IMG/VR virus record: IMGVR_UViG_3300012346_000380
Span: 192,445 to 256,444 of that record
Length of the DNA: 64,000 nt
Strand: one strand, 5' to 3'
Source: a virus
Taxonomy: Duplodnaviria > Heunggongvirae > Uroviricota > Caudoviricetes
The notes beneath the pieces were generated by a model that had not been told where the DNA came from, ran no database searches, and was given only the letters and a program-made list of their open reading frames with translations. A program made the translations under genes and the position numbers. Below are positions 1 through 64,000 of the stretch, one piece after another (the first letter of the stretch is position 1; each line of letters begins with the position of its first letter).

Positions 1-412
1 CAAGTTTAGAAGCTTGCTCATATCCCATACCCTTTAAACGACAATCACCTAATGAAAATGGTAAATTGTTAACAGAACATTCATAATTATCTGCACCTTT
101 AACTGAAGGCCAATGTAATCCTAATCTGTAAAAATCTGATTCATATTGATCTTGTAATGATAAATCACTCGTAATCAAATAACCTTGTTTGTCAAAACTT
201 GATAAAACCAAACTTGAAGCCATGGCAATAATAGATTTACCAGTTCCTGTAGGTGCATCTATAACAATGGTGGCTTTTGGATCTTCAAAGTATGTTTTAC
301 AAATAGCCGTGATAGTTTCTCTTTGGCCTGTACGAAATTCAAAGCCTTTGCCAAGCTTTTCTTCCTTTATAATCTGATCTAATTTCTCGTTGATTTCTTC
401 TAGCACGTTCAC
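1..412 (-). CDS. DinG/XPD-like superfamily 2 helicase, N-terminal part (runs off window)
   Basis: Manual translation from GTG at 412: ...FEFRTGQRE (Q motif)...IDAPTGTGKS (Walker A)...LQDQY...KGADNYEC...DC; not in ORF track. Confidence 0.8.
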   Translation of the reverse strand, partial: MNVLEEINEKLDQIIKEEKLGKGFEFRTGQRETITAICKTYFEDPKATIVIDAPTGTGKSIIAMASSLVLSSFDKQGYLITSDLSLQDQYESDFYRLGLHWPSVKGADNYECSVNNLPFSLGDCRLKGMGYEQASKL

Positions 413-459
413 ATATTTAAGTCTAATTTATACGTGAATCTTGTGAAAAGTTTATTGCA

Positions 460-490
460 TAAAAAAAGGAACCAGTTAGATTCCTTTTTG
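460..490 (-). terminator. Intrinsic terminator-like hairpin
   Basis: AAAAGGAA...TTCCTTTT inverted repeat flanked by A/T runs. Confidence 0.5.
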
Positions 491-498
491 ATTTCTTT

Positions 499-675
499 TT
501 AGGCCGGGCCACCAACTCCGAACCAAATCCAATCAGACTCTTCGTCGTCTTCGTTTAAAATAGAAATAAAATCGAATTGCTCGATAATAGCTTCTACAGT
601 TTCAACAATTGGACCTTTTGTCTCTTTGGGCTCGATCTCAGAAGTGATGTCGACTTCTGGGATGAACTTTTCCAT
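499..675 (-). CDS. Small acidic hypothetical protein (58 aa)
   Basis: Manual translation MEKFIPEVDITSE...WIWFGVGGPA*; preceded by AAAC-N17-TATA motif. Confidence 0.55.
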   Translation of the reverse strand: MEKFIPEVDITSEIEPKETKGPIVETVEAIIEQFDFISILNEDDEESDWIWFGVGGPA

Positions 676-751
676 AAAAGATTTAGATATTTTTTGTAGA
701 GGATTAGAGGTTCTACTGTTTATATATTAATCTTTTTTAGAAAGTTTCAAA

Positions 752-1183
752 TTATTGTTGCGTTTCTTTGATTTTATCATCAATAAAATCAGTTAAATCT
801 TTTACTGAACCTCTAAAAGCTCTAATATCTACCATTCTTTGATCTTCGCTTGGATTTCCAACGAATGTGTCTGAGTCTTTTGCTTCTAAAATTACATCAT
901 TATCAAATTTAATAGTTGGAGAAGGTGAGAATTGAGTTCCACCGTCTTGAGCTTCTAAACCATAAACGTCTTTTAACGTTTTAATAACTTTAGATTTATA
1001 AGACTTGTCTTTTAAATGAAAGTAAGTAACACTGTCATTAGGTTGATCAAGTATGCCTTTAACATAGTGTGATAATTCTTTTGCAATATATTCAGCAGCA
1101 TCTCCTGCCACATTTCCATTGTATTTTGATTCTTTAATTTCCAATTCATCAACGAATTGTTCAAATAATTTAATGTGTTCCAT
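752..1183 (-). CDS. Putative internal head protein with shared leader
   Basis: N-terminus MEHIKLFEQFVDE. Confidence 0.7.
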   Translation of the reverse strand: MEHIKLFEQFVDELEIKESKYNGNVAGDAAEYIAKELSHYVKGILDQPNDSVTYFHLKDKSYKSKVIKTLKDVYGLEAQDGGTQFSPSPTIKFDNDVILEAKDSDTFVGNPSEDQRMVDIRAFRGSVKDLTDFIDDKIKETQQ

Positions 1184-1192
1184 TGTTTTCTA

Positions 1193-1501
1193 TTATGATT
1201 TAAATTCTTTTAATAAAGAATCTGCTAAATTAGATGCGTTTACTCTGAAGACAATTCCTGCAGCATGATGCGATTTATCCCATTCCATACAGTCTCTGAA
1301 AAAATCCATGTTGTTAAACACTGAATCGATCCATCCAGCTGATTCTTCTTTGGTATATGCGTCTAAAGTTTTACTATCAGGTATAAAGCTGATATAAGAA
1401 CCTTTAGAGTCTTGGCTTCCCATTATTGTAAATGTAAATCCATTAGATGAAAATTTACTAGCTTCATTAATGAATGATTCAAAGTTTGTTGTGTGTTTCA
1501 T
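1193..1501 (-). CDS. Putative internal head protein with shared leader
   Basis: N-terminus MKHTTNFESFINE. Confidence 0.7.
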   Translation of the reverse strand: MKHTTNFESFINEASKFSSNGFTFTIMGSQDSKGSYISFIPDSKTLDAYTKEESAGWIDSVFNNMDFFRDCMEWDKSHHAAGIVFRVNASNLADSLLKEFKS

Positions 1502-1788
1502 TATTTCTTTTTAAGTTCTTTTCCAAATTCTGTTAAAGCGCCATTATCATCCATAACTCGAAAGTGTTCTCTAGAATTACCTTTAGTTAATTCAACGTGT
1601 AATCCTGGATTCATACCTCCAAGATCTTTTGGTGCCCATAATCTTACAACTGTCCAAGTTCCAGACTCTGATTTTAAAGTAACTTTATCCCATGTTGAGA
1701 TTCCAGTTTCTTCTGTAAATTTTTTGGTTAATTTATCTCCAATTTGAGCTTCATTAACAAATTCTTCGTATAGTTTTATGTGTTTCAT
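1501..1788 (-). CDS. Putative internal head protein with shared leader
   Basis: N-terminus MKHIKLYEEFVNE. Confidence 0.7.
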   Translation of the reverse strand: MKHIKLYEEFVNEAQIGDKLTKKFTEETGISTWDKVTLKSESGTWTVVRLWAPKDLGGMNPGLHVELTKGNSREHFRVMDDNGALTEFGKELKKK

Positions 1789-1794
1789 ATCTTA

Positions 1795-2343
1795 TTAATT
1801 TTTTGGCCACATCATCATTGTTCCTGGATCATTCCAAGAAAACCACCAACCTTTTTTCTCTACAGCATCAACTACATTCTTAAGTACGCCATTTTTATAT
1901 TTAGCACTTTTGTTGTAGTAATCAAATATTTTGTTACCGCTTAATTCTTCTCCATTATCTCCAGCAATCCAAATACCGTCAGTATCTCCACGTAAAAATT
2001 CTTCAGAAGTTCTAACATGTTTGATTTTGTATTTAGTTTCCATCATATCCATGATTTCTTCTCTACTAGCATCTTTAGCTTCATTAAGAGATTCTCCTAA
2101 TGTTATATTGCTTTTTAATGTTTTTACAAAACATGAATCAATATTTCCAATTACAGTTGACGTATAATCATCAAGAATATCATAAAACACTTTTGCTTTC
2201 GTGAATGATACTTTAACTACAGATCCCCATCTTTCGTCATCACCGGGCGCAGTTATAAACGATACAGGTTCTCCAATTTCAAATTGTGCTGGAAAGTTTA
2301 CTTCTTCGTTTATGTATTGTTCAAATAATTTTACCTTTTTCAT
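1795..2343 (-). CDS. Putative internal head protein with shared leader, two domains
   Basis: N-terminus MKKVKLFEQYINE; internal GESLNEA. Confidence 0.7.
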   Translation of the reverse strand: MKKVKLFEQYINEEVNFPAQFEIGEPVSFITAPGDDERWGSVVKVSFTKAKVFYDILDDYTSTVIGNIDSCFVKTLKSNITLGESLNEAKDASREEIMDMMETKYKIKHVRTSEEFLRGDTDGIWIAGDNGEELSGNKIFDYYNKSAKYKNGVLKNVVDAVEKKGWWFSWNDPGTMMMWPKN

Positions 2344-2345
2344 AA

Positions 2346-2927
2346 TTAAAAATCTTTACGTGAAGCTACGCTTTTTTTGTTTTTATCAAAGAATGCACCT
2401 AAGATACCAATTTGTGCAACACTAAAAGTATGTTCTCCACCATTAACTTTATCTTTAATAAAGATCATTGGTTGAATTTCAAATTGTTTGTTTGGTGTAA
2501 ATTTTGCATTTAAGATAGCTTTACTAGCGCTTAATAATTCTTCCATATCTTCAGATGTAAAAGGAATATCAAAATAGTAGATTAATCCTGTTGAAGAATC
2601 TAATGATGGTTTTTCGTCAGCCTCATTAACAATCGATTCACCAATAGCTTCTTGTGCAATCATTGCTTGAATAACATCCGCTGAAATCCATCCGGCTGCT
2701 TTAAAGAAATCATGAGCTAAATTCATCACTTTCTTTTCATCTCCGTTGGTAACTTCATTGTCTTTACCATCTTCGTTGTTAAGATTCCATTCTTCAACCT
2801 CGTCTTCAACAGCTCTTGCTACTTTAGACGCAGATGTTATTTTTGTAGATTTTTCATGGTAATCTGCCCAATATTTAACGTTTACTGACTCATTAATAAA
2901 GTCTTCAAATCCTTTTACGTTTTTCAT
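2346..2927 (-). CDS. Putative internal head protein with shared leader, two domains
   Basis: N-terminus MKNVKGFEDFINE; internal GESIVNEA. Confidence 0.7.
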   Translation of the reverse strand: MKNVKGFEDFINESVNVKYWADYHEKSTKITSASKVARAVEDEVEEWNLNNEDGKDNEVTNGDEKKVMNLAHDFFKAAGWISADVIQAMIAQEAIGESIVNEADEKPSLDSSTGLIYYFDIPFTSEDMEELLSASKAILNAKFTPNKQFEIQPMIFIKDKVNGGEHTFSVAQIGILGAFFDKNKKSVASRKDF

Positions 2928-3229
2928 TATGATATGTATGTGTTTAGTTCGTATTTATCACCCATTCCATATATTGAAATTCCAAGGGCTTTCTTTTGTT
3001 CTTTACCATCTTTAAAAAGAGTGATAGTAAATCTGTTTGTAAAACCATCACCTGGTTTTCTAGGACCCATGCCAATTTTAGTGGCAGTTTCTTCTTTGTC
3101 ATATTCATATCCTTGTGATTCAGCATATTCTAATGCAGCCTCAACAGCCGATGTATAACTTCTGTGGTAAATTTGGTAACTTGATTTCTTTTCAGTTACA
3201 AATTGTTCAAATAATAAAGTATGTTTCAT
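2927..3229 (-). CDS. Putative internal head protein with shared leader
   Basis: N-terminus MKHTLLFEQFVTE. Confidence 0.7.
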   Translation of the reverse strand: MKHTLLFEQFVTEKKSSYQIYHRSYTSAVEAALEYAESQGYEYDKEETATKIGMGPRKPGDGFTNRFTITLFKDGKEQKKALGISIYGMGDKYELNTYIS

Positions 3230-3230
3230 A

Positions 3231-3653
3231 TTATTTACCTAGTGCTTTTTTAACTTCTTTAACAAATTTAACTGCTCTATCAGCTGCATCTTTCATAGAT
3301 TTTGCTGTAGCTTTTCTAAATTTGATTTTTAAACGAGTTTCATAAGATACTTGTTTTCCTGGTTCGTATAAAGACTGTGTGAAAACTTCCATTTTACCAT
3401 CTTTGTAAATTGCCATTCTAAAATAATTAGAATTTTCTACATAACCATGAGACCACTCAGTTTTTGGTTCAAATGAAACCAAAAGCATAATTGTATCATT
3501 ACCAAAAACACCTTTACTTAAAGAGATATAACCTGGGTTTTCTTTTTCTAAAGCATCTTTTAATATAGCAGATGCTTGTACAATATCTGTAGTTCCATCA
3601 TCAAAGATTAAGGCTTCATTTACGTATTGTTCAAATAATTTTACTTTTTGCAT
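3231..3653 (-). CDS. Putative internal head protein with shared leader
   Basis: N-terminus MQKVKLFEQYVNE. Confidence 0.7.
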   Translation of the reverse strand: MQKVKLFEQYVNEALIFDDGTTDIVQASAILKDALEKENPGYISLSKGVFGNDTIMLLVSFEPKTEWSHGYVENSNYFRMAIYKDGKMEVFTQSLYEPGKQVSYETRLKIKFRKATAKSMKDAADRAVKFVKEVKKALGK

Positions 3654-3681
3654 GATTTAAGTTTATTTTATAGTCTATATA

Positions 3682-4134
3682 TTATTTTATTATTAAGTAA
3701 TTTAAAACTTGTTCCCAGTTTTCAAAATTAGGTTGACCAAACTGAATCCATTGACCTTTGAATTCTGCAGCACCATTATTAGGTCTATCATCAATAAGAT
3801 AATCACCCATTAAAAGATCCTTTCTGTGAGAAAGTATAAGTCTTTTGTGTGCTAATTTACCCATGTGTTTTTGAACCCAACGTCTTTTAGAACTCCAAGA
3901 CTCTGCATTTGACCATGGCGCTGTGCTTAAAAAGTAAACTTCGTACTGTTCCATAAGTATTTTAACAGCATCTAGAGCTCCTTCGATAGGCTCTGGATTC
4001 TCAAACAACTCTTTATCTACTGATGTTAATCTTCCTAAGTGTCTAACAGCATCTGGTCCGTGTCTTTCGATTGCGTGAGCTTCTAAATCAACCATTACTC
4101 CGTCTAAATCGATATAAACTATTTTCTTGTCCAT
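3682..4134 (-). CDS. 5'(3')-deoxyribonucleotidase, HAD superfamily (NT5C-like)
   Basis: YIDLDGV motif I, LSTAPW, KDLLMGDYLIDD; start moved to MDKK because the upstream extension overlaps a promoter. Confidence 0.85.
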   Translation of the reverse strand: MDKKIVYIDLDGVMVDLEAHAIERHGPDAVRHLGRLTSVDKELFENPEPIEGALDAVKILMEQYEVYFLSTAPWSNAESWSSKRRWVQKHMGKLAHKRLILSHRKDLLMGDYLIDDRPNNGAAEFKGQWIQFGQPNFENWEQVLNYLIIK

Positions 4135-4140
4135 CTTCTT

Positions 4141-4200
4141 GTTTTTAATTATAATGTAAATATACAAAAAAAAGCCCAAATAAAAAAATATTTGAGCATT
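4141..4200 (-). promoter_or_regulatory. Class 1 (putative early) promoter repeat
   Basis: - strand TTTTTTA-N~16-TATATTTAC-N-TAATTAAAAAC; one of 12 copies. Confidence 0.7.
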
Positions 4201-4222
4201 TATTTTAAAAATTTAATGATTT

Positions 4223-4942
4223 TTATGAATTGGCCTTAATCCATTCTTTACCAATACGGTTTTGTAATGGTTTATTAAGTAATTTATTAATAGCGCCTGC
4301 CATTTTATCAAAGTGTTCAGTTCCAGAGACTGAATTGTCAACAATGATTAAGTTATCTCCACCAAAAATAGTTTGGAAGTGACCTATATTGTTTTGTACA
4401 TTCTGCCAAATTTCTTTAACCATTTCTTCAGGTAAAGATCTTGATCTAGCTGCATTTCTTTGTAATGCAACTTCTAATGAAGTATTAACAAAAATCATAT
4501 AACAATCATAACCATAAGCTTCAATTGCTCCTTTTTTAGCTGCAATTTTCTTATAATCATCGCCTGTACCATCAATGATCATACCTAATCTACCTTCTAA
4601 GTATAATTTTTGCTTTAAAGTAGTAACTCTTTTAGCTTTACCTCTTGGCGAATCTTCACCAGATGTTAATTCTGTGAATTTCTTAGGGTCCATAGTAGCT
4701 AAATCCTTTGGATCAACTCCCATGTTCTTTAATTGTACTTCAAATGCTTGATCTGAATTAATAACTTTAAGACCGTTTCTATATGAAATGCTTTGAATAC
4801 CATTCTCAGGTACACCAAACAATTCTTCAGCAGCTCTTGATTTACCAGAACCTGGTCCTCCAGCCATGAAAAATGCCTTTAAGATATTTTTATCGTGCAC
4901 ACCTTCATTAATAAACTCTTCAAATAATTTAACTAGCTTCAT
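4223..4942 (-). CDS. Zeta-toxin/AAA_33-like P-loop kinase with shared leader
   Basis: MKLVKLFEEFINE; GGPGSGKS, INSD, IIDGTG, LEVALQRNAARSR. Confidence 0.75.
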   Translation of the reverse strand: MKLVKLFEEFINEGVHDKNILKAFFMAGGPGSGKSRAAEELFGVPENGIQSISYRNGLKVINSDQAFEVQLKNMGVDPKDLATMDPKKFTELTSGEDSPRGKAKRVTTLKQKLYLEGRLGMIIDGTGDDYKKIAAKKGAIEAYGYDCYMIFVNTSLEVALQRNAARSRSLPEEMVKEIWQNVQNNIGHFQTIFGGDNLIIVDNSVSGTEHFDKMAGAINKLLNKPLQNRIGKEWIKANS

Positions 4943-5496
4943 TTTAATTTACCGTATATTCTTTTTGTAATTCTTTTACCAGCTTTTGATAAAAATCTTG
5001 TGTAATAGCCATTTTCAGTGAATTCTGGCTTTTTATCTAATCCAACGACATCTTCAATCATTTCTTTGTCTGTAATAACGGGAGCTTTGGCTTGACTCAA
5101 TAACTCTTCCATTCTTAAAGAAGCTTCTATAAACCACCCTTTAGTATTAACTAACTGTAAAAGTTTTTTAACAATATCGGATTTAGCTTCTTTTTTACCA
5201 TTAGTACCTAACAAAGCTATTTTATTGCCCCATTTAGTAGGCTTGTATATGATAAAAGCATCTGCTTGATGATCTGAGTCTACATCTTTTAAGGCAGTTG
5301 CTTTGTATTTTGCTTGCATTTCTTCCCAATCATCAGCTGATAAATCCATACCAGCATCTAAATATGTTTTAGTGTACATAGCCCAAATTGATTCCATGCC
5401 TTCTTTGTCAATCTTCTTAAGATCCATGTCGACCCACTTATTAGAAGGTATTTCGAATTCATTTAAGAATTGTTCAAATAATTTAACTTTCTTCAT
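4939..5496 (-). CDS. Putative internal head protein with shared leader
   Basis: MKKVKLFEQFLNE. Confidence 0.7.
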   Translation of the reverse strand: MKKVKLFEQFLNEFEIPSNKWVDMDLKKIDKEGMESIWAMYTKTYLDAGMDLSADDWEEMQAKYKATALKDVDSDHQADAFIIYKPTKWGNKIALLGTNGKKEAKSDIVKKLLQLVNTKGWFIEASLRMEELLSQAKAPVITDKEMIEDVVGLDKKPEFTENGYYTRFLSKAGKRITKRIYGKLK

Positions 5497-5497
5497 A

Positions 5498-5848
5498 TTA
5501 TTGAGGTAATCTTACCATTGTATTTCTTGTTTCACTCTTGTCTGTGTTTTTTACAAAACCATGATCTTTGTAAAACTTTTCTAATCTAGATGTTGAAGTG
5601 GCTCCAAAATCTTTAGAAGGTGTTAAGTATATTTTTAAACCTTTAGAATCAGCGTAAGTGTTAATTTGTTTCATGATTTCTGAACCAATACCTTCACCTC
5701 TTTTATCTTTTGGAATAACTATTCTTGACAACTCTAAAAATTTACCATTGTCATAAAGATCTAAGTCAATGCCATATTTGTCTTCTAAGTCTCTTAAAAC
5801 AAATTGACCTTCATTGATAAATTCTTCGTATAATTTAATGTATTGCAT
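5498..5848 (-). CDS. GNAT acetyltransferase with shared leader
   Basis: MQYIKLYEEFINE; acetyl-CoA motif RGEGIGS; LEKFYKDHGF. Confidence 0.8.
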   Translation of the reverse strand: MQYIKLYEEFINEGQFVLRDLEDKYGIDLDLYDNGKFLELSRIVIPKDKRGEGIGSEIMKQINTYADSKGLKIYLTPSKDFGATSTSRLEKFYKDHGFVKNTDKSETRNTMVRLPQ

Positions 5849-5849
5849 A

Positions 5850-6218
5850 TTACTCTACCTTTCCATCATTACCATCCATTGCATCATGAACAGCGTTTAA
5901 GTTTTCTAAAGAAACAGTTAGTTGAGAATACATCCAAGATTCTAATTGTTCACCTTTAGTCATTCTGTCCTTGATCATATTTGCATAGTCTGCAATTCTT
6001 TCAAGTTGACCTAAAGTCATTTCATTTAATTCAGCCAAAGTATCTCTACCTTCAGCTTCAGCCAATGATTCCTGTGCTGCTTCCCATCCTTCTTCATCTG
6101 GATAATCTTCATCACCTGGTTTTGCCGGAGCTTCACCTCTTTTTCTTTTTGCATGAATATTAGCCCAAAGACCTTTCTTTTCATTTGCAAAATCATCAAA
6201 ATTAGTTACGTGTTTCAT
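5850..6218 (-). CDS. Putative internal head protein with shared leader
   Basis: MKHVTNFDDFANE; GLWANIHAKRKRG basic motif. Confidence 0.65.
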   Translation of the reverse strand: MKHVTNFDDFANEKKGLWANIHAKRKRGEAPAKPGDEDYPDEEGWEAAQESLAEAEGRDTLAELNEMTLGQLERIADYANMIKDRMTKGEQLESWMYSQLTVSLENLNAVHDAMDGNDGKVE

Positions 6219-6757
6219 TATAGATTAATCTTTGTTTTTGTACCATCTGGTTGGGAATAGACTATATATTTAGGTTTAAGCTCCTTTTTAGTATCGTCTA
6301 GCATTTCAATGTATTTCTTACCTAAACCAGATTTTAAATAAGCAACTGTCATGTGTGGGTGATAGTCTGGATAATCTGTTGTGTGTGGTAATTTACTAAG
6401 TTCAGCATTACAATCGTGTAAGCTTGGACCTTCTACATCGTATTTCAACACATCAAACTTTTCATTTTCAAAAAGAGATGCATTTGTAATCGTACAATTG
6501 CCAAAAACAAAGTTTTTAGCTATATTTTCAATCACTTCAAGTTTTACATCATCATGTAAGCCATAAAGTAATGTGCAATGCGGTTCAGTTTCTAGGCCAA
6601 ATGTAGCATCTTTAGGATCTATAAAGACATCTTCTTCGTCTATTTGTTTATGTAAGTTTTCCATTTCAGGAAAATCAAAGTACAACATAGCACAACCATA
6701 ATCATACACTTTTTTCTTTTCAGTCACGAATTCTTCGAATAATTTTATATGTTTCAT
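6218..6757 (-). CDS. 2H phosphoesterase (Acb1/T4 gp57B-like fold) with shared leader
   Basis: MKHIKLFEEFVTE; two HxT motifs (HCTL, HMTV). Confidence 0.8.
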   Translation of the reverse strand: MKHIKLFEEFVTEKKKVYDYGCAMLYFDFPEMENLHKQIDEEDVFIDPKDATFGLETEPHCTLLYGLHDDVKLEVIENIAKNFVFGNCTITNASLFENEKFDVLKYDVEGPSLHDCNAELSKLPHTTDYPDYHPHMTVAYLKSGLGKKYIEMLDDTKKELKPKYIVYSQPDGTKTKINL

Positions 6758-6769
6758 CTTTTAAATTTA

Positions 6770-7069
6770 TTATGCACCAAAATCTAAGTCAAGTGTATCA
6801 TCCTTTTCATCATCATAATCTCCGGTTAAATCAACATCTTCTAAATCTATACCTTCAACTTTAATCTTCGGTCTAAAATGACCATCTCCGTCAAAATATG
6901 CTTTAAAGCTTCTACCAGAACCTACAGCACCGCACCAATGCATAAAAGCAAACATTTTTAAAAAATCATCTGCCGTTGATTGGTCAATATTAGAAATAGT
7001 TACATTTAAGGTAACTGTTCCGTCTTCCGCTTCTGTTAAGAAGTTTTCAAATAGTTTAATGTGTTTCAT
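6770..7069 (-). CDS. Putative internal head protein with shared leader
   Basis: MKHIKLFENFLTE. Confidence 0.7.
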   Translation of the reverse strand: MKHIKLFENFLTEAEDGTVTLNVTISNIDQSTADDFLKMFAFMHWCGAVGSGRSFKAYFDGDGHFRPKIKVEGIDLEDVDLTGDYDDEKDDTLDLDFGA

Positions 7070-7833
7070 TATTTCTTGTTTTCTTTTTTATCGTAATATT
7101 CCCAAACCTCATCTAATTGTTTAGGATCTGCTAACCAGCTTTCCCACCAGCCTCCACCTTCTTCTTCAACTAAAGAACCATCTTTTAATTTACGATATTC
7201 TTTTTCTTTAACTGCAATTTTAAAAGTTTTTGGTGTAAATGGAAATGATTTAATATAATGCATACAACCAATTTGTTCTTCGCTGCCCTCAGTTATACTA
7301 ACATGACCTGTAAAACCATAATCTTTTCCTTCAGGAATCCATACGATTGAATCTAAGTAATATGGTTGACCTTCTTTACCTTCTTTGAAAACCGAACTAA
7401 GTCTCATATTTTGAAAAGTTCCAGTGCCTTCTTCAGCGTCTTCGTATATTGAACAATCTGACCATTCTTCGTCTGTTCCCATGATTCCTTCTCCAAGTGG
7501 CTCCTGCGCTAATAATTTCTGTAACACTTGAACAATAACTGCACTCGTAAATGGAGCTGAGCCACCGCTTTGACCAGAATCAGCAAATTTCTTTACTAAT
7601 GCCATTACTTCAGGCACAAACTCTTTAATAATTGGAGTCCCACCTTCACCTTTACCTTCAGCATTTTTCATCATAAGATCCAATTCAAATTGAGCCTTAT
7701 CGACTAATCCTTCATTGATAGAATCAACAGAGATCATCTTAACACCTTCGTGTAAGAATTTAATTAGCTGAAATTTAACTTTGTTTTCGATTGATTCTGC
7801 TAAGAATTCTTCGAATAATTTAACTGTTTTCAT
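7069..7833 (-). CDS. Putative internal head protein with shared leader (first gene of array)
   Basis: Start reassigned to ATG at 7833: MKTVKLFEEFLAE. Confidence 0.7.
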   Translation of the reverse strand: MKTVKLFEEFLAESIENKVKFQLIKFLHEGVKMISVDSINEGLVDKAQFELDLMMKNAEGKGEGGTPIIKEFVPEVMALVKKFADSGQSGGSAPFTSAVIVQVLQKLLAQEPLGEGIMGTDEEWSDCSIYEDAEEGTGTFQNMRLSSVFKEGKEGQPYYLDSIVWIPEGKDYGFTGHVSITEGSEEQIGCMHYIKSFPFTPKTFKIAVKEKEYRKLKDGSLVEEEGGGWWESWLADPKQLDEVWEYYDKKENKK

Positions 7834-7838
7834 AGGTT

Positions 7839-7846
7839 TATTTATC
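7839..7846 (-). promoter_or_regulatory. Putative late promoter GATAAATA heading the leader array
   Basis: One mismatch from T4 late consensus TATAAATA; 5 nt before ATG. Confidence 0.45.
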
Positions 7847-8171
7847 AAGATTCTAAATCTAATTCTCCTAGTTCATCGTCAGAGTATTTAGAGTCTTCTT
7901 TTACTTTATTAATTTGCTCACGAATTTCAATCATTCTCATCTCAAACTCAAACAATTCGTTAGCATTCATTTTACCTTGTTTGTGAATTTTTTTAGCCGC
8001 ATTAAATTCAACCTTAGCTCTAGATAAAGCTTTGTTTAACTCTACTAATATTTTATCTAAGGCTTGTTCTTCTAATTTCTTTTCTGTAACTTTAGGTTTA
8101 ATAGGCTCTCTATTAATAGTAAATTCTATAGATTTAAAAAGAGAACAAAATTTATCTAATGTGCTAGCCAT
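7845..8171 (-). CDS. Hypothetical coiled-coil protein
   Basis: ORF track; in operon. Confidence 0.6.
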   Translation of the reverse strand: MASTLDKFCSLFKSIEFTINREPIKPKVTEKKLEEQALDKILVELNKALSRAKVEFNAAKKIHKQGKMNANELFEFEMRMIEIREQINKVKEDSKYSDDELGELDLES

Positions 8172-8182
8172 AATGCTATAGT

Positions 8183-8575
8183 TTATTTTTTATAATCAGC
8201 GTATGACTTTTCTTCAGTAAGTGTAGAACCAGTTAAAGCATCGATTTTCTTTTTAACTAAATTTCTATCGTCATTAGTCCAATAAACTGCTCGAGCTAAT
8301 TTAATAAATTCATCACCAAAATCATTACTTCTTTCGCAATCTCTAATGTCATCTTCAATGTTCCAAAGTTTTAAATTAACATCGTACATTTCTTGATAGG
8401 CTGTGTGAATTTCTGGGTCTTTACAATCGCTTATAATTTGTACAACAATAGGTGTTAAAATCTTCCATTCTGTATTTAGATTTGCTACTTTAGCGGGATC
8501 TGTGATTTTTTCTAATTTGATCTTTAAGATTGTGTGTTTATCTAAGATCTCTCCATTTGAAACTTCAATTTTCAT
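8183..8575 (-). CDS. DUF6165-like protein
   Basis: VSNGEILDKxTILxIK...LWNIEDDIR...FIKLARAVYxTNDxR...EEKSY pattern; glycosyltransferase neighbourhood. Confidence 0.7.
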   Translation of the reverse strand: MKIEVSNGEILDKHTILKIKLEKITDPAKVANLNTEWKILTPIVVQIISDCKDPEIHTAYQEMYDVNLKLWNIEDDIRDCERSNDFGDEFIKLARAVYWTNDDRNLVKKKIDALTGSTLTEEKSYADYKK

Positions 8576-8596
8576 TATAGTAAATTTTTATATAGT

Positions 8597-9469
8597 TTAT
8601 TTATTCTTCTTAATCCAAGAAATTATGCTAGTCGAAGGTGTCCAACCTAATTCTATTGTTGCCATTTTAATATCTGCGCATGACTGATATGGTTCATTTC
8701 TCTTTGGTATAAATTGAATTTCACCACCAAAAGCTTCAGCTACTTCTAAAATACTTAGCTCTTCACCAGAACCTATATTTAAAATAAAGAAATTGTCTCT
8801 ACTCATGGCCATAATTAAAGCTGCAACTACATCTTTAACATAAACATAATCTCTGGTTTGTGAACCATCTCCTGTGACAGTAATAGGTTCAAAATCATTG
8901 TATTGCGTCATGAAACGAGCCACGGCTGGAGCATAAGAACCAGATGTTGGTTGTCCTTCTCCAAAAACATTAAAGAACCTTAAACAAGCTGTAGTCAAAC
9001 CTTTACCATGACAGTGCGCTAAATGATTTTCAGCTCTCCATTTATATTCAGCGTAAGGTGACATTGGATTCACAGGTACACCTTCGTGTGTTGGTATAAT
9101 AGAAGGATCACCGTAAACTGCAGCTGTTGAAGCCATAACTATTCTTCTAGCATTAATATCAGCTGCCCAAATTAGTAATCTTTTAGTGGCTGATAGAATA
9201 TTAGCTTTGTATTTAGGTGCATTAGATAAAGATTCTTCAACTGAGGTTGTAGCTGCTAAGTGATAAATGGCATCTATGTTCTGTAAATTAGGAAAATCAT
9301 CGATAGTTAAATCCATTTTATACAAAGTGGCTCCTTCTGGCATATCTGTAAATCTACCGGTTGATAAATTGTCTAAAACCACTACAGTTTTACCAATATC
9401 TACAAGTCTTTTGACTAAATGATGCCCAATAAAGCCACATCCACCTGTTACTACTGTTATTTTGTCCAT
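8597..9469 (-). CDS. NAD-dependent nucleotide-sugar epimerase/dehydratase (GalE-like SDR)
   Basis: TGGCGFIG, YAEYK (YxxxK), LRFFNVFG, RDYVYVKD. Confidence 0.9.
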   Translation of the reverse strand: MDKITVVTGGCGFIGHHLVKRLVDIGKTVVVLDNLSTGRFTDMPEGATLYKMDLTIDDFPNLQNIDAIYHLAATTSVEESLSNAPKYKANILSATKRLLIWAADINARRIVMASTAAVYGDPSIIPTHEGVPVNPMSPYAEYKWRAENHLAHCHGKGLTTACLRFFNVFGEGQPTSGSYAPAVARFMTQYNDFEPITVTGDGSQTRDYVYVKDVVAALIMAMSRDNFFILNIGSGEELSILEVAEAFGGEIQFIPKRNEPYQSCADIKMATIELGWTPSTSIISWIKKNK

Positions 9470-11700
9470 GTTTTAATTTTTGTAATCACATCAGAACCTG
9501 ATATTGATTTTGTACATTCAAATTGTTTTTCTGTTGCTTCATGCTTAGGACACCAGTTCCATTTGTTTTTATCAAAGTGATCCCATTCCCAACATGAATT
9601 ACAAACAGTTTTGTCTATAATTCTTAAAGTTTTATCAGTAAACTCGCAAATTTCTGGAGTAAAACCACTGATTAAAACTATCTTAGCATTTAAAGACCAT
9701 GCGAACCAACTTAAACCGCTTGAAATACCCATAAAATAGTCAGCGTGTTTGATATAGTTTGCAATTACTTGTAAATCTGATGGTAATCTTTGAGCTCCTT
9801 TAGGATAAAAGTTACCCATGTAACCATTCTCTTCACTTGAAGCTATATAAACTTTATAGCCTTGGCTTTTATGCCAATCTACTATTTCTTGCCAACCTGT
9901 TGGATTATTCCAGTATTTAGCTTGCGCTGTACTTTGAGTAGCAATGACAATATATTTGCCAGCGACTGGTCGACCTAGATCTAGAAAAGAAAGTTTTGGT
10001 CTAATTTCTCCAATAGGTTCTAAACCAAGTGCATCTGTTGCAATATCGCCTAAGTAAATCTTGCGCCAATCTCTAGGATTTTTATCCTCAAACCAAGCGG
10101 GTCCTTGACCAACATTTGCCATGTGCACTCCTATTTCATAAGTAGCATCACAGCTTGGTGTTTGAGTCCCTGGTTGCATAGCGTAGATGCCTTTTTTATT
10201 GTAGTATGTCCAATCAAATAGCCAATTCTTATAGGTTAATAAGTTAACTTTACTTAATTTGTGTTCTTCTTTAAAAGCCACAACAGCTTCTATAAAAGCT
10301 AACGTATCGCCAAGAGAAGAGCTACCAAATTCTATATTAACAACTCCATTAGTTAGATCTTGCGTCCATGTTTCTGGTTCTGAACCTTCAAACTGAAAAT
10401 CAATTTGCCAAGGCATAAAGAATTTTTCGTATGGCGCTCCCCAGTGATTAGGCTCTAAATTCATGGAGCACAAAACTTCTTGAGTGCGCGCGTTTTTAAA
10501 GCTAACTTGGCATTTTTTATCTGAGTCGTTATAGAATTTTATACCTCTGTTTATTTCTACGTGCCATTTTTTTGTGTCTTGCATAGCTATCGGTCTTCTA
10601 GCCTTTGGGCTAGCTAATAATTTTTTATATAAGTATTGGTGTTGCAGCGCAAATTCTGAGTTTGAGTCTCGAGCTACTCTAGGTTTTTGATTAAAACAAA
10701 GTCCAATAACGGATTCAGCGTCTTTACTAGCAACGCCTGTTAAATGTGTTAGTGTTTTGGTCCATTGGTCACCATACTGTGGTAAGTTAAAAGCCATGGT
10801 TGGTATACCAAGAGATGCGGCCTCTGCTAAAACTATCGGGTTGCATTCCCAGTTTGATGTGAATAGCATTAGATCGCTCATTTGTAAGAGCGTCGATGTA
10901 TCTTCGCGTTCGCCCCAGACTTTACAGTTAGGTGGTAGGTCATTCATAAGTGGTTGCCAGTACTCAGAGAAGTTTGAGGCTTGGTTACCAACAAAATGAA
11001 ATTGGTATGTGTGGCCATATTTAGCATACAACGTGCGTGCGATGTCTATGGCGTACTTTTGGTTTTTACCTTGGGTCCATAAGCCTATATTGATAATATG
11101 AAATTCTCCTTGGGTACGGTAACCAAAATCTCCTAAAATCTCCTTGCGGTCTTTGAGAATAACAGACTTAGATTTAGTCCATGGAAAAGTAATCAGAGAC
11201 TTAGTAACATCTATGTCTTTAAATGTTTTTAATTCATGTTCAGGTGAAACCATTGCAAAACCGTCGGGCAGAATCTTCTTCATTGTCGAAGGATTAAACC
11301 AAATGTTGTGGCAAGTTTCTACAATTCTCCATGGATGTTTAGTATCGTAGAGCTCTTGTTGTAATTCAATTGGAAATGGATTAAAACCATCAAAGCCTTC
11401 TGGAATTTCATCGATGTGAATAATATCAATACCACATTCATAACATAAATCTACTAATTTAGATTTCTTTTCAATTTGAATTTCTTTTGATTCAGCTAAA
11501 TCTCCAAGTGAAACAAAGTGATCCTTGTCTAATAGCTTTTCAATTTGATCTCTTTGAACTGTATAAGCATCTGAATATTTGGTCCATTCAGCTACATAAA
11601 TTTCATGCTCAGTCCATTCTTGCATTTCTTGAATACGTCTAAGTAAAAAAGCTGGCATGCCTCCTGTGGATAAATGAGGTGCTAAGTATAAAATCTTCAT
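9457..11700 (-). CDS. GT4-like glycosyltransferase fused to AAH/TibC-like protein O-heptosyltransferase domain
   Basis: N: HLSTGGMP, KNQ, SNWECNPIVLAEA; C: SLGDTLAF, IATQSTAQAKYWNNPTGW, GISSGLSW, CNSCW/WCP/FECT. Confidence 0.75.
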   Translation of the reverse strand: MKILYLAPHLSTGGMPAFLLRRIQEMQEWTEHEIYVAEWTKYSDAYTVQRDQIEKLLDKDHFVSLGDLAESKEIQIEKKSKLVDLCYECGIDIIHIDEIPEGFDGFNPFPIELQQELYDTKHPWRIVETCHNIWFNPSTMKKILPDGFAMVSPEHELKTFKDIDVTKSLITFPWTKSKSVILKDRKEILGDFGYRTQGEFHIINIGLWTQGKNQKYAIDIARTLYAKYGHTYQFHFVGNQASNFSEYWQPLMNDLPPNCKVWGEREDTSTLLQMSDLMLFTSNWECNPIVLAEAASLGIPTMAFNLPQYGDQWTKTLTHLTGVASKDAESVIGLCFNQKPRVARDSNSEFALQHQYLYKKLLASPKARRPIAMQDTKKWHVEINRGIKFYNDSDKKCQVSFKNARTQEVLCSMNLEPNHWGAPYEKFFMPWQIDFQFEGSEPETWTQDLTNGVVNIEFGSSSLGDTLAFIEAVVAFKEEHKLSKVNLLTYKNWLFDWTYYNKKGIYAMQPGTQTPSCDATYEIGVHMANVGQGPAWFEDKNPRDWRKIYLGDIATDALGLEPIGEIRPKLSFLDLGRPVAGKYIVIATQSTAQAKYWNNPTGWQEIVDWHKSQGYKVYIASSEENGYMGNFYPKGAQRLPSDLQVIANYIKHADYFMGISSGLSWFAWSLNAKIVLISGFTPEICEFTDKTLRIIDKTVCNSCWEWDHFDKNKWNWCPKHEATEKQFECTKSISGSDVITKIKTWTK

Positions 11701-11702
11701 AA

Positions 11703-13325
11703 TTAATTTTTAAATTCTCTATATTGTGATTCTATGGCTGAAATTCCACTTAATTGTGTAGCCATTGATTCTTCAAACATACCTAAATTAAACTTGGCAA
11801 AGAATATATCGTTTAAGAATATATCTGCGCCGTCCCATGTTGCATGTTTGTATCTGTCTATTAAATATCTTCTAATTTTCTGTGGAAACATAATCATCTG
11901 AGCACCTATGATTCTATTAACCAAATGAGTGTCTTCTATTTTCTGTAAGGTTTCACTTTGTAAACCATCGCCTTCTAATAAAAACCTAGAACCAAATGAA
12001 AAATAAGAAATGTCATTCTTAACAATCGATTCAGCAGCTTTGTCTATTTTTTGTAATGCTGTTTTCAAATCAACTTCTAACATAGCATCACCTTCACAGA
12101 CAATAAAAAAATCTGTATCTTCTGTAAAGTGTTCGATTGTTGCATCAGCAAAAGCTCTAAAGGCGCCATAATGTCCTGGTCTAATTGGTATAGAGTCGTA
12201 TTGATCTGGTCTAGTAAAAGTTTCTCTTGGTGGTGTTTCAGTCCATCGCTTATTCCAAACTTGAATATACTCAACTCCTATACGTGATAATTCTGAAATT
12301 GACTCTATAGATTTTGTTTGTCTGTCTTGATCTAAATCATCTTCTAATAACAAATGAACTAGTTTGATTTTAGCCTTGACATTATAATGTGATAAAACAG
12401 CTTCGAATACTTGATCTACTGAAGGATGACATTCAAATGTTGGTTTTCCTTCTAAACAATAAACTTGCGGTGGCACACCATGAATAGATCCATGCACTTT
12501 AACATTATATTTCATGTTAGATGAACAAAACAAATCACATGAGCCTTTTACATATTGATATTTGTAAGCTTGTGAACCTTGTCTGTAAGGTGCTCTTAGT
12601 TTTGGATCAATTGAACTACCTAATTGAATAAGATTAACATCTGTAGTTCCTGCCACATGTAAAATACCTGAGTCCATTGTAACTACGCACATGGCTTGAT
12701 TATTCATCATCCATCTTAATTCAGCCACGTCATTATCTGGATCATCTAACAAATTAACACCGTATCTAATATGTAAATCCATTACTGGTTTGTCAACGTT
12801 AAAGAAACCTTGTTCTTTACCACTTCTACCAACTGCCACAACTGGAATTCCTGCGTCGAATAATTTGTCTATTAAAGCTTGCCATTTTTCTTGAGCCCAA
12901 GTTCTTGATTCCCAAGTATATGTTGGATGTATCATCACATAGGAGCTGACTGGCAGCTCACGTTTTCTTTCAATATACAAATCAGTTTCCATTTCTTGTT
13001 CAGTCAGGGCAAATCCCTGTGATACGGCATGAAATTGTCGGATGTCCATGTTAGAATATCTCCACTCTATGGTTTCACCGTTATGTAATTGATATGATTT
13101 ACCAACAAGTGGCATAAACATTCGATGCACTTTACGAAAGTGATTTAGATCTGTTGATTCTGGTCTAGAAATATGTGAAAATGAAGGATGGCCTTCAAAT
13201 AAGTAGGGATGGTTTGTTATGATATGAACCTCTTCATTATCATAAGCTTTTGCTATCTTTTTACAAGCTGGAATTGCAGCAATTGTATCTCCAAGTGCAA
13301 GCGTATCAATAAAGACTCCTATCAT
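11703..13325 (-). CDS. GT9 (heptosyltransferase-like) glycosyltransferase with a second GT-A-like domain
   Basis: LGDTIAA, TMDSGILHVAG, Cys cluster; C-terminal VCEGDA. Confidence 0.7.
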   Translation of the reverse strand: MIGVFIDTLALGDTIAAIPACKKIAKAYDNEEVHIITNHPYLFEGHPSFSHISRPESTDLNHFRKVHRMFMPLVGKSYQLHNGETIEWRYSNMDIRQFHAVSQGFALTEQEMETDLYIERKRELPVSSYVMIHPTYTWESRTWAQEKWQALIDKLFDAGIPVVAVGRSGKEQGFFNVDKPVMDLHIRYGVNLLDDPDNDVAELRWMMNNQAMCVVTMDSGILHVAGTTDVNLIQLGSSIDPKLRAPYRQGSQAYKYQYVKGSCDLFCSSNMKYNVKVHGSIHGVPPQVYCLEGKPTFECHPSVDQVFEAVLSHYNVKAKIKLVHLLLEDDLDQDRQTKSIESISELSRIGVEYIQVWNKRWTETPPRETFTRPDQYDSIPIRPGHYGAFRAFADATIEHFTEDTDFFIVCEGDAMLEVDLKTALQKIDKAAESIVKNDISYFSFGSRFLLEGDGLQSETLQKIEDTHLVNRIIGAQMIMFPQKIRRYLIDRYKHATWDGADIFLNDIFFAKFNLGMFEESMATQLSGISAIESQYREFKN

Positions 13326-13347
13326 AGTTATAACATTTATATGTTAT

Positions 13348-13374
13348 TTATATAAAAAAGCTGGGCTTTGTTTA
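13348..13374 (-). promoter_or_regulatory. Class 2 promoter AAAC-N17-TATA
   Basis: TAAAC-AAAGCCCAGCTTTTTTA-TATAAA; one of 12 copies. Confidence 0.6.
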
Positions 13375-13830
13375 TTCGAAAGAGTCTAAAATAATTTGTA
13401 AATCTGTGTAGCAATCATCTATATGTTTGTAAATAGATTTTTCTTTGATACAAGTTTCACTAAATTTATAAATGTATTTGTTTGATTTTAAATCTTTAAG
13501 AGCACACATGATTTTATATTTTGGCTTCTTAGATAATAAAGATTTAAGGTGAGTAACAGACCATGTCTGTGCTTTGGCTTTACCAACAACAGCATAATCT
13601 ACTTTAACCATGGCGGTTAATTGGAAATCTGGATTGTCTAACGTAGCAAAATCATAGTATTGCTTGAATCCATTTTTTATAATAAGTAAACCATAGTAAA
13701 CTGAATCGCTTGACTCTAAAACCTTTTTCAAGGAATCTGAATCAAGCGATTCTGTTAAATAAAATGGTGGTAAGTTAACTTGAATTTTTTCTAGAACATT
13801 AAGCTCCTGTAAATCCTGTTGGTCTTGCAT
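13372..13830 (-). CDS. Hypothetical protein
   Basis: ORF track. Confidence 0.6.
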   Translation of the reverse strand: MQDQQDLQELNVLEKIQVNLPPFYLTESLDSDSLKKVLESSDSVYYGLLIIKNGFKQYYDFATLDNPDFQLTAMVKVDYAVVGKAKAQTWSVTHLKSLLSKKPKYKIMCALKDLKSNKYIYKFSETCIKEKSIYKHIDDCYTDLQIILDSFE

Positions 13831-14569
13831 CGTCTTCTAATTTAATATTTCTCTTTTCAGAACTTTTATTAATTAATCCTCCTTTAACTTCATTTCTTTT
13901 AGCAAGATATTCATTAAGATCATCTTCATTTTTGATAACCTTTGCGTATGTTTCCACTGAAGGTTCTTCTTCAACAGTTAAACCTAAAATAGATTCAGCT
14001 GATTCTTCAGAACTAATTCCATGTAAACCAGAATCATCTGGTCCATAATTTCCTTTAGGTCCTTCTAAAACCTCTGAAGAAGGTGATACGATTAATGGCT
14101 CATTAACTTCAATGTCTTTTAATTCCTTTGTTTTTTCAGGTTTAATGTAATCAACTAAAGATTTAATAAAACCTAATGCAACTAAAGGTAAAATAGCTCC
14201 TGAAACAAAAGATAAAATTCTCTTTTGATATAAAGGATCTTCTTCAACTAAGTTGAATAATTGAACCCATGAATCATAACCATTTAAATTTTTGAATGCG
14301 TAATACATGTTACCTTGCATTTGCATTAAAGTAATGGTGATGAATAAGGCCCATACTAAGCTTTTATTCATTTTATCTAATGCAATTAAAGATGCAAGAG
14401 ATGCTGCAGCTCCAACTTCAAACGCAATAGCTAAAGAAACTGCCAACCAATATGGGTTTGACATACTAAAGAAATCTATAACGTGAATTGTTGAAATTAT
14501 TGAAACTATTAAGTATAGCATCACAAAGGTAGAGATTACAAATCTATTAACCAAAGTTTGTTGTGTCAT
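13799..14569 (-). CDS. Multi-pass membrane protein
   Basis: About 4 hydrophobic helices; start probably MTQQT. Confidence 0.65.
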   Translation of the reverse strand: MTQQTLVNRFVISTFVMLYLIVSIISTIHVIDFFSMSNPYWLAVSLAIAFEVGAAASLASLIALDKMNKSLVWALFITITLMQMQGNMYYAFKNLNGYDSWVQLFNLVEEDPLYQKRILSFVSGAILPLVALGFIKSLVDYIKPEKTKELKDIEVNEPLIVSPSSEVLEGPKGNYGPDDSGLHGISSEESAESILGLTVEEEPSVETYAKVIKNEDDLNEYLAKRNEVKGGLINKSSEKRNIKLEDDARPTGFTGA

Positions 14570-14753
14570 TGTCTTCTGTATTTTTTTTACTATAAGGCCA
14601 CATTTCGTTCCAGTCTTTTTGTCTTTCACTACATCCGCAATCTTCTGCTCCTAATGCATTTGCAACCTTTTTGGCAACTTTATCCAAACCTGTAGCTTTC
14701 GTGAACTTTGCTACAGTGTCACCGAATCCTTCAGATTTTTCTTCAATTGGCAT
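14547..14753 (-). CDS. Small phage protein with CGC motif
   Basis: GFGDTVAKFTKATG...DCGCSERQ. Confidence 0.6.
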   Translation of the reverse strand: MPIEEKSEGFGDTVAKFTKATGLDKVAKKVANALGAEDCGCSERQKDWNEMWPYSKKNTEDNDTTNFG

Positions 14754-15025
14754 TATTTTTCTAATTTTTTTATCTCTTGATCGATTTCAGTTTGACGTTG
14801 CACATCTAACATTTTTCTGTCAGTTGCTTGGATCATTCTTTTTTCTGCTTTCAAACCTTCGATTTGAAGTTGTTTTTGAGTAGGCAGAGAATCAATAACA
14901 GTTAAATGTTTTTTAACTTTGGTTAGTTCTGAGTCAATACTACAAGATTTCACATACGTTAAAAACAATAAAACGATAATTACCTTAATGCCATGTTTGG
15001 CTAAAAAATTGTTTAATTTATCCAT
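14753..15025 (-). CDS. Membrane-anchored coiled-coil protein
   Basis: N-terminal TM then helical region. Confidence 0.55.
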   Translation of the reverse strand: MDKLNNFLAKHGIKVIIVLLFLTYVKSCSIDSELTKVKKHLTVIDSLPTQKQLQIEGLKAEKRMIQATDRKMLDVQRQTEIDQEIKKLEK

Positions 15026-15058
15026 GATTAGATTTTTTATTTTTTTGTATATATTTGA

Positions 15059-15793
15059 TTAAAGTTGTTTAAATGCCGCTAATCTTTCTTGGAACAGTTT
15101 AAAATAGATTTTAATATCTGCTTCGCTTAATTTAAATATTTGTGGACATGATTCTGGTTCACTTGCAATCCAAATTTCAACGCCTCTTGGTCTAATACCA
15201 GTTCTTTCCCAATAAGCTATAACATAAGCTGAAGCTTGTATAAAATAGTCTTGGATCCAACGTTCTTCTTTTGGCTTTCTAGAATTCTTATAGTCAATAA
15301 CAACAACCGTATCATCTATCAACTCTGAAACATTATCTACAGTACCTGCGTAACCGCCAGCTTTAACTGACCACAAAAACTTTTCAGCTGCTAAAACCGT
15401 CTTAACTCTATCGAAAAAATAACTAGAATTGTTGTAGAACTTCATAAAGAATTCAAAGCCTTGATCGATATAGGTTTGATCAAAGTCTGTAATTTCTTTA
15501 TCGTTTATCATCAAAGTTTTGAGCATTGCTAATCTGTCTTCTTTAGAACCTTTAAGTGGTTTATAAAGCTCAATTAATCGGTGCATGACAGTTCCTCTGT
15601 TCATAGAATTGGTAGAAATGCGATTAGCTTCTTCTTCACCAACTTTAGCTTTCCATTTGTCTAAGCCTGATTTGTCTGATGTTTGACCGAGAACTGCGGT
15701 CACTGACGGAAATGTGCCAAGAATTTTAGAGCCTTGACTTACTTGATAGTGTCTAATACCATCTATCTCAACTCTTTTAATCTTTTCTTTCAT
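15059..15793 (-). CDS. PD-(D/E)XK exonuclease (Cas4/MGME1-like)
   Basis: PSVTAVL, RGTVMH, YAGTVD...IDYKNS, QASAY; start likely MKEK. Confidence 0.85.
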   Translation of the reverse strand: MKEKIKRVEIDGIRHYQVSQGSKILGTFPSVTAVLGQTSDKSGLDKWKAKVGEEEANRISTNSMNRGTVMHRLIELYKPLKGSKEDRLAMLKTLMINDKEITDFDQTYIDQGFEFFMKFYNNSSYFFDRVKTVLAAEKFLWSVKAGGYAGTVDNVSELIDDTVVVIDYKNSRKPKEERWIQDYFIQASAYVIAYWERTGIRPRGVEIWIASEPESCPQIFKLSEADIKIYFKLFQERLAAFKQL

Positions 15794-16248
15794 TAAGCCG
15801 CCAATTGTTGTACTGTTGCTGTAAGCCAAGCCCAAGGTACATATTTAAAAGCTAACCAAGCAATGCAAACTGCTATAACTGTTACAGCTGTGCTTGTAAC
15901 AAATTCACCAAGTTCTACATAATCTCTTTCTGGCCAAAGAATAATTAAATACGAGTTTGAACCTTCAATTTTTTGAATTTCAGGAAATGAACTATCAGCC
16001 ATACCATATTTCATTAAGATATTGGTTAAAGGACCTAATTGACCTAACACATAAGATTGTTGCATTAATTCAGGTTGTGTTAGCAATTCTTCTTTAAGAT
16101 TAATAACCGTGTAAATTCTACCTAAATTATCAACTCTTAAACCTTCTGCTTCTATTTCAGTTTTTAAAGATATTGCTGCTTTGCGGTACTTATAAAGCAA
16201 TCTTAGTTCTTTAAAGAAGTTGTACCAGTATGAGAAAATATTAATCAT
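15793..16248 (-). CDS. Hypothetical protein with C-terminal TM
   Basis: ORF track. Confidence 0.6.
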   Translation of the reverse strand: MINIFSYWYNFFKELRLLYKYRKAAISLKTEIEAEGLRVDNLGRIYTVINLKEELLTQPELMQQSYVLGQLGPLTNILMKYGMADSSFPEIQKIEGSNSYLIILWPERDYVELGEFVTSTAVTVIAVCIAWLAFKYVPWAWLTATVQQLAA

Positions 16249-16297
16249 ATAAAATATATTTTAGTTGTTATATTTATTTAAATCATTTTGTTTCATA

Positions 16298-16328
16298 AAA
16301 AAAGCTCAATTCTAAGAACTGAGCTTTA
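16298..16328 (-). terminator. Intrinsic terminator after tRNA-Gly
   Basis: AAAGCTCA...TGAGCTTTTTT. Confidence 0.6.
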
Positions 16329-16331
16329 GTG

Positions 16332-16404
<73 letters not shown>

Positions 16405-16491
16405 ATTTGGGTAGGTCAGACGCGTTCTGCCTACCGAGACCTTGTCGTTGACTTTCGTCAGAGCGGACCAAGACACTTTTTAATAATAAGC

Positions 16492-16626
16492 AGGATGGGC
16501 TTTTATACGTGCTCTACCAACTGAGCTACTCTGAACGTGCCACTTAAGGCTGTGTTCAAAGGCCGGATTCGAACCGACGACCACGAGGTTAACAGCCTAG
16601 TTTTTATGGATTGCTGGAACCATCCT
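16492..16626 (-). ncRNA. Circularly permuted tRNA-Asn-like RNA in stem-CAGCAA scaffold (YrlA-like architecture)
   Basis: 3' tRNA half precedes 5' half; closed by AGGATGG/CCATCCT. Confidence 0.75.
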
Positions 16627-16642
16627 TGTATAATTAATAAAC

Positions 16643-16699
16643 GGAATACACATTGGTTTGAGTAAAAGTCAAAGTTTGTAAATTTGCTGTAGGTATTCC
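16643..16699 (-). ncRNA. Stem-CAGCAA RNA carrying a Lys(UUU) anticodon stem-loop mimic
   Basis: GGAATAC/GTATTCC stem, ACAGCAA, TTTGA-CTTTTAC-TCAAA. Confidence 0.6.
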
Positions 16700-16709
16700 A
16701 ATAATTTTC

Positions 16710-16849
16710 AGGTTTCTATTGTTTTGACCAGCGCGTCTACCAATTTCGCCACACTCCAATTTGATTTAAATTTCGTTGGAGAGGTAGGACTCGAACCTAC
16801 ACGTCTTTCGACACCGGTTTCTTATAGAATTAATTGCTGTAAGAAACCT
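16710..16849 (-). ncRNA. Circularly permuted tRNA-Leu-like RNA in stem-CAGCAA scaffold
   Basis: Variable arm and T arm precede D arm; closed by AGGTTTCT/AGAAACCT. Confidence 0.75.
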
Positions 16850-16858
16850 TTAATGTTT

Positions 16859-17023
16859 TTATTTTACAGTCGTTGTATCAACTGTAACAGTGTCTACTTG
16901 TGCAGAATCAACCTGAACTGCTGTAGAATCAGCTGTTTCAGTTTTTGAAGTTGCTCCATTACCACAAGAAGCGATTGAGATTGTTGCTACGATAGCTGCG
17001 ATTGCTAAAAATACTTTTTTCAT
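16859..17023 (-). CDS. Small Bacteroidota-type lipoprotein (54 aa)
   Basis: Manual translation MKKVFLAIAAIVATISIAS-CGNG...; lipobox; D-S/T repeats. Confidence 0.75.
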   Translation of the reverse strand: MKKVFLAIAAIVATISIASCGNGATSKTETADSTAVQVDSAQVDTVTVDTTTVK

Positions 17024-17092
17024 TTTTAATTTGTTTTAGTTTTAAATTTAATTGTAAAGATTATACCCTTAAAGTTGGCTTTGTTTCAAAAA

Positions 17093-17269
17093 TTAAGCCT
17101 CTTTGTTTTTCTCAGAAACATCAACTCTTACTGCTTGAGCTAAAGCTTTAATATCTTGCATTGCTTTACGAACTCTGGTTCCAGCTGCTTTGTTTCCTTT
17201 TTCGAAAAATTTAGTTGCGTCTTCTTTGATTGAGTTAAGAATCTCTTCGATCTGATTTAAATTTTGCAT
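17093..17269 (-). CDS. Histone H1-like nucleoid protein (Hc1 family, 58 aa)
   Basis: Manual translation ...DATKFFEKGNKAAGTRVRKAMQDIK... Confidence 0.8.
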   Translation of the reverse strand: MQNLNQIEEILNSIKEDATKFFEKGNKAAGTRVRKAMQDIKALAQAVRVDVSEKNKEA

Positions 17270-17343
17270 GTTTTTTAATTTTTTAATTAATAATTATACT
17301 GGTAAAATAAAAAAGGTTTCATCGTTAAATGAAACCTTTTTTG

Positions 17344-17417
17344 TGGAGATGACAGGAATCGAACCTGCGACCCTCTGCGTGCAAGGCAGATGCTCTAGCC
17401 AACTGAGCTACATCCCC
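17344..17417 (-). tRNA. tRNA-Ala(TGC)
   Basis: GGGGATG...CT TGC AC...cloverleaf. Confidence 0.95.
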
Positions 17418-17494
17418 AAGAGAGTTAGGACCTGAGACTTCTGCTATCTAGAATTTCTGCTGCTCCGTCCATACTCTTAGTCTTTTAAAAAAAC

Positions 17495-17550
17495 AGGATG
17501 CTATGTTTTGCTTTTCCATATAAAGTTTTTAAATTTGCTGGAAGCATCCT
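17495..17550 (-). ncRNA. Stem-CAGCAA RNA, short copy
   Basis: AGGATGCT/AGCATCCT stem, CCAGCAA, CAAAACA tail as in other copies. Confidence 0.55.
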
Positions 17551-17561
17551 AATGTATGTGA

Positions 17562-17735
17562 TTAACGTCCTGTATCTGATCCGTAACCTGAAGTTCCAAG
17601 ATCTGGTCCAACGTAAGAACCTCCGCCGTAAGATGAACCACCACCATTTGGTTTGTTTCCACCTTTGTTGTTTTTACCTTTGAAGATAAAATAAGCAACT
17701 GCGGCTACTGCGATAATAATAATTGCTGTTATCAT
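17562..17735 (-). CDS. Small single-TM protein with Gly-rich tail (57 aa)
   Basis: Manual translation MITAIIIIAVAAVAYFIFKGKNNKGGNKPNGGGSSYGGG... Confidence 0.6.
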   Translation of the reverse strand: MITAIIIIAVAAVAYFIFKGKNNKGGNKPNGGGSSYGGGSYVGPDLGTSGYGSDTGR

Positions 17736-17780
17736 GATTTATAAATATTTTTATTAATGATATAACTTATATATCTGCAA

Positions 17781-18398
17781 TTATTTTTGTTTCAAACTTT
17801 TTTTAAGCCATTTGATTGGCATTATTTCTGGATAACTTTTTAATGGTCCTTCTTTTCTTTCAGGATGCCATTGCACACCTAAATAAATGTCTTCTTTGCC
17901 TATAAAAGCTTCTGTTAAACCATCTAACGAAACATAAATAACTTTTAATTCATCGCTTAGATATGAACAATATTGATGGTGTCTTGAATTAACCATGAAA
18001 ATATCACCAGTTTCCGTGCTTTTGATCCAATGATAATGTGATTTTTTCTCGTGGTGATCATCGTCATCTTTAAAATCATCAGCTTGGTGATCTTCAACTA
18101 TTAAATTATCTATGTCTTTGACTTCTCCACCTAAAAAATAATTTAAGAGCTGCATACCTCGACAAACACCTAAGATTGGCAATCTTTCTTTTATAGCTTG
18201 ACTTATTAATCCAATTTCAAATGCATCTCGATTTTTATTAGCACCAATATCTGGTCCTCCGCATAAAACTAAAGCTCCTTCGATAGAATCATCTTTATTT
18301 AAAATTTTAATTTCAAAATCTTCACCTAACCAATTTAAATAGTTTTGTATCTCTATTTTACTTTTTGGTGGTGCTAGGCTTATTTTGGGTTTTGACAT
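17781..18398 (-). CDS. Class I glutamine amidotransferase (peptidase C26/PuuD-like)
   Basis: LGVCRGMQLLN, VNSRHHQ, GVQWHPE. Confidence 0.85.
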   Translation of the reverse strand: MSKPKISLAPPKSKIEIQNYLNWLGEDFEIKILNKDDSIEGALVLCGGPDIGANKNRDAFEIGLISQAIKERLPILGVCRGMQLLNYFLGGEVKDIDNLIVEDHQADDFKDDDDHHEKKSHYHWIKSTETGDIFMVNSRHHQYCSYLSDELKVIYVSLDGLTEAFIGKEDIYLGVQWHPERKEGPLKSYPEIMPIKWLKKSLKQK

Positions 18399-18636
18399 CT
18401 TTGGTTTCTTTGATTACAACAGCTCTGATTCTATCAAATAATTTTTCTAAATCTTCAGCTGAATCTACTGACCATTTCTTTGTCTTTAAAATAAAGAAAC
18501 ATTCATTATCTCTATCTATTCCTAAACTTGAAACGGCTTCTATTTCTAGAAATTCATATTCATCTTCACTTGATAAACAATTAGCGTCTTGTGAGAACTT
18601 AAATGCAGCCTCTTCTAATATTAATCCTTGTTCCAT
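18358..18636 (-). CDS. Hypothetical protein
   Basis: ORF track. Confidence 0.6.
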   Translation of the reverse strand: MEQGLILEEAAFKFSQDANCLSSEDEYEFLEIEAVSSLGIDRDNECFFILKTKKWSVDSAEDLEKLFDRIRAVVIKETKDVKTQNKPSTTKK

Positions 18637-18638
18637 AA

Positions 18639-18839
18639 TTATTTTACATTTGGTTTTTCAATAACTCTTAAATATGACTCTTTGTCTTCTAAACAATCTT
18701 CACAATAAGGTGAATAATATTCGTCTGTGTCATGATCTACACCTCTGTGCTTTTTTCTGGCTACAGTGTACATTTCATTTGTTGCAAATTCATCTAAACA
18801 ATTTGAACAAACTTTGGTTGATGTGCTTCTCTTTTTCAT
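18639..18839 (-). CDS. Small zinc-finger protein
   Basis: CSNC...CEDC. Confidence 0.6.
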   Translation of the reverse strand: MKKRSTSTKVCSNCLDEFATNEMYTVARKKHRGVDHDTDEYYSPYCEDCLEDKESYLRVIEKPNVK

Positions 18840-18842
18840 AAT

Positions 18843-20135
18843 TTAAAAGTTTCTTTCAGTTTCGTAAATTGCTTTAATAGTTGGAAATCTTAAACTAATT
18901 CCACCGTTTTGATTGTGTGATTCTTCGAAGTATTGAATAGTTACTTGTTTGCCAAGAATTGCATCTGGGTTTTCTTTATATAATCTTCTTTGTTCAAGAC
19001 TAAATCCAGATCCAACGTCAACTCTGTAACCTTTATGCTCAATTACAATATTACGCATTACATCTTCTTCAACTTCTTTACCGTCTACAATAACTCTAAA
19101 TGGACCGTTCTGTACATCTATTACTACGTATTCAGCATCGTAAAACTGTTTTACTTTAAGTACATCGTTGCTTCTTTTGCCTTGATATGGTGCATCTTTG
19201 CGTAACATAAGTCCTTCCCAAGCATTTTCTTTGGCTAATCCAATATAATAGGTTAGCATTCTCTCGTCAATTAGTAATTTTTGCTCTAGATAACCAATGT
19301 TTTTAAATTCTCTTTCAAAGAAAAGATTGTCTAATTGCACGTTTCTGATTGAAAAACTTGTTGTACCTTCTTTGTTAACGAATTCTTCTAATGTTAAAAT
19401 ATCAAACATGTAAAAGAAAGGATTTTCAATCGTGTGATCTTTGCGTTTAATTTCTTTAATGATACCTTGAAAATTCTCATTACCATTTTCGTCTAACATA
19501 CAAATTTCGCCATCAATGACCATATTTTTAAGGCCTAATGAAATGATCTCAGCATCTAAATTTTTAAGAGTCATGAATTCATTACCAGCTCTTGAAAAAT
19601 ACTTAGGCTCGCCATTTTCATCAATGATACAGATACAACGACAGCCATCTAATTTACGACTCACATACCAATTATCTTCATTAAGGTTAACCTTCTTAGC
19701 CATTTTCTCATCAAAAGAATTAGCTAAAGCAACGTCAAATGTTGGAATCAGCCCAGGAATCACTTTGTTGATCATGGACGCAGTCGCTCTTGTCTTTAAG
19801 TTTCTGTCTATGATGTTGAAGATAAGCTCCTCGTGTCTCTTATTTGCAGCCACAAAGCCATTTACTGCGCTAATTGCATTATGGCCAGTTAGATGCCTAG
19901 AATTTAGATCATTTAATATATCAAACAAAGAAGAATAACCATAACTTGAAAGATGACTAAGCTTCTTACAGTTTTCTGAAGTTACACCATATTGTTTGAA
20001 TGTATTGTATGTGTATTCTAAAGCCTTTCTAACAGATTCATTATCTGCATATTTCTCAAGCACTTTTAATTTGTCTGTGTTTGAATTGGTAGAATTTTGA
20101 GCATCTATAAACTCTTGTATTTCGTCTAAGTACAT
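18843..20135 (-). CDS. lig: ATP-dependent DNA ligase
   Basis: KLDG motif I, IDGEI, FDIL, EGLMLRK, LKVK, VGSGF, SLRFP. Confidence 0.95.
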   Translation of the reverse strand: MYLDEIQEFIDAQNSTNSNTDKLKVLEKYADNESVRKALEYTYNTFKQYGVTSENCKKLSHLSSYGYSSLFDILNDLNSRHLTGHNAISAVNGFVAANKRHEELIFNIIDRNLKTRATASMINKVIPGLIPTFDVALANSFDEKMAKKVNLNEDNWYVSRKLDGCRCICIIDENGEPKYFSRAGNEFMTLKNLDAEIISLGLKNMVIDGEICMLDENGNENFQGIIKEIKRKDHTIENPFFYMFDILTLEEFVNKEGTTSFSIRNVQLDNLFFEREFKNIGYLEQKLLIDERMLTYYIGLAKENAWEGLMLRKDAPYQGKRSNDVLKVKQFYDAEYVVIDVQNGPFRVIVDGKEVEEDVMRNIVIEHKGYRVDVGSGFSLEQRRLYKENPDAILGKQVTIQYFEESHNQNGGISLRFPTIKAIYETERNF

Positions 20136-20146
20136 ATATTTTAAAA

Positions 20147-20374
20147 TTAGTCTATTACAATTACTTTTGATTCATGTCTTGGCATAAGAAGTGGTGAAGC
20201 TATAATTTGATTGACATTTTCATAAATAGCTTTAACTTCATCTTCTGTTGCATTTTTAACTTCAACCGTGATAGTTGAATATCCATCTTTAATCATTCTA
20301 AATTTTACATTTGGGAATAATGATCTAAGTTCTTGTGCTTTTTTAAGTCTTGATTTCTTTGTAAAGTAATACAT
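20147..20374 (-). CDS. Hypothetical early protein
   Basis: Directly after class 1 promoter. Confidence 0.55.
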   Translation of the reverse strand: MYYFTKKSRLKKAQELRSLFPNVKFRMIKDGYSTITVEVKNATEDEVKAIYENVNQIIASPLLMPRHESKVIVID

Positions 20375-20380
20375 GATTTG

Positions 20381-20465
20381 TTGTTTTTAATTATATGTAA
20401 ATATACACAAAAAAGCCCAAACTAAAAAATCTGGGCTTACTTATTTTTAAAAGTTACGAACAATT
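20381..20465 (-). promoter_or_regulatory. Class 1 promoter repeat with embedded GCCCA hairpin
   Basis: TATATTTAC core; AAGCCCA...TGGGCTT; upstream ATTGTTCGTAAC. Confidence 0.7.
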
Positions 20466-21155
20466 TTACAAGAATGTAACTTCATTTGTTTCTGGATTCC
20501 AGTCAAACGTAACTGGCTTATTCACATAGTCATATCTCTCATTTAAAATAGAAGCATTAAAGAAATGAGTTCCATTGTGAAACTTGTAGCCGTATCCGCC
20601 GTGGATATGACCAAATACGTGTATTTTCGGAGGTTGCTCATCTACTTTTTCTCTTAATAAGGCACAGCCTAAGTGTGGTTCATTATATGGAGGCCCACTC
20701 ATATCTAAATGATCTTGCGGTGGTCCATGTGTAATTAAAATATCTGTGTTTTTTGGAATTGCTTCCCATTTTGCCATCAAACCAGGTCCACCTTTAGGTA
20801 AATTAAAGGCCCAACTGTAAAATTCAGGTTGCCAAGGACTACCATAAAGCTTAATTGCTTTATTTGTTATTCTAACCCAATCATCTTGTAAATAATCAAT
20901 GTTCTTATAAGAATTAACTATTTCCATGGCTCTGTCTGGATTATTTTCAAACATTCTGTCATGATTACCTGCAATAAAGATTTTATAATCGTATTGTTCA
21001 AGTGAATCAAACCAATCACAAAAGTCTGTAATATCTTCTGCATTTCTACCAGAATTCATTAAATCGCCTGCGTGAATTAACAAATTACCACCTGGTAAAT
21101 CATTACTGATTTCTCGGTGCTTAGTGTGCGTATCTGATATTAATGTGATAATCAT
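20466..21155 (-). CDS. Calcineurin-like metallophosphoesterase
   Basis: SDTH, HAGD, AGNHD, THGPP, FGHIH. Confidence 0.9.
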   Translation of the reverse strand: MIITLISDTHTKHREISNDLPGGNLLIHAGDLMNSGRNAEDITDFCDWFDSLEQYDYKIFIAGNHDRMFENNPDRAMEIVNSYKNIDYLQDDWVRITNKAIKLYGSPWQPEFYSWAFNLPKGGPGLMAKWEAIPKNTDILITHGPPQDHLDMSGPPYNEPHLGCALLREKVDEQPPKIHVFGHIHGGYGYKFHNGTHFFNASILNERYDYVNKPVTFDWNPETNEVTFL

Positions 21156-21511
21156 TAGTCGTGAATAGTTTTGAATGTTACAAATTCCATGGCCTTATGA
21201 GCTTCATGTAATCTTTTTAAAGCTGATTTTTCAGAAACTGCTCTACCAGATGGAGTTTTGATGTGCGTAATACCTCTTTGATTTAAATCATCAGTATTAC
21301 CCCAAAGTAAATAATATTCTGGCTTTAAAGTTCCAGCTCTCCATGTTTTGTATACGTAGCCTTCGAATCTATCACCCCATTTACCTTCGTCAGGTTTCAT
21401 AAAGCATTTAACTAAAGCTACTCTTTTACCTGTACCTTTATAATCTTCAGCTCTTTCAATTTCGAGTAATACTTTTACTTGGCCTAATGCGTCGTGCATA
21501 ATTGTTTTCAT
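21155..21511 (-). CDS. Hypothetical protein
   Basis: ORF track. Confidence 0.6.
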   Translation of the reverse strand: MKTIMHDALGQVKVLLEIERAEDYKGTGKRVALVKCFMKPDEGKWGDRFEGYVYKTWRAGTLKPEYYLLWGNTDDLNQRGITHIKTPSGRAVSEKSALKRLHEAHKAMEFVTFKTIHD

Positions 21512-21512
21512 A

Positions 21513-21854
21513 CTATCTTATATTTAAAGTTTTGCGATAGTTTACAGTAGCTCTGCAAATAATATCTAATCTTTTATTTGGATCCATTTCTAAGATTCTT
21601 TCAGTACATTCAACAAATTTACCAGGCATCCATGTTAATTCTCGTTGAACCTTTTTAGTTTTGTTTAACTGATAGATTGTAAAAATGGTTTTACGAGTTC
21701 TCCAGTGTTTTGTTGTGTATTTACGGCGAACATATCCGCTCTCATAACTCATGTAATCTGTGTTTGTCAATGGATCATGAAAACATTGAGTTCCATTGTT
21801 TGCTTGAGTTTGAGAAGTAACTTCAATTAATCTAAGTGCTTGTGTCTTTGTCAT
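21513..21854 (-). CDS. Hypothetical early protein
   Basis: After class 1 promoter at about 21860-21920. Confidence 0.6.
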   Translation of the reverse strand: MTKTQALRLIEVTSQTQANNGTQCFHDPLTNTDYMSYESGYVRRKYTTKHWRTRKTIFTIYQLNKTKKVQRELTWMPGKFVECTERILEMDPNKRLDIICRATVNYRKTLNIR

Positions 21855-21921
21855 AACTTGTTTGTTTTAATTACTCTGTAAATATACACAAAACATTTGA
21901 CATAAAAAAATATTTAAGCTT

Positions 21922-22398
21922 TTATTTTACGTCTTTTAATTCTGTTCTTAGTCTTCCAATTGCAGATTCCAATGTATTATAAACTGGAACGTTATATCTG
22001 CTACAAACAATGTCCACATTACCTTTACGCCAAAATCCATCTGGGCAACATACGATCATTTTACCAGATTCGGCATATAAACCAAGCTCTAATAGACTAA
22101 TTGGACTCTTGGTTTCTGGCGAAAAGTACATGAAAATAAGATTACACTCATCTAATTTATTCATTTCCCAATTTACTTGTTCACTGAATTGCGGATTAGA
22201 TTCTTTTTGTTCCCAGGAACTATCCCAATCATCTCTTCGGGGATTGAAAAAGGTTAAATCATTACGATCTTTAAATAGTTCAGGAATTACTGCCTGCCAA
22301 TCTTCGGCTTTACCCATTTCAATAGAACCTGCTAAAAATACTTTAACACTTTTATCGGAATATACTCTGTTTTTTGGTTCTGGTTTAATTACTTCCAT
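21922..22398 (-). CDS. Nucleoside 2-deoxyribosyltransferase-like protein
   Basis: VFLAGSI, FNPRR, QVNWE, SPISLLELGL. Confidence 0.8.
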   Translation of the reverse strand: MEVIKPEPKNRVYSDKSVKVFLAGSIEMGKAEDWQAVIPELFKDRNDLTFFNPRRDDWDSSWEQKESNPQFSEQVNWEMNKLDECNLIFMYFSPETKSPISLLELGLYAESGKMIVCCPDGFWRKGNVDIVCSRYNVPVYNTLESAIGRLRTELKDVK

Positions 22399-22723
22399 TT
22401 TGTGTAGCTTTAAGTTCTTCTATTTCTTTTTGCCAAGCTCTAATATCATACGCGTCCTTTGGATCTTGACATGGAGATTCTTTAATATATTTCTCCAGCT
22501 TTTCAATTCTAAGTTGTGTTTCTGACTTGGCTTTTTTCTCTCTTTCTAAATGCTCTATAATTGATTTTTCTAATTCATTAAATGCTTTTAAAAGCGTAGG
22601 ATTTGTCTGTGCATCATATCTAAATTTAGCGTCTTGAAAATTCTCAAGTGGCGTAGTTGGATATTGCCAATTCCAACGAAAGAAAGCTCCAGCTGCATCA
22701 AAAAATGCTTTAACTTTATTCAT
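22385..22723 (-). CDS. Hypothetical protein
   Basis: ORF track. Confidence 0.55.
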   Translation of the reverse strand: MNKVKAFFDAAGAFFRWNWQYPTTPLENFQDAKFRYDAQTNPTLLKAFNELEKSIIEHLEREKKAKSETQLRIEKLEKYIKESPCQDPKDAYDIRAWQKEIEELKATQNGSN

Positions 22724-24192
22724 TATGCCAATTTTAAACGTTCACGAATTTCAGTAAGAGTAGTTTGGTTTTCAAATTGACCATTCAAATAGATGGTTTT
22801 TAACATTCCTTTGTTCTCATCATACCAATTAACTTGGTCAAACAATGTAATCTCTCCATCTTCATTTTTTGCAACTCTTAATAAACCTTTTGCAGATTTT
22901 TTAACTCCATCGTCAGTGATTGGATCTTTGAAGATTTCTCTACCAACTCCATCAACTTCAACATAGGTTGCTTTCATTGCAAAACCAAATGTATCTCTTG
23001 TGTTGAATTGATATGTAAAACTTCCAACGCCTAATACAATGTTTGTACTTGCAAAACCTTTTGCTTCTAATCTTTTAAAGATTTGTTCAGCACGATCTAA
23101 TGTAATTGAATCTCCGTAGATTGCTCCAATATGAGAGTCTAAAACTTTGTAACCTTGTTCGTTGATAGTTCCACCAAATACATCCCAAAGTAATTCAATA
23201 ACACCTTTACCTTCTGGTGTTGTTGGATCAACATACTCGTCATTATGAATACCACTATATCCACAAATAATATGAACTGGATCACCAGAGTCAGGTCGGA
23301 TAACTACTTTACCATCTCTTGCTAAAATCTCTTCTTTAAGAGTAACAATATGTTCAGTACAAACTTTCCATAAATCCCAAGTATCTGATACGATTGAAAG
23401 AATTCCTGTTGGATATGTTTCCATCAAGTTTCTAAATGTTCCAACTTCATCTTCTTTAGATCCAGCACACATAACTGAGTGTTCAGTTGCGTTTACAGAA
23501 CCTGCTACAAATTCAGTTTCATTGTAGAATTTTCTTGCTCCAAAGATTGCTGGTAAACTGTCAGAACCAGAGAAACTTGTTAAGTGACCAAGACCTGAAC
23601 TAATAGTTGCATCGATAGAATCTAAACCTCTCATTGAGAAATCATGTGCTTGCCAATCTACAAACCAACCTTTTTCAGCATCAGTTTTTTCTTGCCATGA
23701 TGTAAATAATTTACGGTAAGCATGTGCAATAGTCGCTGAAGTCATTGGTTTCCATAACAAGTTAGAAATAACTGTTTCTAAGTAATTTGTAATCCAATAG
23801 AAACCTGGATGTGTATTGTAAATTGTCAAAACCGGAGTCTTCATTGGAACTAGGGTTCCTTCTTCGAGAGTTTTAACTATAATTGGCAAATAACCTAAAT
23901 CATGTAAAGCTTCAAAGTGACTAACGTCATAGTCAGTATTTAAGTACATTGACAATTCACGTTTCATTTCACCACAAACTTCATCTTTTGGCTTTGAAAA
24001 GAAATCTTTATCAAAAGCTTCGTGAATTTGTTTGATTACCATTTGTTGTCCAAATGATACTAATTGGTCGCAACCTTTAGGTGCATACTTATTACTACGT
24101 GGAGTAAAATTTGAATAGACTAAAGTTGTTCCTTTAGGATATTGTTGGTGATGTCCTGTTTTGTAACCGTCGGTAAGAAATAATGGATTCAT
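22723..24192 (-). CDS. nadV: Nicotinamide phosphoribosyltransferase-like (NadV/Namat)
   Basis: TDGYKxGH, HDFSMRG, ATEHSVM, VSDTWD, IRPDSGDP, IYGDSIT, TRDTFGFAMKAT. Confidence 0.92.
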   Translation of the reverse strand: MNPLFLTDGYKTGHHQQYPKGTTLVYSNFTPRSNKYAPKGCDQLVSFGQQMVIKQIHEAFDKDFFSKPKDEVCGEMKRELSMYLNTDYDVSHFEALHDLGYLPIIVKTLEEGTLVPMKTPVLTIYNTHPGFYWITNYLETVISNLLWKPMTSATIAHAYRKLFTSWQEKTDAEKGWFVDWQAHDFSMRGLDSIDATISSGLGHLTSFSGSDSLPAIFGARKFYNETEFVAGSVNATEHSVMCAGSKEDEVGTFRNLMETYPTGILSIVSDTWDLWKVCTEHIVTLKEEILARDGKVVIRPDSGDPVHIICGYSGIHNDEYVDPTTPEGKGVIELLWDVFGGTINEQGYKVLDSHIGAIYGDSITLDRAEQIFKRLEAKGFASTNIVLGVGSFTYQFNTRDTFGFAMKATYVEVDGVGREIFKDPITDDGVKKSAKGLLRVAKNEDGEITLFDQVNWYDENKGMLKTIYLNGQFENQTTLTEIRERLKLA

Positions 24193-24343
24193 ATTATTTG
24201 TTTTTAGATTTTCTTTTTTTCATTAATTTTTTTGCTTGATAGCTGTCGAATTTTTCATGACTGCTAACGTGTTGAAATGCAACGTAAATAAACGCAATGC
24301 ATACAATAACGACTGGTATTAAAAAGTATAATGCTTCCATAAA

Positions 24344-24586
24344 TTACTTATAAAATGTTTTTAAATAAATTGCTTGTTGTCTGATACCGAATTCTCTGGT
24401 AAGAACATTGGCTGGTACTTCATCTGCCATAAAATAATTTAAGCCTTTTATCATTTTGACAGCATCAAACTTTCTTTCTCGACCTTGAATCATTCCTTCA
24501 GGATCTGCTAATTTGTTAATTATAAAAGCTAAATGTTGTGGAGTTTCACATTTATTAACCTCTTGCCATGTTTCTAGTTCAGTCAT
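24344..24586 (-). CDS. Hypothetical early protein
   Basis: After class 1 promoter at about 24590-24680. Confidence 0.6.
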   Translation of the reverse strand: MTELETWQEVNKCETPQHLAFIINKLADPEGMIQGRERKFDAVKMIKGLNYFMADEVPANVLTREFGIRQQAIYLKTFYK

Positions 24587-24684
24587 AACTTCTTTGTTTT
24601 AATTAGATATGTAAATATACGTAAAATTATTTAAATATAAAAGCATTTAAGCAATTATTTTTATAAAGTTACGAACAATCATAC

Positions 24685-25137
24685 TTATACCAATTTAGCT
24701 AAGATTTCTTTAACGGTTCCAATATCTGCACGTCCTTGGTATTTTTTATTAAATTCACCGATAGATTTACCTTGTAAGGCTTGTGGATTTGTAATAGTAA
24801 CTGATAAATCTTGTAGGATTTCCTTTAAAGCCAATGTGATTTCATCAGATGTCATTTGAGCTGGCATGTATTTTTTCAAGACTTCCATTTCATCTCTTTC
24901 CTTGTCAACAAGTTCCTGTCTACATGCAGTTTCATACATTTTAATGGATTCCTCGCGTTGTTTGATTCCTTTATTAATGATTTTAATAATCTCATCATCA
25001 GTAGCAACCCAAGTTCCGTTGCTCTTAAAAGCATTTGTGATTGCTGCCTTAATACTACTTAATGCCGCTTTAGCTGTAATATCCTTTGCTTTGTATGCAA
25101 TGATATAATCTGCATCTATTTTTTCTTTAATTGTCAT
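24685..25137 (-). CDS. GatB/YqeY domain protein
   Basis: AYKAKD...IKQREESIKMY...E...YMPAQM. Confidence 0.85.
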   Translation of the reverse strand: MTIKEKIDADYIIAYKAKDITAKAALSSIKAAITNAFKSNGTWVATDDEIIKIINKGIKQREESIKMYETACRQELVDKERDEMEVLKKYMPAQMTSDEITLALKEILQDLSVTITNPQALQGKSIGEFNKKYQGRADIGTVKEILAKLV

Positions 25138-25143
25138 CTTTCT

Positions 25144-25353
25144 TTAGTTTTTTCTAATTCCTGTTACCATAACGTATTTAAACGTTTTATCTATGAAATT
25201 AAAAGTATGTTGAACAAATGTTACTTCATACGTTTTAAATTCGCCATCGAATTCCATTGTTATTGATTCATCAATTAATGGTTTTTCTACTTCACAAATA
25301 AAATCACTTTCACAAACACCTTTGTTCATTAGGATAAATCTACACTTTGTCAT
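25144..25353 (-). CDS. Hypothetical protein
   Basis: Likely start MTKCRF; the longer ORF overlaps the low-complexity tail of the next gene. Confidence 0.5.
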   Translation of the reverse strand: MTKCRFILMNKGVCESDFICEVEKPLIDESITMEFDGEFKTYEVTFVQHTFNFIDKTFKYVMVTGIRKN

Positions 25354-25369
25354 TGTCTTTTTATTTGGT

Positions 25370-25903
25370 TTAATAATCACTTGAAGAACTTGAATCGTAT
25401 GAGCTTCCTGAGTCATAAGAAGATCCTGAGTCATAAGAACTACTTGAGTCGTATGAATCTGAACTGCTAGATGAACTATCATCCCAACTTCCACCAGCAC
25501 CTCCACCAGAGAAATCTCCACCTCCAAAACCTCCATCAAAACCAGAATCTGAATTAGAATCTGTATTTGAATTAGAATCGCTGTCATTCAGCGCATCACC
25601 AACAATAGCGCCAAAGATATCGCCTCCAACTGCAGCACCAATTAAGGTTGAATCAGTTACAGCTGCAACTGCCATTGAAGTTAAAAAGTCAGATTCATCT
25701 TCTCTAGCTTTTTTACGGGAACGTTCATAGATTTCATCACGACGAATGCGTTCTGCTTCTACAATTTCTCTCATACGTTTTTCTTTATCAATAGGAGTAG
25801 GAGTAGTCTTAGAAGTTCCTCTAAGAGTGTAATATGATTCTTTCATTTGTACACCTTGAGGTTCTACTTCTTTAATTCCAAATAATCTTTTAATCCAGTT
25901 CAT
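25370..25903 (-). CDS. Protein with Gly/Ser/Asp low-complexity tail
   Basis: GFGGGDFSGGGAGGSW and SSYDS repeats. Confidence 0.65.
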   Translation of the reverse strand: MNWIKRLFGIKEVEPQGVQMKESYYTLRGTSKTTPTPIDKEKRMREIVEAERIRRDEIYERSRKKAREDESDFLTSMAVAAVTDSTLIGAAVGGDIFGAIVGDALNDSDSNSNTDSNSDSGFDGGFGGGDFSGGGAGGSWDDSSSSSSDSYDSSSSYDSGSSYDSGSSYDSSSSSDY

Positions 25904-25904
25904 T

Positions 25905-26963
25905 TTATTTGTTTTTAATAATTTCTTTAAAATATGGTTTTCCTTGTTTGTCGTAATATTTTACTTTACTCTCATCGTAAGGTTCAATTTCTGAAAGCTT
26001 TACCCAGCCGGCACCTTTTGTGTTGTGCGTTCCACCACTCCAATCTCCGTAAATTTCAACTTCACCTTCTCTAATCCCAATTACTGTAAATGAGGCAGCA
26101 TCAACTGGATAATAGACTAAGTCACCTAATTTAGGACTGTATGGAACTTTACTTTGCTCAACATCTACATTTCCTTTAGAATTACTTAGTAATCCAGCTA
26201 AAAAGAATGGATCTTGTGTAAAAATAGGAGTATAGATTTCTTGCCATTTGTTTCTGGTAAAAGTTCCATTTTCATTAGTAGTGGTTACTTCTACTTTACC
26301 AATCACAGCTCCTCTTTTCTTACGAAAATCGCAATCATTCCAATTGATTCCTTTTTGGAAAATCAATTCTTGCATTTGATCAGTCTTAACACCGTGAAGT
26401 TCTTTAGTACTATATAGACTTTGAGCAACTGAAGAGATACTGTTTCTTACAGCGTCTTGTTGTCTCCAAATAAAATAGTTTTTAACTTCATCAATGAATG
26501 GAATTTGAAAAGCTCTGGCGTCAAACATTGCAAGTTTAAAGTTTTGAATATCGTCAACATCTAACATACCTTCAATATCATTTCCTTCCCATGTTGCTCT
26601 CGCCATTCTCAATTGATTGAATTTAGCAGTTGCCATAGAAGCTGCAACACTTACCATTTTCTGTAGATTGTTGTCAAACCAAGCATGAGTTCCTAAGTCA
26701 TCGAAGTCTGTTAAGACTAAACTAATCTCGTCTGATTGAACATAGCCAAATTTAGCGCCTTGGATATTCTTACAAAGATATGCTGTCGTTTCATTCATAT
26801 CGTCAATAAGTCCTTGGTCAAATGGTCGTTGTAAGCCTTTTGTGTAAGTGTGAAATGCTTTTCCGTCAATGCGGATAATTGTGAATGTTCTTCGTGGAAG
26901 TTTGATTCTGGTTCTATCTTCATAGAACTCTTTCATGCGATCGCCTAATGCATCGTTTTTCAT
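25905..26963 (-). CDS. thg1: tRNA-His guanylyltransferase-like protein (Thg1/TLP) with extra C-terminal domain
   Basis: RIDGKAFH, YVQSDEIS, FDAR, WRQQDAVRNS. Confidence 0.92.
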   Translation of the reverse strand: MKNDALGDRMKEFYEDRTRIKLPRRTFTIIRIDGKAFHTYTKGLQRPFDQGLIDDMNETTAYLCKNIQGAKFGYVQSDEISLVLTDFDDLGTHAWFDNNLQKMVSVAASMATAKFNQLRMARATWEGNDIEGMLDVDDIQNFKLAMFDARAFQIPFIDEVKNYFIWRQQDAVRNSISSVAQSLYSTKELHGVKTDQMQELIFQKGINWNDCDFRKKRGAVIGKVEVTTTNENGTFTRNKWQEIYTPIFTQDPFFLAGLLSNSKGNVDVEQSKVPYSPKLGDLVYYPVDAASFTVIGIREGEVEIYGDWSGGTHNTKGAGWVKLSEIEPYDESKVKYYDKQGKPYFKEIIKNK

Positions 26964-27035
26964 AATATATGTTATTGTGCAACCTTCGTTAGTTGGATGC
27001 TAGTTAATGTTATTCTTTAAAGGGAATAACTGACC

Positions 27036-27254
27036 TTATTTTAAAAACCAGTCAAATGCTGATTTAATAATTGTGAGATTTACTTCTTGAAAGATAAACC
27101 ATTTAATCCAAGCTAATGGCCAAAAGATAAAATCCATAAAGGCCCAAAAACCACTTGAGTGAATTTGGTAACCAATCATCGCAGTTGGCAGTGAAAAGAT
27201 AATATTTGGAATTGAAATTGGTCTAAAAGAGTAAGTTACTTTTTTGTTTGACAT
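27036..27254 (-). CDS. Small membrane protein
   Basis: Hydrophobic; class 2 promoter upstream. Confidence 0.55.
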   Translation of the reverse strand: MSNKKVTYSFRPISIPNIIFSLPTAMIGYQIHSSGFWAFMDFIFWPLAWIKWFIFQEVNLTIIKSAFDWFLK

Positions 27255-27298
27255 CTTAAAATTGTTTTATATTATATGAATTAAAATAATAAAGTTTC

Positions 27299-27604
27299 TT
27301 AGATATTGAAATAATCTTTAACTCTCTCGATAAACGTTGGTTTACTTTTAAAAGTTGAAGCATATTCATACAAAAATAATCTTTTCTTAACGTCTGATAA
27401 TGAATCGAAATTTTGCCAATTTGAAATTATATCGGCCATTTCACAAATACCAACTGTTTTTGCAGATTCTACAAGTTGTTCATAAACCTCTAAGTCAGTT
27501 GCTGTTGTATATTCACCTAATGTTGTAATTTTAGGTGGATTAGCTTGTCTTTGACCTTGTTTGTTTAGCATATTAGCTGCTACGATTGCTGAGTATGGAA
27601 ACAT
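27299..27604 (-). CDS. Hypothetical early protein
   Basis: After class 1 promoter. Confidence 0.55.
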   Translation of the reverse strand: MFPYSAIVAANMLNKQGQRQANPPKITTLGEYTTATDLEVYEQLVESAKTVGICEMADIISNWQNFDSLSDVKKRLFLYEYASTFKSKPTFIERVKDYFNI

Positions 27605-27672
27605 AATTTCTTTGTTTTAATTAGATATGTAAATATACCAAAAACATTTGACATAAAAAAATATTTTAACAT

Positions 27673-27945
27673 TTATTTTTTATGCCACAAAACTTCTGTA
27701 ACTGGTTTCTTTCTAGCGCTTCTAAAAGTGCCATAATTATCTTGAATCATAATCTGTAACTTTGCATATAATTCATCAAACGCTTCCTGTTTTTCTTTAA
27801 AGGAATATTCTGTAAAGAAACAGTTTTCTGTATCTATTAAAGCTGTTGCTGATCCTTTAAAGAACTGCTGATAAATATACAATCCTTCTGGATAATGTAC
27901 AATTGAAAATCTTTTTCTGATCTTTTTTAACAATTTTGCTTTCAT
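27673..27945 (-). CDS. Hypothetical protein
   Basis: ORF track. Confidence 0.55.
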   Translation of the reverse strand: MKAKLLKKIRKRFSIVHYPEGLYIYQQFFKGSATALIDTENCFFTEYSFKEKQEAFDELYAKLQIMIQDNYGTFRSARKKPVTEVLWHKK

Positions 27946-28052
27946 GTCTTATTTTTAAATTATTTTATTTACGATTTTTAAAGAAATCTAAAATCCTATC
28001 GCTAAATGAAAGTACAAAAGCGATAACTATTACGGCTGCTATTAAACTCATT

Positions 28053-28226
28053 TTATTTGTTTTTAAGTTGTTCTAATTTTTCTTCAATTAAATTTTTTTG
28101 ATAAATTAAATGAAGTCTGTTAGCTTCTTCTTTTATGAAATTATTTGCTATATCTTATAATTCTTTTGTATCTTCATTCCATCCAATACTTACAATGCAT
28201 AATGCTTGTTCTAATGTTATTGTCAT
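28053..28226 (-). pseudogene. Small ORF interrupted by in-frame TAA
   Basis: MTITLEQ...TKEL*DIANN...EQLKNK*; stop at 28155-28157. Confidence 0.5.
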
Positions 28227-28253
28227 ATCTTATTTGTTTTTAAATTATTTTTA

Positions 28254-28604
28254 TTAATTTGAATAATCAATACAGACTATTGTATCGTTATAAATACCAA
28301 AATTTTCTTTTTTAGTTTCCCCATTTCTAACATCAGAGAAGTGATCTAATTCTTCGTCTGTAAGTTCTCTTCTAATGGGTTTGCAATATTTCTGTATTTG
28401 AATTAATCCAAAAATGCTACAATATAATGAAGGCGCTATTTTATTTTTTTGTTCTTCGATACATTTAAATGTTTTATAATAGTTGCGCTCATACCAATTT
28501 GCATAACATCCATTTAAAAAATTAAAATGACTATAAGAATGATTGGGTATTTTAATGACATAGTTTCCTATTTTAAAAACTATTCTTGTCACACCGCGTT
28601 TCAT
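28254..28604 (-). CDS. Hypothetical protein (possible minimal kinase-like fold)
   Basis: GVTRIVFKIGNYVIKIP...ENFG...CIDY. Confidence 0.5.
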   Translation of the reverse strand: MKRGVTRIVFKIGNYVIKIPNHSYSHFNFLNGCYANWYERNYYKTFKCIEEQKNKIAPSLYCSIFGLIQIQKYCKPIRRELTDEELDHFSDVRNGETKKENFGIYNDTIVCIDYSN

Positions 28605-28607
28605 ATC

Positions 28608-28817
28608 TTATTTGTTTATAAATGTTTCGTTGTAGTATTCTTCTGCTGTTCTGCAATTAATTTTTGCATCAACTTCAAATTGGTATGTACTTCTTCTATA
28701 GGCATCAATAATCTGTTGCTTTTCCATTTCTTTGGCTTCTTTAGTTATACCTTTTTTTATTAATTCTAAAGAAACATCAAAAGGTATTTTTGTTAATAAC
28801 CATTCTACTGCTGTCAT
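28608..28817 (-). CDS. Small phage protein
   Basis: TAVEWL...AKEMEKQQIIDAY...AEEYYNETF. Confidence 0.6.
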   Translation of the reverse strand: MTAVEWLLTKIPFDVSLELIKKGITKEAKEMEKQQIIDAYRRSTYQFEVDAKINCRTAEEYYNETFINK

Positions 28818-29033
28818 ATCTTATTTGTTTTTAAATTGACCAAAAAACATACCTATAATCACACAAAATATCAATATTATAATAAGTTCGTAATTATGCA
28901 AAACTTGTGTTTTTATTAAATATTCTTCCATATCTTATTTGTTTTTAAAAATTCTATCAATTAAAAATTCTAATATTGGCATTATGAAAAACAATATTAT
29001 CAATGCTATTCCACCTCCTAAACCTCCCATATC

Positions 29034-29972
29034 TTATTTTTTAAATTGTTCTTTAACTAAAAATTCGTAATGTAAAGGGAGATGCATACTAAGACTATGA
29101 AACATATCCATAATTTCTTCCTCACTATATCTTTCCTCTTGTTTTTCAAAACCATACTTCTCAAGTAATCTTATAGCTTGCGATTCATTATTACATTCAA
29201 GACACATTTTAATGTGCTGTAGTAATCCGTATTCGAGTGTTTCTTCATTTACAAGAATTTGACCCACTTCTAAAATATCGGTTTGTTCTTCCGCACTATA
29301 CTTATTCTTGTCTTGTTCTTGTTGCCATTTAGCACCTGCTATAAAACCTTCATTGAAAATTGGAGCTTTAGTTTCTTTTGCATAGACATTATATCCATTT
29401 GCCTTATTAGCAGCTTCTTCAAGTGTTTCTTGTTTAGGTTTTTCTTTTAGACAAATACATTTTTTTGATAATGATTTACTACAAGATTCTATTTGCTTAC
29501 ATTGTGGATTATTTAGTAGCCAATCTTCTTTTGGAATGATGATTTCATAAGAATAACTATCATCACTCCACCATACTTTAAACGTTTCAATCTCCTCACA
29601 ACTCGGATTTTTCACAAACCATTCAAGAAACTCGTCATCAATAGCCTGTACACCATCTTTGATTAAGTCTTTATCTGTTGTTAGGATGATTTTTTTGCAA
29701 GAGTCTAAAACATAGGTGAAATTAACACATCTTGCAAGTCCTTGATTTCGTTCTATTTCGATTACCTCTAAAATATCATTTTCATCATCGATAACCCAAT
29801 CTCCCTCTTTAATTTCTTCATTAGAAGTGATGCAGATGTGTTGGTTTTGTGTTCCACTTCCAAAATTTTCTGTAAACTCTGGATTGTTAGAAGTAATACC
29901 TAATTTGTTATTTGATTTAATTAAGTAAATTCTACTCGGTTTCTCTGTTGGTAATACATGTATATTTTTCAT
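29034..29972 (-). CDS. Mosaic hypothetical early protein
   Basis: After class 1 promoter; CKKIILTTD, QETLEEAA, GAKWQQE segments. Confidence 0.65.
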   Translation of the reverse strand: MKNIHVLPTEKPSRIYLIKSNNKLGITSNNPEFTENFGSGTQNQHICITSNEEIKEGDWVIDDENDILEVIEIERNQGLARCVNFTYVLDSCKKIILTTDKDLIKDGVQAIDDEFLEWFVKNPSCEEIETFKVWWSDDSYSYEIIIPKEDWLLNNPQCKQIESCSKSLSKKCICLKEKPKQETLEEAANKANGYNVYAKETKAPIFNEGFIAGAKWQQEQDKNKYSAEEQTDILEVGQILVNEETLEYGLLQHIKMCLECNNESQAIRLLEKYGFEKQEERYSEEEIMDMFHSLSMHLPLHYEFLVKEQFKK

Positions 29973-30049
29973 AATTTCTTTGTTTTAATTAGATATGTAA
30001 ATATAAACAAAAAACTCCAGACTAAAAAATCTGGAGTGTTAAAATTATG

Positions 30050-32031
30050 TTAAATTTTACCTAGTTCTAACTGAAACAAATCCTTGTCCCTTTTCCAAAT
30101 CTTTTCAAGTCTTTTCATCTCTTTAATAAAAGTTGGATGATTCTCTGGATTCATTTTACCATATTTAGATTCTAATGTATCAAAGGCAGTAGTTCTCATC
30201 GTGGTCCATTCCTTCATGCAACCTGAACATATTCTTCTGTTATCGAAGATATTCTTTTCTTTACATCTAATACAGGTTCTCATTCCTCTTCTGGCATTAA
30301 TTCACTTAGACCAGTCAATGAACCACAGTTTTTACAAGAGATATAAACCTCATTGTAAGTTTCTTCTGTGTCATCGTCAATTTCTTCTGAAATATGATAT
30401 TCAAACATTTTATTTGAACCACATATACCACAAATTACGTGGATTCTAGGATTCGCTATTGCCATCTGGTAAACCTTCTATAATTGTAAACATAATCGGA
30501 AACGAATAAATTAATCGATTTGTTTCACCATGTTCTCCTGCCCAAAAACAATATGCGTTGTGACTAATTGTCATTTCTCTACATTCAATGGTGTGTTCGT
30601 GCACATGACCATTAACATTACATCTTACTTTGTATCTTCTCATATCTCTATTTTAAAATGGTTTCTAATGTTGCTTTATATGCTGATGTCTTATAAGGAT
30701 CGTTGTTATTTTCTTTAATAATTCCAACGAATAATTCTCTGGCCTTTTCAATGCCATAATATTTTAAAACTAGAGAGCCTGCTGCAGGAACTGTGATCGG
30801 CATTTTTTCACTGTGCTTCTCGCAAATTTCATCAACTATCCCCTTTAATTGTTCTTTATAAGTTGGCTTTAATTCATCTAACGCCTCTTCTAACATCTCA
30901 GAGAAACATGTACCTCCATTATAGAATTGTCCAATGAATGAAATACTTCCATCCTCGCTTCTACTAAGCTTCATGAAATAATCTTCATCATTTGACTCTT
31001 CATGATCGATTACTCTATAAAGTTTCTCTCCGTGAATAAAATACTCTTCAGGTACTCTTTCACGTTTATATTCATATTCATTAAAGTTTTCTCTAAAGTC
31101 TTCTTGCCAATCCTCGCCTAATTCAATATTATGACGTGTTGCAATTGCTCTGCAAGTTTCCTCTAGAGTTCCAGTTAAACGTACTGGATATAATCTACCT
31201 GTGTGAAATTCTGTTTGACTCATCGTTATACTACTCTAAATTCTGTGTTACTAATTCTTTCGGTGCTTCCGTCATGTTCGATTGCAAGCCTTCTATTTAA
31301 CATGTCGATAAAATGACGTTGTGCTTTATTATCTGGCCTAGTATCTGGGTCAATAAATTTTAAAAACACATCGACTTGTTCTGGTCTAAAACCTCTCATG
31401 AAATTTGGATTGTATATTTCAGAGTTTGTTAATATTCTAATCGAACCGTGAGCAAATAAATATTGAACTGCCTCATCTACTAATCTTGTAGTTTTACCAG
31501 TTTGTCTCATTACGTGTGTATTTTTTTATTAACTAAACTACATAAAAATTCTGTGACTAATTCTGCATCTGGATTTCTCCAAGCATGATTCAAATAAACA
31601 TCAGCATCTTTGTGATAATGATAGTCATTTGCATCTAAATGTACTTGAGCAGCTTTCGCAGTCAAAAATGAATTAGTATAAACTGGTTCCATCGAATATG
31701 AACATTCTTGTAAATCTTCACAATTTTCTTCAATCCAATCTTGCATATCGTAACCATCTTCCCATAGTTCTTCTATATTTTCTGGCGGAAGTATGTCACA
31801 ATTTTCTAAATAATCTTTTAGATCTGCTAAAGTTTCTATAACACAAAAATCTGCGTCAGGATCAATCCAACATTTAGTGTTTCCATTTAAATTCCAATCA
31901 TAAACTCGTTTCCAATCTCTAATTTGAAAAAGATGTGGCATCCTTGTGCCTCTAGGATCTTGAGTCGTCATCTCAATAGCAAGTTCTATTAACTTAGCAT
32001 ACATGTCATCGCTGATTTCTATCGATTTCAT
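30050..32031 (-). other. Run of six hypothetical ORFs (30050-30283, 30280-30465, 30446-30643, 30648-31223, 31226-31510, 31510-32031)
   Basis: Abutting - strand ORFs; two with CxxC pairs; 31226-31510 starts RQTGKTT. Confidence 0.6.
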
Positions 32032-32187
32032 TCTTCGTCTTGATTAAATTTTGTTATACGTAATAAAATAAAGAATGGGATTACAATTGCATAAAACTGC
32101 CATGTCATAAATGATATTTTACCAAAACATGCAAGTGAAAATCCTAACCATAAAGGTCCTATGTGTCTGTATACGTTATTCATTTTC

Positions 32188-32706
32188 TTAAGGTTTATAA
32201 ATTACTACTGACACTTTCATGTCCTTTAACTCTGTTTGAATAATTTTTTTGATTCTATTCCAATCTCCACCAGCCAATCCAGCGCCAATCTTTGGTAAGC
32301 CAATATGTTTACCTTTAAATGTATGATTGATCTTGCGCATACATAAAGTTAATGCCTCATAATCCAACGGCTTTGAAACTCCATCTGTATGATTCTTACC
32401 ATATTTAAATTGCGTGTATGAATTCACAACACTTAACGTTGGTTCGTTTTGATTATTTTTAAAACCAGCCAAAGACCAAACTGCATTTTCACCAAGTACG
32501 AAGGTTTCATAATCAATATTACCAAGTTTTAAAATACTTGGACCTTCTGCTTCCATTTGAAATTTATCAACATCAAAAGCTTTTGCCATTTGAGGTGCAA
32601 TGCCAGCACCCATGTTTGAAAGGCAATTACAACCATGCGTAATCACATCAAACTTTCCATGTTTTGCTAGCGCAATTAAGTCACCTTCTATTTCTTGATA
32701 GTTCAT
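32188..32706 (-). CDS. Macro domain protein (ADP-ribose binding/hydrolase)
   Basis: EGDL, HGCNC, MGAGIA, PKIGAGLAGGDW. Confidence 0.9.
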   Translation of the reverse strand: MNYQEIEGDLIALAKHGKFDVITHGCNCLSNMGAGIAPQMAKAFDVDKFQMEAEGPSILKLGNIDYETFVLGENAVWSLAGFKNNQNEPTLSVVNSYTQFKYGKNHTDGVSKPLDYEALTLCMRKINHTFKGKHIGLPKIGAGLAGGDWNRIKKIIQTELKDMKVSVVIYKP

Positions 32707-32707
32707 C

Positions 32708-33208
32708 TTATGCTAATCTAAATTGTTTTAAAAAATCTCTTAAGAAGATGATTTGATCTGCTTCCTTTTCAGTTTCTGCAAATTTTCTTTTCCATTCAGT
32801 ATAGTATTGAAACTCATCGTGAATATCTGGATAATTACGTGAATCAAAATCTGGCCAAGTAACTTTATCAAAAACTCTATCATCAACTAAGAAAACTACA
32901 GCAGTTAATTGGTCACCTAAATCTGGCTCAAAAAAAGTTGCAACTTGTGTATTATTTAACACAAGCGTCAATAAATGATTGTTTAATGAACCTAACGGTA
33001 ATCCATCTTCAAGATTAAATCTTGTGTTAGTTGTACCGCCATTTAAAATGATAAAAGTTTTGTCTTCTTTAGCCCATTTTTGGTATTCTGGCGTAGCATT
33101 AAATTCTAATCCATACTCAACTACAGCATGGCCAAATTGGATGCCTTGCTGAATTGGACTTAAGTTGTATGGCACTAAGCCATACATTCTATAAGTTCTA
33201 TTGCTCAT
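32708..33208 (-). CDS. Peptidyl-tRNA hydrolase Pth2-like
   Basis: LSPIQQGIQFGHA, FFEPDLGDQLTAV. Confidence 0.7.
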   Translation of the reverse strand: MSNRTYRMYGLVPYNLSPIQQGIQFGHAVVEYGLEFNATPEYQKWAKEDKTFIILNGGTTNTRFNLEDGLPLGSLNNHLLTLVLNNTQVATFFEPDLGDQLTAVVFLVDDRVFDKVTWPDFDSRNYPDIHDEFQYYTEWKRKFAETEKEADQIIFLRDFLKQFRLA

Positions 33209-33345
33209 CAGATTCTACAGATTCGTTTTCTTCTTCGACACGTACTTCAACTGATTGTAACTCATATCTTGAGCCTAAGATTGGATCTTGTACCAAGACC
33301 ACTCTGTCTACTATTTCTGTTTTTGGTTTTTGTTCTTTTGCCATT

Positions 33346-33558
33346 TTATATTAGTTTTAAAAATTTTAATTCTTCGACAGCTGCGTCAAATGCATCTTGC
33401 CATGTTCGGTATAAATACCATTCTCTAACTTCAATTAGTTCATAGTTTCCAAAGTGCTCGTATTTGTATATGTCAAATGCATATTTTGGAGCGCTTGTTT
33501 GATCTAAGCTAATTTCTACAACATATCCTAATGTTGCTAATGAATCTATCGTGTACAT
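33346..33558 (-). CDS. Hypothetical protein
   Basis: ORF track. Confidence 0.5.
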   Translation of the reverse strand: MYTIDSLATLGYVVEISLDQTSAPKYAFDIYKYEHFGNYELIEVREWYLYRTWQDAFDAAVEELKFLKLI

Positions 33559-34439
33559 TAGAATATGTTAAATGCAGTTGTGTTTGTTTTTTCTTCATAT
33601 TCATTATCAGCAATATCTCTATAACTATTTGTTGTATAAACTCTTTCAAAGTTACGTGATAATTCTGCAAAACCAGCACTGAATATTCCGTGAGTTACTA
33701 CTAAATAAATTTTAGCGTCTGCTCTTTGTGCTCTAATTGCCTTTGCAAGTTCATTGAATGTTCTACCACCATCACAAATATCATCAATGATTACATATTT
33801 TAAATCATCTCCAACCAATCCAGGTAAGTCTGGAATCTCAGTTTTAAGAATTTTACCAGTTTTAATATCTCTCACTTTAGATGCTGTAACAATATTATCA
33901 ATGTTAAATTCTTTTGCAACATCAAAAATCTTTTTATAAGCACCAGCGTCTGGGCTTACTAAACAGATTCTACTTCGTGCTCCATCTTTATTATCAATTT
34001 TTGTTAAGGCATCTTTAACTAAGCGATGATTATTGTGTTTGTGATAGTTATTCAAACAAGCTTCTAAAACATCTGAATGTGGATCCAAAACAGTAACTCT
34101 TGAAAAGTTTTGTGCATTGATAATTGGGCAAATAACTGTTTTAAGATAGTTACTAGTACCTGCTTCAAATTTACGATCAGAACGAGCTCCTAAGAAATAA
34201 GGAACATTTAGCTTAACATTTTCAACATAAGAGAATTCTCTTAGAGCTTGATTAGCCGAGATAATAACTTCTAAATCCCTGAATGAATTTAATCGACTTG
34301 TAATACTTACCGTGATTTTGTTAGGTAAATCTGCATCAACCATATCTAATGTGATTGATTGCTGTCCATCTGGAAATCGAGAGATTTTGTATTTAATATC
34401 TGAATTTTCAGGGTTTACTAAGTTTAATCTTTGTATCAT
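33558..34439 (-). CDS. prs: Ribose-phosphate pyrophosphokinase-like (PRS/Adps)
   Basis: FPDGQ, PYFLGARSDR, DPHS, SPDAGA, IIDDICDGGRTF, VTHGIFS. Confidence 0.9.
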   Translation of the reverse strand: MIQRLNLVNPENSDIKYKISRFPDGQQSITLDMVDADLPNKITVSITSRLNSFRDLEVIISANQALREFSYVENVKLNVPYFLGARSDRKFEAGTSNYLKTVICPIINAQNFSRVTVLDPHSDVLEACLNNYHKHNNHRLVKDALTKIDNKDGARSRICLVSPDAGAYKKIFDVAKEFNIDNIVTASKVRDIKTGKILKTEIPDLPGLVGDDLKYVIIDDICDGGRTFNELAKAIRAQRADAKIYLVVTHGIFSAGFAELSRNFERVYTTNSYRDIADNEYEEKTNTTAFNIF

Positions 34440-34508
34440 GATTTGTTGTTTTTAATTATATGTAAATATACACAAAAGTTTTAATATGGTAAAACTTTTA
34501 ACGCTTTA

Positions 34509-35735
34509 TTATTCAAACTTATTAACAATTATTCTAGCAGCTACTCTAGTTCCCATTGCAGTTTCTTCAATTGACCATTCAAATAGATCACTTTTCATAA
34601 TCTCATCGCAGATTTCTCGTTTAAGTCCTTGTTTAACCATATCTAATGCAAAGTTTGAATTTAAACCTGCATTGCCACTAGTACCAAAGTTTCTAGGAAC
34701 GCCATCTATAGCATAAAGTCTTTCGATTTCACCCATCATTTTTTCAGATCTAATAATAACTGGTTGGCCTTGTTTTGTAACGTACACTGCATTATTGCCA
34801 GTAAAATTAGTACCTCTTGTTTTAAAGAGATCAATCACAGATTGAATTGGTCCAAATAAAAATGGTAACAAATCAATTTTTTGGTTTAATATGTCTTTGA
34901 TTTTCATAATTAACTTCTATATCTTAATTCATTTTGACGATAAACGCTTAACACTGATCCTTGGCCATGTGTGATTGCAAACTGATACCCATAGTAATCA
35001 TAAATGTAAGATGGAAAGTTTTCAGTTAAACCATCAATTGGATCAATTTCTAAACCTTCAAGACTTGCCAATTCCCACATTAAATTCATGATATGTAAAG
35101 ATCTGTCAGTATATGTTGAATAATGACGCTCATCATACTTTTCTTGCTTCTTCAAGATTGTCAACATCAAATCATCAAATGTTGCATCATCACAAACACC
35201 CCATTTTTGTTTGATTTTTTGAGCTCTTTCTCTTTGAATTCTATCTTTTTCTGCAAGTTTTTCTAAATAATCTTCCATTGCCTTTTGGCCTTCAGGACTT
35301 TTCATATATGCTAGTGCGTCTTTCATAATTTTATTTGTTAATGATTACGTGAAACTTTTTGTCTGAACTTGCAATTAACTCATCTACATAAGCTTGTGCC
35401 TCTTCGTTTGATTCAAAATTAGTTCCTATAGAATGTTTATAACTCAAATAAATTGAAACATTGGCTTTATTATGAATACGAAAGGGAGTTACTTTAAACC
35501 ATTTGTAATCTTCAAAATATGATGACTGTCTTCGGTCCCATGGATATCGATCAGTACCATCTTCTTTGATATATTCATTCCAACCTGCCGGAATTTCAGG
35601 ATGCATGCCATATTTAAATCCTAAGAATGTTTTAGGACGTGCTGGAATTGCATCCATCCATCGCCATGATGTTTCGGTTTCGTAATTTAAAGTAATTGAT
35701 TCTACTTTGTCTAATTCAAAATAATGTTTTTTCAT
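34509..35735 (-). other. Three hypothetical ORFs (34509-34907, 34910-35326, 35331-35735)
   Basis: Abutting ORFs. Confidence 0.6.
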
Positions 35736-35736
35736 T

Positions 35737-36306
35737 TTATTTTTCTTTTCTAGGTTCTATAAATAATTCCTGTAAGTCGCAGAACATTGGATATAATTGA
35801 TCCGTAACATCACCAAACCATCCAAGTTCTTGAATAAAGTTTGAGTTTTCTTTCTTATACATTTCAAACATTCTGCTTCCAGTCATTTTTGAATATTGTA
35901 CGTTTGCGATACGATCGCATATTTTTACAAAAGTTGCTCCTGGAGTCTCTCGAATTCCTTTGTAATAAGTTGCGTTTGCTCGTTCTTTACGGTTTTTACC
36001 TTTTTCATTTGAAACTGCATAAACGATTTCAGCCGCGTAGAGTCCTAAAACCCCTCTAACATCATTGTATGAAGTTCTAGTGTCTTCGATTAAATCATGT
36101 CCCCATGCACCTAAGATAACTCCATCTCTAAAAGATTCTTCTCCATTATTAGAATCTGGAAGTAAGTATAAATATTTGGCAGCAGTTGCAACTACCATTC
36201 TTAAATGAAATTCGTATGGAAGATAAGTATCATACATGTGATTTGTATCAGCATGTCGCTTCATAATCCATTTTAATTTATTAGCATTTGAGATTGTTTT
36301 TTCCAT
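35737..36306 (-). CDS. HD-domain (p)ppGpp hydrolase-like (SpoT/Mesh1 small alarmone hydrolase)
   Basis: PYEFHL, HDLIEDT, VKICDRIAN. Confidence 0.85.
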   Translation of the reverse strand: MEKTISNANKLKWIMKRHADTNHMYDTYLPYEFHLRMVVATAAKYLYLLPDSNNGEESFRDGVILGAWGHDLIEDTRTSYNDVRGVLGLYAAEIVYAVSNEKGKNRKERANATYYKGIRETPGATFVKICDRIANVQYSKMTGSRMFEMYKKENSNFIQELGWFGDVTDQLYPMFCDLQELFIEPRKEK

Positions 36307-36307
36307 C

Positions 36308-39300
36308 TTAGTAAGTATTAGTGATTTGTCTTGTTAATATTGCTGAGTCTCCTTCTTGAGAAGGAATCCCTAATGAAACTGATCTACCATAAGCATTTAC
36401 TTTAATGATGGTTTCTCCATATTCATCAACTTCTGCTGAAAAATGTACAAAACCAGCACCTGTTGCTTTTTGATTAAAGCCAACCATATCTTTATGTTGG
36501 ATTGCTGCTGAGAAGATGATTCCACAACCATCGATGATTACGTATTTTGCTGCTGATAACATATTATTTTTGTTTTACAATTTCTATTAGTTTTTTAAGA
36601 CATTCAATTTCTGCTTCTTCGTAAGTTTTAAATCCATCATCAGAAAAGAAATGACTACCATATTTAAACCTACCTATTTTCCAACAAAAATCTCCGAAGT
36701 CACCTCTCCATAATATTTCGGCTTGATATTTCTTCTCTCTAAAAAATCTAAATGCTTGTGAGAATGTCGGCGCTATACAAGCTGAAGAACTTTTAGGATA
36801 TTGACCTTCTCCTGATCCAGAGAAAGTACCTTCTCCTGAGAGATCAGGTGTTAATATCCATTTATTGTTTTGTATCGTACTATACGTTGCAAATGTTCTT
36901 CTATTAAATCCTAATTCTTTTAGGGCTAATGCTTGTTCGTAAGGTATAAATTCTTTATCCATCTTACTTAACTTCTATAATGTTAGGATATTCACTCGCC
37001 CAACCGATACGATAACCCGAAGTCTTAATTGTATATGTAGAACCTTCTTTAAGTTTTCCATACACATCACTAGAATAATAGTTACCTCGTAACATATCGT
37101 CTTCTAATTTGAAAGTACCTTTGTCTGTATAAACAACATAGAATGATGTAACTCTATTTCCAGTTTGTTCTGTGATTCTTTCTTTACCTTCTACTTTTAC
37201 AGCATGAGTTTCGATGTGATTGTACGCTTTAACATTGAAATAAATTGCTGCAATAACTAAAGCTGCAAATAATGCGATAATTAATTTAATTGGTGTGTTC
37301 ATAAGTTCTTTGTTTTAATTAGATATGTAAATATACACAATACTTTTGATATAAAAAAATATTTTAGTAATTATTTTTAAATTAAATCTTCTTTGTCTAT
37401 GTAAGTTTCTGTTGCAAATCCAGAATAATCACTAAATTTGTATTTTGAAACTCTAATTTTATCAAGTTTGAAACCTAGAATAGTTCCATAATAAGTTTGC
37501 AAACTAGCTTTACTCGTTTTGTATTTAACTTTATCTCCTACTTTCATATCTTTAATAATCACAATTACAATTTTCAGGTATCATATCAACATCGTCTAAA
37601 GCATCTACTATTTTCTTAAAGGCTTCATTCATTTCTTTTGTTTGTCTTGCAAAATCTTTAGCGGTGTTTATTACGCTTTCTTGATATGCATATTCCATCA
37701 ACACATTTACATACCTTTCAGTAAATCCAAAAGTGTCTTTAGCATCTCGAATGGTATGTAATTCGCTCGCATCTTCTTTATTGATTTTACCTGATTTAAT
37801 ATCATCTTCTACTTTTTGCATTACTGCCATTTTCAGGGTGTTAAACTTTGAAAAGTATTTTAAATCTTTAGGCACATCAGCTAATGTTTTTGCTTTTGCT
37901 GTATAGGCTGCTTTTCTTTCTTCCCAATTCATAATCTTATTTCTTTTTAATTGTGATTGTAATACCTCCATTGAATAAAATTGCAAATGCTAAAATACAC
38001 AATGCTAATCCTGCAAATACACCAAATACTTCCATAATTCTTATTTTAAATATTTTCTAATAAATTTTGTTTCTCTTTTGTTTAAAATCAATACGTATTG
38101 AGATCCGCTTTTGGTTTGATAAACTTGGTATCTTTGACCATTTTCAAAATGCCATTCATTTGTATAGCTGTAGTCCTTGATGCTTTCTTCTGCAGATTTA
38201 CATGAGAATGAAATAACCGCTAATAATATTAATAAAGCTTTCATAATTATGCTTGTTCTTTATAATTGTTAATCAAGCCTCCAATTCTATTTGAAATTGC
38301 TCTCTGTGAATTGTATTCTTTTTGCTTAACATCTAAACTAGAAATTGAGTTCTGTAAAGATCTTAATTCAGTTAAAAGATACCCAACAGTTGATGTATCT
38401 ACAATCTTTTGAGATTGTTTAGCTAAATGAAAGCTTACAGCATCTTCTAATTTTTTACGATTCACATCCATTCTAGCAATACAACCTTCATAAGTATCAA
38501 TAATGATTAAGTTAGCAGTTTTTTCAAACTCTTCCATGCCTGCTACAAATTTATCATCGATTTTAACAAATCTTAAACCTGAATGTGTTGGTACGTCAAT
38601 TCTACTTTTATCGATTCCAAATGCATCACAAACTGTAAAGAATAATTCAATGTTACTTGGTACATACTTACATTTTGTTTCAAACACATTCTCTGCATTA
38701 ATTGAATGTAAAGGAATGATACATTTATAGGCGCTCACTGGATAGTTAATAAACTCGATTTCTAAGTTATGAACTTCTTCAACAGTCTCATAAACCGGTT
38801 TGTGTGTTCTTGCAAATCTTATAGCAAAAACCTCATCTTCTAAAGTATTGTAAATATAATCTTCAGTATCGTCGTCGTATTCTCTAGTTGAATCAATTAC
38901 AGCTTGAACCTCTTTGAATTTTTCAACTGAAATAGTGATTCCAAATTCAGTGTTATCGTAACCGATTAATTTACGGCCAGATGTTTTACATGTGATTGAT
39001 TCTGGTTTTTCAGAAGTTACTACAAGTTCACCACTTCTAAAGCCTCGTAATGGATCGCTTGTGGATTTACCATTTACTTCCATTGTCGTGTTAAACCCGT
39101 TTTTAAATGTATAAAAACCTGTTTGAGAATCATAACCTACTTTAATTGAATTTTCCATGTTGTTTATCTTTTAATTACTCTGTAAATATACGAAAAAAAG
39201 CCCAAACTAAAAAATTTGGGCTTAATTATTTTTCAAAAGTTACGAACAATTTTAATGATGCTAATCCCACCAACCTCGCATATCACTTCCATCAAACCAC

Positions 39301-39911
39301 TTATCGTAAATGCTAGGATCGTTTTTCTCTTCTTCGGTTAAACTGTTGCGATATTCTTTGTAACTTTTACCTTTAAAGATTTCCCATAGCTCATTCCACT
39401 CTTGCTCTTCAAGCTCGTGCGTGCGATCATATACTTTACGGTTGTGTTCTTTCTCTTCAGGAGATTCTTTGTCAATTAGTTGATACATCTTTTCACCTTT
39501 TTCACCAAAAGGATTATCTGTAGTATCACCAGTTTCTTCAAATTCCCACGGGTGATGGATAATCTCACCTAATTCAGCTTCGGCCATTTCAATATAATTA
39601 TCTTCTCCGATGTTTTTAAGAATCTGAATAGCTCTTTGCATTTTTTCAATCTTTTTACCTCGAGATTCAAAAACTTCCATGCCATCGTGCATTTTGCTTT
39701 CCATTATTTCTAATGAAGTTTGCAAAGCTTCTAATGTATATCTGTAATCCCACCATCTATGGTTCCATAAAACTTTACGAAATCTATAAATGTTTTTAAA
39801 GAATACTGGTATTTTATAACGAATTGTTTCATACGTTTTGTACCACCATGATTCATGCATGATCAATGTTTTAATTGAATCACCGAAACTATCTGCAAAT
39901 TTTACTTCCAT
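36308..39911 (-). other. Run of hypothetical ORFs (36308-36562, 36564-36962, 36964-37302 membrane-anchored, 37377-37549, 37552-37931, 38041-38244 lipoprotein, 38247-39158, 39261-39911)
   Basis: ORF track; class 1 promoters at about 37308 and 39165; lipobox SFSC in 38041-38244. Confidence 0.6.
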
Positions 39912-39973
39912 AATATTACGTTTAAGAATTATATCTGATAAATAATAAAAGTTTCTAAAAAATAATTATAAGC

Positions 39974-40564
39974 ATGTATACAAGGCAACAAATAGAAAAA
40001 GCTGTAAAATCAAAAAAATATCTTTGGTTTAATTCCAACAAAGATTATGATGTGAATATTGTAGGTATTAGAACTTCTAACACTGGTAAAAAGGTGACTA
40101 ATGTCTTTGATGATTTTTTAACCATTTCATTCAGAATCGATGGAGTTTGGCAATATTTTATTTGGAATGCAACCACAGAGCCTGGTAAAAAAGGCATGTT
40201 AGAAGGTAAAGCTAAAGGCGGTGTAGCAAGACTAGTTCCTGGCCAATACAGAGCTGTTTGGGAAATAGACAAACATCAAGGTAAATATGAAGCTTTGTGC
40301 CAAAGAAAAGGAGATGTTATTGTTTATAGAGATGCAAACAAAGATTTAGTTTTTGATGAAACTAAAACAGAAACAGGTATGTTTGGTATTAATATTCACA
40401 AAGCTGGAAGAGATTCCACTTGGGTTGAAAATTGGTCTGAAGGTTGTCAAGTCTTTAAAAGAGTCAAAGACTTTGATCAATTTATGCAGATATGCAAAAT
40501 GGCTGCCAAAATTCATGGCAACCATTTTAGTTATACTTTAATAGAGTCTAAAGATATTATTTAG
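39974..40564 (+). CDS. L,D-transpeptidase-like (YkuD-fold) cell-wall enzyme
   Basis: GINIH...WSEGCQV matches H-x(~14)-S-x-G-C pattern. Confidence 0.55.
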   Translation: MYTRQQIEKAVKSKKYLWFNSNKDYDVNIVGIRTSNTGKKVTNVFDDFLTISFRIDGVWQYFIWNATTEPGKKGMLEGKAKGGVARLVPGQYRAVWEIDKHQGKYEALCQRKGDVIVYRDANKDLVFDETKTETGMFGINIHKAGRDSTWVENWSEGCQVFKRVKDFDQFMQICKMAAKIHGNHFSYTLIESKDII

Positions 40565-41075
40565 TAAAATAAAGAGCAGCTTCGGCTGTTCTTCTTTTTA
40601 AGAGACCTTCTAATTTTTGTTTTTCACCAGCCTCGTCAATAAGACCATCATTATCATCATCTTTACCATTATGTGTTCCATCAGCTTTGCACCATTTTAA
40701 AAATTCATCCTTAATAGTAGGATCATTTACGTTCTTATTTAATTTAACTAGTAATGTACTTGTTTTTAATGCATTTGATCCAGCGTTATACGCAAAACTA
40801 ACCAAAGCATCAAACTGATTTTGAGTAATCATATCTTGGCAAAAAGTATCTACGTACTTTTCAGTTACTGCAATTTCATGCAATAACATTTTAGTTGCTT
40901 TAGCTTCAGTTATAGCTTTATCTTTTAAAGTAACTTTGGTACCGTCTTCATAAAAAGTACTTCCATAGCCTATCGTTGGAATTCCAGCTGGGCATAAATA
41001 TGGTTTTAAAGAGAGTCCTTCGAAAGCTTTGATTAAGTCTAATCCTTTCTTTCCAATTTTAGTTATTTTTTTCAT
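40557..41075 (-). CDS. Lysozyme, GH24 (endolysin)
   Basis: FEGL...YLCPAGIPTIGYG, QFDALVSFAYN, GLLKRRTAE. Confidence 0.92.
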   Translation of the reverse strand: MKKITKIGKKGLDLIKAFEGLSLKPYLCPAGIPTIGYGSTFYEDGTKVTLKDKAITEAKATKMLLHEIAVTEKYVDTFCQDMITQNQFDALVSFAYNAGSNALKTSTLLVKLNKNVNDPTIKDEFLKWCKADGTHNGKDDDNDGLIDEAGEKQKLEGLLKRRTAEAALYFTK

Positions 41076-41101
41076 GATTTATATATCATGAAAATTTGAG
41101 G

Positions 41102-41258
41102 CTGTAGTGGATGGATTCGAACCACCAAGTGGAGATTCAATTGATAACATAACGCTTGCAAGCTGGTGGTCTACCCCATATTATCAATCTATTTCTTTGT
41201 CCACGCCCACGAGACAGGTGGGTGCGTATGCCGCGCAATTGCTTTTCGCCACACTACA
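41102..41258 (-). ncRNA. Expanded tRNA-Asp(GTC)-like RNA (about 157 nt)
   Basis: Acceptor TGTAGTG/CACTACA, CCCAC-CTGTCTC-GTGGG, T arm GGTGG-TTCGAAT-CCATC, about 80-nt variable arm. Confidence 0.7.
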
Positions 41259-41266
41259 GTATATAA

Positions 41267-41626
41267 TTAATCTAAAAGTCTTCTGACCTTTTCACCCAAT
41301 TCTTGATCATTAGGTGTGTCATTGATTAATCTAGCATCAATTACTACTCTATTTACATTTTCATTTGCACCAAACTTTTTAGGTGCGCTGTAATCTTCTG
41401 TCAATGTAGCTGACGTGTTGTAACATTTTGCACACATTTGACCAACGCCAACTTCATAATACATTCTAGATTCTACGTGTGTGTCTACATTAATACGAGT
41501 GTCGCATCCACACGAAATACAAGCTTCTGTTGCCATAATATTTGGTTTTTTATATCTTAATTCTTCACATCTCCAACAAGGTTCTTTATCTAACTCGTCC
41601 CATAGATGTCTATCGCACTTTGGCAT
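41267..41626 (-). CDS. Cys-rich hypothetical protein
   Basis: CxxC pairs. Confidence 0.55.
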   Translation of the reverse strand: MPKCDRHLWDELDKEPCWRCEELRYKKPNIMATEACISCGCDTRINVDTHVESRMYYEVGVGQMCAKCYNTSATLTEDYSAPKKFGANENVNRVVIDARLINDTPNDQELGEKVRRLLD

Positions 41627-41631
41627 TAAAT

Positions 41632-42390
41632 TTATACTTTATTTTTAAGTGATTCGTTTTCTAATGTTGGTTCTAAAACATCTTTTTCAAAGTAAGAAAG
41701 TTCCATAACTAAAGTGTTGATTCTTTCTTTCATTTTCTTAAACTCTTTGACAAAACCCATAGCTAATTCTATATTAGCAACTTTTAAATTGACTGCGAAA
41801 TCTCCACCTCTGTAAAATTGGTTTGCGTATGAAGAGTAATTATACTTAATACCAATTGGTTCGTCTTTGTATGTTTTAGCATGCATCTCAAAGCCATGCG
41901 AATTGTTTAAGCCTGACATACAAGGGTACTCTGGCTTACCTGAAATTCCTGCCATAAAGTGAATATAGTTTTTAACTTTAGTGTCTAGAACGTGTAAACC
42001 TAAGTCGCAGGAAGAGTGCGGAGTATCTTTGAAAGCCAATGATTGTAATAAGTTAGCTCTTTGTAAAATGCTACCTGAAAATCTACCAGCTATTACTGCA
42101 ATATCTCCAGAATTTACAACTATTAAATCTTTATCTAGCATAAATGGATTGCTAAAGTCTTCTAAGACCATAACTTCTGGCATCATTGCGATAACTGTGG
42201 TTTCTTCATTATCAACTAAAGTCGTGATAAAATTCTCATAGAAAATCCAATTACCTGTTTTGTCAACTTCTGTTTCTATGATTTCATGCTCAATGCCATG
42301 TTTTTTAGCCCAAACTGCTTGAGATGTTATGCAATCTTTGAAAATATGCAAGTCTTGTTCAGATCCTACTGTTATTAATTTGCTTTTCAT
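41632..42390 (-). CDS. Hypothetical protein, possibly GT-like
   Basis: SQAVWAKKHGIE motif recalls GT-A galactosyltransferases; weak. Confidence 0.4.
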   Translation of the reverse strand: MKSKLITVGSEQDLHIFKDCITSQAVWAKKHGIEHEIIETEVDKTGNWIFYENFITTLVDNEETTVIAMMPEVMVLEDFSNPFMLDKDLIVVNSGDIAVIAGRFSGSILQRANLLQSLAFKDTPHSSCDLGLHVLDTKVKNYIHFMAGISGKPEYPCMSGLNNSHGFEMHAKTYKDEPIGIKYNYSSYANQFYRGGDFAVNLKVANIELAMGFVKEFKKMKERINTLVMELSYFEKDVLEPTLENESLKNKV

Positions 42391-42393
42391 ATA

Positions 42394-43359
42394 TTAAATT
42401 TTATATCCTAATTCTTCTTGTAAATCTTGTTCTTTGTATTTTAAAAAATCTAATAGATTTTGTCTAATTATCCATGCTTTAGGTCCACTGTTTTGTAAAG
42501 CACTTAATAAATTATAAAAAACTTTGATTTTTAAAGATTGACCTTCTGGTCTAGAATACTCTACCTTTTCACCCCATAAGTGAAACCAAGTTAAAGTTTC
42601 TCTTTGTCCTAATTCACCGTGAGTATATTCTTCACCTGTTTCCCATGATCTCCATCTTAAAGTATCTCCCATGTAAGTATATGGAAATAATTGACGCTTT
42701 TTGTAATTACCATTATCTACAACAGCTGAAAGTAATCTTTGCTCAACAAACAATGGCTTCCAAAATATTCTAAGTCCTTCTGGAGCCCATTTAACAGGAG
42801 CTGGTTTCTTAGAATTTTTAGTCATGAAATCCATAGCCAATGCACAGTATTCATCTCTAAGTTTACGATCATTGATAACAAACAAACCAACATTAATCGG
42901 TTGACACGTTTCTAATGATTCCATTTTAGGAAACTCGTAACCATCTCGTTTGCTTAAGAAATCTAAAGGTGGATAGTTTTTGTGAAAGCGACCTTCGTCA
43001 TGTAAATAAATAATGCTTTCATCCTTGATTTCAATCTTTTCTCTATAAATTAAATCGTTGTCGATAAATGCAACTGGAAATTCTTCAATAGAATTCAAGA
43101 CTTTCATTTTACTAGCTGCACCAAAATGTGGCCAATAGATGTCGTCTTTTTGTTCTAGAACTTCAGTATTAATATTATCGTAAAGTTGATCCATACCTAA
43201 AGCTTCAAAAAACTTTAAGTCTTTTTTGGTAGTGTATAAGTGAATTGGACCATTATGTTTTTTCCATTCAAGAGCAGAAAGTGTTTGAATCATCAAAACA
43301 TGTTCTGAATAACTTGAGGACGAAACTGATTTAAAAACGTGTATGCCTGTTAAATTCAT
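42394..43359 (-). CDS. GT-A-like glycosyltransferase candidate
   Basis: IHLYT, FIDND (DxD), INVGLF, EQRLL, HLWG. Confidence 0.55.
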   Translation of the reverse strand: MNLTGIHVFKSVSSSSYSEHVLMIQTLSALEWKKHNGPIHLYTTKKDLKFFEALGMDQLYDNINTEVLEQKDDIYWPHFGAASKMKVLNSIEEFPVAFIDNDLIYREKIEIKDESIIYLHDEGRFHKNYPPLDFLSKRDGYEFPKMESLETCQPINVGLFVINDRKLRDEYCALAMDFMTKNSKKPAPVKWAPEGLRIFWKPLFVEQRLLSAVVDNGNYKKRQLFPYTYMGDTLRWRSWETGEEYTHGELGQRETLTWFHLWGEKVEYSRPEGQSLKIKVFYNLLSALQNSGPKAWIIRQNLLDFLKYKEQDLQEELGYKI

Positions 43360-43409
43360 GTATCTTTAAGTTTAGGTGTTATATCTATCCTTTTAAAAAA
43401 GTTTACAAT

Positions 43410-43437
43410 AAAAAAGCCAATCTTTCGATTGGCTTTT
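43410..43437 (-). terminator. Intrinsic terminator
   Basis: AAAGCCAATC-GAAA-GATTGGCTTTTT. Confidence 0.8.
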
Positions 43438-43458
43438 AAATTTAATAATAATTAAATA

Positions 43459-44145
43459 TTATTGTATTGGTTTCTTGTTGTGCGTAATAATATTATTAGC
43501 AATGAATAAGTCAATTGTTTCTACGTCAATTAAATAAACGTTAACACTATGATCATCTTCCATACGCTCGTTTTCTACACTTGTAATTACAACCTCATTA
43601 AGTTGGCTATCTAATACAATATCTCCAACTAAAAGTTCAGATGATTGAACAAACATATAAATAGCTTCCCTTTTAACTAAGTGAATGTGTTCAGCTGTTG
43701 CTTTAAGCAATCCTTTGTTAATGTTGTAAATTGCAAATGCTTCTATTTTAGTTGCATTAACTACAATAGTGTCTGTTGTTGTAATACTTGGATTTTCAGA
43801 CGTCCATGCAAAATGCACAGTTTCATCTAAAGGTAAACCTTCAATACTAATACCCTTCAATGCATCTCCAACTATTAAATCTTCAATTTTTTTAGTTGTG
43901 CCATCTGCCATTGAAATTAAAGTTCCTTCTAATAAACAAGAAGCTTGTGTTTGGTTAGCAAAAGCTGTTCCTCTGAACTCACTCATAGAGTCTGGTGTTG
44001 ATGTCATACTTGCTGGATAATATCCGTATGGATTTGATCCACTCATTCTTCTAGATGAATTCCATAAAGATACTCCAGATAAAGCTACCTGTGTCTCCGT
44101 TGCTATTTGTCCCATGGAGATTGAACCTCCTGATGATAGTGCCAT
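43459..44145 (-). CDS. Virion-associated protein with C-terminal Hint domain
   Basis: CLLEGTLISMADG...IEDLIVGD...TAEH...IITHN. Confidence 0.8.
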   Translation of the reverse strand: MALSSGGSISMGQIATETQVALSGVSLWNSSRRMSGSNPYGYYPASMTSTPDSMSEFRGTAFANQTQASCLLEGTLISMADGTTKKIEDLIVGDALKGISIEGLPLDETVHFAWTSENPSITTTDTIVVNATKIEAFAIYNINKGLLKATAEHIHLVKREAIYMFVQSSELLVGDIVLDSQLNEVVITSVENERMEDDHSVNVYLIDVETIDLFIANNIITHNKKPIQ

Positions 44146-44178
44146 ATTTTAATTTATTTTTTTTATACTTTATATATC

Positions 44179-44445
44179 TTACAAATTTTGTTCTAGGAAG
44201 CTTTTCATAGAAAAAATTCTATTATTAAATTCAGCTTCTGTAATGTTAACATATTCTGTTGGATTCGAGCTAATTTGAGTGTTCATTTGAATAATATTTG
44301 AATTCGCTAATTCGTTGTACATTACCGCACACATATTAGCTGAGCCTTCGTGATCTGGATCTGTAACTACTTTAAACGTGTCGGTTTCTGAGTCAAACGC
44401 ATAAAATGCGTTATCGTAATTTCTTTTGTAAAATTGATATGCCAT
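44179..44445 (-). CDS. Hypothetical protein (tail region)
   Basis: ORF track. Confidence 0.55.
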   Translation of the reverse strand: MAYQFYKRNYDNAFYAFDSETDTFKVVTDPDHEGSANMCAVMYNELANSNIIQMNTQISSNPTEYVNITEAEFNNRIFSMKSFLEQNL

Positions 44446-44455
44446 GATTTTAAAT

Positions 44456-44950
44456 TTATGTTAGAATTTGTCTGTGTAAATTATATCGTGTTTTAGCTTG
44501 ATATTGATCAAAACTAGTAGAATATACATAATCTCCTGTTTGATCTGGAGATACGTTTGTGATTTGTAATTCTGCTAAATATGCGCCTGCTCCATAATAT
44601 GTGTATGTTACATTAAATATCGTAGAAGCGTCAGAACCTTGTGGTATAATACGATTTCCCGGTAATAAAACTGTTTCCCAATAAATACCATTAAATGCAT
44701 AAGTTTGTACAGCAGCATATATGATAGTATCAGCGTAATTTCTATAAGGATGCGATGAACTTATACGAATAGCACATTTTGCTGTACCATTAAAATTATC
44801 TATATCAACTTCTCCGACTACTAATAATAAACCATTCCATAAACTGTTTTTAACTGTGTTTATGTCTTCATTAGGGTCTGCTGGAGCTCCGGTTTCTGCC
44901 CAAATTTGACCTATCGAAATAGAACCTCCAGATGATGATGGTAATGCCAT
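44456..44950 (-). CDS. Fibre-associated protein
   Basis: MALPSSSGGSISIGQI N-terminus, paralogous to 43459-44145. Confidence 0.6.
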   Translation of the reverse strand: MALPSSSGGSISIGQIWAETGAPADPNEDINTVKNSLWNGLLLVVGEVDIDNFNGTAKCAIRISSSHPYRNYADTIIYAAVQTYAFNGIYWETVLLPGNRIIPQGSDASTIFNVTYTYYGAGAYLAELQITNVSPDQTGDYVYSTSFDQYQAKTRYNLHRQILT

Positions 44951-44999
44951 TGATTATTTATTTTTTAATAGACTTTATACTTCTTATATATTTATATTA

Positions 45000-46592
45000 T
45001 TATTTGTTTTCTAATAATGCAAATATAGCTGCTTTAAGTTCGTCTATTTCTTTTTGTTGTTCTTTCATTGCTTCTACTAAAACAGCCACCATATTTTGGT
45101 ATTTAACTGATTTATAACCCGCTTCGTCAGTAGAAACTAATTCTGGAATACTTTCTTCTAATTCTTGTGCAATAAAACCAATATTGTCTTTTGTGCATGT
45201 GTCGATTCTATCATAAATAACACCTTTAGAATTTAATATTTTATCTAATGGGTTTTTAATAGATCTTATGTTTTCTTTTACTCTAGCATCCGAAAAGGCA
45301 GTAACATCACCAGAAGAATAAACTTCACCAAATGATACTTTACCTCCGGTTGAAGACCAAACGTCATTATATGCTGAAGAACTAGGAGAAACTGTATCAC
45401 CATATAAAGAATAAGAGCTTGTTCTTAAAGTTGGTGAAATTGCATGTGATGAATATAAAAAGTAATTTCCGCCACCTCTAACCCATACTACTTCTTCAGA
45501 AGAATTATGCATTTGTCTAATACCACCAATAGGCGACATACCTGATACGAATCTATAGTTATATGAATCTATTAATCTTACGGTGTCATTTGTACCCCAA
45601 CCATTACCATTGGCATACCATATTAATTTAACTGAAAATCCAGACGGGTGTGTTGACCATGAAGGCGCATTTGAATTTAAAGCAACTCTGATTGATAATT
45701 TATATAAAGTATTAGTTCCTAAACCTATGGTGATTGGATAATATGTGTTTGGATCTAAACCTGCTGTATTAATAGTATATCCGTATTCTATATCTCCATT
45801 TGCACCGGCTGCTCCATTAACTCCCGATGAACCACTCGAACCTGAAGTTCCATTAACACCAGATGAACCGCTTGAGCCTGAAGTTCCATTAACACCAGAT
45901 GAACCGCTTGAACCTGAAGTTCCTGAAACGCCTGAAGTTCCACTACTACCAGATGAACCTGAAGTTCCTGAAACGCCTGAAGTTCCACTACTACCAGATG
46001 AACCTGAAGTTCCTGAAACGCCTGAAGTTCCACTACTACCAGATGAACCTGAAGTTCCTGAAACGCCTGAAGTTCCACTACTACCAGATGAACCTGAAGT
46101 TCCATTGATTCCTGAAGTTCCACTTGAACCATTAGTTCCTGAAGTTCCACTTGAACCATTAGTTCCTGAAGTTCCACTTGAACCATTAGTTCCACTTGAA
46201 CCATTAGTTCCAGAAGTTCCATTAGTTCCTGAAGTTCCACTTGAACCATTAGTTCCAGAAGTTCCATTGATTCCTGAAGTTCCACTTGAACCATTAGTTC
46301 CATTTATACCAGAAGTTCCACTGATTCCGCTTGAACCAGAAGTTCCATTGATTCCTGAAGTTCCATTAGTTCCAGAAGTTCCAGAAGTTCCATTTGATCC
46401 TAATATACCATCAACTCCACTTGAACCTGAAGTTCCTGCTGTTCCACTTAAACCAGAAGTTCCTGCTGTTCCACTTGAGCCAGATGTATTTGTTGCATTT
46501 ATAGAATTAACTGATTCTATAGCTGTTATTTTGTTATTAATAGCTAATAAACGACCTTCGAGATCTTTAATTTGATTAATGTTTGCCTTCAT
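45000..46592 (-). CDS. Tail fibre with G-X-S/T collagen-like repeats and C-terminal S74 autocleaving chaperone
   Basis: GTSGSS repeats; TAFSDARVKENI...GFIAQELE...PELV...LVEAMKE; start likely MKANI. Confidence 0.85.
   Translation of the reverse strand: MKANINQIKDLEGRLLAINNKITAIESVNSINATNTSGSSGTAGTSGLSGTAGTSGSSGVDGILGSNGTSGTSGTNGTSGINGTSGSSGISGTSGINGTNGSSGTSGINGTSGTNGSSGTSGTNGTSGTNGSSGTNGSSGTSGTNGSSGTSGTNGSSGTSGINGTSGSSGSSGTSGVSGTSGSSGSSGTSGVSGTSGSSGSSGTSGVSGTSGSSGSSGTSGVSGTSGSSGSSGVNGTSGSSGSSGVNGTSGSSGSSGVNGAAGANGDIEYGYTINTAGLDPNTYYPITIGLGTNTLYKLSIRVALNSNAPSWSTHPSGFSVKLIWYANGNGWGTNDTVRLIDSYNYRFVSGMSPIGGIRQMHNSSEEVVWVRGGGNYFLYSSHAISPTLRTSSYSLYGDTVSPSSSAYNDVWSSTGGKVSFGEVYSSGDVTAFSDARVKENIRSIKNPLDKILNSKGVIYDRIDTCTKDNIGFIAQELEESIPELVSTDEAGYKSVKYQNMVAVLVEAMKEQQKEIDELKAAIFALLENK
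45913..46092. repeat. Four perfect 45-bp tandem repeats
   Basis: cctgaagttcctgaaacgcctgaagttccactactaccagatgaa x4. Confidence 0.9.
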
Positions 46593-46791
46593 GCTTATTT
46601 CACAATATTGTTTGTCTATATATTCATTTTTTAAAGTCTTAATTTTAGATTGTAATGATTTAATAAAATATAACAATTTTTAAACAACTTTCAAAAACAG
46701 TAGAACCTGATAAACAACTTGTTGTACTTTTTTGATAAATGACTAAACAAACTAGTGATTTTCAATTATATAGTATATAAATAATTTTAAA

Positions 46792-47082
46792 ATGAAAAAC
46801 AATATCAAACACATCGCCTTTTTTATCGGATTATCTTCAATTGCATTTTTAGTTTTGTCTTCTGGCAAAAAATGCGAAGAAGTTAAAATTGTCACAATTA
46901 ATAAACCTCAAATCGTTGAAACTATTGACATCAAATCAAATTCTATTCAACGCAAAAAAGCCTCTAAATTAAATTCAGAGGCTTCTATTTCTAATCAAAA
47001 AGTTTATACAATGTCAATGTTTACTAATGAAGACATTGATTCTATTGCAAATGAAGTAATTCAATTACCCGAAGAAGATTAA
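46792..47082 (+). CDS. Membrane-anchored hypothetical protein
   Basis: N-terminal TM; TATAAATA upstream. Confidence 0.55.
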   Translation: MKNNIKHIAFFIGLSSIAFLVLSSGKKCEEVKIVTINKPQIVETIDIKSNSIQRKKASKLNSEASISNQKVYTMSMFTNEDIDSIANEVIQLPEED

Positions 47083-48167
47083 ATCTTCGGGTTTTTAACG
47101 TCTTCGATCCATTCTGGAGTAATTGACAATAGAGTTTCTACAAAAAGATCAATACACGCTTTAACATCATCTTTGTGTGCCATTTCTACAGTCGTGTGCA
47201 TGTATTTTAAAGGCGTAGCTAAGATAGCTGTTGGTGTATTTTCTAAAAAGAATGACATTGTATCATTTCCATAAGATCCAACCGTATGTTGAATTTTAAT
47301 ATCATTAGCTTTAGCTATTTCTTTAAATTTGTTTAAAATCTTTCTGTGATTTTGTGCAGTGTATTCAACACATGGACCATCTCCACCTTTAGTATCGCAA
47401 TCTTTAGCCTTGTTCATATTAGGATGTGAAGTGTTATGACAAACATCATGTACTAAAGCAATATCTGCTTGTAGTTTTTTAGCGATCATTCTAGCTCCAT
47501 ATAAACCAACTTCTTCTTGAACCGAGTTAACTATATATAAATCATAAGGTAGTTTAATGTCAGCCTCTGTAATAACTCTAAGCGCTTCGGCTATGATGTA
47601 ACCACCAATCTTATTGTCTAATGATCTTCCAACGTAATAGTCTCCAAGCTCACTAAATTGATCATCAAACGTTGCGATGCACCCAACTTCAACTCCAAGA
47701 TCTCTAACCTTTTCAGCTGAATCTACACCTAAATCTAACCAAAGTTCATGTTGTTCTGGTCCCATTTCTGTGTATTTGTCTCTAACGTGAACCGCTGGAG
47801 AACCAAAAAGAGCTCTAACTTTTGTATTGTCGTGAGTGTGAATTAAAACCGTTTTAGAAGCTGCGATCATATTATCAGATCCACCGTGTCTTTTAACTCT
47901 GACATAGCCATCTGATTCAATATGCGTAATCATCCACGCAATTTCGTCACAGTGAGCTTCGATAACTACTTTATAAGGCTCGCCTAATCTAGATGAAAGA
48001 TCTGGTTGTACGCCATTACGAAGAGCATAAGCTGTACCATAAGCATCTAATTTGACATCATTGGTAAATTGTTTAATGTAATCTGTCCAGATTTTTTGAC
48101 CTTGGGTTTCTTGGCCAACTGGTGCATACGCATTTAAGTATGCGTGCAAGAATTCTTTGTTTTGCAT
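47079..48167 (-). CDS. M42 family aminopeptidase
   Basis: AHCDEI, LDNKIG, QEEVGL, YMHT. Confidence 0.9.
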   Translation of the reverse strand: MQNKEFLHAYLNAYAPVGQETQGQKIWTDYIKQFTNDVKLDAYGTAYALRNGVQPDLSSRLGEPYKVVIEAHCDEIAWMITHIESDGYVRVKRHGGSDNMIAASKTVLIHTHDNTKVRALFGSPAVHVRDKYTEMGPEQHELWLDLGVDSAEKVRDLGVEVGCIATFDDQFSELGDYYVGRSLDNKIGGYIIAEALRVITEADIKLPYDLYIVNSVQEEVGLYGARMIAKKLQADIALVHDVCHNTSHPNMNKAKDCDTKGGDGPCVEYTAQNHRKILNKFKEIAKANDIKIQHTVGSYGNDTMSFFLENTPTAILATPLKYMHTTVEMAHKDDVKACIDLFVETLLSITPEWIEDVKNPKI

Positions 48168-48184
48168 ATTGGTAAAAAGTTTAG

Positions 48185-48258
48185 TAGTGACACCTGGACT
48201 CGAACCAGGGGCCTTCTCGGTATCAGCGAGATGCTCTAACCAACTGAGCTATGCCACT
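48185..48258 (-). tRNA. tRNA-Ile(GAT)
   Basis: Cloverleaf; CT GAT AC. Confidence 0.9.
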
Positions 48259-48418
48259 ATTTGGAAGGTCACCGATAGCACCTTCCTTGGTAGTTTTAGG
48301 AATAATTGACATTCCAAGGTTTCGAATTCTTTTATGTCTTGTTCTAAAAGACTCAACAACTGTTTCATTGTCGCCGCACCGGACTACTGCTACCTTAAGG
48401 CGAATCGGTTTTAAGCTG

Positions 48419-48490
48419 CTGAGATGGTAGGATTCGAACCTACGACCAATTGATTAACAGTCAACTGCGCTACCGCTGCGCTACATCTCA
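48419..48490 (-). tRNA. tRNA-Asn(GTT)
   Basis: Cloverleaf; CT GTT AA. Confidence 0.92.
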
Positions 48491-48495
48491 ATTTA

Positions 48496-49032
48496 TTAAT
48501 AAAGAATATCTATAACTTCTGATCTTAGATCTGTTTGTTTAGCAAAAGCTTCTGTTTCCCACGGTCTAACATCATAAGCTGGTAATTCTTTAACTTGATA
48601 AACTTTTTTATCAAACGTCAGTTGGTTATTAGTACGATCGATTATTAAATTGCCTGAACTATATTGCTGTAGATGTATTAGTTCATGCGAAATAATTTCT
48701 AAAGCATAATTTCTATCAACTTCTTTAATAAAAATAATGTAACCATTTTCAATACACACTATATGTGCTTTTAATTCTAAATCTTGTGTTGATTGAACTT
48801 CTAAAGGTAATATTAAAACTGAAGTCTTGTCGATTTTTAAAGCATGTAAACCTGCTAAAACTAAAGTATCTAAGTACTTCATGTTTGTTTTATTCTTAAC
48901 AAAATTAGATTCAGTAAAAGTAACTTTGTTAAAGGGTTTGTCTTCGTTAGCTTTATTTATTAACCAGATAGTTAAAGCCAATGCCAACATTGATATTAAT
49001 ATTATCAATGTTGCTTTCAGTTTTTTGTTCAT
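48496..49032 (-). CDS. Membrane-anchored zincin-like metallopeptidase
   Basis: HELIH (HExxH)...PWETEA; N-terminal TM. Confidence 0.7.
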   Translation of the reverse strand: MNKKLKATLIILISMLALALTIWLINKANEDKPFNKVTFTESNFVKNKTNMKYLDTLVLAGLHALKIDKTSVLILPLEVQSTQDLELKAHIVCIENGYIIFIKEVDRNYALEIISHELIHLQQYSSGNLIIDRTNNQLTFDKKVYQVKELPAYDVRPWETEAFAKQTDLRSEVIDILY

Positions 49033-49059
49033 TTAGAATACAAGAATTAAAAATTAAAG

Positions 49060-49134
49060 TGGCGGTCCCACGGAGAATCGAACTCCGAACTCAGCCGTGA
49101 CAGGGCTGCATTATAGCCGTTTAACTATGAGACC
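49060..49134 (-). tRNA. tRNA-Asp(GTC)
   Basis: Cloverleaf with encoded CCA. Confidence 0.92.
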
Positions 49135-49135
49135 A

Positions 49136-49210
49136 TGGTAGTCCGCCGGGGAATCGAACCCCGCTTACCAGGATGAAAACCTGGCGTCCTAACCGATAGA
49201 CGAGCGGACC
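49136..49210 (-). tRNA. tRNA-Glu(TTC)
   Basis: Cloverleaf with encoded CCA. Confidence 0.92.
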
Positions 49211-49219
49211 AAAATTTAG

Positions 49220-49294
49220 TTGCGAGAGAGGGATTCGAACCCCCGACCTCCAGGTTATGAGCCTGGCGAGCTGACCTACTGCTACTATCTCGCT
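49220..49294 (-). tRNA. tRNA-Met(CAT), initiator-like
   Basis: CT CAT AA; unpaired 1:72. Confidence 0.85.
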
Positions 49295-49337
49295 ATATGT
49301 TTCTTATATATCAACCTAATAAAAGGTTTCAATTTAG

Positions 49338-49408
49338 TTACCCGAGCAGGATTCGAACCTACACGAACAGAATCAAAATCTGTGATGCTACCTTTACATC
49401 ATCGGGCA
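49338..49408 (-). tRNA. tRNA-Gln(TTG)
   Basis: Cloverleaf; TT TTG AT. Confidence 0.9.
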
Positions 49409-49412
49409 ATTG

Positions 49413-49955
49413 TTATCTTTCTAACTTTTTAATACATTCATTGACTTTATCTCTAAGTCTACCACCGTAACCATGATCTCCATCAACTTGAACGTGTCTC
49501 CACATTGGCTCTCTTGGTGTCATCCATTTAAAAGCTTCACTTAAATTTAAATCATCAATTGCGATCCAATTCGAAACCTTATTATCTTTGACCCATTTTA
49601 AAATTTGTGTTGCTCTTTCAAAATCAATTGAAGGCTTACTCATTTTATTCCATGCGCCTGTTTGATATGCATTTTGATGCGTTGTAATATCAATGATATT
49701 AGCTGTGATTCCATAGTATTGAAATATGTGCTTTAATTGAATAAAGCTAAAATGCATTTTCCAATCTGAACTAATAACTAATTCTGCATCGGTTTCATCA
49801 CATATTTTTTGTAAAGCTTCACAGTCTTCTTTAACCCAAGGATATGGAATTTGAAATTCAAAATGTGATCCTTCTCTGATAGTAACTTTACCATCATCCC
49901 ATGTTGCCCAAGCCAATGGACCATCTACATCAATAAAAATTACTTTCTTTTTCAT
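49413..49955 (-). CDS. HAD phosphatase, Swiss-army-knife RNA-repair type
   Basis: FIDVDGPL, VISSDW, WIAIDD. Confidence 0.75.
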   Translation of the reverse strand: MKKKVIFIDVDGPLAWATWDDGKVTIREGSHFEFQIPYPWVKEDCEALQKICDETDAELVISSDWKMHFSFIQLKHIFQYYGITANIIDITTHQNAYQTGAWNKMSKPSIDFERATQILKWVKDNKVSNWIAIDDLNLSEAFKWMTPREPMWRHVQVDGDHGYGGRLRDKVNECIKKLER

Positions 49956-50027
49956 ATTATATATTTTATAATCTTATGCGTCAATTGTTTCATCAAGATA
50001 TATAGTCTATCAAAAAAATCACTAAAT

Positions 50028-50858
50028 ATGTCTACTAATACACCATTTGCATATAATCCTGGTTCTAATATATCAGGCACTCAAAAGATTGGTAATATCT
50101 CTTTTGGAACTCCTGATTCTGGCTTTCAAAATTCATCATTAAAATGGTGGAACGGTCCAGATGAAGATTTAGGTTATGTTATAACTAAACCAGATCCAGA
50201 AGGTTTGCACATCGGTGGTGATGAAACGATTGCTTATTTAGGCTTTAGAAGATCTGATTCAAAAACAGAAGCTTCATTCGTTGAATTAGCTAATAATATG
50301 TTTAATCAAAATTTTACAACAGGTAATGCTGCTAAAACATGGTTAAATGATAATGGCTATTGGACCTCTTGGGTTACCTCATCTTCTAGTGGAAACTCAT
50401 TCAATCTTGGTGATTATAAATTAGCTGCTCAATATACGCCAGCACAAAACAATGGTGATATTACATTTCCAGCACATCCATTAGTCAGTGGTCAGGGTTT
50501 AGGTATTACTAATCCTAATTTAGTTGGAACAGCTGATTCAAATTACAAATATCAATTATACATTAATGCAAACGATACTAACGGTAATGATAGATCATCT
50601 GTTTTAGATCAATTAATCGGCAACGCAGGTACATTAACATTAACACAAGGCAGTAATTCAGTAACATATAATTTTACAAATCAAGCATTTAACCATACTA
50701 ATGTTGGTCCTAGTACTCCTTACTTTTACGATTCACAATTTGGAACAGGTGGTCCAAACGTAGGCGCTTCACCTTTAGGTTCATTAACTGTACTTTCAGC
50801 TGCTACTTCTGATTTTAATACTAGTGATCCAATTTCAATTTCAATTACAACTGTTTAA
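50028..50858 (+). CDS. Probable virion structural protein (S/T/N/G-rich)
   Basis: Composition; GATATATA upstream. Confidence 0.55.
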   Translation: MSTNTPFAYNPGSNISGTQKIGNISFGTPDSGFQNSSLKWWNGPDEDLGYVITKPDPEGLHIGGDETIAYLGFRRSDSKTEASFVELANNMFNQNFTTGNAAKTWLNDNGYWTSWVTSSSSGNSFNLGDYKLAAQYTPAQNNGDITFPAHPLVSGQGLGITNPNLVGTADSNYKYQLYINANDTNGNDRSSVLDQLIGNAGTLTLTQGSNSVTYNFTNQAFNHTNVGPSTPYFYDSQFGTGGPNVGASPLGSLTVLSAATSDFNTSDPISISITTV

Positions 50859-50859
50859 G

Positions 50860-50944
50860 CGGAAGCTACAGGATTCGAACCTGTGGGACCGTGAAGTCCA
50901 CATCTTTAGCAAAGATGCACAATAGACCACTCTGACAAACTTCC
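50860..50944 (-). tRNA. tRNA-Ser(GCT)
   Basis: Long variable arm; TT GCT AA. Confidence 0.9.
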
Positions 50945-50946
50945 AA

Positions 50947-51603
50947 TTACATTTTACGTCCTAACTTCCAACCTTCTGGAATTAAGTCTCCTTTGTGTAT
51001 TTTCTTACTCTCAATACCATTTGTTATCCAGCATTTTCCATACTGAGAATTGTTTTCTCCTTTTTGTTTAGAAGAATTAGCTTTGCCAATTTTTCTTTTA
51101 GTTTCTTCTGAATGTGTTTTACCAGACCAATTACAAAATTCACCTAATTTTCTTCTACCTTCTTTATATGCTAAAAGATTTCCATTAGATACTTTTTTTG
51201 AAAAATTATTTCGCCAATTTTCATCAGTTTCTCTTAATTGTTTCATTTTAGAATTACCTTTTATACCTCTTTTACTCTGTAATATACCATCTTTATTATA
51301 TTGATCCCATCCACCTTCACCACCTAACATGAGATTCATGCATAATTCTTCATTTATCAATTCCGCATCAACTATTTCTTTTTCTCTAGCCTTTAAAGAA
51401 TTTCTGTCAGGTAAGAATTCTAATATTTCGCAAATATGATTTTCTTTACCATGTTTATTAATTGAATGCCAAAGTCTTTTACCTGAACCAACATAACCAT
51501 CTTCTATGTTGTCTGTTGAATGCATTCCAATATAAAACCTTTTATTAATAATACATGTTGTTTTATAAATGTAATGATATTTTCTTCTTGATGCTCTTTC
51601 CAT
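50947..51603 (-). mobile_element. Free-standing GIY-YIG homing endonuclease (Seg-like) with NUMOD3
   Basis: YIYKTT...FYIGMH...YVGSG; GKTHSEETKRKI. Confidence 0.88.
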
Positions 51604-51662
51604 GGATATTTAGATGTTTTTATAATCTATATATCCATGGAAAGTGGCAAAAAGGTTCGCAG

Positions 51663-51736
51663 GGTGATTAATGGGGCTCGAACCCATACTAGCAGAATCA
51701 CAATCTGACGTGCTAACCATTAACACTATAACCACC
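51663..51736 (-). tRNA. tRNA-His(GTG), G-1 genomically encoded
   Basis: G-GTGGTTA...TT GTG AT. Confidence 0.9.
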
Positions 51737-51745
51737 ATATAATTG

Positions 51746-51826
51746 TAACCTAGGAGAGACTCGAACTCTCACGTCTTTCGACACTGGTTTCTAAGACCAG
51801 CGTGGTTACCATTACACCACTAGGCT
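51746..51826 (-). tRNA. tRNA-Leu(TAG)
   Basis: CTGGT CT TAG AA ACCAG; long variable arm. Confidence 0.9.
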
Positions 51827-51938
51827 ATAAAGCCAATCCCGTAGATTGGCAGCTCAACTTTAGGTATTGAGTTTGCAAGAATAAATCTCTGACCAGTGCA
51901 TGCGTCCTTTGGGCGCCGCAATTAATATGTATATGAAA

Positions 51939-52601
51939 CTAATTAAATTTTATCTTTCTACCATAACACCAACCTTGAACCAAATAAGATTGAATGTGTT
52001 CTTTTTGAATTTTAATAGATTGTTTTATTTCATCGTTGAAAATCCAACAAGTTCCAAATTGAGAATTTTTAGAACCTTTACCGGTACCTTTTCGAGACTC
52101 ACTCATTTTTATTTTAGTTTCTTCTGAGTGTTTTAATCCAGAAAAAGTTAACAACTGATTATCGTGTATTCCTTGTTCGTGTCTTTTTTTAGCAGCATTT
52201 GAACATTTTTTACTAAAATCTTTAGCATATTGTTCATTTTTTAATTTTTCGCGAAAGGAATTTCTACTGTTTTTAGCAGCTTTCAACATGTGTTCTTTCG
52301 AAATAAAACCGCCGCCACCACCGATTTGAAGATTCATACACATTTTGTCTTCTATAAGTTCTTCATTAACTATTTCTTTTTCTCTAGCCTTTAAAGAAAT
52401 TCTATCTGGTAAGAATTCTAATATTTCACAAACATGATTTTCTTTACCGTATTTGTTAATTGAGTGCCATAGTCTTTTACCTGAACCCACGTAACTATCA
52501 TTTAAATTACATGTTGAATGCATTCCAATATAAAACTTATTTGTAATAATACATGTTGTTTTATAAATATAATGATATTTTCTTCTTGATGCTCTTTCCA
52601 C
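51939..52601 (-). mobile_element. Second free-standing GIY-YIG homing endonuclease, paralogue
   Basis: Near-identical N-terminal half; GLKHSEETKIKMS. Confidence 0.88.
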
Positions 52602-52660
52602 GGATATTTAGATATTTTTATAATCTATATATCCATAGAAAGTGGCAAAAAGTTTCACGG

Positions 52661-52735
52661 TGCTTTCTACAGGATTCGAACCTGTGACCCTCTGCGTGTA
52701 AAGCAGATGCTCTGAACCAACTGAGCTAAGAAAGC
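52661..52735 (-). tRNA. tRNA-Val(TAC)
   Basis: Cloverleaf; TT TAC AC. Confidence 0.92.
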
Positions 52736-52841
52736 ATGGAGCTTCATGTAGTTCACAACTAATAATCATATTGGATTATTCATTTACGTCTGCAACAGCT
52801 TTTAACTGAGAGATTGCAGAATTGTGCATGAAGCATTTAAT

Positions 52842-52920
52842 TTGGAGCAAAGATAGGATTCGAACCTATAACCTAATCTGGCCACATTGCCAGTTGCACG
52901 TCCAATTGTGCTTCAAAGCT
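52842..52920 (-). ncRNA. Aberrant tRNA-like RNA
   Basis: D and T arms, CCA end, mismatched acceptor, non-standard anticodon loop. Confidence 0.55.
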
Positions 52921-52929
52921 CATATAACT

Positions 52930-52979
52930 TGGGAAATGGTAGGATTCGAACCTACGTGACCACCATTGTCTCATTTCCC
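52930..52979 (-). ncRNA. 50-nt mini tRNA-like RNA lacking anticodon arm
   Basis: GGGAAATG/CATTTCCC, GAC-AATGGTG-GTC, GTAGG-TTCGAAT-CCTAC. Confidence 0.65.
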
Positions 52980-52984
52980 GTTCG

Positions 52985-53058
52985 TGACCCCGGCTGGATT
53001 CGAACCAGCGACCCCCTGATTAAAAGTCAGGTGCATCTACCAACTGAGCTACGAAGTC
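52985..53058 (-). tRNA. tRNA-Lys(TTT)
   Basis: CT TTT AA. Confidence 0.92.
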
Positions 53059-53164
53059 TGGTGGAAGCTAATCGCGTTTTTTTAAATAGAACCGGAGCTA
53101 CCATTAAAACTATTACAAGGATATTCTTATGCGCTATTAAGGACTCTCTTGTGCTTCCTTTCTG

Positions 53165-53290
53165 TGACTGTAAGGGGATTCGAACCATGATGATTACTAA
53201 CTCGCGACACTTTCATCATCTTTCATTAACCTAGTCATTAGACGTCTGATTTACCGGCAGACCTAGTTTTACCATTACTAGTATACAGTC
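53165..53290 (-). ncRNA. Expanded tRNA-like RNA
   Basis: GACTGTA/TACAGTC acceptor, D arm, 9-nt anticodon loop, long variable region, T loop. Confidence 0.55.
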
Positions 53291-53295
53291 ATTTG

Positions 53296-53369
53296 TTGCG
53301 ACAATTGGATTTGAACCAATGTCTGTGCCTTATGAGAGCACCGTAAGAAACCATCTCTACCATATCGCA
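53296..53369 (-). tRNA. tRNA-Met(CAT)
   Basis: CT CAT AA; T loop TTCAAAT. Confidence 0.8.
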
Positions 53370-53375
53370 ATATTG

Positions 53376-53447
53376 TGATTCCTGAATGATTCGAACATTC
53401 AATGCTCGGTTCGTAGCCGAGAGGTTTATCCGTTAGCCTAAAGAATC
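53376..53447 (-). tRNA. tRNA-Arg(ACG)
   Basis: CTCGG CT ACG AA CCGAG. Confidence 0.85.
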
Positions 53448-53510
53448 AATGCATCCCGTTACTCGTGCACGAGCCATGGCATTACGGGATCGATGTTATT
53501 CCATATTCTG

Positions 53511-53584
53511 TGGACCAGGCTGGGCTCGAACCAACGACCTACTGATTATGAGTCAGGCGCTCTAACCAACTGAGCTACAAGTCC
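53511..53584 (-). tRNA. tRNA-CAT, probably Ile2 (lysidine type)
   Basis: GGACTTGTAGCTCAGTTGGTTAGAGC...CT CAT AA. Confidence 0.8.
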
Positions 53585-53779
53585 ATTAATAATAAGTTGT
53601 TCCAGACCATACTATTAGGAACTATTAGGGCTTCTCGGACGAGGTGCACAACCCAACTGGTTATGATATGTTCTCTGTTACTTGGCTTCCACCTAGATTG
53701 GAATTAATACACGGGTTTCGAACCCACCTAATCAACGTATGCCTACATTAACTTTCACAGCACATCAACTTATTATTTG

Positions 53780-53850
53780 CACAAATGGAGAGATTCGAAC
53801 TCCCATCAACGGTTTTGGAGACCGGCATGCTACCATTGCACCACACTTGT
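53780..53850 (-). tRNA. tRNA-Trp(CCA)
   Basis: CT CCA AA. Confidence 0.9.
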
Positions 53851-53979
53851 AAATTTGACTACTACTTAGACTCTTCCGTTCCGTAATAGTAGTCCAAGGC
53901 GTCACGCACCCATCTGATAACTTTAATTCTCTTGAGTCCGGACAAGCGCTTGTCAACTCTGGGGTTGTTTCCTTGTTTG

Positions 53980-54060
53980 TGGGAGTGGAGGGATTCGAAC
54001 CCCCAATGTCGAAAGACCACGGATTTACAGTCCGCTAAGCAACCGTTGCTCAACACTCCC
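53980..54060 (-). tRNA. tRNA-Tyr(GTA)
   Basis: CT GTA AA; long variable arm. Confidence 0.9.
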
Positions 54061-54131
54061 AGTTCCAATTTTGATGGGCTCATCTGATAATATGTTTCAA
54101 TTACCCAGCACTTGAGATTGGGAACTCCTTG

Positions 54132-54203
54132 CTGGCCCGGCAGGAATCGAACCTGCATAAGATGATTAACAGTCATCCGTAATAACCCTTATACGACAGG
54201 CCA
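54132..54203 (-). tRNA. tRNA-Asn(GTT), second copy
   Basis: GATGA CT GTT AA TCATC. Confidence 0.88.
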
Positions 54204-54270
54204 ATTTGCCTCATGTGAGGCCACGTATCAATTCCATTAATACTACTCATGGAAACTAGATTGAATCTAG

Positions 54271-54861
54271 TGGTCACGACAGGATTCGAACCTGCAATTT
54301 CCAAAGAATAGAAGTATCTCGAGTTCGTTCTATTCCCTTTGAGGAAGTGTCACCTTTTACACCACGCAACCAATATTAGTGTCTTTACATGGGATTCGAA
54401 CCCATAATCTTCCGGACTAATAAAACCGGCGTTCCTAGCCAATATTAAACTACGTAAAGCAATCAATTAAAATTACAGAAATTAGTGACGTCAAATCTCT
54501 TTAAGCTATGTGTAATCTTAATCGTTAGGAAGATCTTGCTGATCAGGCATCTTCTTTGCTGATTAGAATGGATTCGAACCATAATCCTGAGCTCCAGTAA
54601 CGGTCTCCGTGCGCCTTTACACCATAATCAATCGTCAGTTTCGAACCTGACAGTTCTAAGTTAATTACTCTTAGAATTTGTAATTATGATTGGATTCGAA
54701 CCAATTTCAGCTTTGCCATAAAGAGTCGATTTCAACTCAACCTTGGGGAGGTGCCGCCAACCAATGGCCTCATAATTATTTGTTGCGATTAAAGGACTCG
54801 AACCTCTGTTGGGTATATCTACCGATACGGCTCATGAGACCGTCAATGCACCTGCATCGCA
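54271..54861 (-). ncRNA. Five aberrant tRNA-like RNAs (54271-54371, 54381-54460, 54559-54630, 54681-54778, 54783-54861)
   Basis: Each has acceptor-like stem and GGTTCGA(A/G)TCC T arm but a non-canonical anticodon or D arm. Confidence 0.6.
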
Positions 54862-55170
54862 ATATCGTGAAGTGAATGGATTCGAACCATTTGTCTGTAC
54901 TTGTACGACTTTAACCAGACCACTCCTAGAGCTGCAGCTCTGTTATAACGTATGCATCAACCTCTAAATGCTTTCCCTTTGACTATTACGGATGTGGACT
55001 CGAACCACATTATTTCAGTTACCTATGCGTTTTACTTTAAGCTGCCTTATTACTAAGGTTTCGAAGCGCATCTTTGATTAGGGAGCGACCCTATCTCTAA
55101 CGTCTTAAAGTAATTTTAAATAACTTCATCCATCCGGCACTTTCGGCCCTTACGATACCTCGTTATTTTG

Positions 55171-55242
55171 AGCAGATGGAGAGAATCGAACTCTCATCTT
55201 CAGATTGGAAGTCTGAAGTAATGACCATTATACGACATCTGC
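55171..55242 (-). tRNA. tRNA-Gly(TCC)
   Basis: CT TCC AA. Confidence 0.92.
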
Positions 55243-55267
55243 ATTTTTACCAATATTTCAAATAACG

Positions 55268-55445
55268 TTTGTTTTAATTTGTTATGTAAATATATTAAAA
55301 ACTTTTGATATAAAAAAATATTTTAGCAATTATTTTTAGAAAGTTATTAACAATTTATTTCTTCATCTAATCTTTGTTGTTTTAATTAGATATGTAAATA
55401 TACCAAAAACTTTTGATATAAAAAAATATTTTAGCAATTATTTTC
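55268..55445 (-). promoter_or_regulatory. Two tandem class 1 promoters upstream of the main tRNA array
   Basis: Duplicated gtaaatata...aaaacttttgatataaaaaaatattttagcaattatttt. Confidence 0.7.
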
Positions 55446-55625
55446 ATCAATTAATTCAATTTCTTTCACTATGCCTGCTCCAAACCTTTCTGCGTTGATA
55501 CAAAATAAAACGCTAGCTTCTGAAACTGCTTTAATTATATCTTCAATTGAATCTGTGTTTGCAATTGTTTCTATACCTAATAAAGGTATCTTAATAATGT
55601 TTTCCATTTTGTGTTTTATTTTTAG

Positions 55626-55698
55626 TGGGCCCTCAAGGAATCGAACCTTGTCCTCTAGTTCTTCAGACTAGCGTACGCACCAGCTATACCAAAGGCCC
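55626..55698 (-). tRNA. tRNA-Phe(GAA)
   Basis: CTAGT CT GAA GA ACTAG. Confidence 0.9.
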
Positions 55699-55703
55699 CT
55701 TAG

Positions 55704-55773
55704 AGTATAAGGTCGGAATCGAACCAACTCCGTGAGATTTGCAGTCCCACTGGCCTCCAAGACCAACTTATAC
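55704..55773 (-). tRNA. tRNA-Cys(GCA)
   Basis: CT GCA AA. Confidence 0.85.
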
Positions 55774-55806
55774 ATTTTACCAATATGTCAAAGAACCATT
55801 TTTTGT

Positions 55807-55881
55807 CTGGTAGGCAAGATTCGAACTTGCGTGCTCTAGCGTCCAAGGCCAGCGAGATAAACCTGACTCCTCTACTACCAG
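55807..55881 (-). tRNA. tRNA-Pro(TGG)
   Basis: CT TGG AC. Confidence 0.88.
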
Positions 55882-55890
55882 TTATTATAA

Positions 55891-55918
55891 AATAAAAAAG
55901 CCCGATAAAATCGGGCTC
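55891..55918 (-). terminator. Terminator hairpin directly upstream of tRNA-Pro
   Basis: AGCCCGAT-TTT-ATCGGGCT-TTTTT. Confidence 0.75.
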
Positions 55919-55948
55919 CTTTTTAAAATCTTGTATGAATATAACTTA

Positions 55949-56056
55949 CTAATTCATATTACAATTAACATTGAGCCCTTGCATGCGATCACATACCATC
56001 GGTTTATTACTAAACTGATAATTATTCTCTATAATATGTAGCCCTTGCTGTTTCAT
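55949..56056 (-). CDS. Putative 35-aa leader peptide
   Basis: Manual translation MKQQGLHIIENNYQFSNKPMVCDRMQGLNVNCNMN*; between class 2 promoter and terminator. Confidence 0.45.
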   Translation of the reverse strand: MKQQGLHIIENNYQFSNKPMVCDRMQGLNVNCNMN

Positions 56057-56128
56057 TGTTGTTTTAATTTTAATTATACTATATATACCCAATATATTCA
56101 AAAAGTTTCACTTTTTTTAAACTTTTTT

Positions 56129-56602
56129 TTAAAAATCTGGATTTGTAATCTTTAAATCATAATCTGTAAATCCAATAAACTGATTATCATCTGCTTGTAT
56201 TCTTCTTTCGATTGAGTCTTGATTATCATTTCTTTCACTTAATCTTTGTAATCTAGTCTCTTTGTCAATATCTAAGTAAATTACGAAACATTTTGCTCTT
56301 GATTCTGGAGATAATAAAGCTAATCCTTCTACGTTTAAGATCATAGCATCACAATCTTCAAAAACGTCTTTGGTCATGCCATAATACCAACCATTAAATT
56401 CTTGATATTCTACAAATTCATTGTTTGCAATTCTTTGTTCAAACTCTTCTCTTGAGATAAACAAATAATCTTTACCATCGACTTCGCCTTCTCGAGGTTG
56501 TCTAGATGTATAACTAACACCGTATTTTGCACCTCTTTCTATAAAACGCTTTCTAAGATAATCTTTTCCTGCGGCACCTTTGCCTAATAAAACTATTTTC
56601 AT
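56129..56602 (-). CDS. gmk: Guanylate kinase
   Basis: GKGAAGKD, SYTSRQPREGEVDGKDYLF, EFNGWYYG. Confidence 0.9.
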   Translation of the reverse strand: MKIVLLGKGAAGKDYLRKRFIERGAKYGVSYTSRQPREGEVDGKDYLFISREEFEQRIANNEFVEYQEFNGWYYGMTKDVFEDCDAMILNVEGLALLSPESRAKCFVIYLDIDKETRLQRLSERNDNQDSIERRIQADDNQFIGFTDYDLKITNPDF

Positions 56603-56607
56603 ATAAG

Positions 56608-57015
56608 TTATTTTACTGTTGTATCTAAACTTTGTGAAATGTTTCTTAAAAGATCTAATTCATTTTTAAACATTTCCTTTTCCATTTTAACTCTATCATT
56701 TTCAATTCTACGACGAACTTTATCAATAAGAGGTTTCATTTGTTCGCTGTGGAATTGACGAACGAGATAAAATTTGTGGTTTGTGATTTTGATAGATTCA
56801 TCGCTTAAAACGATAAAATACTCATTAGCCCTATTTTCAATGTAATACCTATTATGATGTACTTCGATAGGCGTCATTAAAAATTTAGAATCCTGTTTAG
56901 AACACATCTTAGTTACAATTTCATGTAACAATTTCTGTTCATCATCAAGTGGTTTAACATTTCTGTTTTTGTACTTGACTTTTAATTTCAAATAAGTTCT
57001 CTTAATAATATTCAT
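56608..57015 (-). CDS. Hypothetical early protein
   Basis: After class 1 promoter at about 57022-57090. Confidence 0.6.
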   Translation of the reverse strand: MNIIKRTYLKLKVKYKNRNVKPLDDEQKLLHEIVTKMCSKQDSKFLMTPIEVHHNRYYIENRANEYFIVLSDESIKITNHKFYLVRQFHSEQMKPLIDKVRRRIENDRVKMEKEMFKNELDLLRNISQSLDTTVK

Positions 57016-57092
57016 ACTTTATGTTTTTAATTATGTAGTAAATATACAACTAATTATTGACATAAAAAAATATTTAAGTAATTATTTTTAAA

Positions 57093-57503
57093 TTATTTTA
57101 CAGTTTGTGCTATTAAGGTCTTGTATTTAGTGGTGGACCAACCATGTGAACGATCTAAGAAATGAACTGGAATATTTAATTTGTCACCGGTGTAAGGTTT
57201 GTCTATATAATCATCGCCTAAAAATCTAACATCTGGATTAACCCACTCTATTAAATCTAAAAGATCTTCTTCTGTTTCATAAACCAACACTTCGCGGATT
57301 TGTCTTAATGAAAGTAAAATGTCCATGCGTTCGTTAACACTTAAAATAGGTTTTAGCTTTTCAGGTCTTTCAATAGAAGGATCTGAATGTAAAAGTACTA
57401 CTAGATTTTCACAATTTTTGGCACATTCATTAAACATATAAATGTAACCAGGATGGATAACATCGAAGTTTCCGGCTATTATGCCAATATTATACTTTTT
57501 CAT
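57093..57503 (-). CDS. Cytidylyltransferase (TagD/RfaE-like)
   Basis: GNFDVIHPGY, ER...L, GDDY, WSTT. Confidence 0.85.
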   Translation of the reverse strand: MKKYNIGIIAGNFDVIHPGYIYMFNECAKNCENLVVLLHSDPSIERPEKLKPILSVNERMDILLSLRQIREVLVYETEEDLLDLIEWVNPDVRFLGDDYIDKPYTGDKLNIPVHFLDRSHGWSTTKYKTLIAQTVK

Positions 57504-57507
57504 TTAA

Positions 57508-58287
57508 CTATTTTGTATTATATGGATTAGACTCAGGCCATGTTTTGTTAATATGATCCATGATACAATCTACCATTTTAGCATTACCTAATTCTCCAGG
57601 ATGACCATCGCCTTCGTGCCAGTTTGGAACGTCTTTGTAGTTTAAATCATGGCCAACTGCATAGCCTTTATTACCCCAGCAAAATAAACTTAAAGCTATA
57701 TTTTCATGTGGGTTTTTAATATTATCGTATTGATTCTTTTCTGGCAATGGGAATAATGGAATATGATAATGGTGATCTGGGTGAATAACCTCTTCCCATG
57801 TTTTATCTAAGAATAAGATTATAAAATGAATACCTATCTTTTCTTCTAGAAATTTAAGAGTATTCCAAACTCTCCAGTAATTCCAAAACATTTGATCATG
57901 TAACCATGTATTTGCAAAATCAAAAAGCAACATGAATTCTTCATCTGATTTATTAACATGTCCTACCTTTCTGTGCCAGTTAAATCCATCTAAAGTATCT
58001 TCCATGGTTCTTTTGTTCATCATCGCAGTTGTCATATAATATCCATTAGGTGTTACGCCCAATCTGTTATGATCTGTGAATTGAAAAACAACCAAGTCAT
58101 CCTTTTTAAAATCTTTCATTGCAAAACTTAAACGATGAAATGCTTCATTAAATTCAGAAGCTCCTGTTCCCCATGAATCATAAGGTACTTCATATTTTCT
58201 TGCAAGAATATTTAACCAAAACATATTTTCTGGTACTAATTGTCTTGTGCTAAATGAACACCCAAATGAATGAATTTTACCTCTCAT
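57508..58287 (-). CDS. SGNH-hydrolase-like protein
   Basis: FGCSFS...DGHPGELGN. Confidence 0.55.
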   Translation of the reverse strand: MRGKIHSFGCSFSTRQLVPENMFWLNILARKYEVPYDSWGTGASEFNEAFHRLSFAMKDFKKDDLVVFQFTDHNRLGVTPNGYYMTTAMMNKRTMEDTLDGFNWHRKVGHVNKSDEEFMLLFDFANTWLHDQMFWNYWRVWNTLKFLEEKIGIHFIILFLDKTWEEVIHPDHHYHIPLFPLPEKNQYDNIKNPHENIALSLFCWGNKGYAVGHDLNYKDVPNWHEGDGHPGELGNAKMVDCIMDHINKTWPESNPYNTK

Positions 58288-58889
58288 TATATCGCTTCTA
58301 CTATTTTAAATACTCCATTAATTATTGAACCAATTGTATATGGATGCGTGATTCCTGCAGGTGTAATAATAATATCACCTCTGTTTAATTGATGGCTAAT
58401 GCCTTGTATAGGAAATGAAACTGTTGAAACATGTTCAGCTTTATTACTTAAACCAATCAATATCATAAACTTATTGATGTGTCCATTTACTTTGATGTAA
58501 TTGTAATTGTTTGCGGAATTAACTCGAGCCAACTGTATACTTTGACCCCATGAAAATTCTAATTTGTTATACTCTCTCAAGTTACTTTTATATTCTTTAT
58601 CTTTGGCACTATAATCCACAGGCGACATAAAATGACCATTGACATATAAATCTAAGTCTGGTCTAGTATGATGTTTTAACTCTAAAAAATATTGAAAGAA
58701 AGGTTCTTGAATTTTAGCTTGAACATACTTATTAAGTTTTTCAATGCTATCTTTAGAAATTTCTTTGTAATATTGATCGTCGTTTATTTGAGCTGCTTCA
58801 AAATATTTGTCTAAATCTTTTAAAAGATTAGACATCTCTGACTTGCCGTCGTTTTTAAATAATAAAATGTCTGAGTGTAATAATTCCAT
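58287..58889 (-). CDS. 2OG-Fe(II) oxygenase-like (DSBH) protein, divergent
   Basis: RGDIIITPAGITHPY. Confidence 0.45.
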   Translation of the reverse strand: MELLHSDILLFKNDGKSEMSNLLKDLDKYFEAAQINDDQYYKEISKDSIEKLNKYVQAKIQEPFFQYFLELKHHTRPDLDLYVNGHFMSPVDYSAKDKEYKSNLREYNKLEFSWGQSIQLARVNSANNYNYIKVNGHINKFMILIGLSNKAEHVSTVSFPIQGISHQLNRGDIIITPAGITHPYTIGSIINGVFKIVEAI

Positions 58890-58891
58890 AG

Positions 58892-59014
58892 TTAAAAATT
58901 CTTATAATTAAATGGGTCTTGTTTTTTATAACGTTCTAAAGAAGCTTTAAATGCTTTCTTTTTTCTTCTTTCGGCCAATTTTACTTGAATCCAGGTTATT
59001 AATTTCTTAATCAT
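58892..59014 (-). CDS. Small basic protein (40 aa)
   Basis: Manual translation MIKKLITWIQVKLAERRKKK...DPFNYKNF*. Confidence 0.45.
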   Translation of the reverse strand: MIKKLITWIQVKLAERRKKKAFKASLERYKKQDPFNYKNF

Positions 59015-60678
59015 AGTTTTGTTATATAATAGTTATTAATTACTAAAACATCCATTTCACAATCTAAAAATCTTTCAATTGCGTCATGCGGTGTTGCAGT
59101 TATAGTTTGATCTTTAAAATTAAATGAAGTGTTCAAAGATATTGGAAATCCTGAAACATCACCTAGTTTTTTAAGTAACTTATAGTATTTATCGTTTTGA
59201 TTTTTGTTAACTGTTTGTACTCTAGCTGAACCGTCAGCATGTGTAATTGAAGGTAAATTCCAAGCCTTATTAACTTGCATCACTTGATTCATATAAGGCA
59301 CCGTGTCTATAATGTCAAAAAATGTTTTAGCATCTTCTTCTGTACACGATGGCGCAAACGGTCTGAAACCTTCTCTCTTTTTTATAACTCTATTTAGTTT
59401 TGATTTCATTTCTGGGTCCAATGGGCTTGCAAGAATTGATCTATTTCCAAGAGCTCTAGCTCCAAATTCCATTCTACCTTGACACCAGCCTATTACTTTA
59501 TTTTCGTTAATATCATTGGCTGTTTTTTCTATCAACTCTTTTTCTGTTAATTCTTTTACATCAATTTCAAATTTAAAATATGTAAAAGCTCTGTCGATAT
59601 CACCGAGCTCAAATTCAGAACCTAAATACGGTGAAGTGTTGTCTTCGGCTTTTCCAGAATAAGAGGCCAGACATGCACCAATAGCTGAACCTGAATCAGA
59701 TGGAGCAAAAGGTACCCAAATATGTTCGAATAATCTATAAGCTTTGTTATTAGCAACTCCATTATAAGCACAACCGCCACTAAGACATAAATTATTACTA
59801 CCACTGGCTTCTTTAGCGAATTCTAAGATATGTATAAAAATACGTTCATAAACCATTTGAACTGAAGCAGCTAAGTCTTTATGACATTGTTCCATCGGAG
59901 CATCTTTAGTTCTCGGAGCCATGTTTAAATACTCACAAAGAGCATCTTTAAACATGATTTTATCAGAGTATTCCCATGTGAATAAATCTTGACTAATTTT
60001 AAATCTACCTTCTGGTAAAAGTGTAAATAACGCAAATAACTCTGGATAATAAACTTCTGGATTTCCATAAGGCGCTAAACCCATTACTTTGTATTCGCCT
60101 TCATTTGGTTTAAAACCTAAAAATGATGTGAATGTAGAGTAAAACATACCTAACGAATGTGGAAAAACCGTCTCTGAAATTTTAGTTAACTTGTCATCTT
60201 TAACTTGTGAAATTGTCATTGTGTCCCATTCACCAACACCATCTATAGAAACGATTGCGCAGTCATTAAACGGTGAAGTTTTATAAGCAAACATAACATG
60301 CGAAATGTGATGATCCACTAAAGTTACTTTGCCTTCATATTTTAAATAAGACTTTAATAATGCATTAACATCACCTTCTATTTTATGTCTTTTTAAAAAT
60401 TTAAGTCTATTGAAAAAAGATTTAATAGGATGTCTATCGAAGATTGCGAGTACTCTTTGTTTTTTAAGATCTGGGTTTTCATACCAACAAACTTCATCAA
60501 TATCTTCGATGCTTAGTTTTAAATAGTCAAACAACCATGCTATAGATTTTTCAGGAAAACTAAAGTCATGCTTTATTCCTGTAAATCTTTCTTCTTCAAT
60601 TGCTGCTAAAACCTTTCCGTCTTTTACAATACATGCAGCTGAATCATGATAAAATGCTGAAATACCTAACTGTATCAT
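59011..60678 (-). CDS. Carbamoyltransferase (NodU/CmcH/TobZ family)
   Basis: YHDSAA, EEERF, HHISH, DGVGE, GEYKVMGLAPYG, EFGARALGNRS, LNTSFN. Confidence 0.93.
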   Translation of the reverse strand: MIQLGISAFYHDSAACIVKDGKVLAAIEEERFTGIKHDFSFPEKSIAWLFDYLKLSIEDIDEVCWYENPDLKKQRVLAIFDRHPIKSFFNRLKFLKRHKIEGDVNALLKSYLKYEGKVTLVDHHISHVMFAYKTSPFNDCAIVSIDGVGEWDTMTISQVKDDKLTKISETVFPHSLGMFYSTFTSFLGFKPNEGEYKVMGLAPYGNPEVYYPELFALFTLLPEGRFKISQDLFTWEYSDKIMFKDALCEYLNMAPRTKDAPMEQCHKDLAASVQMVYERIFIHILEFAKEASGSNNLCLSGGCAYNGVANNKAYRLFEHIWVPFAPSDSGSAIGACLASYSGKAEDNTSPYLGSEFELGDIDRAFTYFKFEIDVKELTEKELIEKTANDINENKVIGWCQGRMEFGARALGNRSILASPLDPEMKSKLNRVIKKREGFRPFAPSCTEEDAKTFFDIIDTVPYMNQVMQVNKAWNLPSITHADGSARVQTVNKNQNDKYYKLLKKLGDVSGFPISLNTSFNFKDQTITATPHDAIERFLDCEMDVLVINNYYITKL

Positions 60679-61493
60679 AAATCGTAATGTTTTTTTATTT
60701 GATTGTAATATACTTGTGCTAAAACTTTATTACCTTCTAAAGTTGCATGAAAATCATCGCTTTCTCCATTAGTTAACTGTTTTATTTGTAAGTTATTAAT
60801 TATTAAAAAATCATGAATGTGATTGATTTCTTTATCGCCAGAATTTAATGTTAATCTATTTTCTAAAATTAAACTATCTTCATTTAATTTAGGATCGCAC
60901 ATCGGTTCACCGAAAATTTTAAATTCTATTTCTTTATGCTTTAATTTACATAAGAAATTAAAAAATCTATTGTTAAGATCTTCTACCATTTTCATAGGTT
61001 CACCGAAAGTGTCTAACCATGATTCTATAAGAGGTTCTTTGCTTATTATTTTTTGAGCAGCTTCGTGAGAATCCTCCCAATATTTTCCACTATGAGCAGA
61101 TGCACAAAACTTTTCTTTTCTAATAGCGTAATCCCAATTGCAAACAATATATTTGTCTAACTCAACATCCCATAATTCAATTCGACCATATCCAGAATTT
61201 TCTAATAAGAATAATGTGTCTTTGACTTTATCTGGATTTTTATCGATCCATTCATCAGTTGTTCTTATTAGGTATTCTGTACCAGCCCCTGGCAAAGCTA
61301 AATTATAAATCTTAATGTCTTTATCGATTAATTTTTTAAGATATGCAGGCCAAGCGCAGTCTTCCATTTTTTCTGGAATAGGCTCATCCATGTATTTCTC
61401 TAAAATAGTTCTAGTGGTAATATTACCATCTTCAAATCCTCCACCTGCTGTAAAAGACGTACCGCAGACAAAAATGTATTTAAATGTTCTCAT
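60675..61493 (-). CDS. SGNH-hydrolase-like protein
   Basis: CGTSFTAGGG...DFHATLEGN. Confidence 0.6.
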   Translation of the reverse strand: MRTFKYIFVCGTSFTAGGGFEDGNITTRTILEKYMDEPIPEKMEDCAWPAYLKKLIDKDIKIYNLALPGAGTEYLIRTTDEWIDKNPDKVKDTLFLLENSGYGRIELWDVELDKYIVCNWDYAIRKEKFCASAHSGKYWEDSHEAAQKIISKEPLIESWLDTFGEPMKMVEDLNNRFFNFLCKLKHKEIEFKIFGEPMCDPKLNEDSLILENRLTLNSGDKEINHIHDFLIINNLQIKQLTNGESDDFHATLEGNKVLAQVYYNQIKKHYDL

Positions 61494-61505
61494 TGATTTA
61501 TATAT

Positions 61506-62072
61506 TTACACAAGTTTTTCATAGCCATCGGGCGCTATATTGGATTTAAATCTTTCTGTTTGGATAAAAATGGCTTGCTTCTCTTTTTTTACTCTAAAAC
61601 TATCATCTAGCTTAGAAAGCTCCCAATCATAAGCTTGTGTAATTTCAACTTGACTTAATCTATGTAGTAATTTATTAGCTCCATCGATTGAAATAAAATA
61701 AGCAAAGCATGAAACCTTTTTTGCTGTTAAATTCCATATATCAAACTCTGTAAAATCTATATCGTTCCAATCTATTTCTCTTACAATATCAACATCATCT
61801 TCTATAATTAATAGATTCGTATTGTTTTTAACTGCATATAGAGCCAGTAACATGTGACTTACAAATGTGGCCATGGCAGCTTCACCATTTATATTCCATT
61901 TATGAAAGTCTGTACATCTAAAAAAATGTTTATGTGATGGTTCTAGTTTATCAGGTGTAAATGCATCAAAGAATTCAAAATCTAAACCAATTTTAGATTT
62001 TATAGAATTCATCCATTCTCTTCTATCTGTGTCTTTTTGAAGAGACAACACTAAAGTTTTAAAGTTGTTCAT
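61506..62072 (-). CDS. GT25 glycosyltransferase
   Basis: SLQKDTDRR, FFDA, SH, IIEDD, AYFIS. Confidence 0.8.
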   Translation of the reverse strand: MNNFKTLVLSLQKDTDRREWMNSIKSKIGLDFEFFDAFTPDKLEPSHKHFFRCTDFHKWNINGEAAMATFVSHMLLALYAVKNNTNLLIIEDDVDIVREIDWNDIDFTEFDIWNLTAKKVSCFAYFISIDGANKLLHRLSQVEITQAYDWELSKLDDSFRVKKEKQAIFIQTERFKSNIAPDGYEKLV

Positions 62073-62878
62073 AATAAATAATTCGACTTTAGCTGTTGAT
62101 AAAACTGATTAGCGATTTCTTTGTTACCTGACAATGACGCATGAAAATCTGGATATTCATCTTTAGTCGCATGCTTTATTTGTAGTTTTTCTTTTTCTAA
62201 AAAATCTAAAATACCTTCAGTTTCTTTTTTACGAGAATCGTATAGTCTTAATCTATTTGTAGATATTAAAGTATCTTTGTTTAGTTCTGGATCCCAGAAT
62301 GCATCACCAAATATTTTAAAATCTATATTTTTATATTGTAATTTACATAAAAAATCAAAGAAATTTGATTGTATTTTCTCAACAAAATAAGAAGGTTCAA
62401 TATATCTGTTAAAAAACGATCCAACTAATTCTTCGCCTGACATCATTTTTTCTGTGTTGGCTTTAGGTTCTCTGTCATAAATACCAGAATGGATTGAAAT
62501 CACGGATTTACGGTCATTGAACCCATAATTGCAAACAATATATTTTTCAACTTCATTATCCCATAATTCCATTCTGCCATAACCTGAAATCTCTAGTAAA
62601 AATAAAGTATCTTTAACTTTGTTTCTATTATTAGAAATCCACTCATTTATAATTCTTGATTGATATTCTAGACTTGAACCAGAAAGAGCTAAGTTATAAA
62701 CTTTAATTGCAGGATCAATTAGCTTTTGAAAAAATGCAGGCCATGCACATTCTTCTATTGTTTTTGGAATAGGACCTTCATGTCTTTCTAAGACTTCAAT
62801 CATTGGACTAAGTTCAGAATAACCTCCACCGTGAGTAAATGATGTACCGCAAACAACGATATATTTAATCTTTTTCAA
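62069..62878 (-). CDS. SGNH-hydrolase-like protein, paralogue of 60675-61493
   Basis: CGTSFTHGGG...SGYGRMELWD...DFHASLSGN. Confidence 0.6.
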   Translation of the reverse strand: MKKIKYIVVCGTSFTHGGGYSELSPMIEVLERHEGPIPKTIEECAWPAFFQKLIDPAIKVYNLALSGSSLEYQSRIINEWISNNRNKVKDTLFLLEISGYGRMELWDNEVEKYIVCNYGFNDRKSVISIHSGIYDREPKANTEKMMSGEELVGSFFNRYIEPSYFVEKIQSNFFDFLCKLQYKNIDFKIFGDAFWDPELNKDTLISTNRLRLYDSRKKETEGILDFLEKEKLQIKHATKDEYPDFHASLSGNKEIANQFYQQLKSNYLL

Positions 62879-63089
62879 TTTTTAAATATGCTTCTTTTAA
62901 AAGTTTACTAAAATGAATACCAAAGATACCAACATTTGTCATAATAATCGGCACGCTATCTAACCAAGCTCCGTAAACTATCCAAACTAAGCATCCTAGT
63001 GCATTTACCAATCTTAGCGTTTTAAGATCTTTCATCATGAATGAAAGTCCTGTAATAAATGTTGCTGTGTAACCTAATATTTCTAACAT
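62865..63089 (-). CDS. Small inner-membrane protein (YgjV-like)
   Basis: Three TM helices; LRLVNALG...YG. Confidence 0.6.
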   Translation of the reverse strand: MLEILGYTATFITGLSFMMKDLKTLRLVNALGCLVWIVYGAWLDSVPIIMTNVGIFGIHFSKLLKEAYLKIEKD

Positions 63090-63091
63090 GT

Positions 63092-63430
63092 TTAATCTCT
63101 TAAATAATCATCTTCTAATCTAATAATGTCGTCTTCTCCAAAATAAGTTCCAGTTTGAACTTCAATAAATGTAACTGGATCATTAGTTTCATTCCATGCT
63201 CTATGATGTGCATTCAATGGAATATGAATTGATTCGCTAACTGATCTCGTATGTTTATAATTATCTAAAACAATAGTTAGAGTACCTTCTACAACGGTCC
63301 AATGCTCTTGTCTCATGTTATGATATTGATATGATAATCTTTGTTTAGGATTAACTACAATTCTTTTAACTTTTACGTTTTTTGCGTCTAAAAGAACTTC
63401 GTAAGTTCCCCATGGTCTAGTTTCTATCAT
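63092..63430 (-). CDS. Cupin, mannose-6-phosphate isomerase type II C-terminal domain
   Basis: RPWGTY, LSYQYH, EHW, EVQTGTYFGEDDIIRLEDDY. Confidence 0.9.
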   Translation of the reverse strand: MIETRPWGTYEVLLDAKNVKVKRIVVNPKQRLSYQYHNMRQEHWTVVEGTLTIVLDNYKHTRSVSESIHIPLNAHHRAWNETNDPVTFIEVQTGTYFGEDDIIRLEDDYLRD

Positions 63431-63431
63431 A

Positions 63432-64000
63432 TTAATTACTTAATGGAAATTTAATAGTTGGATGTGCTTCATAATTTTCAAGAATAAAATCAAAAGGTTC
63501 TAATCTACTTATAAACATATCTAAATTAATTCTATTAATATTAATGTACTTTTTAATATCTGTGTTAATTACATCTGAAAATTTTAATGTAGGTAAATCA
63601 AAACTGTCTCGAAGTATTTGTTCTTTAGCACCTTCAATATGATTTGAATAAAGGTGAACATCTCCTAAATTACCAATTAATTGATCTGGAACCATATTAA
63701 CCATTTTACCTAAAAGTTCTAATAATATTGCATAAGAAGCAATATTGAATGGTAACCCAAGCGCAGTATCTACCGAACGTTGATTCCACATTAGAGAGAT
63801 TGCTCTAGTTGGAGTATTTGTAGGTTCTCCATGTTCATTAAAATATTTTTGATTATTTAATAATTCTAGTCTCTCATCAACACTCAACTCTCTTGTATAA
63901 ACTTGAAATCCATAATGGCAAGGTGGAAGAACCATTTGGTCTAACTCTCCAACATTCCAAGCATTGACCATTAATCGTCTTGAGTCTGGATTTGTTTTAA
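63432..64000 (-). CDS. thyA: Thymidylate synthase, C-terminal part
   Basis: NPDSRRLMVNAWN, LPPCH, QRSVD, GLPFNIASY, GDVHLYSNH. Confidence 0.95.
   Translation of the reverse strand, partial: KTNPDSRRLMVNAWNVGELDQMVLPPCHYGFQVYTRELSVDERLELLNNQKYFNEHGEPTNTPTRAISLMWNQRSVDTALGLPFNIASYAILLELLGKMVNMVPDQLIGNLGDVHLYSNHIEGAKEQILRDSFDLPTLKFSDVINTDIKKYININRINLDMFISRLEPFDFILENYEAHPTIKFPLSN

Follow-up and report, generated by a model that had tools for sequence, protein, structure and literature searches.

The complete 256,444-bp genome of an uncultivated freshwater relative of T4 encodes at least 25 unrelated proteins that open with one and the same short leader, and, because this leader resembles the T4 capsid-targeting sequence (CTS) and one of its bearers is a homologue of an immunity blocker, the head of this phage probably carries a diverse set of anti-defence proteins. 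The window, i.e., the whole 64,000-nt stretch that was analyzed (positions 192,445 to 256,444 of IMG/VR record IMGVR_UViG_3300012346_000380), contains 14 of these genes in a single array. The tag, its N-terminal position and modularity, the protease, the scaffold repeat and the cargo homologies described below are directly visible in the sequence. The leader, 13 residues long, is likely to be the form that the CTS takes in this phage clade. The interpretation in the first-pass annotation was partly supported; its reading as a capsid address tag agreed with every sequence test applied, namely the CTS residues, the presence of a prohead protease, a tagged protein in the head-core slot, the copying of a scaffold motif, the disorder of the leader and the leader boundaries in cargo homologues.

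All 14 open reading frames were confirmed on the minus strand at 752-7833, nearly abutting and each starting with the leader previously reported for it, according to the pattern M-x5-[FY]-[ED]-x-[FY]-x2-E. The claim that no other ORF in the window carries this leader was borne out by a six-frame regular-expression scan, which gave a single loose match, at 35886, internal to a 49-aa frame. The first half of the array includes gene 1 (752-1183; 143 aa, leader MEHIKLFEQFVDE), portions of which reappear within a 381-aa ORF of the close relative L088, gene 2 (1193-1501; 102 aa) and gene 5 (2346-2927; 193 aa), both not found in L088, gene 3 (1501-1788; 95 aa), gene 4 (1795-2343; 182 aa), gene 6 (2927-3229; 100 aa), which has a homologue, leader included, in L092, and gene 7 (3231-3653; 140 aa, basic). 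It is followed by an interloper without a leader on the same strand, encoding an NT5C-type 5'-deoxynucleotidase (3682-4134; Pfam PF06941, E 1.3e-16). Gene 8 (4223-4942; 239 aa) encodes a P-loop kinase of the AAA_33/zeta-toxin type (Pfam; PHROG 12810, E 5.5e-36), gene 9 (4939-5496; 185 aa) a GNAT-fold protein recognized by its AF2 model and Foldseek, gene 10 (5498-5848; 116 aa) a GNAT acetyltransferase (Pfam Acetyltransf_7/10/1), and gene 11 (5850-6218; 122 aa) a KKGLWANIHAKRKRG module with an acidic tail (PHROG matches). Gene 12 (6218-6757; 179 aa) encodes an Acb1/LigT-like 2H phosphoesterase (Pfam, PHROG 755), gene 13 (6770-7069; 99 aa) an acidic protein (PHROG 10928) and gene 14 (7069-7833; 254 aa) a Tad3 homologue (PDB 9b7d_B, Pfam Tad3).

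The profile search of the genome and its relatives suggested in the first-pass annotation was done with a PSSM made from the leaders at a cut-off of at least 13.7 bits (10 bits corresponding to the 99.99th percentile of all 10-mers). It returned 25 matches in the genome, all of them N-terminal, on the coding strand and starting no more than 21 residues past the upstream stop, with none internal; in 80 IMG/VR loci, 205 of the 214 matches were likewise N-terminal. As at least 11 of the leader genes are located outside the 14-gene array, the latter represents only a part of the tagged repertoire. No cultured relative with this leader was found.

The leader is conserved as a peptide and not as DNA, since it shows the synonymous variation usual for this genome: the codon variation noticed earlier was correct (F7 is encoded by TTT in 11 and by TTC in 10 cases), and leader pairs sharing a residue shared its codon in 69%, in line with the 0.4-0.77 per residue expected from codon usage genome-wide. 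When 104 clusters of unrelated cargoes were aligned, only M1 (invariant), K2, K5, L6, E8, F10 and E13 were at least 90% identical. The [ILV]xE ending was present in 21 of the 25 leaders, the four without the canonical [ILV] at P3 having A-N-E (twice), N-G-E and an L-E-D-F-I-A-E variant; these four count against the CTS reading. It is hard to see the shared start as a nucleic-acid feature without a peptide role, such as a translation-initiation enhancer or a recombination/duplication scar: despite the AT-rich leader codons, as favored near start codons, and the strain joints in or beside the leader DNA, the freedom of synonymous codons with F, E, F and E fixed, the conservation across all those cargo clusters and a mean pairwise identity of only 68% for nucleotides (57% for amino acids) make this explanation highly improbable. 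In the metagenome contigs, strains were distinguished by entire cassettes whose breakpoints coincided with the borders of genes or leaders, including a joint 1788>5866 exactly at the start codon of gene 3 (four runs) and a joint 2344>6765 at gene 4 (three runs), and close relatives also differed by whole tagged genes. Gene 11 had an in-frame strain variant without residues ~14-54, and fused ORFs with internal leaders were rare.

T4 IPII and IPIII indeed start with MKTYQEFIAE, as stated in the first-pass annotation (two occurrences in the T4 record, at the ipII and ipIII starts). When scored with the leader PSSM, this T4 CTS reached 8.7 bits, which places it above the 99.9th but below the 99.99th percentile. 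Mutagenesis of the T4 CTS assigned residues 4 and 7 to targeting and residues 8 and 10 to processing (PMC9026906); it is with these four that F/Y7, F/Y10, [ILV]11 and E13 of the leader align. Internal proteins that are diverse except for a common CTS are well documented in T-even phages (PMC3012670, PMC9026906), where IPI, IPII, IPIII (and Alt) bear it (Mullaney and Black, 1996, reviewed in PMC9026906 and PMC3012670) and the IP loci are polymorphic (Repoila et al., 1994, cited in PMC9026906/PMC3012670). The present system has in common with T4 a short N-terminal propeptide on otherwise unrelated proteins, aromatic/hydrophobic residues at both targeting positions, the [IL]-x-E end, a gp21-family protease and a scaffold core in the same genome, and a diverse cargo with fast turnover and putative anti-defence members (in T4, IPI* against GmrSD). 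In contrast to T4, the tag has 13 residues with a conserved K-x-x-K-L prefix and is plainly a copy of a scaffold repeat of 14 residues, a single protein comprises both protease and scaffold, and at least 25 genes per genome are tagged against 3-4. Moreover, most cargoes are enzymes or acidic proteins in place of the small basic IPs; the predicted mature forms (pI from 4.1 to 9.2, many acidic) are not basic like these, which counts against a T4-type reading.

The gp21-like prohead protease, a search for which had been proposed, was found in the genome as a Peptidase_S77 domain with intact His and Ser aligned to H85/S140 of T4 gp21, whose catalytic residues and I/LxE specificity are given in PMC12991175. 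It is fused to the scaffold in a 604-aa protein, and the scaffold half contains nine [FY]xx[FYHS][ILV]xE motifs against 0.14 expected (nine were reached in 0 of 20,000 shuffles), recurring with a 14-residue period. The same motif makes up the leader core and is also repeated in three clade mates. All 15 leader-bearing contigs of at least 130 kb encoded S77, 14 of them in a 577-831-aa fusion frame. The leader is carried, furthermore, by an acidic 125-aa protein between portal and protease, i.e., in the slot of T4 gp67/68 (likewise in clade mates), and by a second protein matching scaffold residues 360-410 (51 residues, 61% identity). In a second lineage, in which gp21 is a protein on its own, neighboring genes share a different 10-aa leader, M-I-[KR]-L-x-x-I-L-x-E, which resembles the motifs of its own scaffold and core proteins (IREILSE, IDEIIKE, LDEILRE), and the tag thus co-varies with the scaffold motif. 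Recognition of the leader by a non-capsid machine, either as a ClpC-ClpP degron timing the removal of early effectors or by a chaperone or a modifying enzyme, would leave unexplained why the leader matches the T4 CTS at functionally mapped residues and copies the scaffold repeat, why a head-core-slot protein and a scaffold paralogue are tagged, and why the leader ends in [ILV]xE. Although ClpP is encoded in the genome and in 9 of 17 partial clade contigs and many cargoes are enzymes of the cytoplasmic type, a leader family of its own occurs in the second lineage, whose 83%-complete contig lacks ClpP, and we judge this possibility to be unlikely. The complete genome studied here also contains no radical-SAM gene, which speaks against a modifying enzyme of that kind. 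To our knowledge, T4 has a CTS but no ClpP, which also counts against a ClpCP degron.

The reading of the leader as a detachable capsid tag is consistent with the cargo structures and homologues. In the confident AF2 model of gene 9 (pLDDT 87.6), whose top Foldseek PDB matches were all GNAT, the leader is the sole part predicted to be disordered (pLDDT <50 at residues 1-13 only), and 204 metagenomic homologues of this gene had lineage-specific leaders all ending with L-x-E at one boundary. Homologues of three cargoes elsewhere lacked the leader or carried the tag of another lineage, always with an identical boundary: kinase homologues of gene 8 had other short leaders ending with xxE, as in Melnitz and HTVC008M, or none, that of Atu_ph07 being inside a 779-aa protein, while the gene 11 homologue in HTVC008M begins without a leader, with MA directly followed by KKGLW.

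In gene 14, the 13-aa leader is followed by 31 linker residues, in which a second I-N-E site ends at residue 41, and then by a full-length Tad3 homologue (PDB 9b7d_B, E 2.5e-35, query 45-249 on chain 5-190; Pfam Tad3, E 8e-19), the solved Tad3 beginning at the end of the linker. Tad3 is a proven Thoeris inhibitor acting on the sensor ThsB. Gene 12 has two HxT motifs and matched Pfam 2_5_RNA_ligase2 (30.1 bits) and Acb1 (28.3 bits, cut-off 27), with no PDB match by sequence. These two genes directly supported the earlier guess of anti-defence functions, but by homology such a role is indicated in only one or two of the 14 array genes. The tagged cargoes of the genome also include an ATP-grasp enzyme. 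A tag that loads the prohead with proteins mostly acting in the head or its assembly (core building, DNA condensation, head-size control) without being injected would fit the two clearly core- or scaffold-like bearers, the acidic slot protein and the scaffold paralogue, comparable in kind to T4 gp67/gp68 (PMC5694885), as well as the approximately 96 of 104 cargo clusters without known function. However, the Tad3 homologue, 2H phosphoesterase, P-loop kinase, GNATs and ATP-grasp enzyme need host targets or cofactors missing from a DNA-filled head, genes engaged in an arms race typically show such turnover of cassettes among strains, and T4 delivers CTS-fused foreign proteins into host cells (PMC9026906), so that a head-only role appears improbable for most of the cargo.

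In the favored scheme of packaging for injection, the leader core F-E-x-F-[ILV]-x-E reproduces the scaffold unit that recurs at 14-residue intervals in this phage, and a tagged protein would therefore bind to, and be taken into, the scaffolding core during prohead assembly. The scaffold-fused gp21-family protease would then cut after the final Glu of [ILV]-x-E, predicted to be E13, freeing the mature cargo in the head; the packaged cargo would exit with the DNA at the next infection and, once injected, might act against host defence. Since the tag is short and self-contained, its gain and loss and the exchange of cassettes would be possible, and in this way the clade may have assembled the 25 or more tagged genes present per genome, including the Tad3 homologue, Acb1/LigT-type 2H phosphoesterase, zeta-like kinase, GNAT-fold proteins, ATP-grasp enzyme and many others.

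The zeta-like kinase, GNAT and ATP-grasp domains overlap with those of the polyvalent proteins of phages and conjugative elements, for which Iyer et al. in 2017 reportedly predicted delivery with DNA, and the matches of gene 8 and gene 10 lie inside PHROG families with 788 and 3925 positions, respectively (the latter PHROG 10691); in contrast to polyvalent proteins, the domains are here encoded one by one in small genes, each with a tag. Phages phiKZ and SPN3US, with large virions and a big protein payload, similarly load many head-internal proteins through N-terminal propeptides and have a gp21-related protease, the ejection/inner-body propeptides being cut after Glu by this T4-like prohead protease, but the propeptides are 80-130 residues long instead of one shared short tag, the cargo centers on the virion RNA polymerase and no separate scaffold has been identified (PMC5694885, PMC7411985). 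In the Dar anti-restriction system of P1, the anti-defence protein DarB is directed into the capsid by its 30 N-terminal residues, which also work on a reporter (PMC9024508); the phage, signal and loading order are, however, unrelated, DarB is a single large protein and not one of a family of tagged proteins, and no requirement for cleavage is known.

A promoter-like motif, ATATATAG, putatively late as judged from the genes it precedes, was present on the minus strand at 3675-3682, 21 nt 5' of the gene 7 ATG, making gene 7 the first gene behind it, and at 6262-6269 within the end of gene 12, 44 nt 5' of the gene 11 ATG. It occurred 60 times on the coding strand against 4 on the opposite strand, and also preceded the capsid, protease-scaffold, endolysin and tail-fibre genes. 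This motif was the nearest one upstream for 22 of the 25 leader genes and was located within 130 nt of eight, the direct link being modest (hypergeometric P 0.048). Against the proposed scheme, genes 14-12 had no promoter-like motif nearby and no recognizable late-like motif within 10 kb upstream, and the gene 7-1 block has, besides the late-like motif in front of gene 7, the putative promoter of the NT5C gene upstream, where a terminator-like hairpin (4174-4197) is followed on the minus strand (4158-4197) by the motif TTGTATATTTAC (core at 4158-4165), whose presumed early/middle timing was likewise deduced from the genes behind it.

The complete phage genome (256,444 bp with terminal repeats, 32% G+C), of which the window is the final 64 kb, contains at window positions 752-7833 (-) 14 ORFs of 95-254 aa that overlap or almost abut. 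All 14 began with M-x5-[FY]-[ED]-x-[FY]-x2-E, in agreement with the leaders listed in the first-pass annotation, and a window scan also upheld its statement that no other ORF in this stretch has the leader. The array was nevertheless not the full tagged set: a leader PSSM applied to the whole genome produced 25 matches at or above 13.7 bits (the 99.99th percentile of the background over all 10-mers was 10 bits), every one of them at an ORF start on the coding strand. A looser genome scan added a few shorter look-alikes, such as M-T-Y-A-E-F-I-A-E at genome position 1283 (-), near-identical to the T4 tag. Short tags resembling the T4 capsid-targeting sequence (CTS) also start ORFs near 83071 and 87485 on the minus strand of the full genome G000:C1, namely M-N-F-Q-N-F-L-N-E on a 674-aa and M-K-T-L-L-N-Y-T-E-F-L-I-E on a 426-aa protein. 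At the conserved leader positions synonymous codons were used about as genome-wide (F7 as TTT in 11 and TTC in 10 cases); the same residue in two leaders had the same codon in 69% of cases, as expected from codon usage, and pairwise leader DNA identity was just 68%. Because synonymous codons vary as they do elsewhere in the genome, the conservation lies at the peptide level, bearing out the earlier proposal that selection acts on the peptide, and the codon data ruled out a DNA repeat, a duplication scar or a translation enhancer.

In the T4 record the peptide MKTYQEFIAE, previously named as the T4 tag, opens ipII as well as ipIII, and the CTS/internal-protein concept is already established for T-even phages (PMC3012670). 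In the T4 CTS, the main determinants are reported to be residues 4 and 7 for targeting and residues 8 and 10 for processing (PMC9026906). Aligned from the cleavage end, these residues correspond to F/Y7, F/Y10, [ILV]11 and E13 of the leader, which together with E8 are its most conserved columns. The targeting positions were occupied by F/Y in 24 of 25 leaders at position 7 and in all 25 at position 10 (Y4 and F7 in T4). The T4 protease gp21 cleaves after Glu in I/L-x-E (PMC12991175); E13 was present in all 25 leaders, and [ILV] at the corresponding P3 position in 21 of 25 by regular-expression count or 22 of 25 by aligned column, the rest having A or N there. The leader is quite probably a CTS-type capsid-targeting tag, with packaging, cleavage and injection of the tagged proteins as predictions. 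In contrast to the T4 internal proteins, which are basic, the mature cargoes had pI values of 4.1-9.2.

A search for a gp21-like prohead protease, recommended in the first-pass annotation, was successful at a locus outside the window (L014) with the gene order portal, 125-aa acidic protein, 604-aa protein, major capsid protein. In the 604-aa protein (G000:C1:51570-53383, -; L014:8569-10383), residues 25-138 form a Peptidase_S77 domain (PF03420, 46 bits) with the catalytic His and Ser kept (GELDHP and ISSRAAG align with T4 gp21 H85 and S140), and the remainder is an acidic coiled-coil scaffold; protease and scaffold are therefore fused. The scaffold part contained nine [FY]-x-x-[FYHS]-[ILV]-x-E motifs, mostly spaced by 14 residues, and this motif is the leader's own core; the mean over shuffled scaffolds was 0.14 motifs, and not one of 20,000 shuffles reached nine. 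The 125-aa acidic protein, occupying the slot of the T4 core proteins gp67/gp68, itself begins with the leader, one residue longer, and in three other clade members the slot protein was likewise tagged and the fusion present, there with 6-8 repeats. A further tagged protein of 239 aa (G000:C1:136198-136917, -; L011:2198-2917, also outside the window), with a net charge of about -47, was similar to the scaffold, 51 of its residues being 61% identical to acidic scaffold residues 360-410, and it may be part of the core or may mimic DNA. Complex prediction with scaffold residues 195-360 and the acidic gene 13 product, run without controls, scored 0.00 and counts neither for nor against binding. 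The two scaffold-like tagged proteins would suit a tag that loads head-internal proteins which mostly are not injected, a role that does not suit the tagged Tad3 homologue or the tagged enzymes described below; such a function is improbable for the set.

Contigs with a 10-residue leader represented a different T4-like phage, about 200 kb in size, whose gp21 is a separate protein of 204 aa. Here five or six unrelated neighbouring genes shared M-I-[KR]-L-x-[DES]-I-L-x-E (arrays in L141 and L142, records IMGVR_UViG_3300032293_000813 and 3300032213_002044), and the head-core and scaffold proteins carried IREILSE, IDEIIKE and LDEILRE. An aromatic scaffold repeat thus accompanies an aromatic tag in the 13-mer clade and an aliphatic repeat an aliphatic tag in the second lineage, and T4 gp22 likewise starts with M-L-K-E-Q-L-I-A-E. 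This correspondence, seen in three lineages (13-mer clade, second lineage and T4), too few for a statistic, is what an address tag mimicking the scaffold predicts. The tag would imitate one unit of the 14-residue scaffold repeat, so that a protein gaining about 13 codons would be co-assembled into the head core. Alternatively, the leader might be a recognition tag for another machine, such as the phage's own ClpCP protease, which we regard as unlikely: it leaves the residues mapped to T4, the scaffold copy and the tagged head-core proteins unexplained, and the second lineage has a tag but no ClpP in an 83%-complete contig. To our knowledge, the same is true of T4. A radical-SAM recognition tag was ruled out, as the complete genome has no radical-SAM gene. 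The joint reading, combining a scaffold-repeat mimic, a private tag in each T4-related lineage co-evolving with its scaffold and first-strike delivery, is put forward tentatively, its chances being slightly below even.

The leader was followed into relatives, as had been suggested earlier, by an exact search with a degenerate DNA pattern, which matched more than 119 IMG/VR stretches; 80 of the matches listed were analysed further. In these 80 loci, among the matches listed, 205 of 214 PSSM matches were N-terminal, and the 172 unique tagged ORFs fell into 104 sequence clusters whose alignment shares the leader columns only. Just about 8 of the 104 clusters belonged to a Pfam family: Tad3, zeta/AAA_33, GNAT, ATP-grasp, cytidylyltransferase-like and some DUFs. 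Among the matches listed, S77 was present in all 15 leader contigs of at least 130 kb, in 14 of them as the fusion in a 577-831-aa frame, and CheckV estimates for leader contigs imply genomes of about 250-310 kb. Cultured phages carrying the 13-residue leader were sought as a link to virion proteomes and none was found; HTVC008M and P-HM2 had no tag repertoire.

Among the cargoes, residues 45-249 of gene 14 matched the solved Tad3 structure (PDB 9b7d_B, chain residues 5-190 of 194) with an E-value of 2.5e-35 and Pfam PF25185 (Tad3) with 8e-19; the extra N-terminus of gene 14 consists of the leader and a 31-residue linker with a second I-N-E site ending at residue 41. By its sequence, gene 14 is a full-length homologue of Tad3, the type I Thoeris inhibitor experimentally shown to inhibit the Thoeris sensor ThsB (PMC13728456); Tad3 itself is known to bind ThsB and to rescue phage growth on cells carrying Thoeris. 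The presence of gene 14 among the tagged proteins suggests that a phage can load inhibitors of signalling immunity in advance. Gene 12 is a 2H phosphoesterase: it has HCT and HMT motifs, the two H-x-T/S of the 2H fold, and scored 30.1 bits with Pfam 2_5_RNA_ligase2, above its 28.3 bits with the model of Acb1, an anti-CBASS 2H phosphodiesterase, which barely exceeded the cut-off of 27; a PDB sequence search with gene 12 gave no match. Gene 8 is a P-loop kinase and gene 10 a GNAT protein. In the ESM Atlas genes 9 and 5 matched unnamed viral clusters only, with a weak GNAT lead for gene 9 that was later backed by structure: its AlphaFold model (pLDDT 87.6, confident except for residues 1-13) has a predicted GNAT-like fold. 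A tagged R2K-type ATP-grasp enzyme is encoded outside the window. An NT5C-type 5'-deoxynucleotidase gene without leader (3682-4134, -), with its own early/middle-like promoter motif and terminator-like hairpin, lies amid the tagged array; gene and signals span 3682-4197, and the gene is kept at the same place in the close relative L088.

The tag proved modular across homologues. Those of gene 8 in Melnitz and HTVC008M had other short leaders, ending L-Q-E or L-K-E, at the identical boundary; in Atu_ph07 the kinase domain is embedded in a 779-aa protein, and in HTVC008M the KKGLW module of gene 11 begins right after Met-Ala. The gene 9 family, with matches in uncultured huge phages only, comprised 204 metagenomic homologues with bodies beginning at a conserved [LFM]-E-I-P-S and with lineage-specific leaders (for example the 13-mer or a 10-mer, M-I-[SRK]-L-x-x-I-L-N-E), all ending L-x-E at one boundary. 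In polyvalent proteins a single giant polypeptide unites many effector domains. In contrast, the cargoes here are encoded by separate genes of 95-254 aa, and the overlap is confined to the domain repertoire. Some relatives had fused ORFs (L088:9013-10158, +; proteins P0003-P0006) in which another leader lies internally, in the order tag-cargo-tag-cargo; if real, these could represent small polyproteins splittable by the prohead protease.

Relative L088 shared the flanks and had a syntenic array with 70-98% protein identity, without genes 2 and 5, with additional tagged genes and with an ORF of 381 aa that contains another leader internally. More distant clade mates had only 2 of about 10 cargoes in common. 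Several studies of freshwater and wastewater yielded contigs whose joints coincided exactly with the boundaries of genes or leaders: 1788>5866 in four runs (one of them a DNA run), 2344>6765 in three runs and the leader-to-leader joint 6751>7828 with six letters in common. Gene 11 (5850-6218) occurred in three RNA-library runs as an in-frame variant without 6057-6179, that is, residues ~14-54 with the KKGLWANIHAKRKRG module, joining the leader straight to the acidic tail. RNA-library contigs spanning the array were not taken as evidence of expression, since such contigs reveal neither transcription nor its timing nor the ends of transcripts. Since strains differ with joints at gene or leader boundaries, the tagged genes behave as exchangeable cassettes. 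The earlier idea of a swappable toolkit agrees with this exchange, and its anti-defence part gains support from the Tad3 homologue and the 2H enzyme in the array; most other cargoes have no known function.

Compared with the T-even precedent, these features are new: the scale, a tag of 13 residues, the fusion of protease and scaffold in which a tag-like repeat is visible, tag variants that differ by lineage within one cargo family, and cargo that includes a protein of a known anti-Thoeris type; the literature searched contained no paper describing such a tagged repertoire. A capsid-address tag recognisable in sequence would make the question of which phage proteins are injected answerable for uncultivated phages. 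Here it marks at least 25 genes in each genome and, across the clade, some 100 unrelated families; over 90% of these families have no known function and offer a focused list for anti-defence screening. If the scaffold-mimic reading is true, sequence alone would show which proteins uncultivated T4-like phages inject, signalling-immunity inhibitors of the Tad3 and Acb1 types would arrive ready-made with the DNA ahead of phage gene expression, and the tagged families without known function, roughly 100, would form a pool of first-strike anti-defence proteins already sorted in advance. The same idea offers a testable mechanism for the T4 CTS and a design rule for loading other phage heads.

Two candidate promoter motifs were enriched upstream of genes, with their timing inferred from the downstream genes. 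ATATATA[AG], with 60 occurrences on the coding strand against 4 on the opposite one, was called late-like because it lies upstream of capsid, protease-scaffold, endolysin and tail-fibre genes; TTGTATATTTAC, often directly after a terminator, was called early/middle-like because small unknown genes and a PRPP-synthase-like gene follow it. The late-like motif occurred in the window at 720-727, at 3675-3682 (21 nt before the gene 7 ATG) and at 6262-6269 (44 nt before the gene 11 ATG). It was located within 130 nt upstream of eight leader genes (7, 11 and six outside the window), a modest enrichment (P 0.048), and for 22 of 25 leader genes no other motif was closer on the upstream side; none was found within 10 kb for genes 14-12. 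The T4 late promoter TATAAATA was not enriched (20-22 per strand vs about 34 expected). A sigma-70 and terminator scan gave counts no higher than in shuffled sequence, its only useful result being the hairpin at 4174-4197.

Among cultured phages the closest relatives come from the sea (pelagiphage HTVC008M, Melnitz and cyanomyoviruses), but the marine origin they suggest was ruled out by the metagenome runs, in which the window DNA was present in freshwater and wastewater samples of 12 studies and which mark it as a freshwater phage. The window also contains 23 tRNA genes (-) at 16331-55881, mostly clustered at 48184-55881, and amid this cluster two paralogous ORFs (50950-51603 and 51942-52523) resemble GIY-YIG homing endonucleases by sequence.

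What the first reader, a model, noticed from the sequence alone, without database searches (positions are those of the whole stretch)
16492..16626. Circularly permuted tRNA-Asn whose halves rejoin into a complete cloverleaf
Seen (- strand): AGGATGG-TTCCAGCAA...AAAAACT-[AGG CT GTT AA CCTCG TGGTC GTCGG TTCGAAT CCGGC CTTTGAA C]-linker hairpin-[TTCAGAG TA GCTC AGTTGGTA GAGC A CG]-TATAAAAGC-CCATCCT. The 3' half comes first. Joining the 5' half (ending CG) to the 3' half (starting AGG) restores a perfect CGAGG/CCTCG anticodon stem, with a break at position 28/29. Known: permuted tRNA genes occur in some algae and archaea, and bacterial/phage YrlA Y RNAs have the same T-arm-before-D-arm tRNA mimicry tied to a Ro60-binding stem. 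Inference: either a new Y-RNA-like family or a permuted tRNA that is processed and ligated. No Ro60/TROVE gene is visible in this window.
Basis: partly seen in the sequence, partly recalled or inferred. Interest (0 to 1): 0.85.

Follow-up and report, generated by a model that had tools for sequence, protein, structure and literature searches.

The report
Phage Y-like RNA mimicking asparagine tRNA
This 135-base phage RNA gene is a complete asparagine tRNA written in rearranged order with its amino-acid end sealed shut, mounted on a conserved "handle" shared by hundreds of phage small RNAs that travel with a Ro60-shaped protein, so it is most likely a tRNA look-alike partner RNA and not a working tRNA.

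Summary
On the minus strand of 16492-16626 the 3' half of a tRNA-Asn(GTT) precedes the 5' half. Rejoining them gives a cloverleaf that ARAGORN calls tRNA-Asn; the native order gives nothing.

It is not a one-off. It belongs to a large phage RNA family with this layout:
- a 7-10 bp closing stem;
- CAGCAA;
- a split anticodon stem;
- a T arm;
- a closed acceptor hairpin;
- a D arm.

All helices covary, and so does the tertiary 15-48 pair. The window holds three further handle RNAs at 16642-17551.

The handle travels with a DUF2828/DUF7788 protein. This phage encodes one 196 kb away on the map, with a fifth handle RNA just behind it. Its predicted fold matches only Ro60 at full length.

The closest known thing is YrlA, the tRNA-like Y RNA, but YrlA membership fails: 34.5 against 69 bits, no GNCGAA motif, no Pfam TROVE hit. 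I read it as a new variant of the Ro60/Y-RNA theme. A cut-and-ligated true tRNA is unlikely but not excluded, because the phage has Rnl1- and Rnl2-type ligases.

This scan has already noted the same handle family in at least 82 other genomes and in this one. I found it in neither Rfam nor the papers searched. Binding and expression are untested.

The parts
16492..16626 (-). Whole 135-nt RNA: CAGCAA handle carrying a circularly permuted, closed tRNA-Asn(GUU) mimic
   Evidence: Sequence; model R1 97.1 bits; conserved in related phage contigs
16620..16626 (-). Closing stem, 5' strand (AGGATGG)
   Evidence: Pairs with 16492-16498. The helix is 94% paired with double changes at all 7 pairs in 47 relatives; a closing stem was a filter when those relatives were chosen
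16492..16498 (-). Closing stem, 3' strand (CCATCCT)
16611..16616 (-). Invariant CAGCAA motif, 3 nt after the closing stem
   Evidence: Kept in 43-50 of 53 relatives (by position) that were not retrieved through the motif; the model's own preference for the motif is a caveat
16586..16598 (-). Anticodon hairpin AGG-CUGUUAA-CCU (anticodon GUU at 16591-16593), lower 3 bp of the anticodon stem
   Evidence: In the family 114 of 139 loops are 7 nt, with U33 in 85 of 114 and a purine at 37 in 109 of 114
16584..16585 (-). CG of the 3' half that pairs with CG (16508-16509) at the end of the 5' half: upper 2 bp of the split anticodon stem (break 28/29)
   Evidence: Helix 3: 88% paired; pair types AU/GC/CG/UA all present
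16562..16578 (-). T arm (GUCGG-UUCGAAU-CCGGC)
   Evidence: 99.6% paired
16529..16561 (-). Acceptor stem closed into a hairpin: 7 bp plus a 19-nt loop holding a GCC/GGC mini-hairpin; no free 3' end, no CCA
   Evidence: 91% paired in the family; compensatory GCC/GGC to GUC/GAC in L001
16508..16526 (-). D arm (GCUC-AGUUGGUA-GAGC), A26 and C27 G28
   Evidence: the 15-48 Levitt pair covaries in the family
16642..16700 (-). Sister handle RNA (59 nt): closing stem + CUA-CAGCAA + a hairpin with loop CUUUUAC (Lys-UUU-like anticodon arm)
   Evidence: conserved in L002 and L004
16710..16849 (-). Sister handle RNA (140 nt): permuted class-II (Leu-like) tRNA body whose anticodon loop is replaced by the handle
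   Evidence: R1 58 bits; compensatory changes against L004 in the anticodon stem, D stem and variable arm; exactly absent from a 99%-related phage
17494..17551 (-). Sister handle RNA (58 nt), short form
   Evidence: (27 bits through the handle)
16301..16404 (-). tRNA-Gly(GCC) and the terminator-like hairpin that probably end the same transcript
   Evidence: Co-transcription is inferred, from the promoter-like site at 17060-17089 through a 54-aa ORF and the three RNAs

Best explanation
The element is a small non-coding RNA gene of a 256-kb phage. Shown: the RNA can fold into a full L-shaped tRNA-Asn look-alike in circularly permuted order. The T arm, D arm, GUU anticodon loop and all tertiary-contact bases are intact. 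The acceptor end is sealed into a hairpin, so it cannot be charged. The chain ends emerge from a break in the 5' strand of the anticodon stem and pair into a 7-bp closing stem followed by CAGCAA. Also shown: this stem plus motif is the common handle of a large phage RNA family, and that family is genomically tied to a Ro60-fold DUF2828/DUF7788 protein which this phage also encodes. Inferred: the handle docks the RNA on that ring protein, as Y RNA stems dock on Ro60, and the tRNA-shaped part is the payload. Further inferred, with less confidence: the particle presents a non-chargeable tRNA-Asn to proteins that recognise tRNA, either as a bait for host tRNA-cutting defence enzymes or as an adaptor that brings tRNA-handling enzymes to the ring. 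The setting is a phage that invests in tRNAs (26 found: 23 in the window, 3 at 1.4-1.6 kb of the genome) and in RNA repair (Rnl1- and Rnl2-type ligases).
For: Structure: (cloverleaf on rejoining); 91.7% of cells paired against 63% in shuffles; covariation score 0.725 against 0.19; about 40% paired when partners are slid; the 15-48 tertiary pair is G-C or A-U in 107 of 139 against 63 +/- 5 in shuffles. R1 gave 166 hits at E<1e-4 in 100 loci. Protein link from the RNA side: a DUF2828+DUF7788 protein lies in 40 of 119 RNA-chosen loci, and elsewhere in 28 of 47 further records, including 13 of 16 near-complete ones. The background is 710 of 50,697 cultured phage records. Protein link from the protein side: in 80 loci chosen by the protein alone there are 84 stem+CAGCAA elements on the gene strand, against 5 on the opposite strand and 5 in shuffles; 50 of the 84 lie within 500 nt of the gene. 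This genome: the protein is at genome 12758-14185, and a handle RNA begins 16 nt after its stop. Fold: AlphaFold2 model with pLDDT 80.8; the top 12 listed PDB entries are all Ro60/TROVE (E 2e-8 to 2e-4, TM up to 0.62), and the DxSxS MIDAS motif is invariant. Cultured phages: Felix O1 and Mycobacterium phage Vetrix have 4 and 3 unannotated handle RNAs directly after the gene, one permuted tRNA-like in each. A Felixounavirus homologue of the protein family, Bas63 gp130, is reported to be Ro60-like and to counter the Ppl defence (10.1101/2024.10.10.617714); I did not check that gp130 itself is the same family.
Against: This copy is not beside the protein gene: it lies 196 kb away on the map, about 60 kb across the terminal repeat. 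Three complete or near-complete records with the RNA lack a DUF7788 hit. The handle carries neither the YrlA GNCGAA motif nor a proven bulged helix. In a 99%-related phage this RNA has CTGCAA in place of CAGCAA, so the motif is not strictly required for the gene to be kept. The bait or adaptor role is inference only.
Confidence: 0.62

Rival explanations
1. A true permuted tRNA gene. The handle is cut away on both sides of the 28/29 break, the nick in the anticodon stem is sealed by a phage RNA ligase, RNase P and a 3' nuclease open the acceptor loop, CCA is added, and a working tRNA-Asn results.
For: Rejoining gives a flawless cloverleaf with every canonical base. The break lies inside a duplex, the substrate type of Rnl2-like nick-sealing ligases, and the phage encodes Rnl2-like and Rnl1-like ligases. 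In the family, positions 74-76 of the acceptor loop read CCA in 28 of 139 members, against about 2 expected.
Against: The sister RNA at 16710-16849 uses the same handle but has no anticodon loop, and short sisters carry only a hairpin, so the handle is not an intron-like spacer. In the family, 72 of 139 acceptor loops are 8 nt or shorter, and the loop hairpin here shows a compensatory change. The discriminator is C73, where E. coli AsnRS uses G73 (my own knowledge) and the phage's own tRNA-Asn has G73. There are already two ordinary tRNA-Asn(GTT) genes. There is no bulge-helix-bulge motif, no splicing endonuclease and no RtcB. Family anticodons include identities that do not fit the body, such as UGA on class-I bodies.
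Confidence: 0.08
2. A structured tRNA-mimic RNA whose handle serves something other than the Ro60-like protein: another phage or host protein, or only end protection and processing. The gene linkage would then reflect a shared tRNA/RNA-repair island and not binding.
For: This copy lies in the tRNA cluster, far from the protein gene. Three complete or near-complete records carry the RNA without a DUF7788 hit. The handle differs from every Ro60 site described.
Against: Same-strand clustering within 500 nt of the gene, in phages whose proteins share only 48-89% identity with this phage's protein, and in Felix O1 and a mycobacteriophage. This is the pattern that defined Y RNAs beside Ro60 (PMC4201824).
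Confidence: 0.22
3. A dead remnant of two tandem tRNA-Asn genes (3' half of one, spacer, 5' half of the next), or a DNA-level site such as a phage attachment core, with no RNA function.
For: Tandem tRNA genes are common in this phage, and such a pair at genome 1488-1605 even fools the model.
Against: The two truncation points coincide to the base. A closing stem brackets the unit. Between phages about 80% identical in flanking proteins, only 2 changes fall in the tRNA-like part against 5 in the handle linkers, while the neighbouring tRNA-Gly was replaced. There is family-wide covariation, including the inter-half helix. No integrase lies nearby.
Confidence: 0.03

Closest known systems
YrlA, the tRNA-like Y RNA of bacterial and phage Ro60/Rsr (Rfam RF02553; Chen et al. 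2014, PMC4201824)
   Same: The 5' and 3' ends pair into a stem with a short conserved motif on the 5' side. The interior is a tRNA mimic in the order T arm, closed acceptor hairpin, D arm, with a covarying 15-48 pair. Family members are encoded beside a Ro60-fold protein, often several per genome.
   Different: The motif is CAGCAA, not GNCGAAN0-1G. The partner protein is DUF2828/DUF7788, which Pfam TROVE does not detect. The anticodon arm is kept, so the mimic is a whole tRNA, and the handle leaves from a nick in the anticodon stem. The Rfam score is half the gathering threshold. The same handle also carries bare hairpins.
Thermus phage phiLo Ro60 with Yrl1/Yrl2 (PMC12135203; PDB 9KOP, 9L5Y)
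   Same: A phage-encoded Ro60 ring with phage-encoded partner RNAs next to its gene. It is the best structural match to this phage's protein.
   Different: The phiLo RNAs were picked by a CGAA motif and are not described as tRNA mimics. Sequence identity of the proteins is about 16-17%.
Circularly permuted tRNA genes of red and green algae and of Thermofilum (my own knowledge; reviews PMC3400036, PMC4238349)
   Same: The 3' half is encoded upstream of the 5' half, and rejoining gives a normal cloverleaf.
   Different: Those transcripts end in a bulge-helix-bulge motif, are circularised by the splicing endonuclease and ligase, and are then opened by RNase P and tRNase Z to give used tRNAs. Here there is no such motif or enzyme, the acceptor hairpin looks maintained, and sister RNAs cannot yield tRNAs.
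Class I RNAs of Dictyostelium (Rfam RF01414; PMC7919456)
   Same: A short terminal stem followed at once by CCUUACAGCAA. The short sister RNAs here give weak RF01414 hits.
   Different: They are eukaryotic and 42-65 nt long, with no tRNA part. Scores of 19-22 bits fall below the 41.5-bit threshold, and this element itself gives no hit. A link to a DUF2828 protein was not tested here.
Bas63 gp130, a Ro60-like counter-defence protein (PhageMaP preprint 10.1101/2024.10.10.617714)
   Same: It is reported to be Ro60-like and sits upstream of a tRNA cluster. The authors guessed that some of those 'tRNA genes' are Y RNAs.
   Different: I did not check that gp130 belongs to this protein family; other Felixounavirus proteins do. 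The partner RNAs were not identified there. The defence countered (Ppl) is thought to act on DNA, which does not obviously call for a tRNA mimic.

Membership tests
YrlA (Rfam RF02553) | Score at or above the curated gathering threshold (69 bits) | tested here: not met
   34.5 bits, and the alignment rests on the T/acceptor/D part only; not listed at the gathering threshold
YrlA (Rfam RF02553) | GNCGAAN0-1G motif near the 5' end (presumed Ro60 contact; PMC4201824) | tested here: not met
   The 5' region reads AGGATGG-TTC-CAGCAA-TCCATAAAAACT; no such motif
YrlA (Rfam RF02553) | tRNA-like domain in the order T arm, acceptor-like hairpin, D arm, with a covarying 15-48 pair | tested here: met
YrlA (Rfam RF02553) | Encoded next to a TROVE-domain Ro60 gene | tested here: not met
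   No PF05731 match in the complete genome. A Ro60-fold DUF2828/DUF7788 gene exists but lies 196 kb away on the map
YrlA (Rfam RF02553) | Bound by Ro60 in vivo; carries tRNA-type modifications | not testable with these tools
   Needs pull-down and modification mapping
CAGCAA-handle RNAs beside DUF2828/DUF7788 (defined in this scan, not in Rfam or the papers searched) | Terminal closing stem of 7 bp or more, then 0-3 nt, then CAGCAA on the 5' side and an A-rich 3' linker | tested here: met
CAGCAA-handle RNAs beside DUF2828/DUF7788 (defined in this scan, not in Rfam or the papers searched) | The genome encodes the Ro60-fold DUF2828/DUF7788 protein | tested here: met
   PF25043 at 185 bits and PF11443 in one 475-aa ORF; Ro60 fold
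Permuted tRNA genes (algal/archaeal type) | 3' half upstream of 5' half; halves rejoin into a cloverleaf | tested here: met
   ARAGORN on the rejoined sequence
Permuted tRNA genes (algal/archaeal type) | Bulge-helix-bulge motif formed by the transcript ends, and a splicing endonuclease to cut it | tested here: not met
   The ends leave a nicked anticodon stem through 21- and 9-nt single strands; no PF01974 in the genome
Permuted tRNA genes (algal/archaeal type) | A mature, ligated, CCA-ended, chargeable tRNA is produced | not testable with these tools
Indirect signs argue against it: C73, a maintained loop hairpin, sister RNAs without anticodon loops
Canonical tRNA (RF00005) | Collinear cloverleaf detected by tRNA finders | tested here: not met
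   No ARAGORN or Rfam tRNA call at 16492-16626
Dictyostelium Class I RNA (RF01414) | Score at or above 41.5 bits | tested here: not met
   No hit on this element; 22.1 and 19.0 bits on the two sister RNAs

The most novel reading that the evidence does not exclude
The phage keeps a rack of baits. Each handle RNA displays one tRNA or one anticodon arm (here Asn-GUU, a Lys-UUU-like arm and a Leu-like body) on a Ro60-like ring, to capture or mislead host enzymes that cut or deplete particular tRNAs. The phage's own ligases may mend cut baits or cut tRNAs. The same stem-plus-CAGCAA handle in Dictyostelium Class I RNAs would then point to an old, unrecognised branch of Ro/Y-type particles shared by phages and eukaryotes.
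Probability: 0.2. Interest if true: 0.9.

Novelty: new variant of a known kind. Interest (0 to 1): 0.74.

Why it matters
Y RNAs and Ro60 are well known in animals and in a few bacteria, but what the tRNA-like part of a Y RNA is for remains open. Here the mimic is a whole tRNA with a readable anticodon. The family shows many different anticodons on one constant handle, which makes the question testable: which tRNA-binding proteins are caught by which payload? The protein partner occurs in about 1.4% of cultured phage genomes, including Felix O1, Felixounaviruses of E. coli K-12 and mycobacteriophages, and a Felixounavirus Ro60-like protein already has a published anti-defence phenotype. The RNAs are unannotated in the two cultured phage records I examined (Felix O1 and Vetrix), so experiments are within easy reach. 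Practically, these genes are missed by tRNA finders and by Rfam, so phage annotation currently leaves them as empty intergenic space.

Tried and rejected
1. Rfam at the gathering threshold shows nothing at the element; at E<=10 there is only a sub-threshold YrlA hit.
2. Pfam TROVE, RtcB and the tRNA splicing endonuclease are all absent from the genome.
3. blastn against cultured phages returned only ordinary tRNA matches.
4. An exact search of 596 Gb of cellular genomes for the unpermuted junction sequence, to find a source or host tRNA-Asn, gave 0 hits.
5. The R1 hit at genome 1488-1605 proved to be two adjacent ordinary tRNAs, not a member.
6. A possible sixth handle RNA after the Ro60-like gene (GGATCGG-TA-CAGCAA...) does not fold better than shuffles (z = 0.18), so I left it out.
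7. I tested whether the bases after CAGCAA pair with those before the 3' closing strand, which would make a bulged helix like the Ro60 site. They pair no more than composition predicts (mean 2.38 against 2.31).
8. The hexamer CAGCAA alone is not enriched in the window (36 against 35.9 expected); only the stem-plus-motif combination is.
10. The profile search against PDB sequences gave only weak vWA-region hits to Ro60 (E 0.03-0.05); the fold search was needed.
11. Supplementary tables of Chen et al. 2014 are not held. I therefore could not check whether any phage RNA they called YrlA is in fact a CAGCAA RNA.

Full report
**What is there.**
- The window is the last 64 kb of a complete 256,444-bp phage record with terminal repeats. 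It is rich in tRNA genes, 23 in the window.
- A 7-bp stem (AGGATGG/CCATCCT) brackets the unit. Inside it, in order, come:
  - TTC-CAGCAA and a 12-nt linker;
  - the 3' half of a tRNA-Asn: the lower three pairs of the anticodon stem with loop CUGUUAA, then CG, the variable loop, the T arm and the 3' acceptor strand;
  - a 19-nt loop with a small hairpin;
  - the 5' half: acceptor strand, U8 A9, D arm, A26, C27 G28;
  - a 9-nt A-rich linker.
- Cutting the two halves out and joining them in the normal order gives a 73-nt sequence that ARAGORN calls tRNA-Asn(gtt). The native order is invisible to ARAGORN and to the Rfam tRNA model.
- Every base used for tRNA tertiary contacts is canonical.

**It is a family, not an accident.**
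- Reading upstream showed three more units with the same frame, a closing stem followed within 3 nt by CAGCAA:
  - 16642-16700, 59 nt, carrying a hairpin with a Lys-UUU-like loop;
  - 16710-16849, 140 nt, a permuted Leu-like class-II tRNA body with the handle in place of the anticodon loop;
  - 17494-17551, 58 nt.
- Related phage contigs keep all four in order. Compensatory changes fall in the anticodon stem, D stem and variable arm of the Leu-like unit.
- One 99%-related phage lacks that unit exactly. In its copy of the Asn unit it shows a compensatory GCC/GGC to GUC/GAC change in the acceptor-loop hairpin and CTGCAA in place of CAGCAA.
Sixty-seven distinct sequences also had a closing stem.
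- On an alignment of 47 of them, 91.7% of cells pair, against 63% in shuffles and about 40% when partners are slid.
These pairs were not used for selection; the closing stem was.
- The tertiary 15-48 pair covaries: 107 of 139 against 63 +/- 5 in shuffles.
- A covariance model (R1) scores the element at 97 bits and finds 166 hits in 100 viral loci.
- The same pattern gives only 42 stretches in 596 Gb of cellular genomes, about 20 of them real. The family is chiefly viral.

**The protein partner.**
- The scan's earlier notes said the handle travels with a Ro60-shaped protein. I tested this in both directions.
- Starting from the RNA:
  - clustering all ORFs in the 119 RNA-chosen loci gave one dominant neighbour, a protein of about 470 aa present in 40 loci, which Pfam calls DUF2828 + DUF7788 with a faint Ro60-vWA hit;
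  - of 47 further records whose fetched flank lacked it, 28 encode it elsewhere, including 13 of 16 near-complete ones;
  - the background among cultured phages is 710 of 50,697 records.
- Starting from the protein:
  - 80 loci chosen by the protein alone hold 84 stem+CAGCAA elements on the gene's strand, against 5 on the other strand and 5 in shuffled sequence;
  - 50 of the 84 lie within 500 nt of the gene.
- This phage encodes the protein at genome 12758-14185 (475 aa). A fifth handle RNA starts 16 nt after its stop.
- An AlphaFold2 model (pLDDT 80.8) matches only Ro60/TROVE at full length. The top 12 listed entries are phiLo phage Ro60, Xenopus and human Ro60 and Deinococcus Rsr (E 2e-8 to 2e-4, TM up to 0.62). 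The vWA MIDAS motif DxSxS is invariant.
- Pfam's TROVE model itself does not detect it.
- In Felix O1, four unannotated handle RNAs lie among the tRNAs right after ORF42. In Mycobacterium phage Vetrix, three lie after the "Ro-like RNA binding protein". In each phage one is a permuted tRNA mimic, and none reaches Rfam YrlA.

**How it most likely works.**
- Shown: the fold, the family, the gene linkage and the Ro60 fold of the protein.
- Inferred: the handle docks on the ring protein as Y RNA stems dock on Ro60, and the payload here is a sealed, non-chargeable tRNA-Asn that keeps a readable GUU anticodon loop.
- The RNA is probably made from a promoter-like site at 17060-17089, together with a 54-aa ORF, two sister RNAs, an 87-nt structured spacer and tRNA-Gly. 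The transcript would end at the terminator-like hairpin at 16301-16327. This is inference.
- The genome's left end, which adjoins the window across the terminal repeat, carries three tRNAs, an Rnl2-like and an Rnl1-like RNA ligase, a phosphoesterase and the Ro60-like gene. The system therefore sits in a tRNA and RNA-repair setting.
- I favour a role in the contest over tRNAs, as bait or adaptor for tRNA-recognising proteins. That step has no direct support.
- One Felixounavirus Ro60-like protein, Bas63 gp130, is reported to counter the Ppl defence, and its authors guessed that some neighbouring "tRNA genes" are Y RNAs. I did not check that gp130 itself belongs to this protein family.

**The rival: a real permuted tRNA.**
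- Points in favour:
  - the cloverleaf is perfect;
  - the break is a nick in a duplex, which an Rnl2-type ligase could seal;
  - 28 of 139 family members read CCA at positions 74-76 of the acceptor loop.
- Points against:
  - sister RNAs on the same handle have no anticodon loop or no tRNA body;
  - 72 of 139 acceptor loops are 8 nt or shorter, and this one holds a hairpin with a compensatory change;
  - the discriminator is C and can pair with the base before position 1;
  - two normal tRNA-Asn genes already exist;
  - there is no bulge-helix-bulge junction, no splicing endonuclease and no RtcB.
- I give it about 8%. The CCA enrichment is better read as a trace of origin from CCA-encoding or circularised tRNAs, or as mimicry of the CCA end.

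**Compared with what is known.**
- It works like YrlA: a permuted tRNA-like domain on a terminal stem, beside a Ro60-fold gene. It fails membership on three tested features: score 34.5 against 69 bits, no GNCGAA motif, no Pfam TROVE partner.
- It differs in keeping the whole anticodon arm.
- It is not the algal or archaeal type of permuted tRNA gene.
- The short sisters resemble Dictyostelium Class I RNAs, a stem followed by CCUUACAGCAA, but score below threshold.
- I found no description of the CAGCAA handle in Rfam 15 or in the papers searched.

**Verdict.**
- This is a real, conserved, structured RNA gene and a new variant of the Ro60/Y-RNA theme.
- The same scan has already noted the family in at least 82 other genomes and in this genome. 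That does not change the score.
- Binding, expression and function remain to be shown, and cultured phages make that easy.

Noticed in passing
window 16710-16849 (-): In the Leu-like sister RNA the 5' closing strand can also pair locally with AAGAAACC in its own linker (9 bp), competing with the terminal closing stem. In the L070 relative this local pairing changes in step (TTTCTTA/TAAGAAA becomes TTCCTTA/TAAGGAA). It may be an alternative fold or a switch. The whole unit is exactly absent from a 99%-related phage (L001).
   Followed up: partly
window 16405-16491 (-): The 87-nt spacer between the Asn mimic and tRNA-Gly is conserved in related phages and holds a hairpin with a compensatory change (GGTAGG/CCTACC to GGTTGG/CCAACC in L002 and L004). 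There is no Rfam match beyond a weak TLS-PK2 hit, and the fold z-score is only -1.25. It could be a processing element or another small RNA.
   Followed up: partly
window 54271-54371 (-): The Rfam tRNA model matches a 101-nt stretch (37.8 bits) that ARAGORN does not call. It looks like a tRNA with an insertion of about 30 nt (hairpin GAATAGAA...TTCTATTC) in the anticodon region, and has no CAGCAA.
   Followed up: no
L226 (genome 1-20000): 4015-5091, 5390-6499, 6967-7632, 12758-14185, 14494-15093: The left end of the genome, contiguous with the window across the terminal repeat, carries an Rnl2-like ligase with a PHA02142 OB domain, an Rnl1-like ligase, a metallophosphoesterase, the Ro60-like gene and a sigma-70-family factor, next to tRNA-Arg, tRNA-Thr and tRNA-Leu.
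   Followed up: partly
L227 (Felix O1, NC_005282.1) 5208-5282, 5378-5440, 5832-5903, 5921-6045: Four unannotated CAGCAA-handle RNAs lie among the annotated tRNAs just after ORF42 ('RNA-binding protein'). The last is a permuted tRNA mimic (R1 53 bits). All four share the longer frame CAGAAGACC...GGTCTGG.
   Followed up: partly
L228 (Mycobacterium phage Vetrix, OL455899.1) about 3922-4182: Three CAGCAA-handle RNAs, followed by a terminator, lie directly after gp55 'Ro-like RNA binding protein'. They sit in a stretch annotated as empty, and the middle one is a permuted tRNA mimic.
   Followed up: partly
window 18843-20135 (-) and 15059-15835 (-): An ATP-dependent DNA ligase and a PD-(D/E)XK nuclease flank the small-RNA cluster. 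A class-I glutamine amidotransferase (peptidase C26 type) lies at 17781-18398.
   Followed up: no
A3 (family alignment): Acceptor-hairpin loops often begin N-CCA or N-UCA followed by U or A (28 and 9 of 139), as if the 3' CCA end of a tRNA had been joined to its 5' end. This hints that these genes arose from circularised tRNAs or from CCA-encoding tandem genes.
   Followed up: partly
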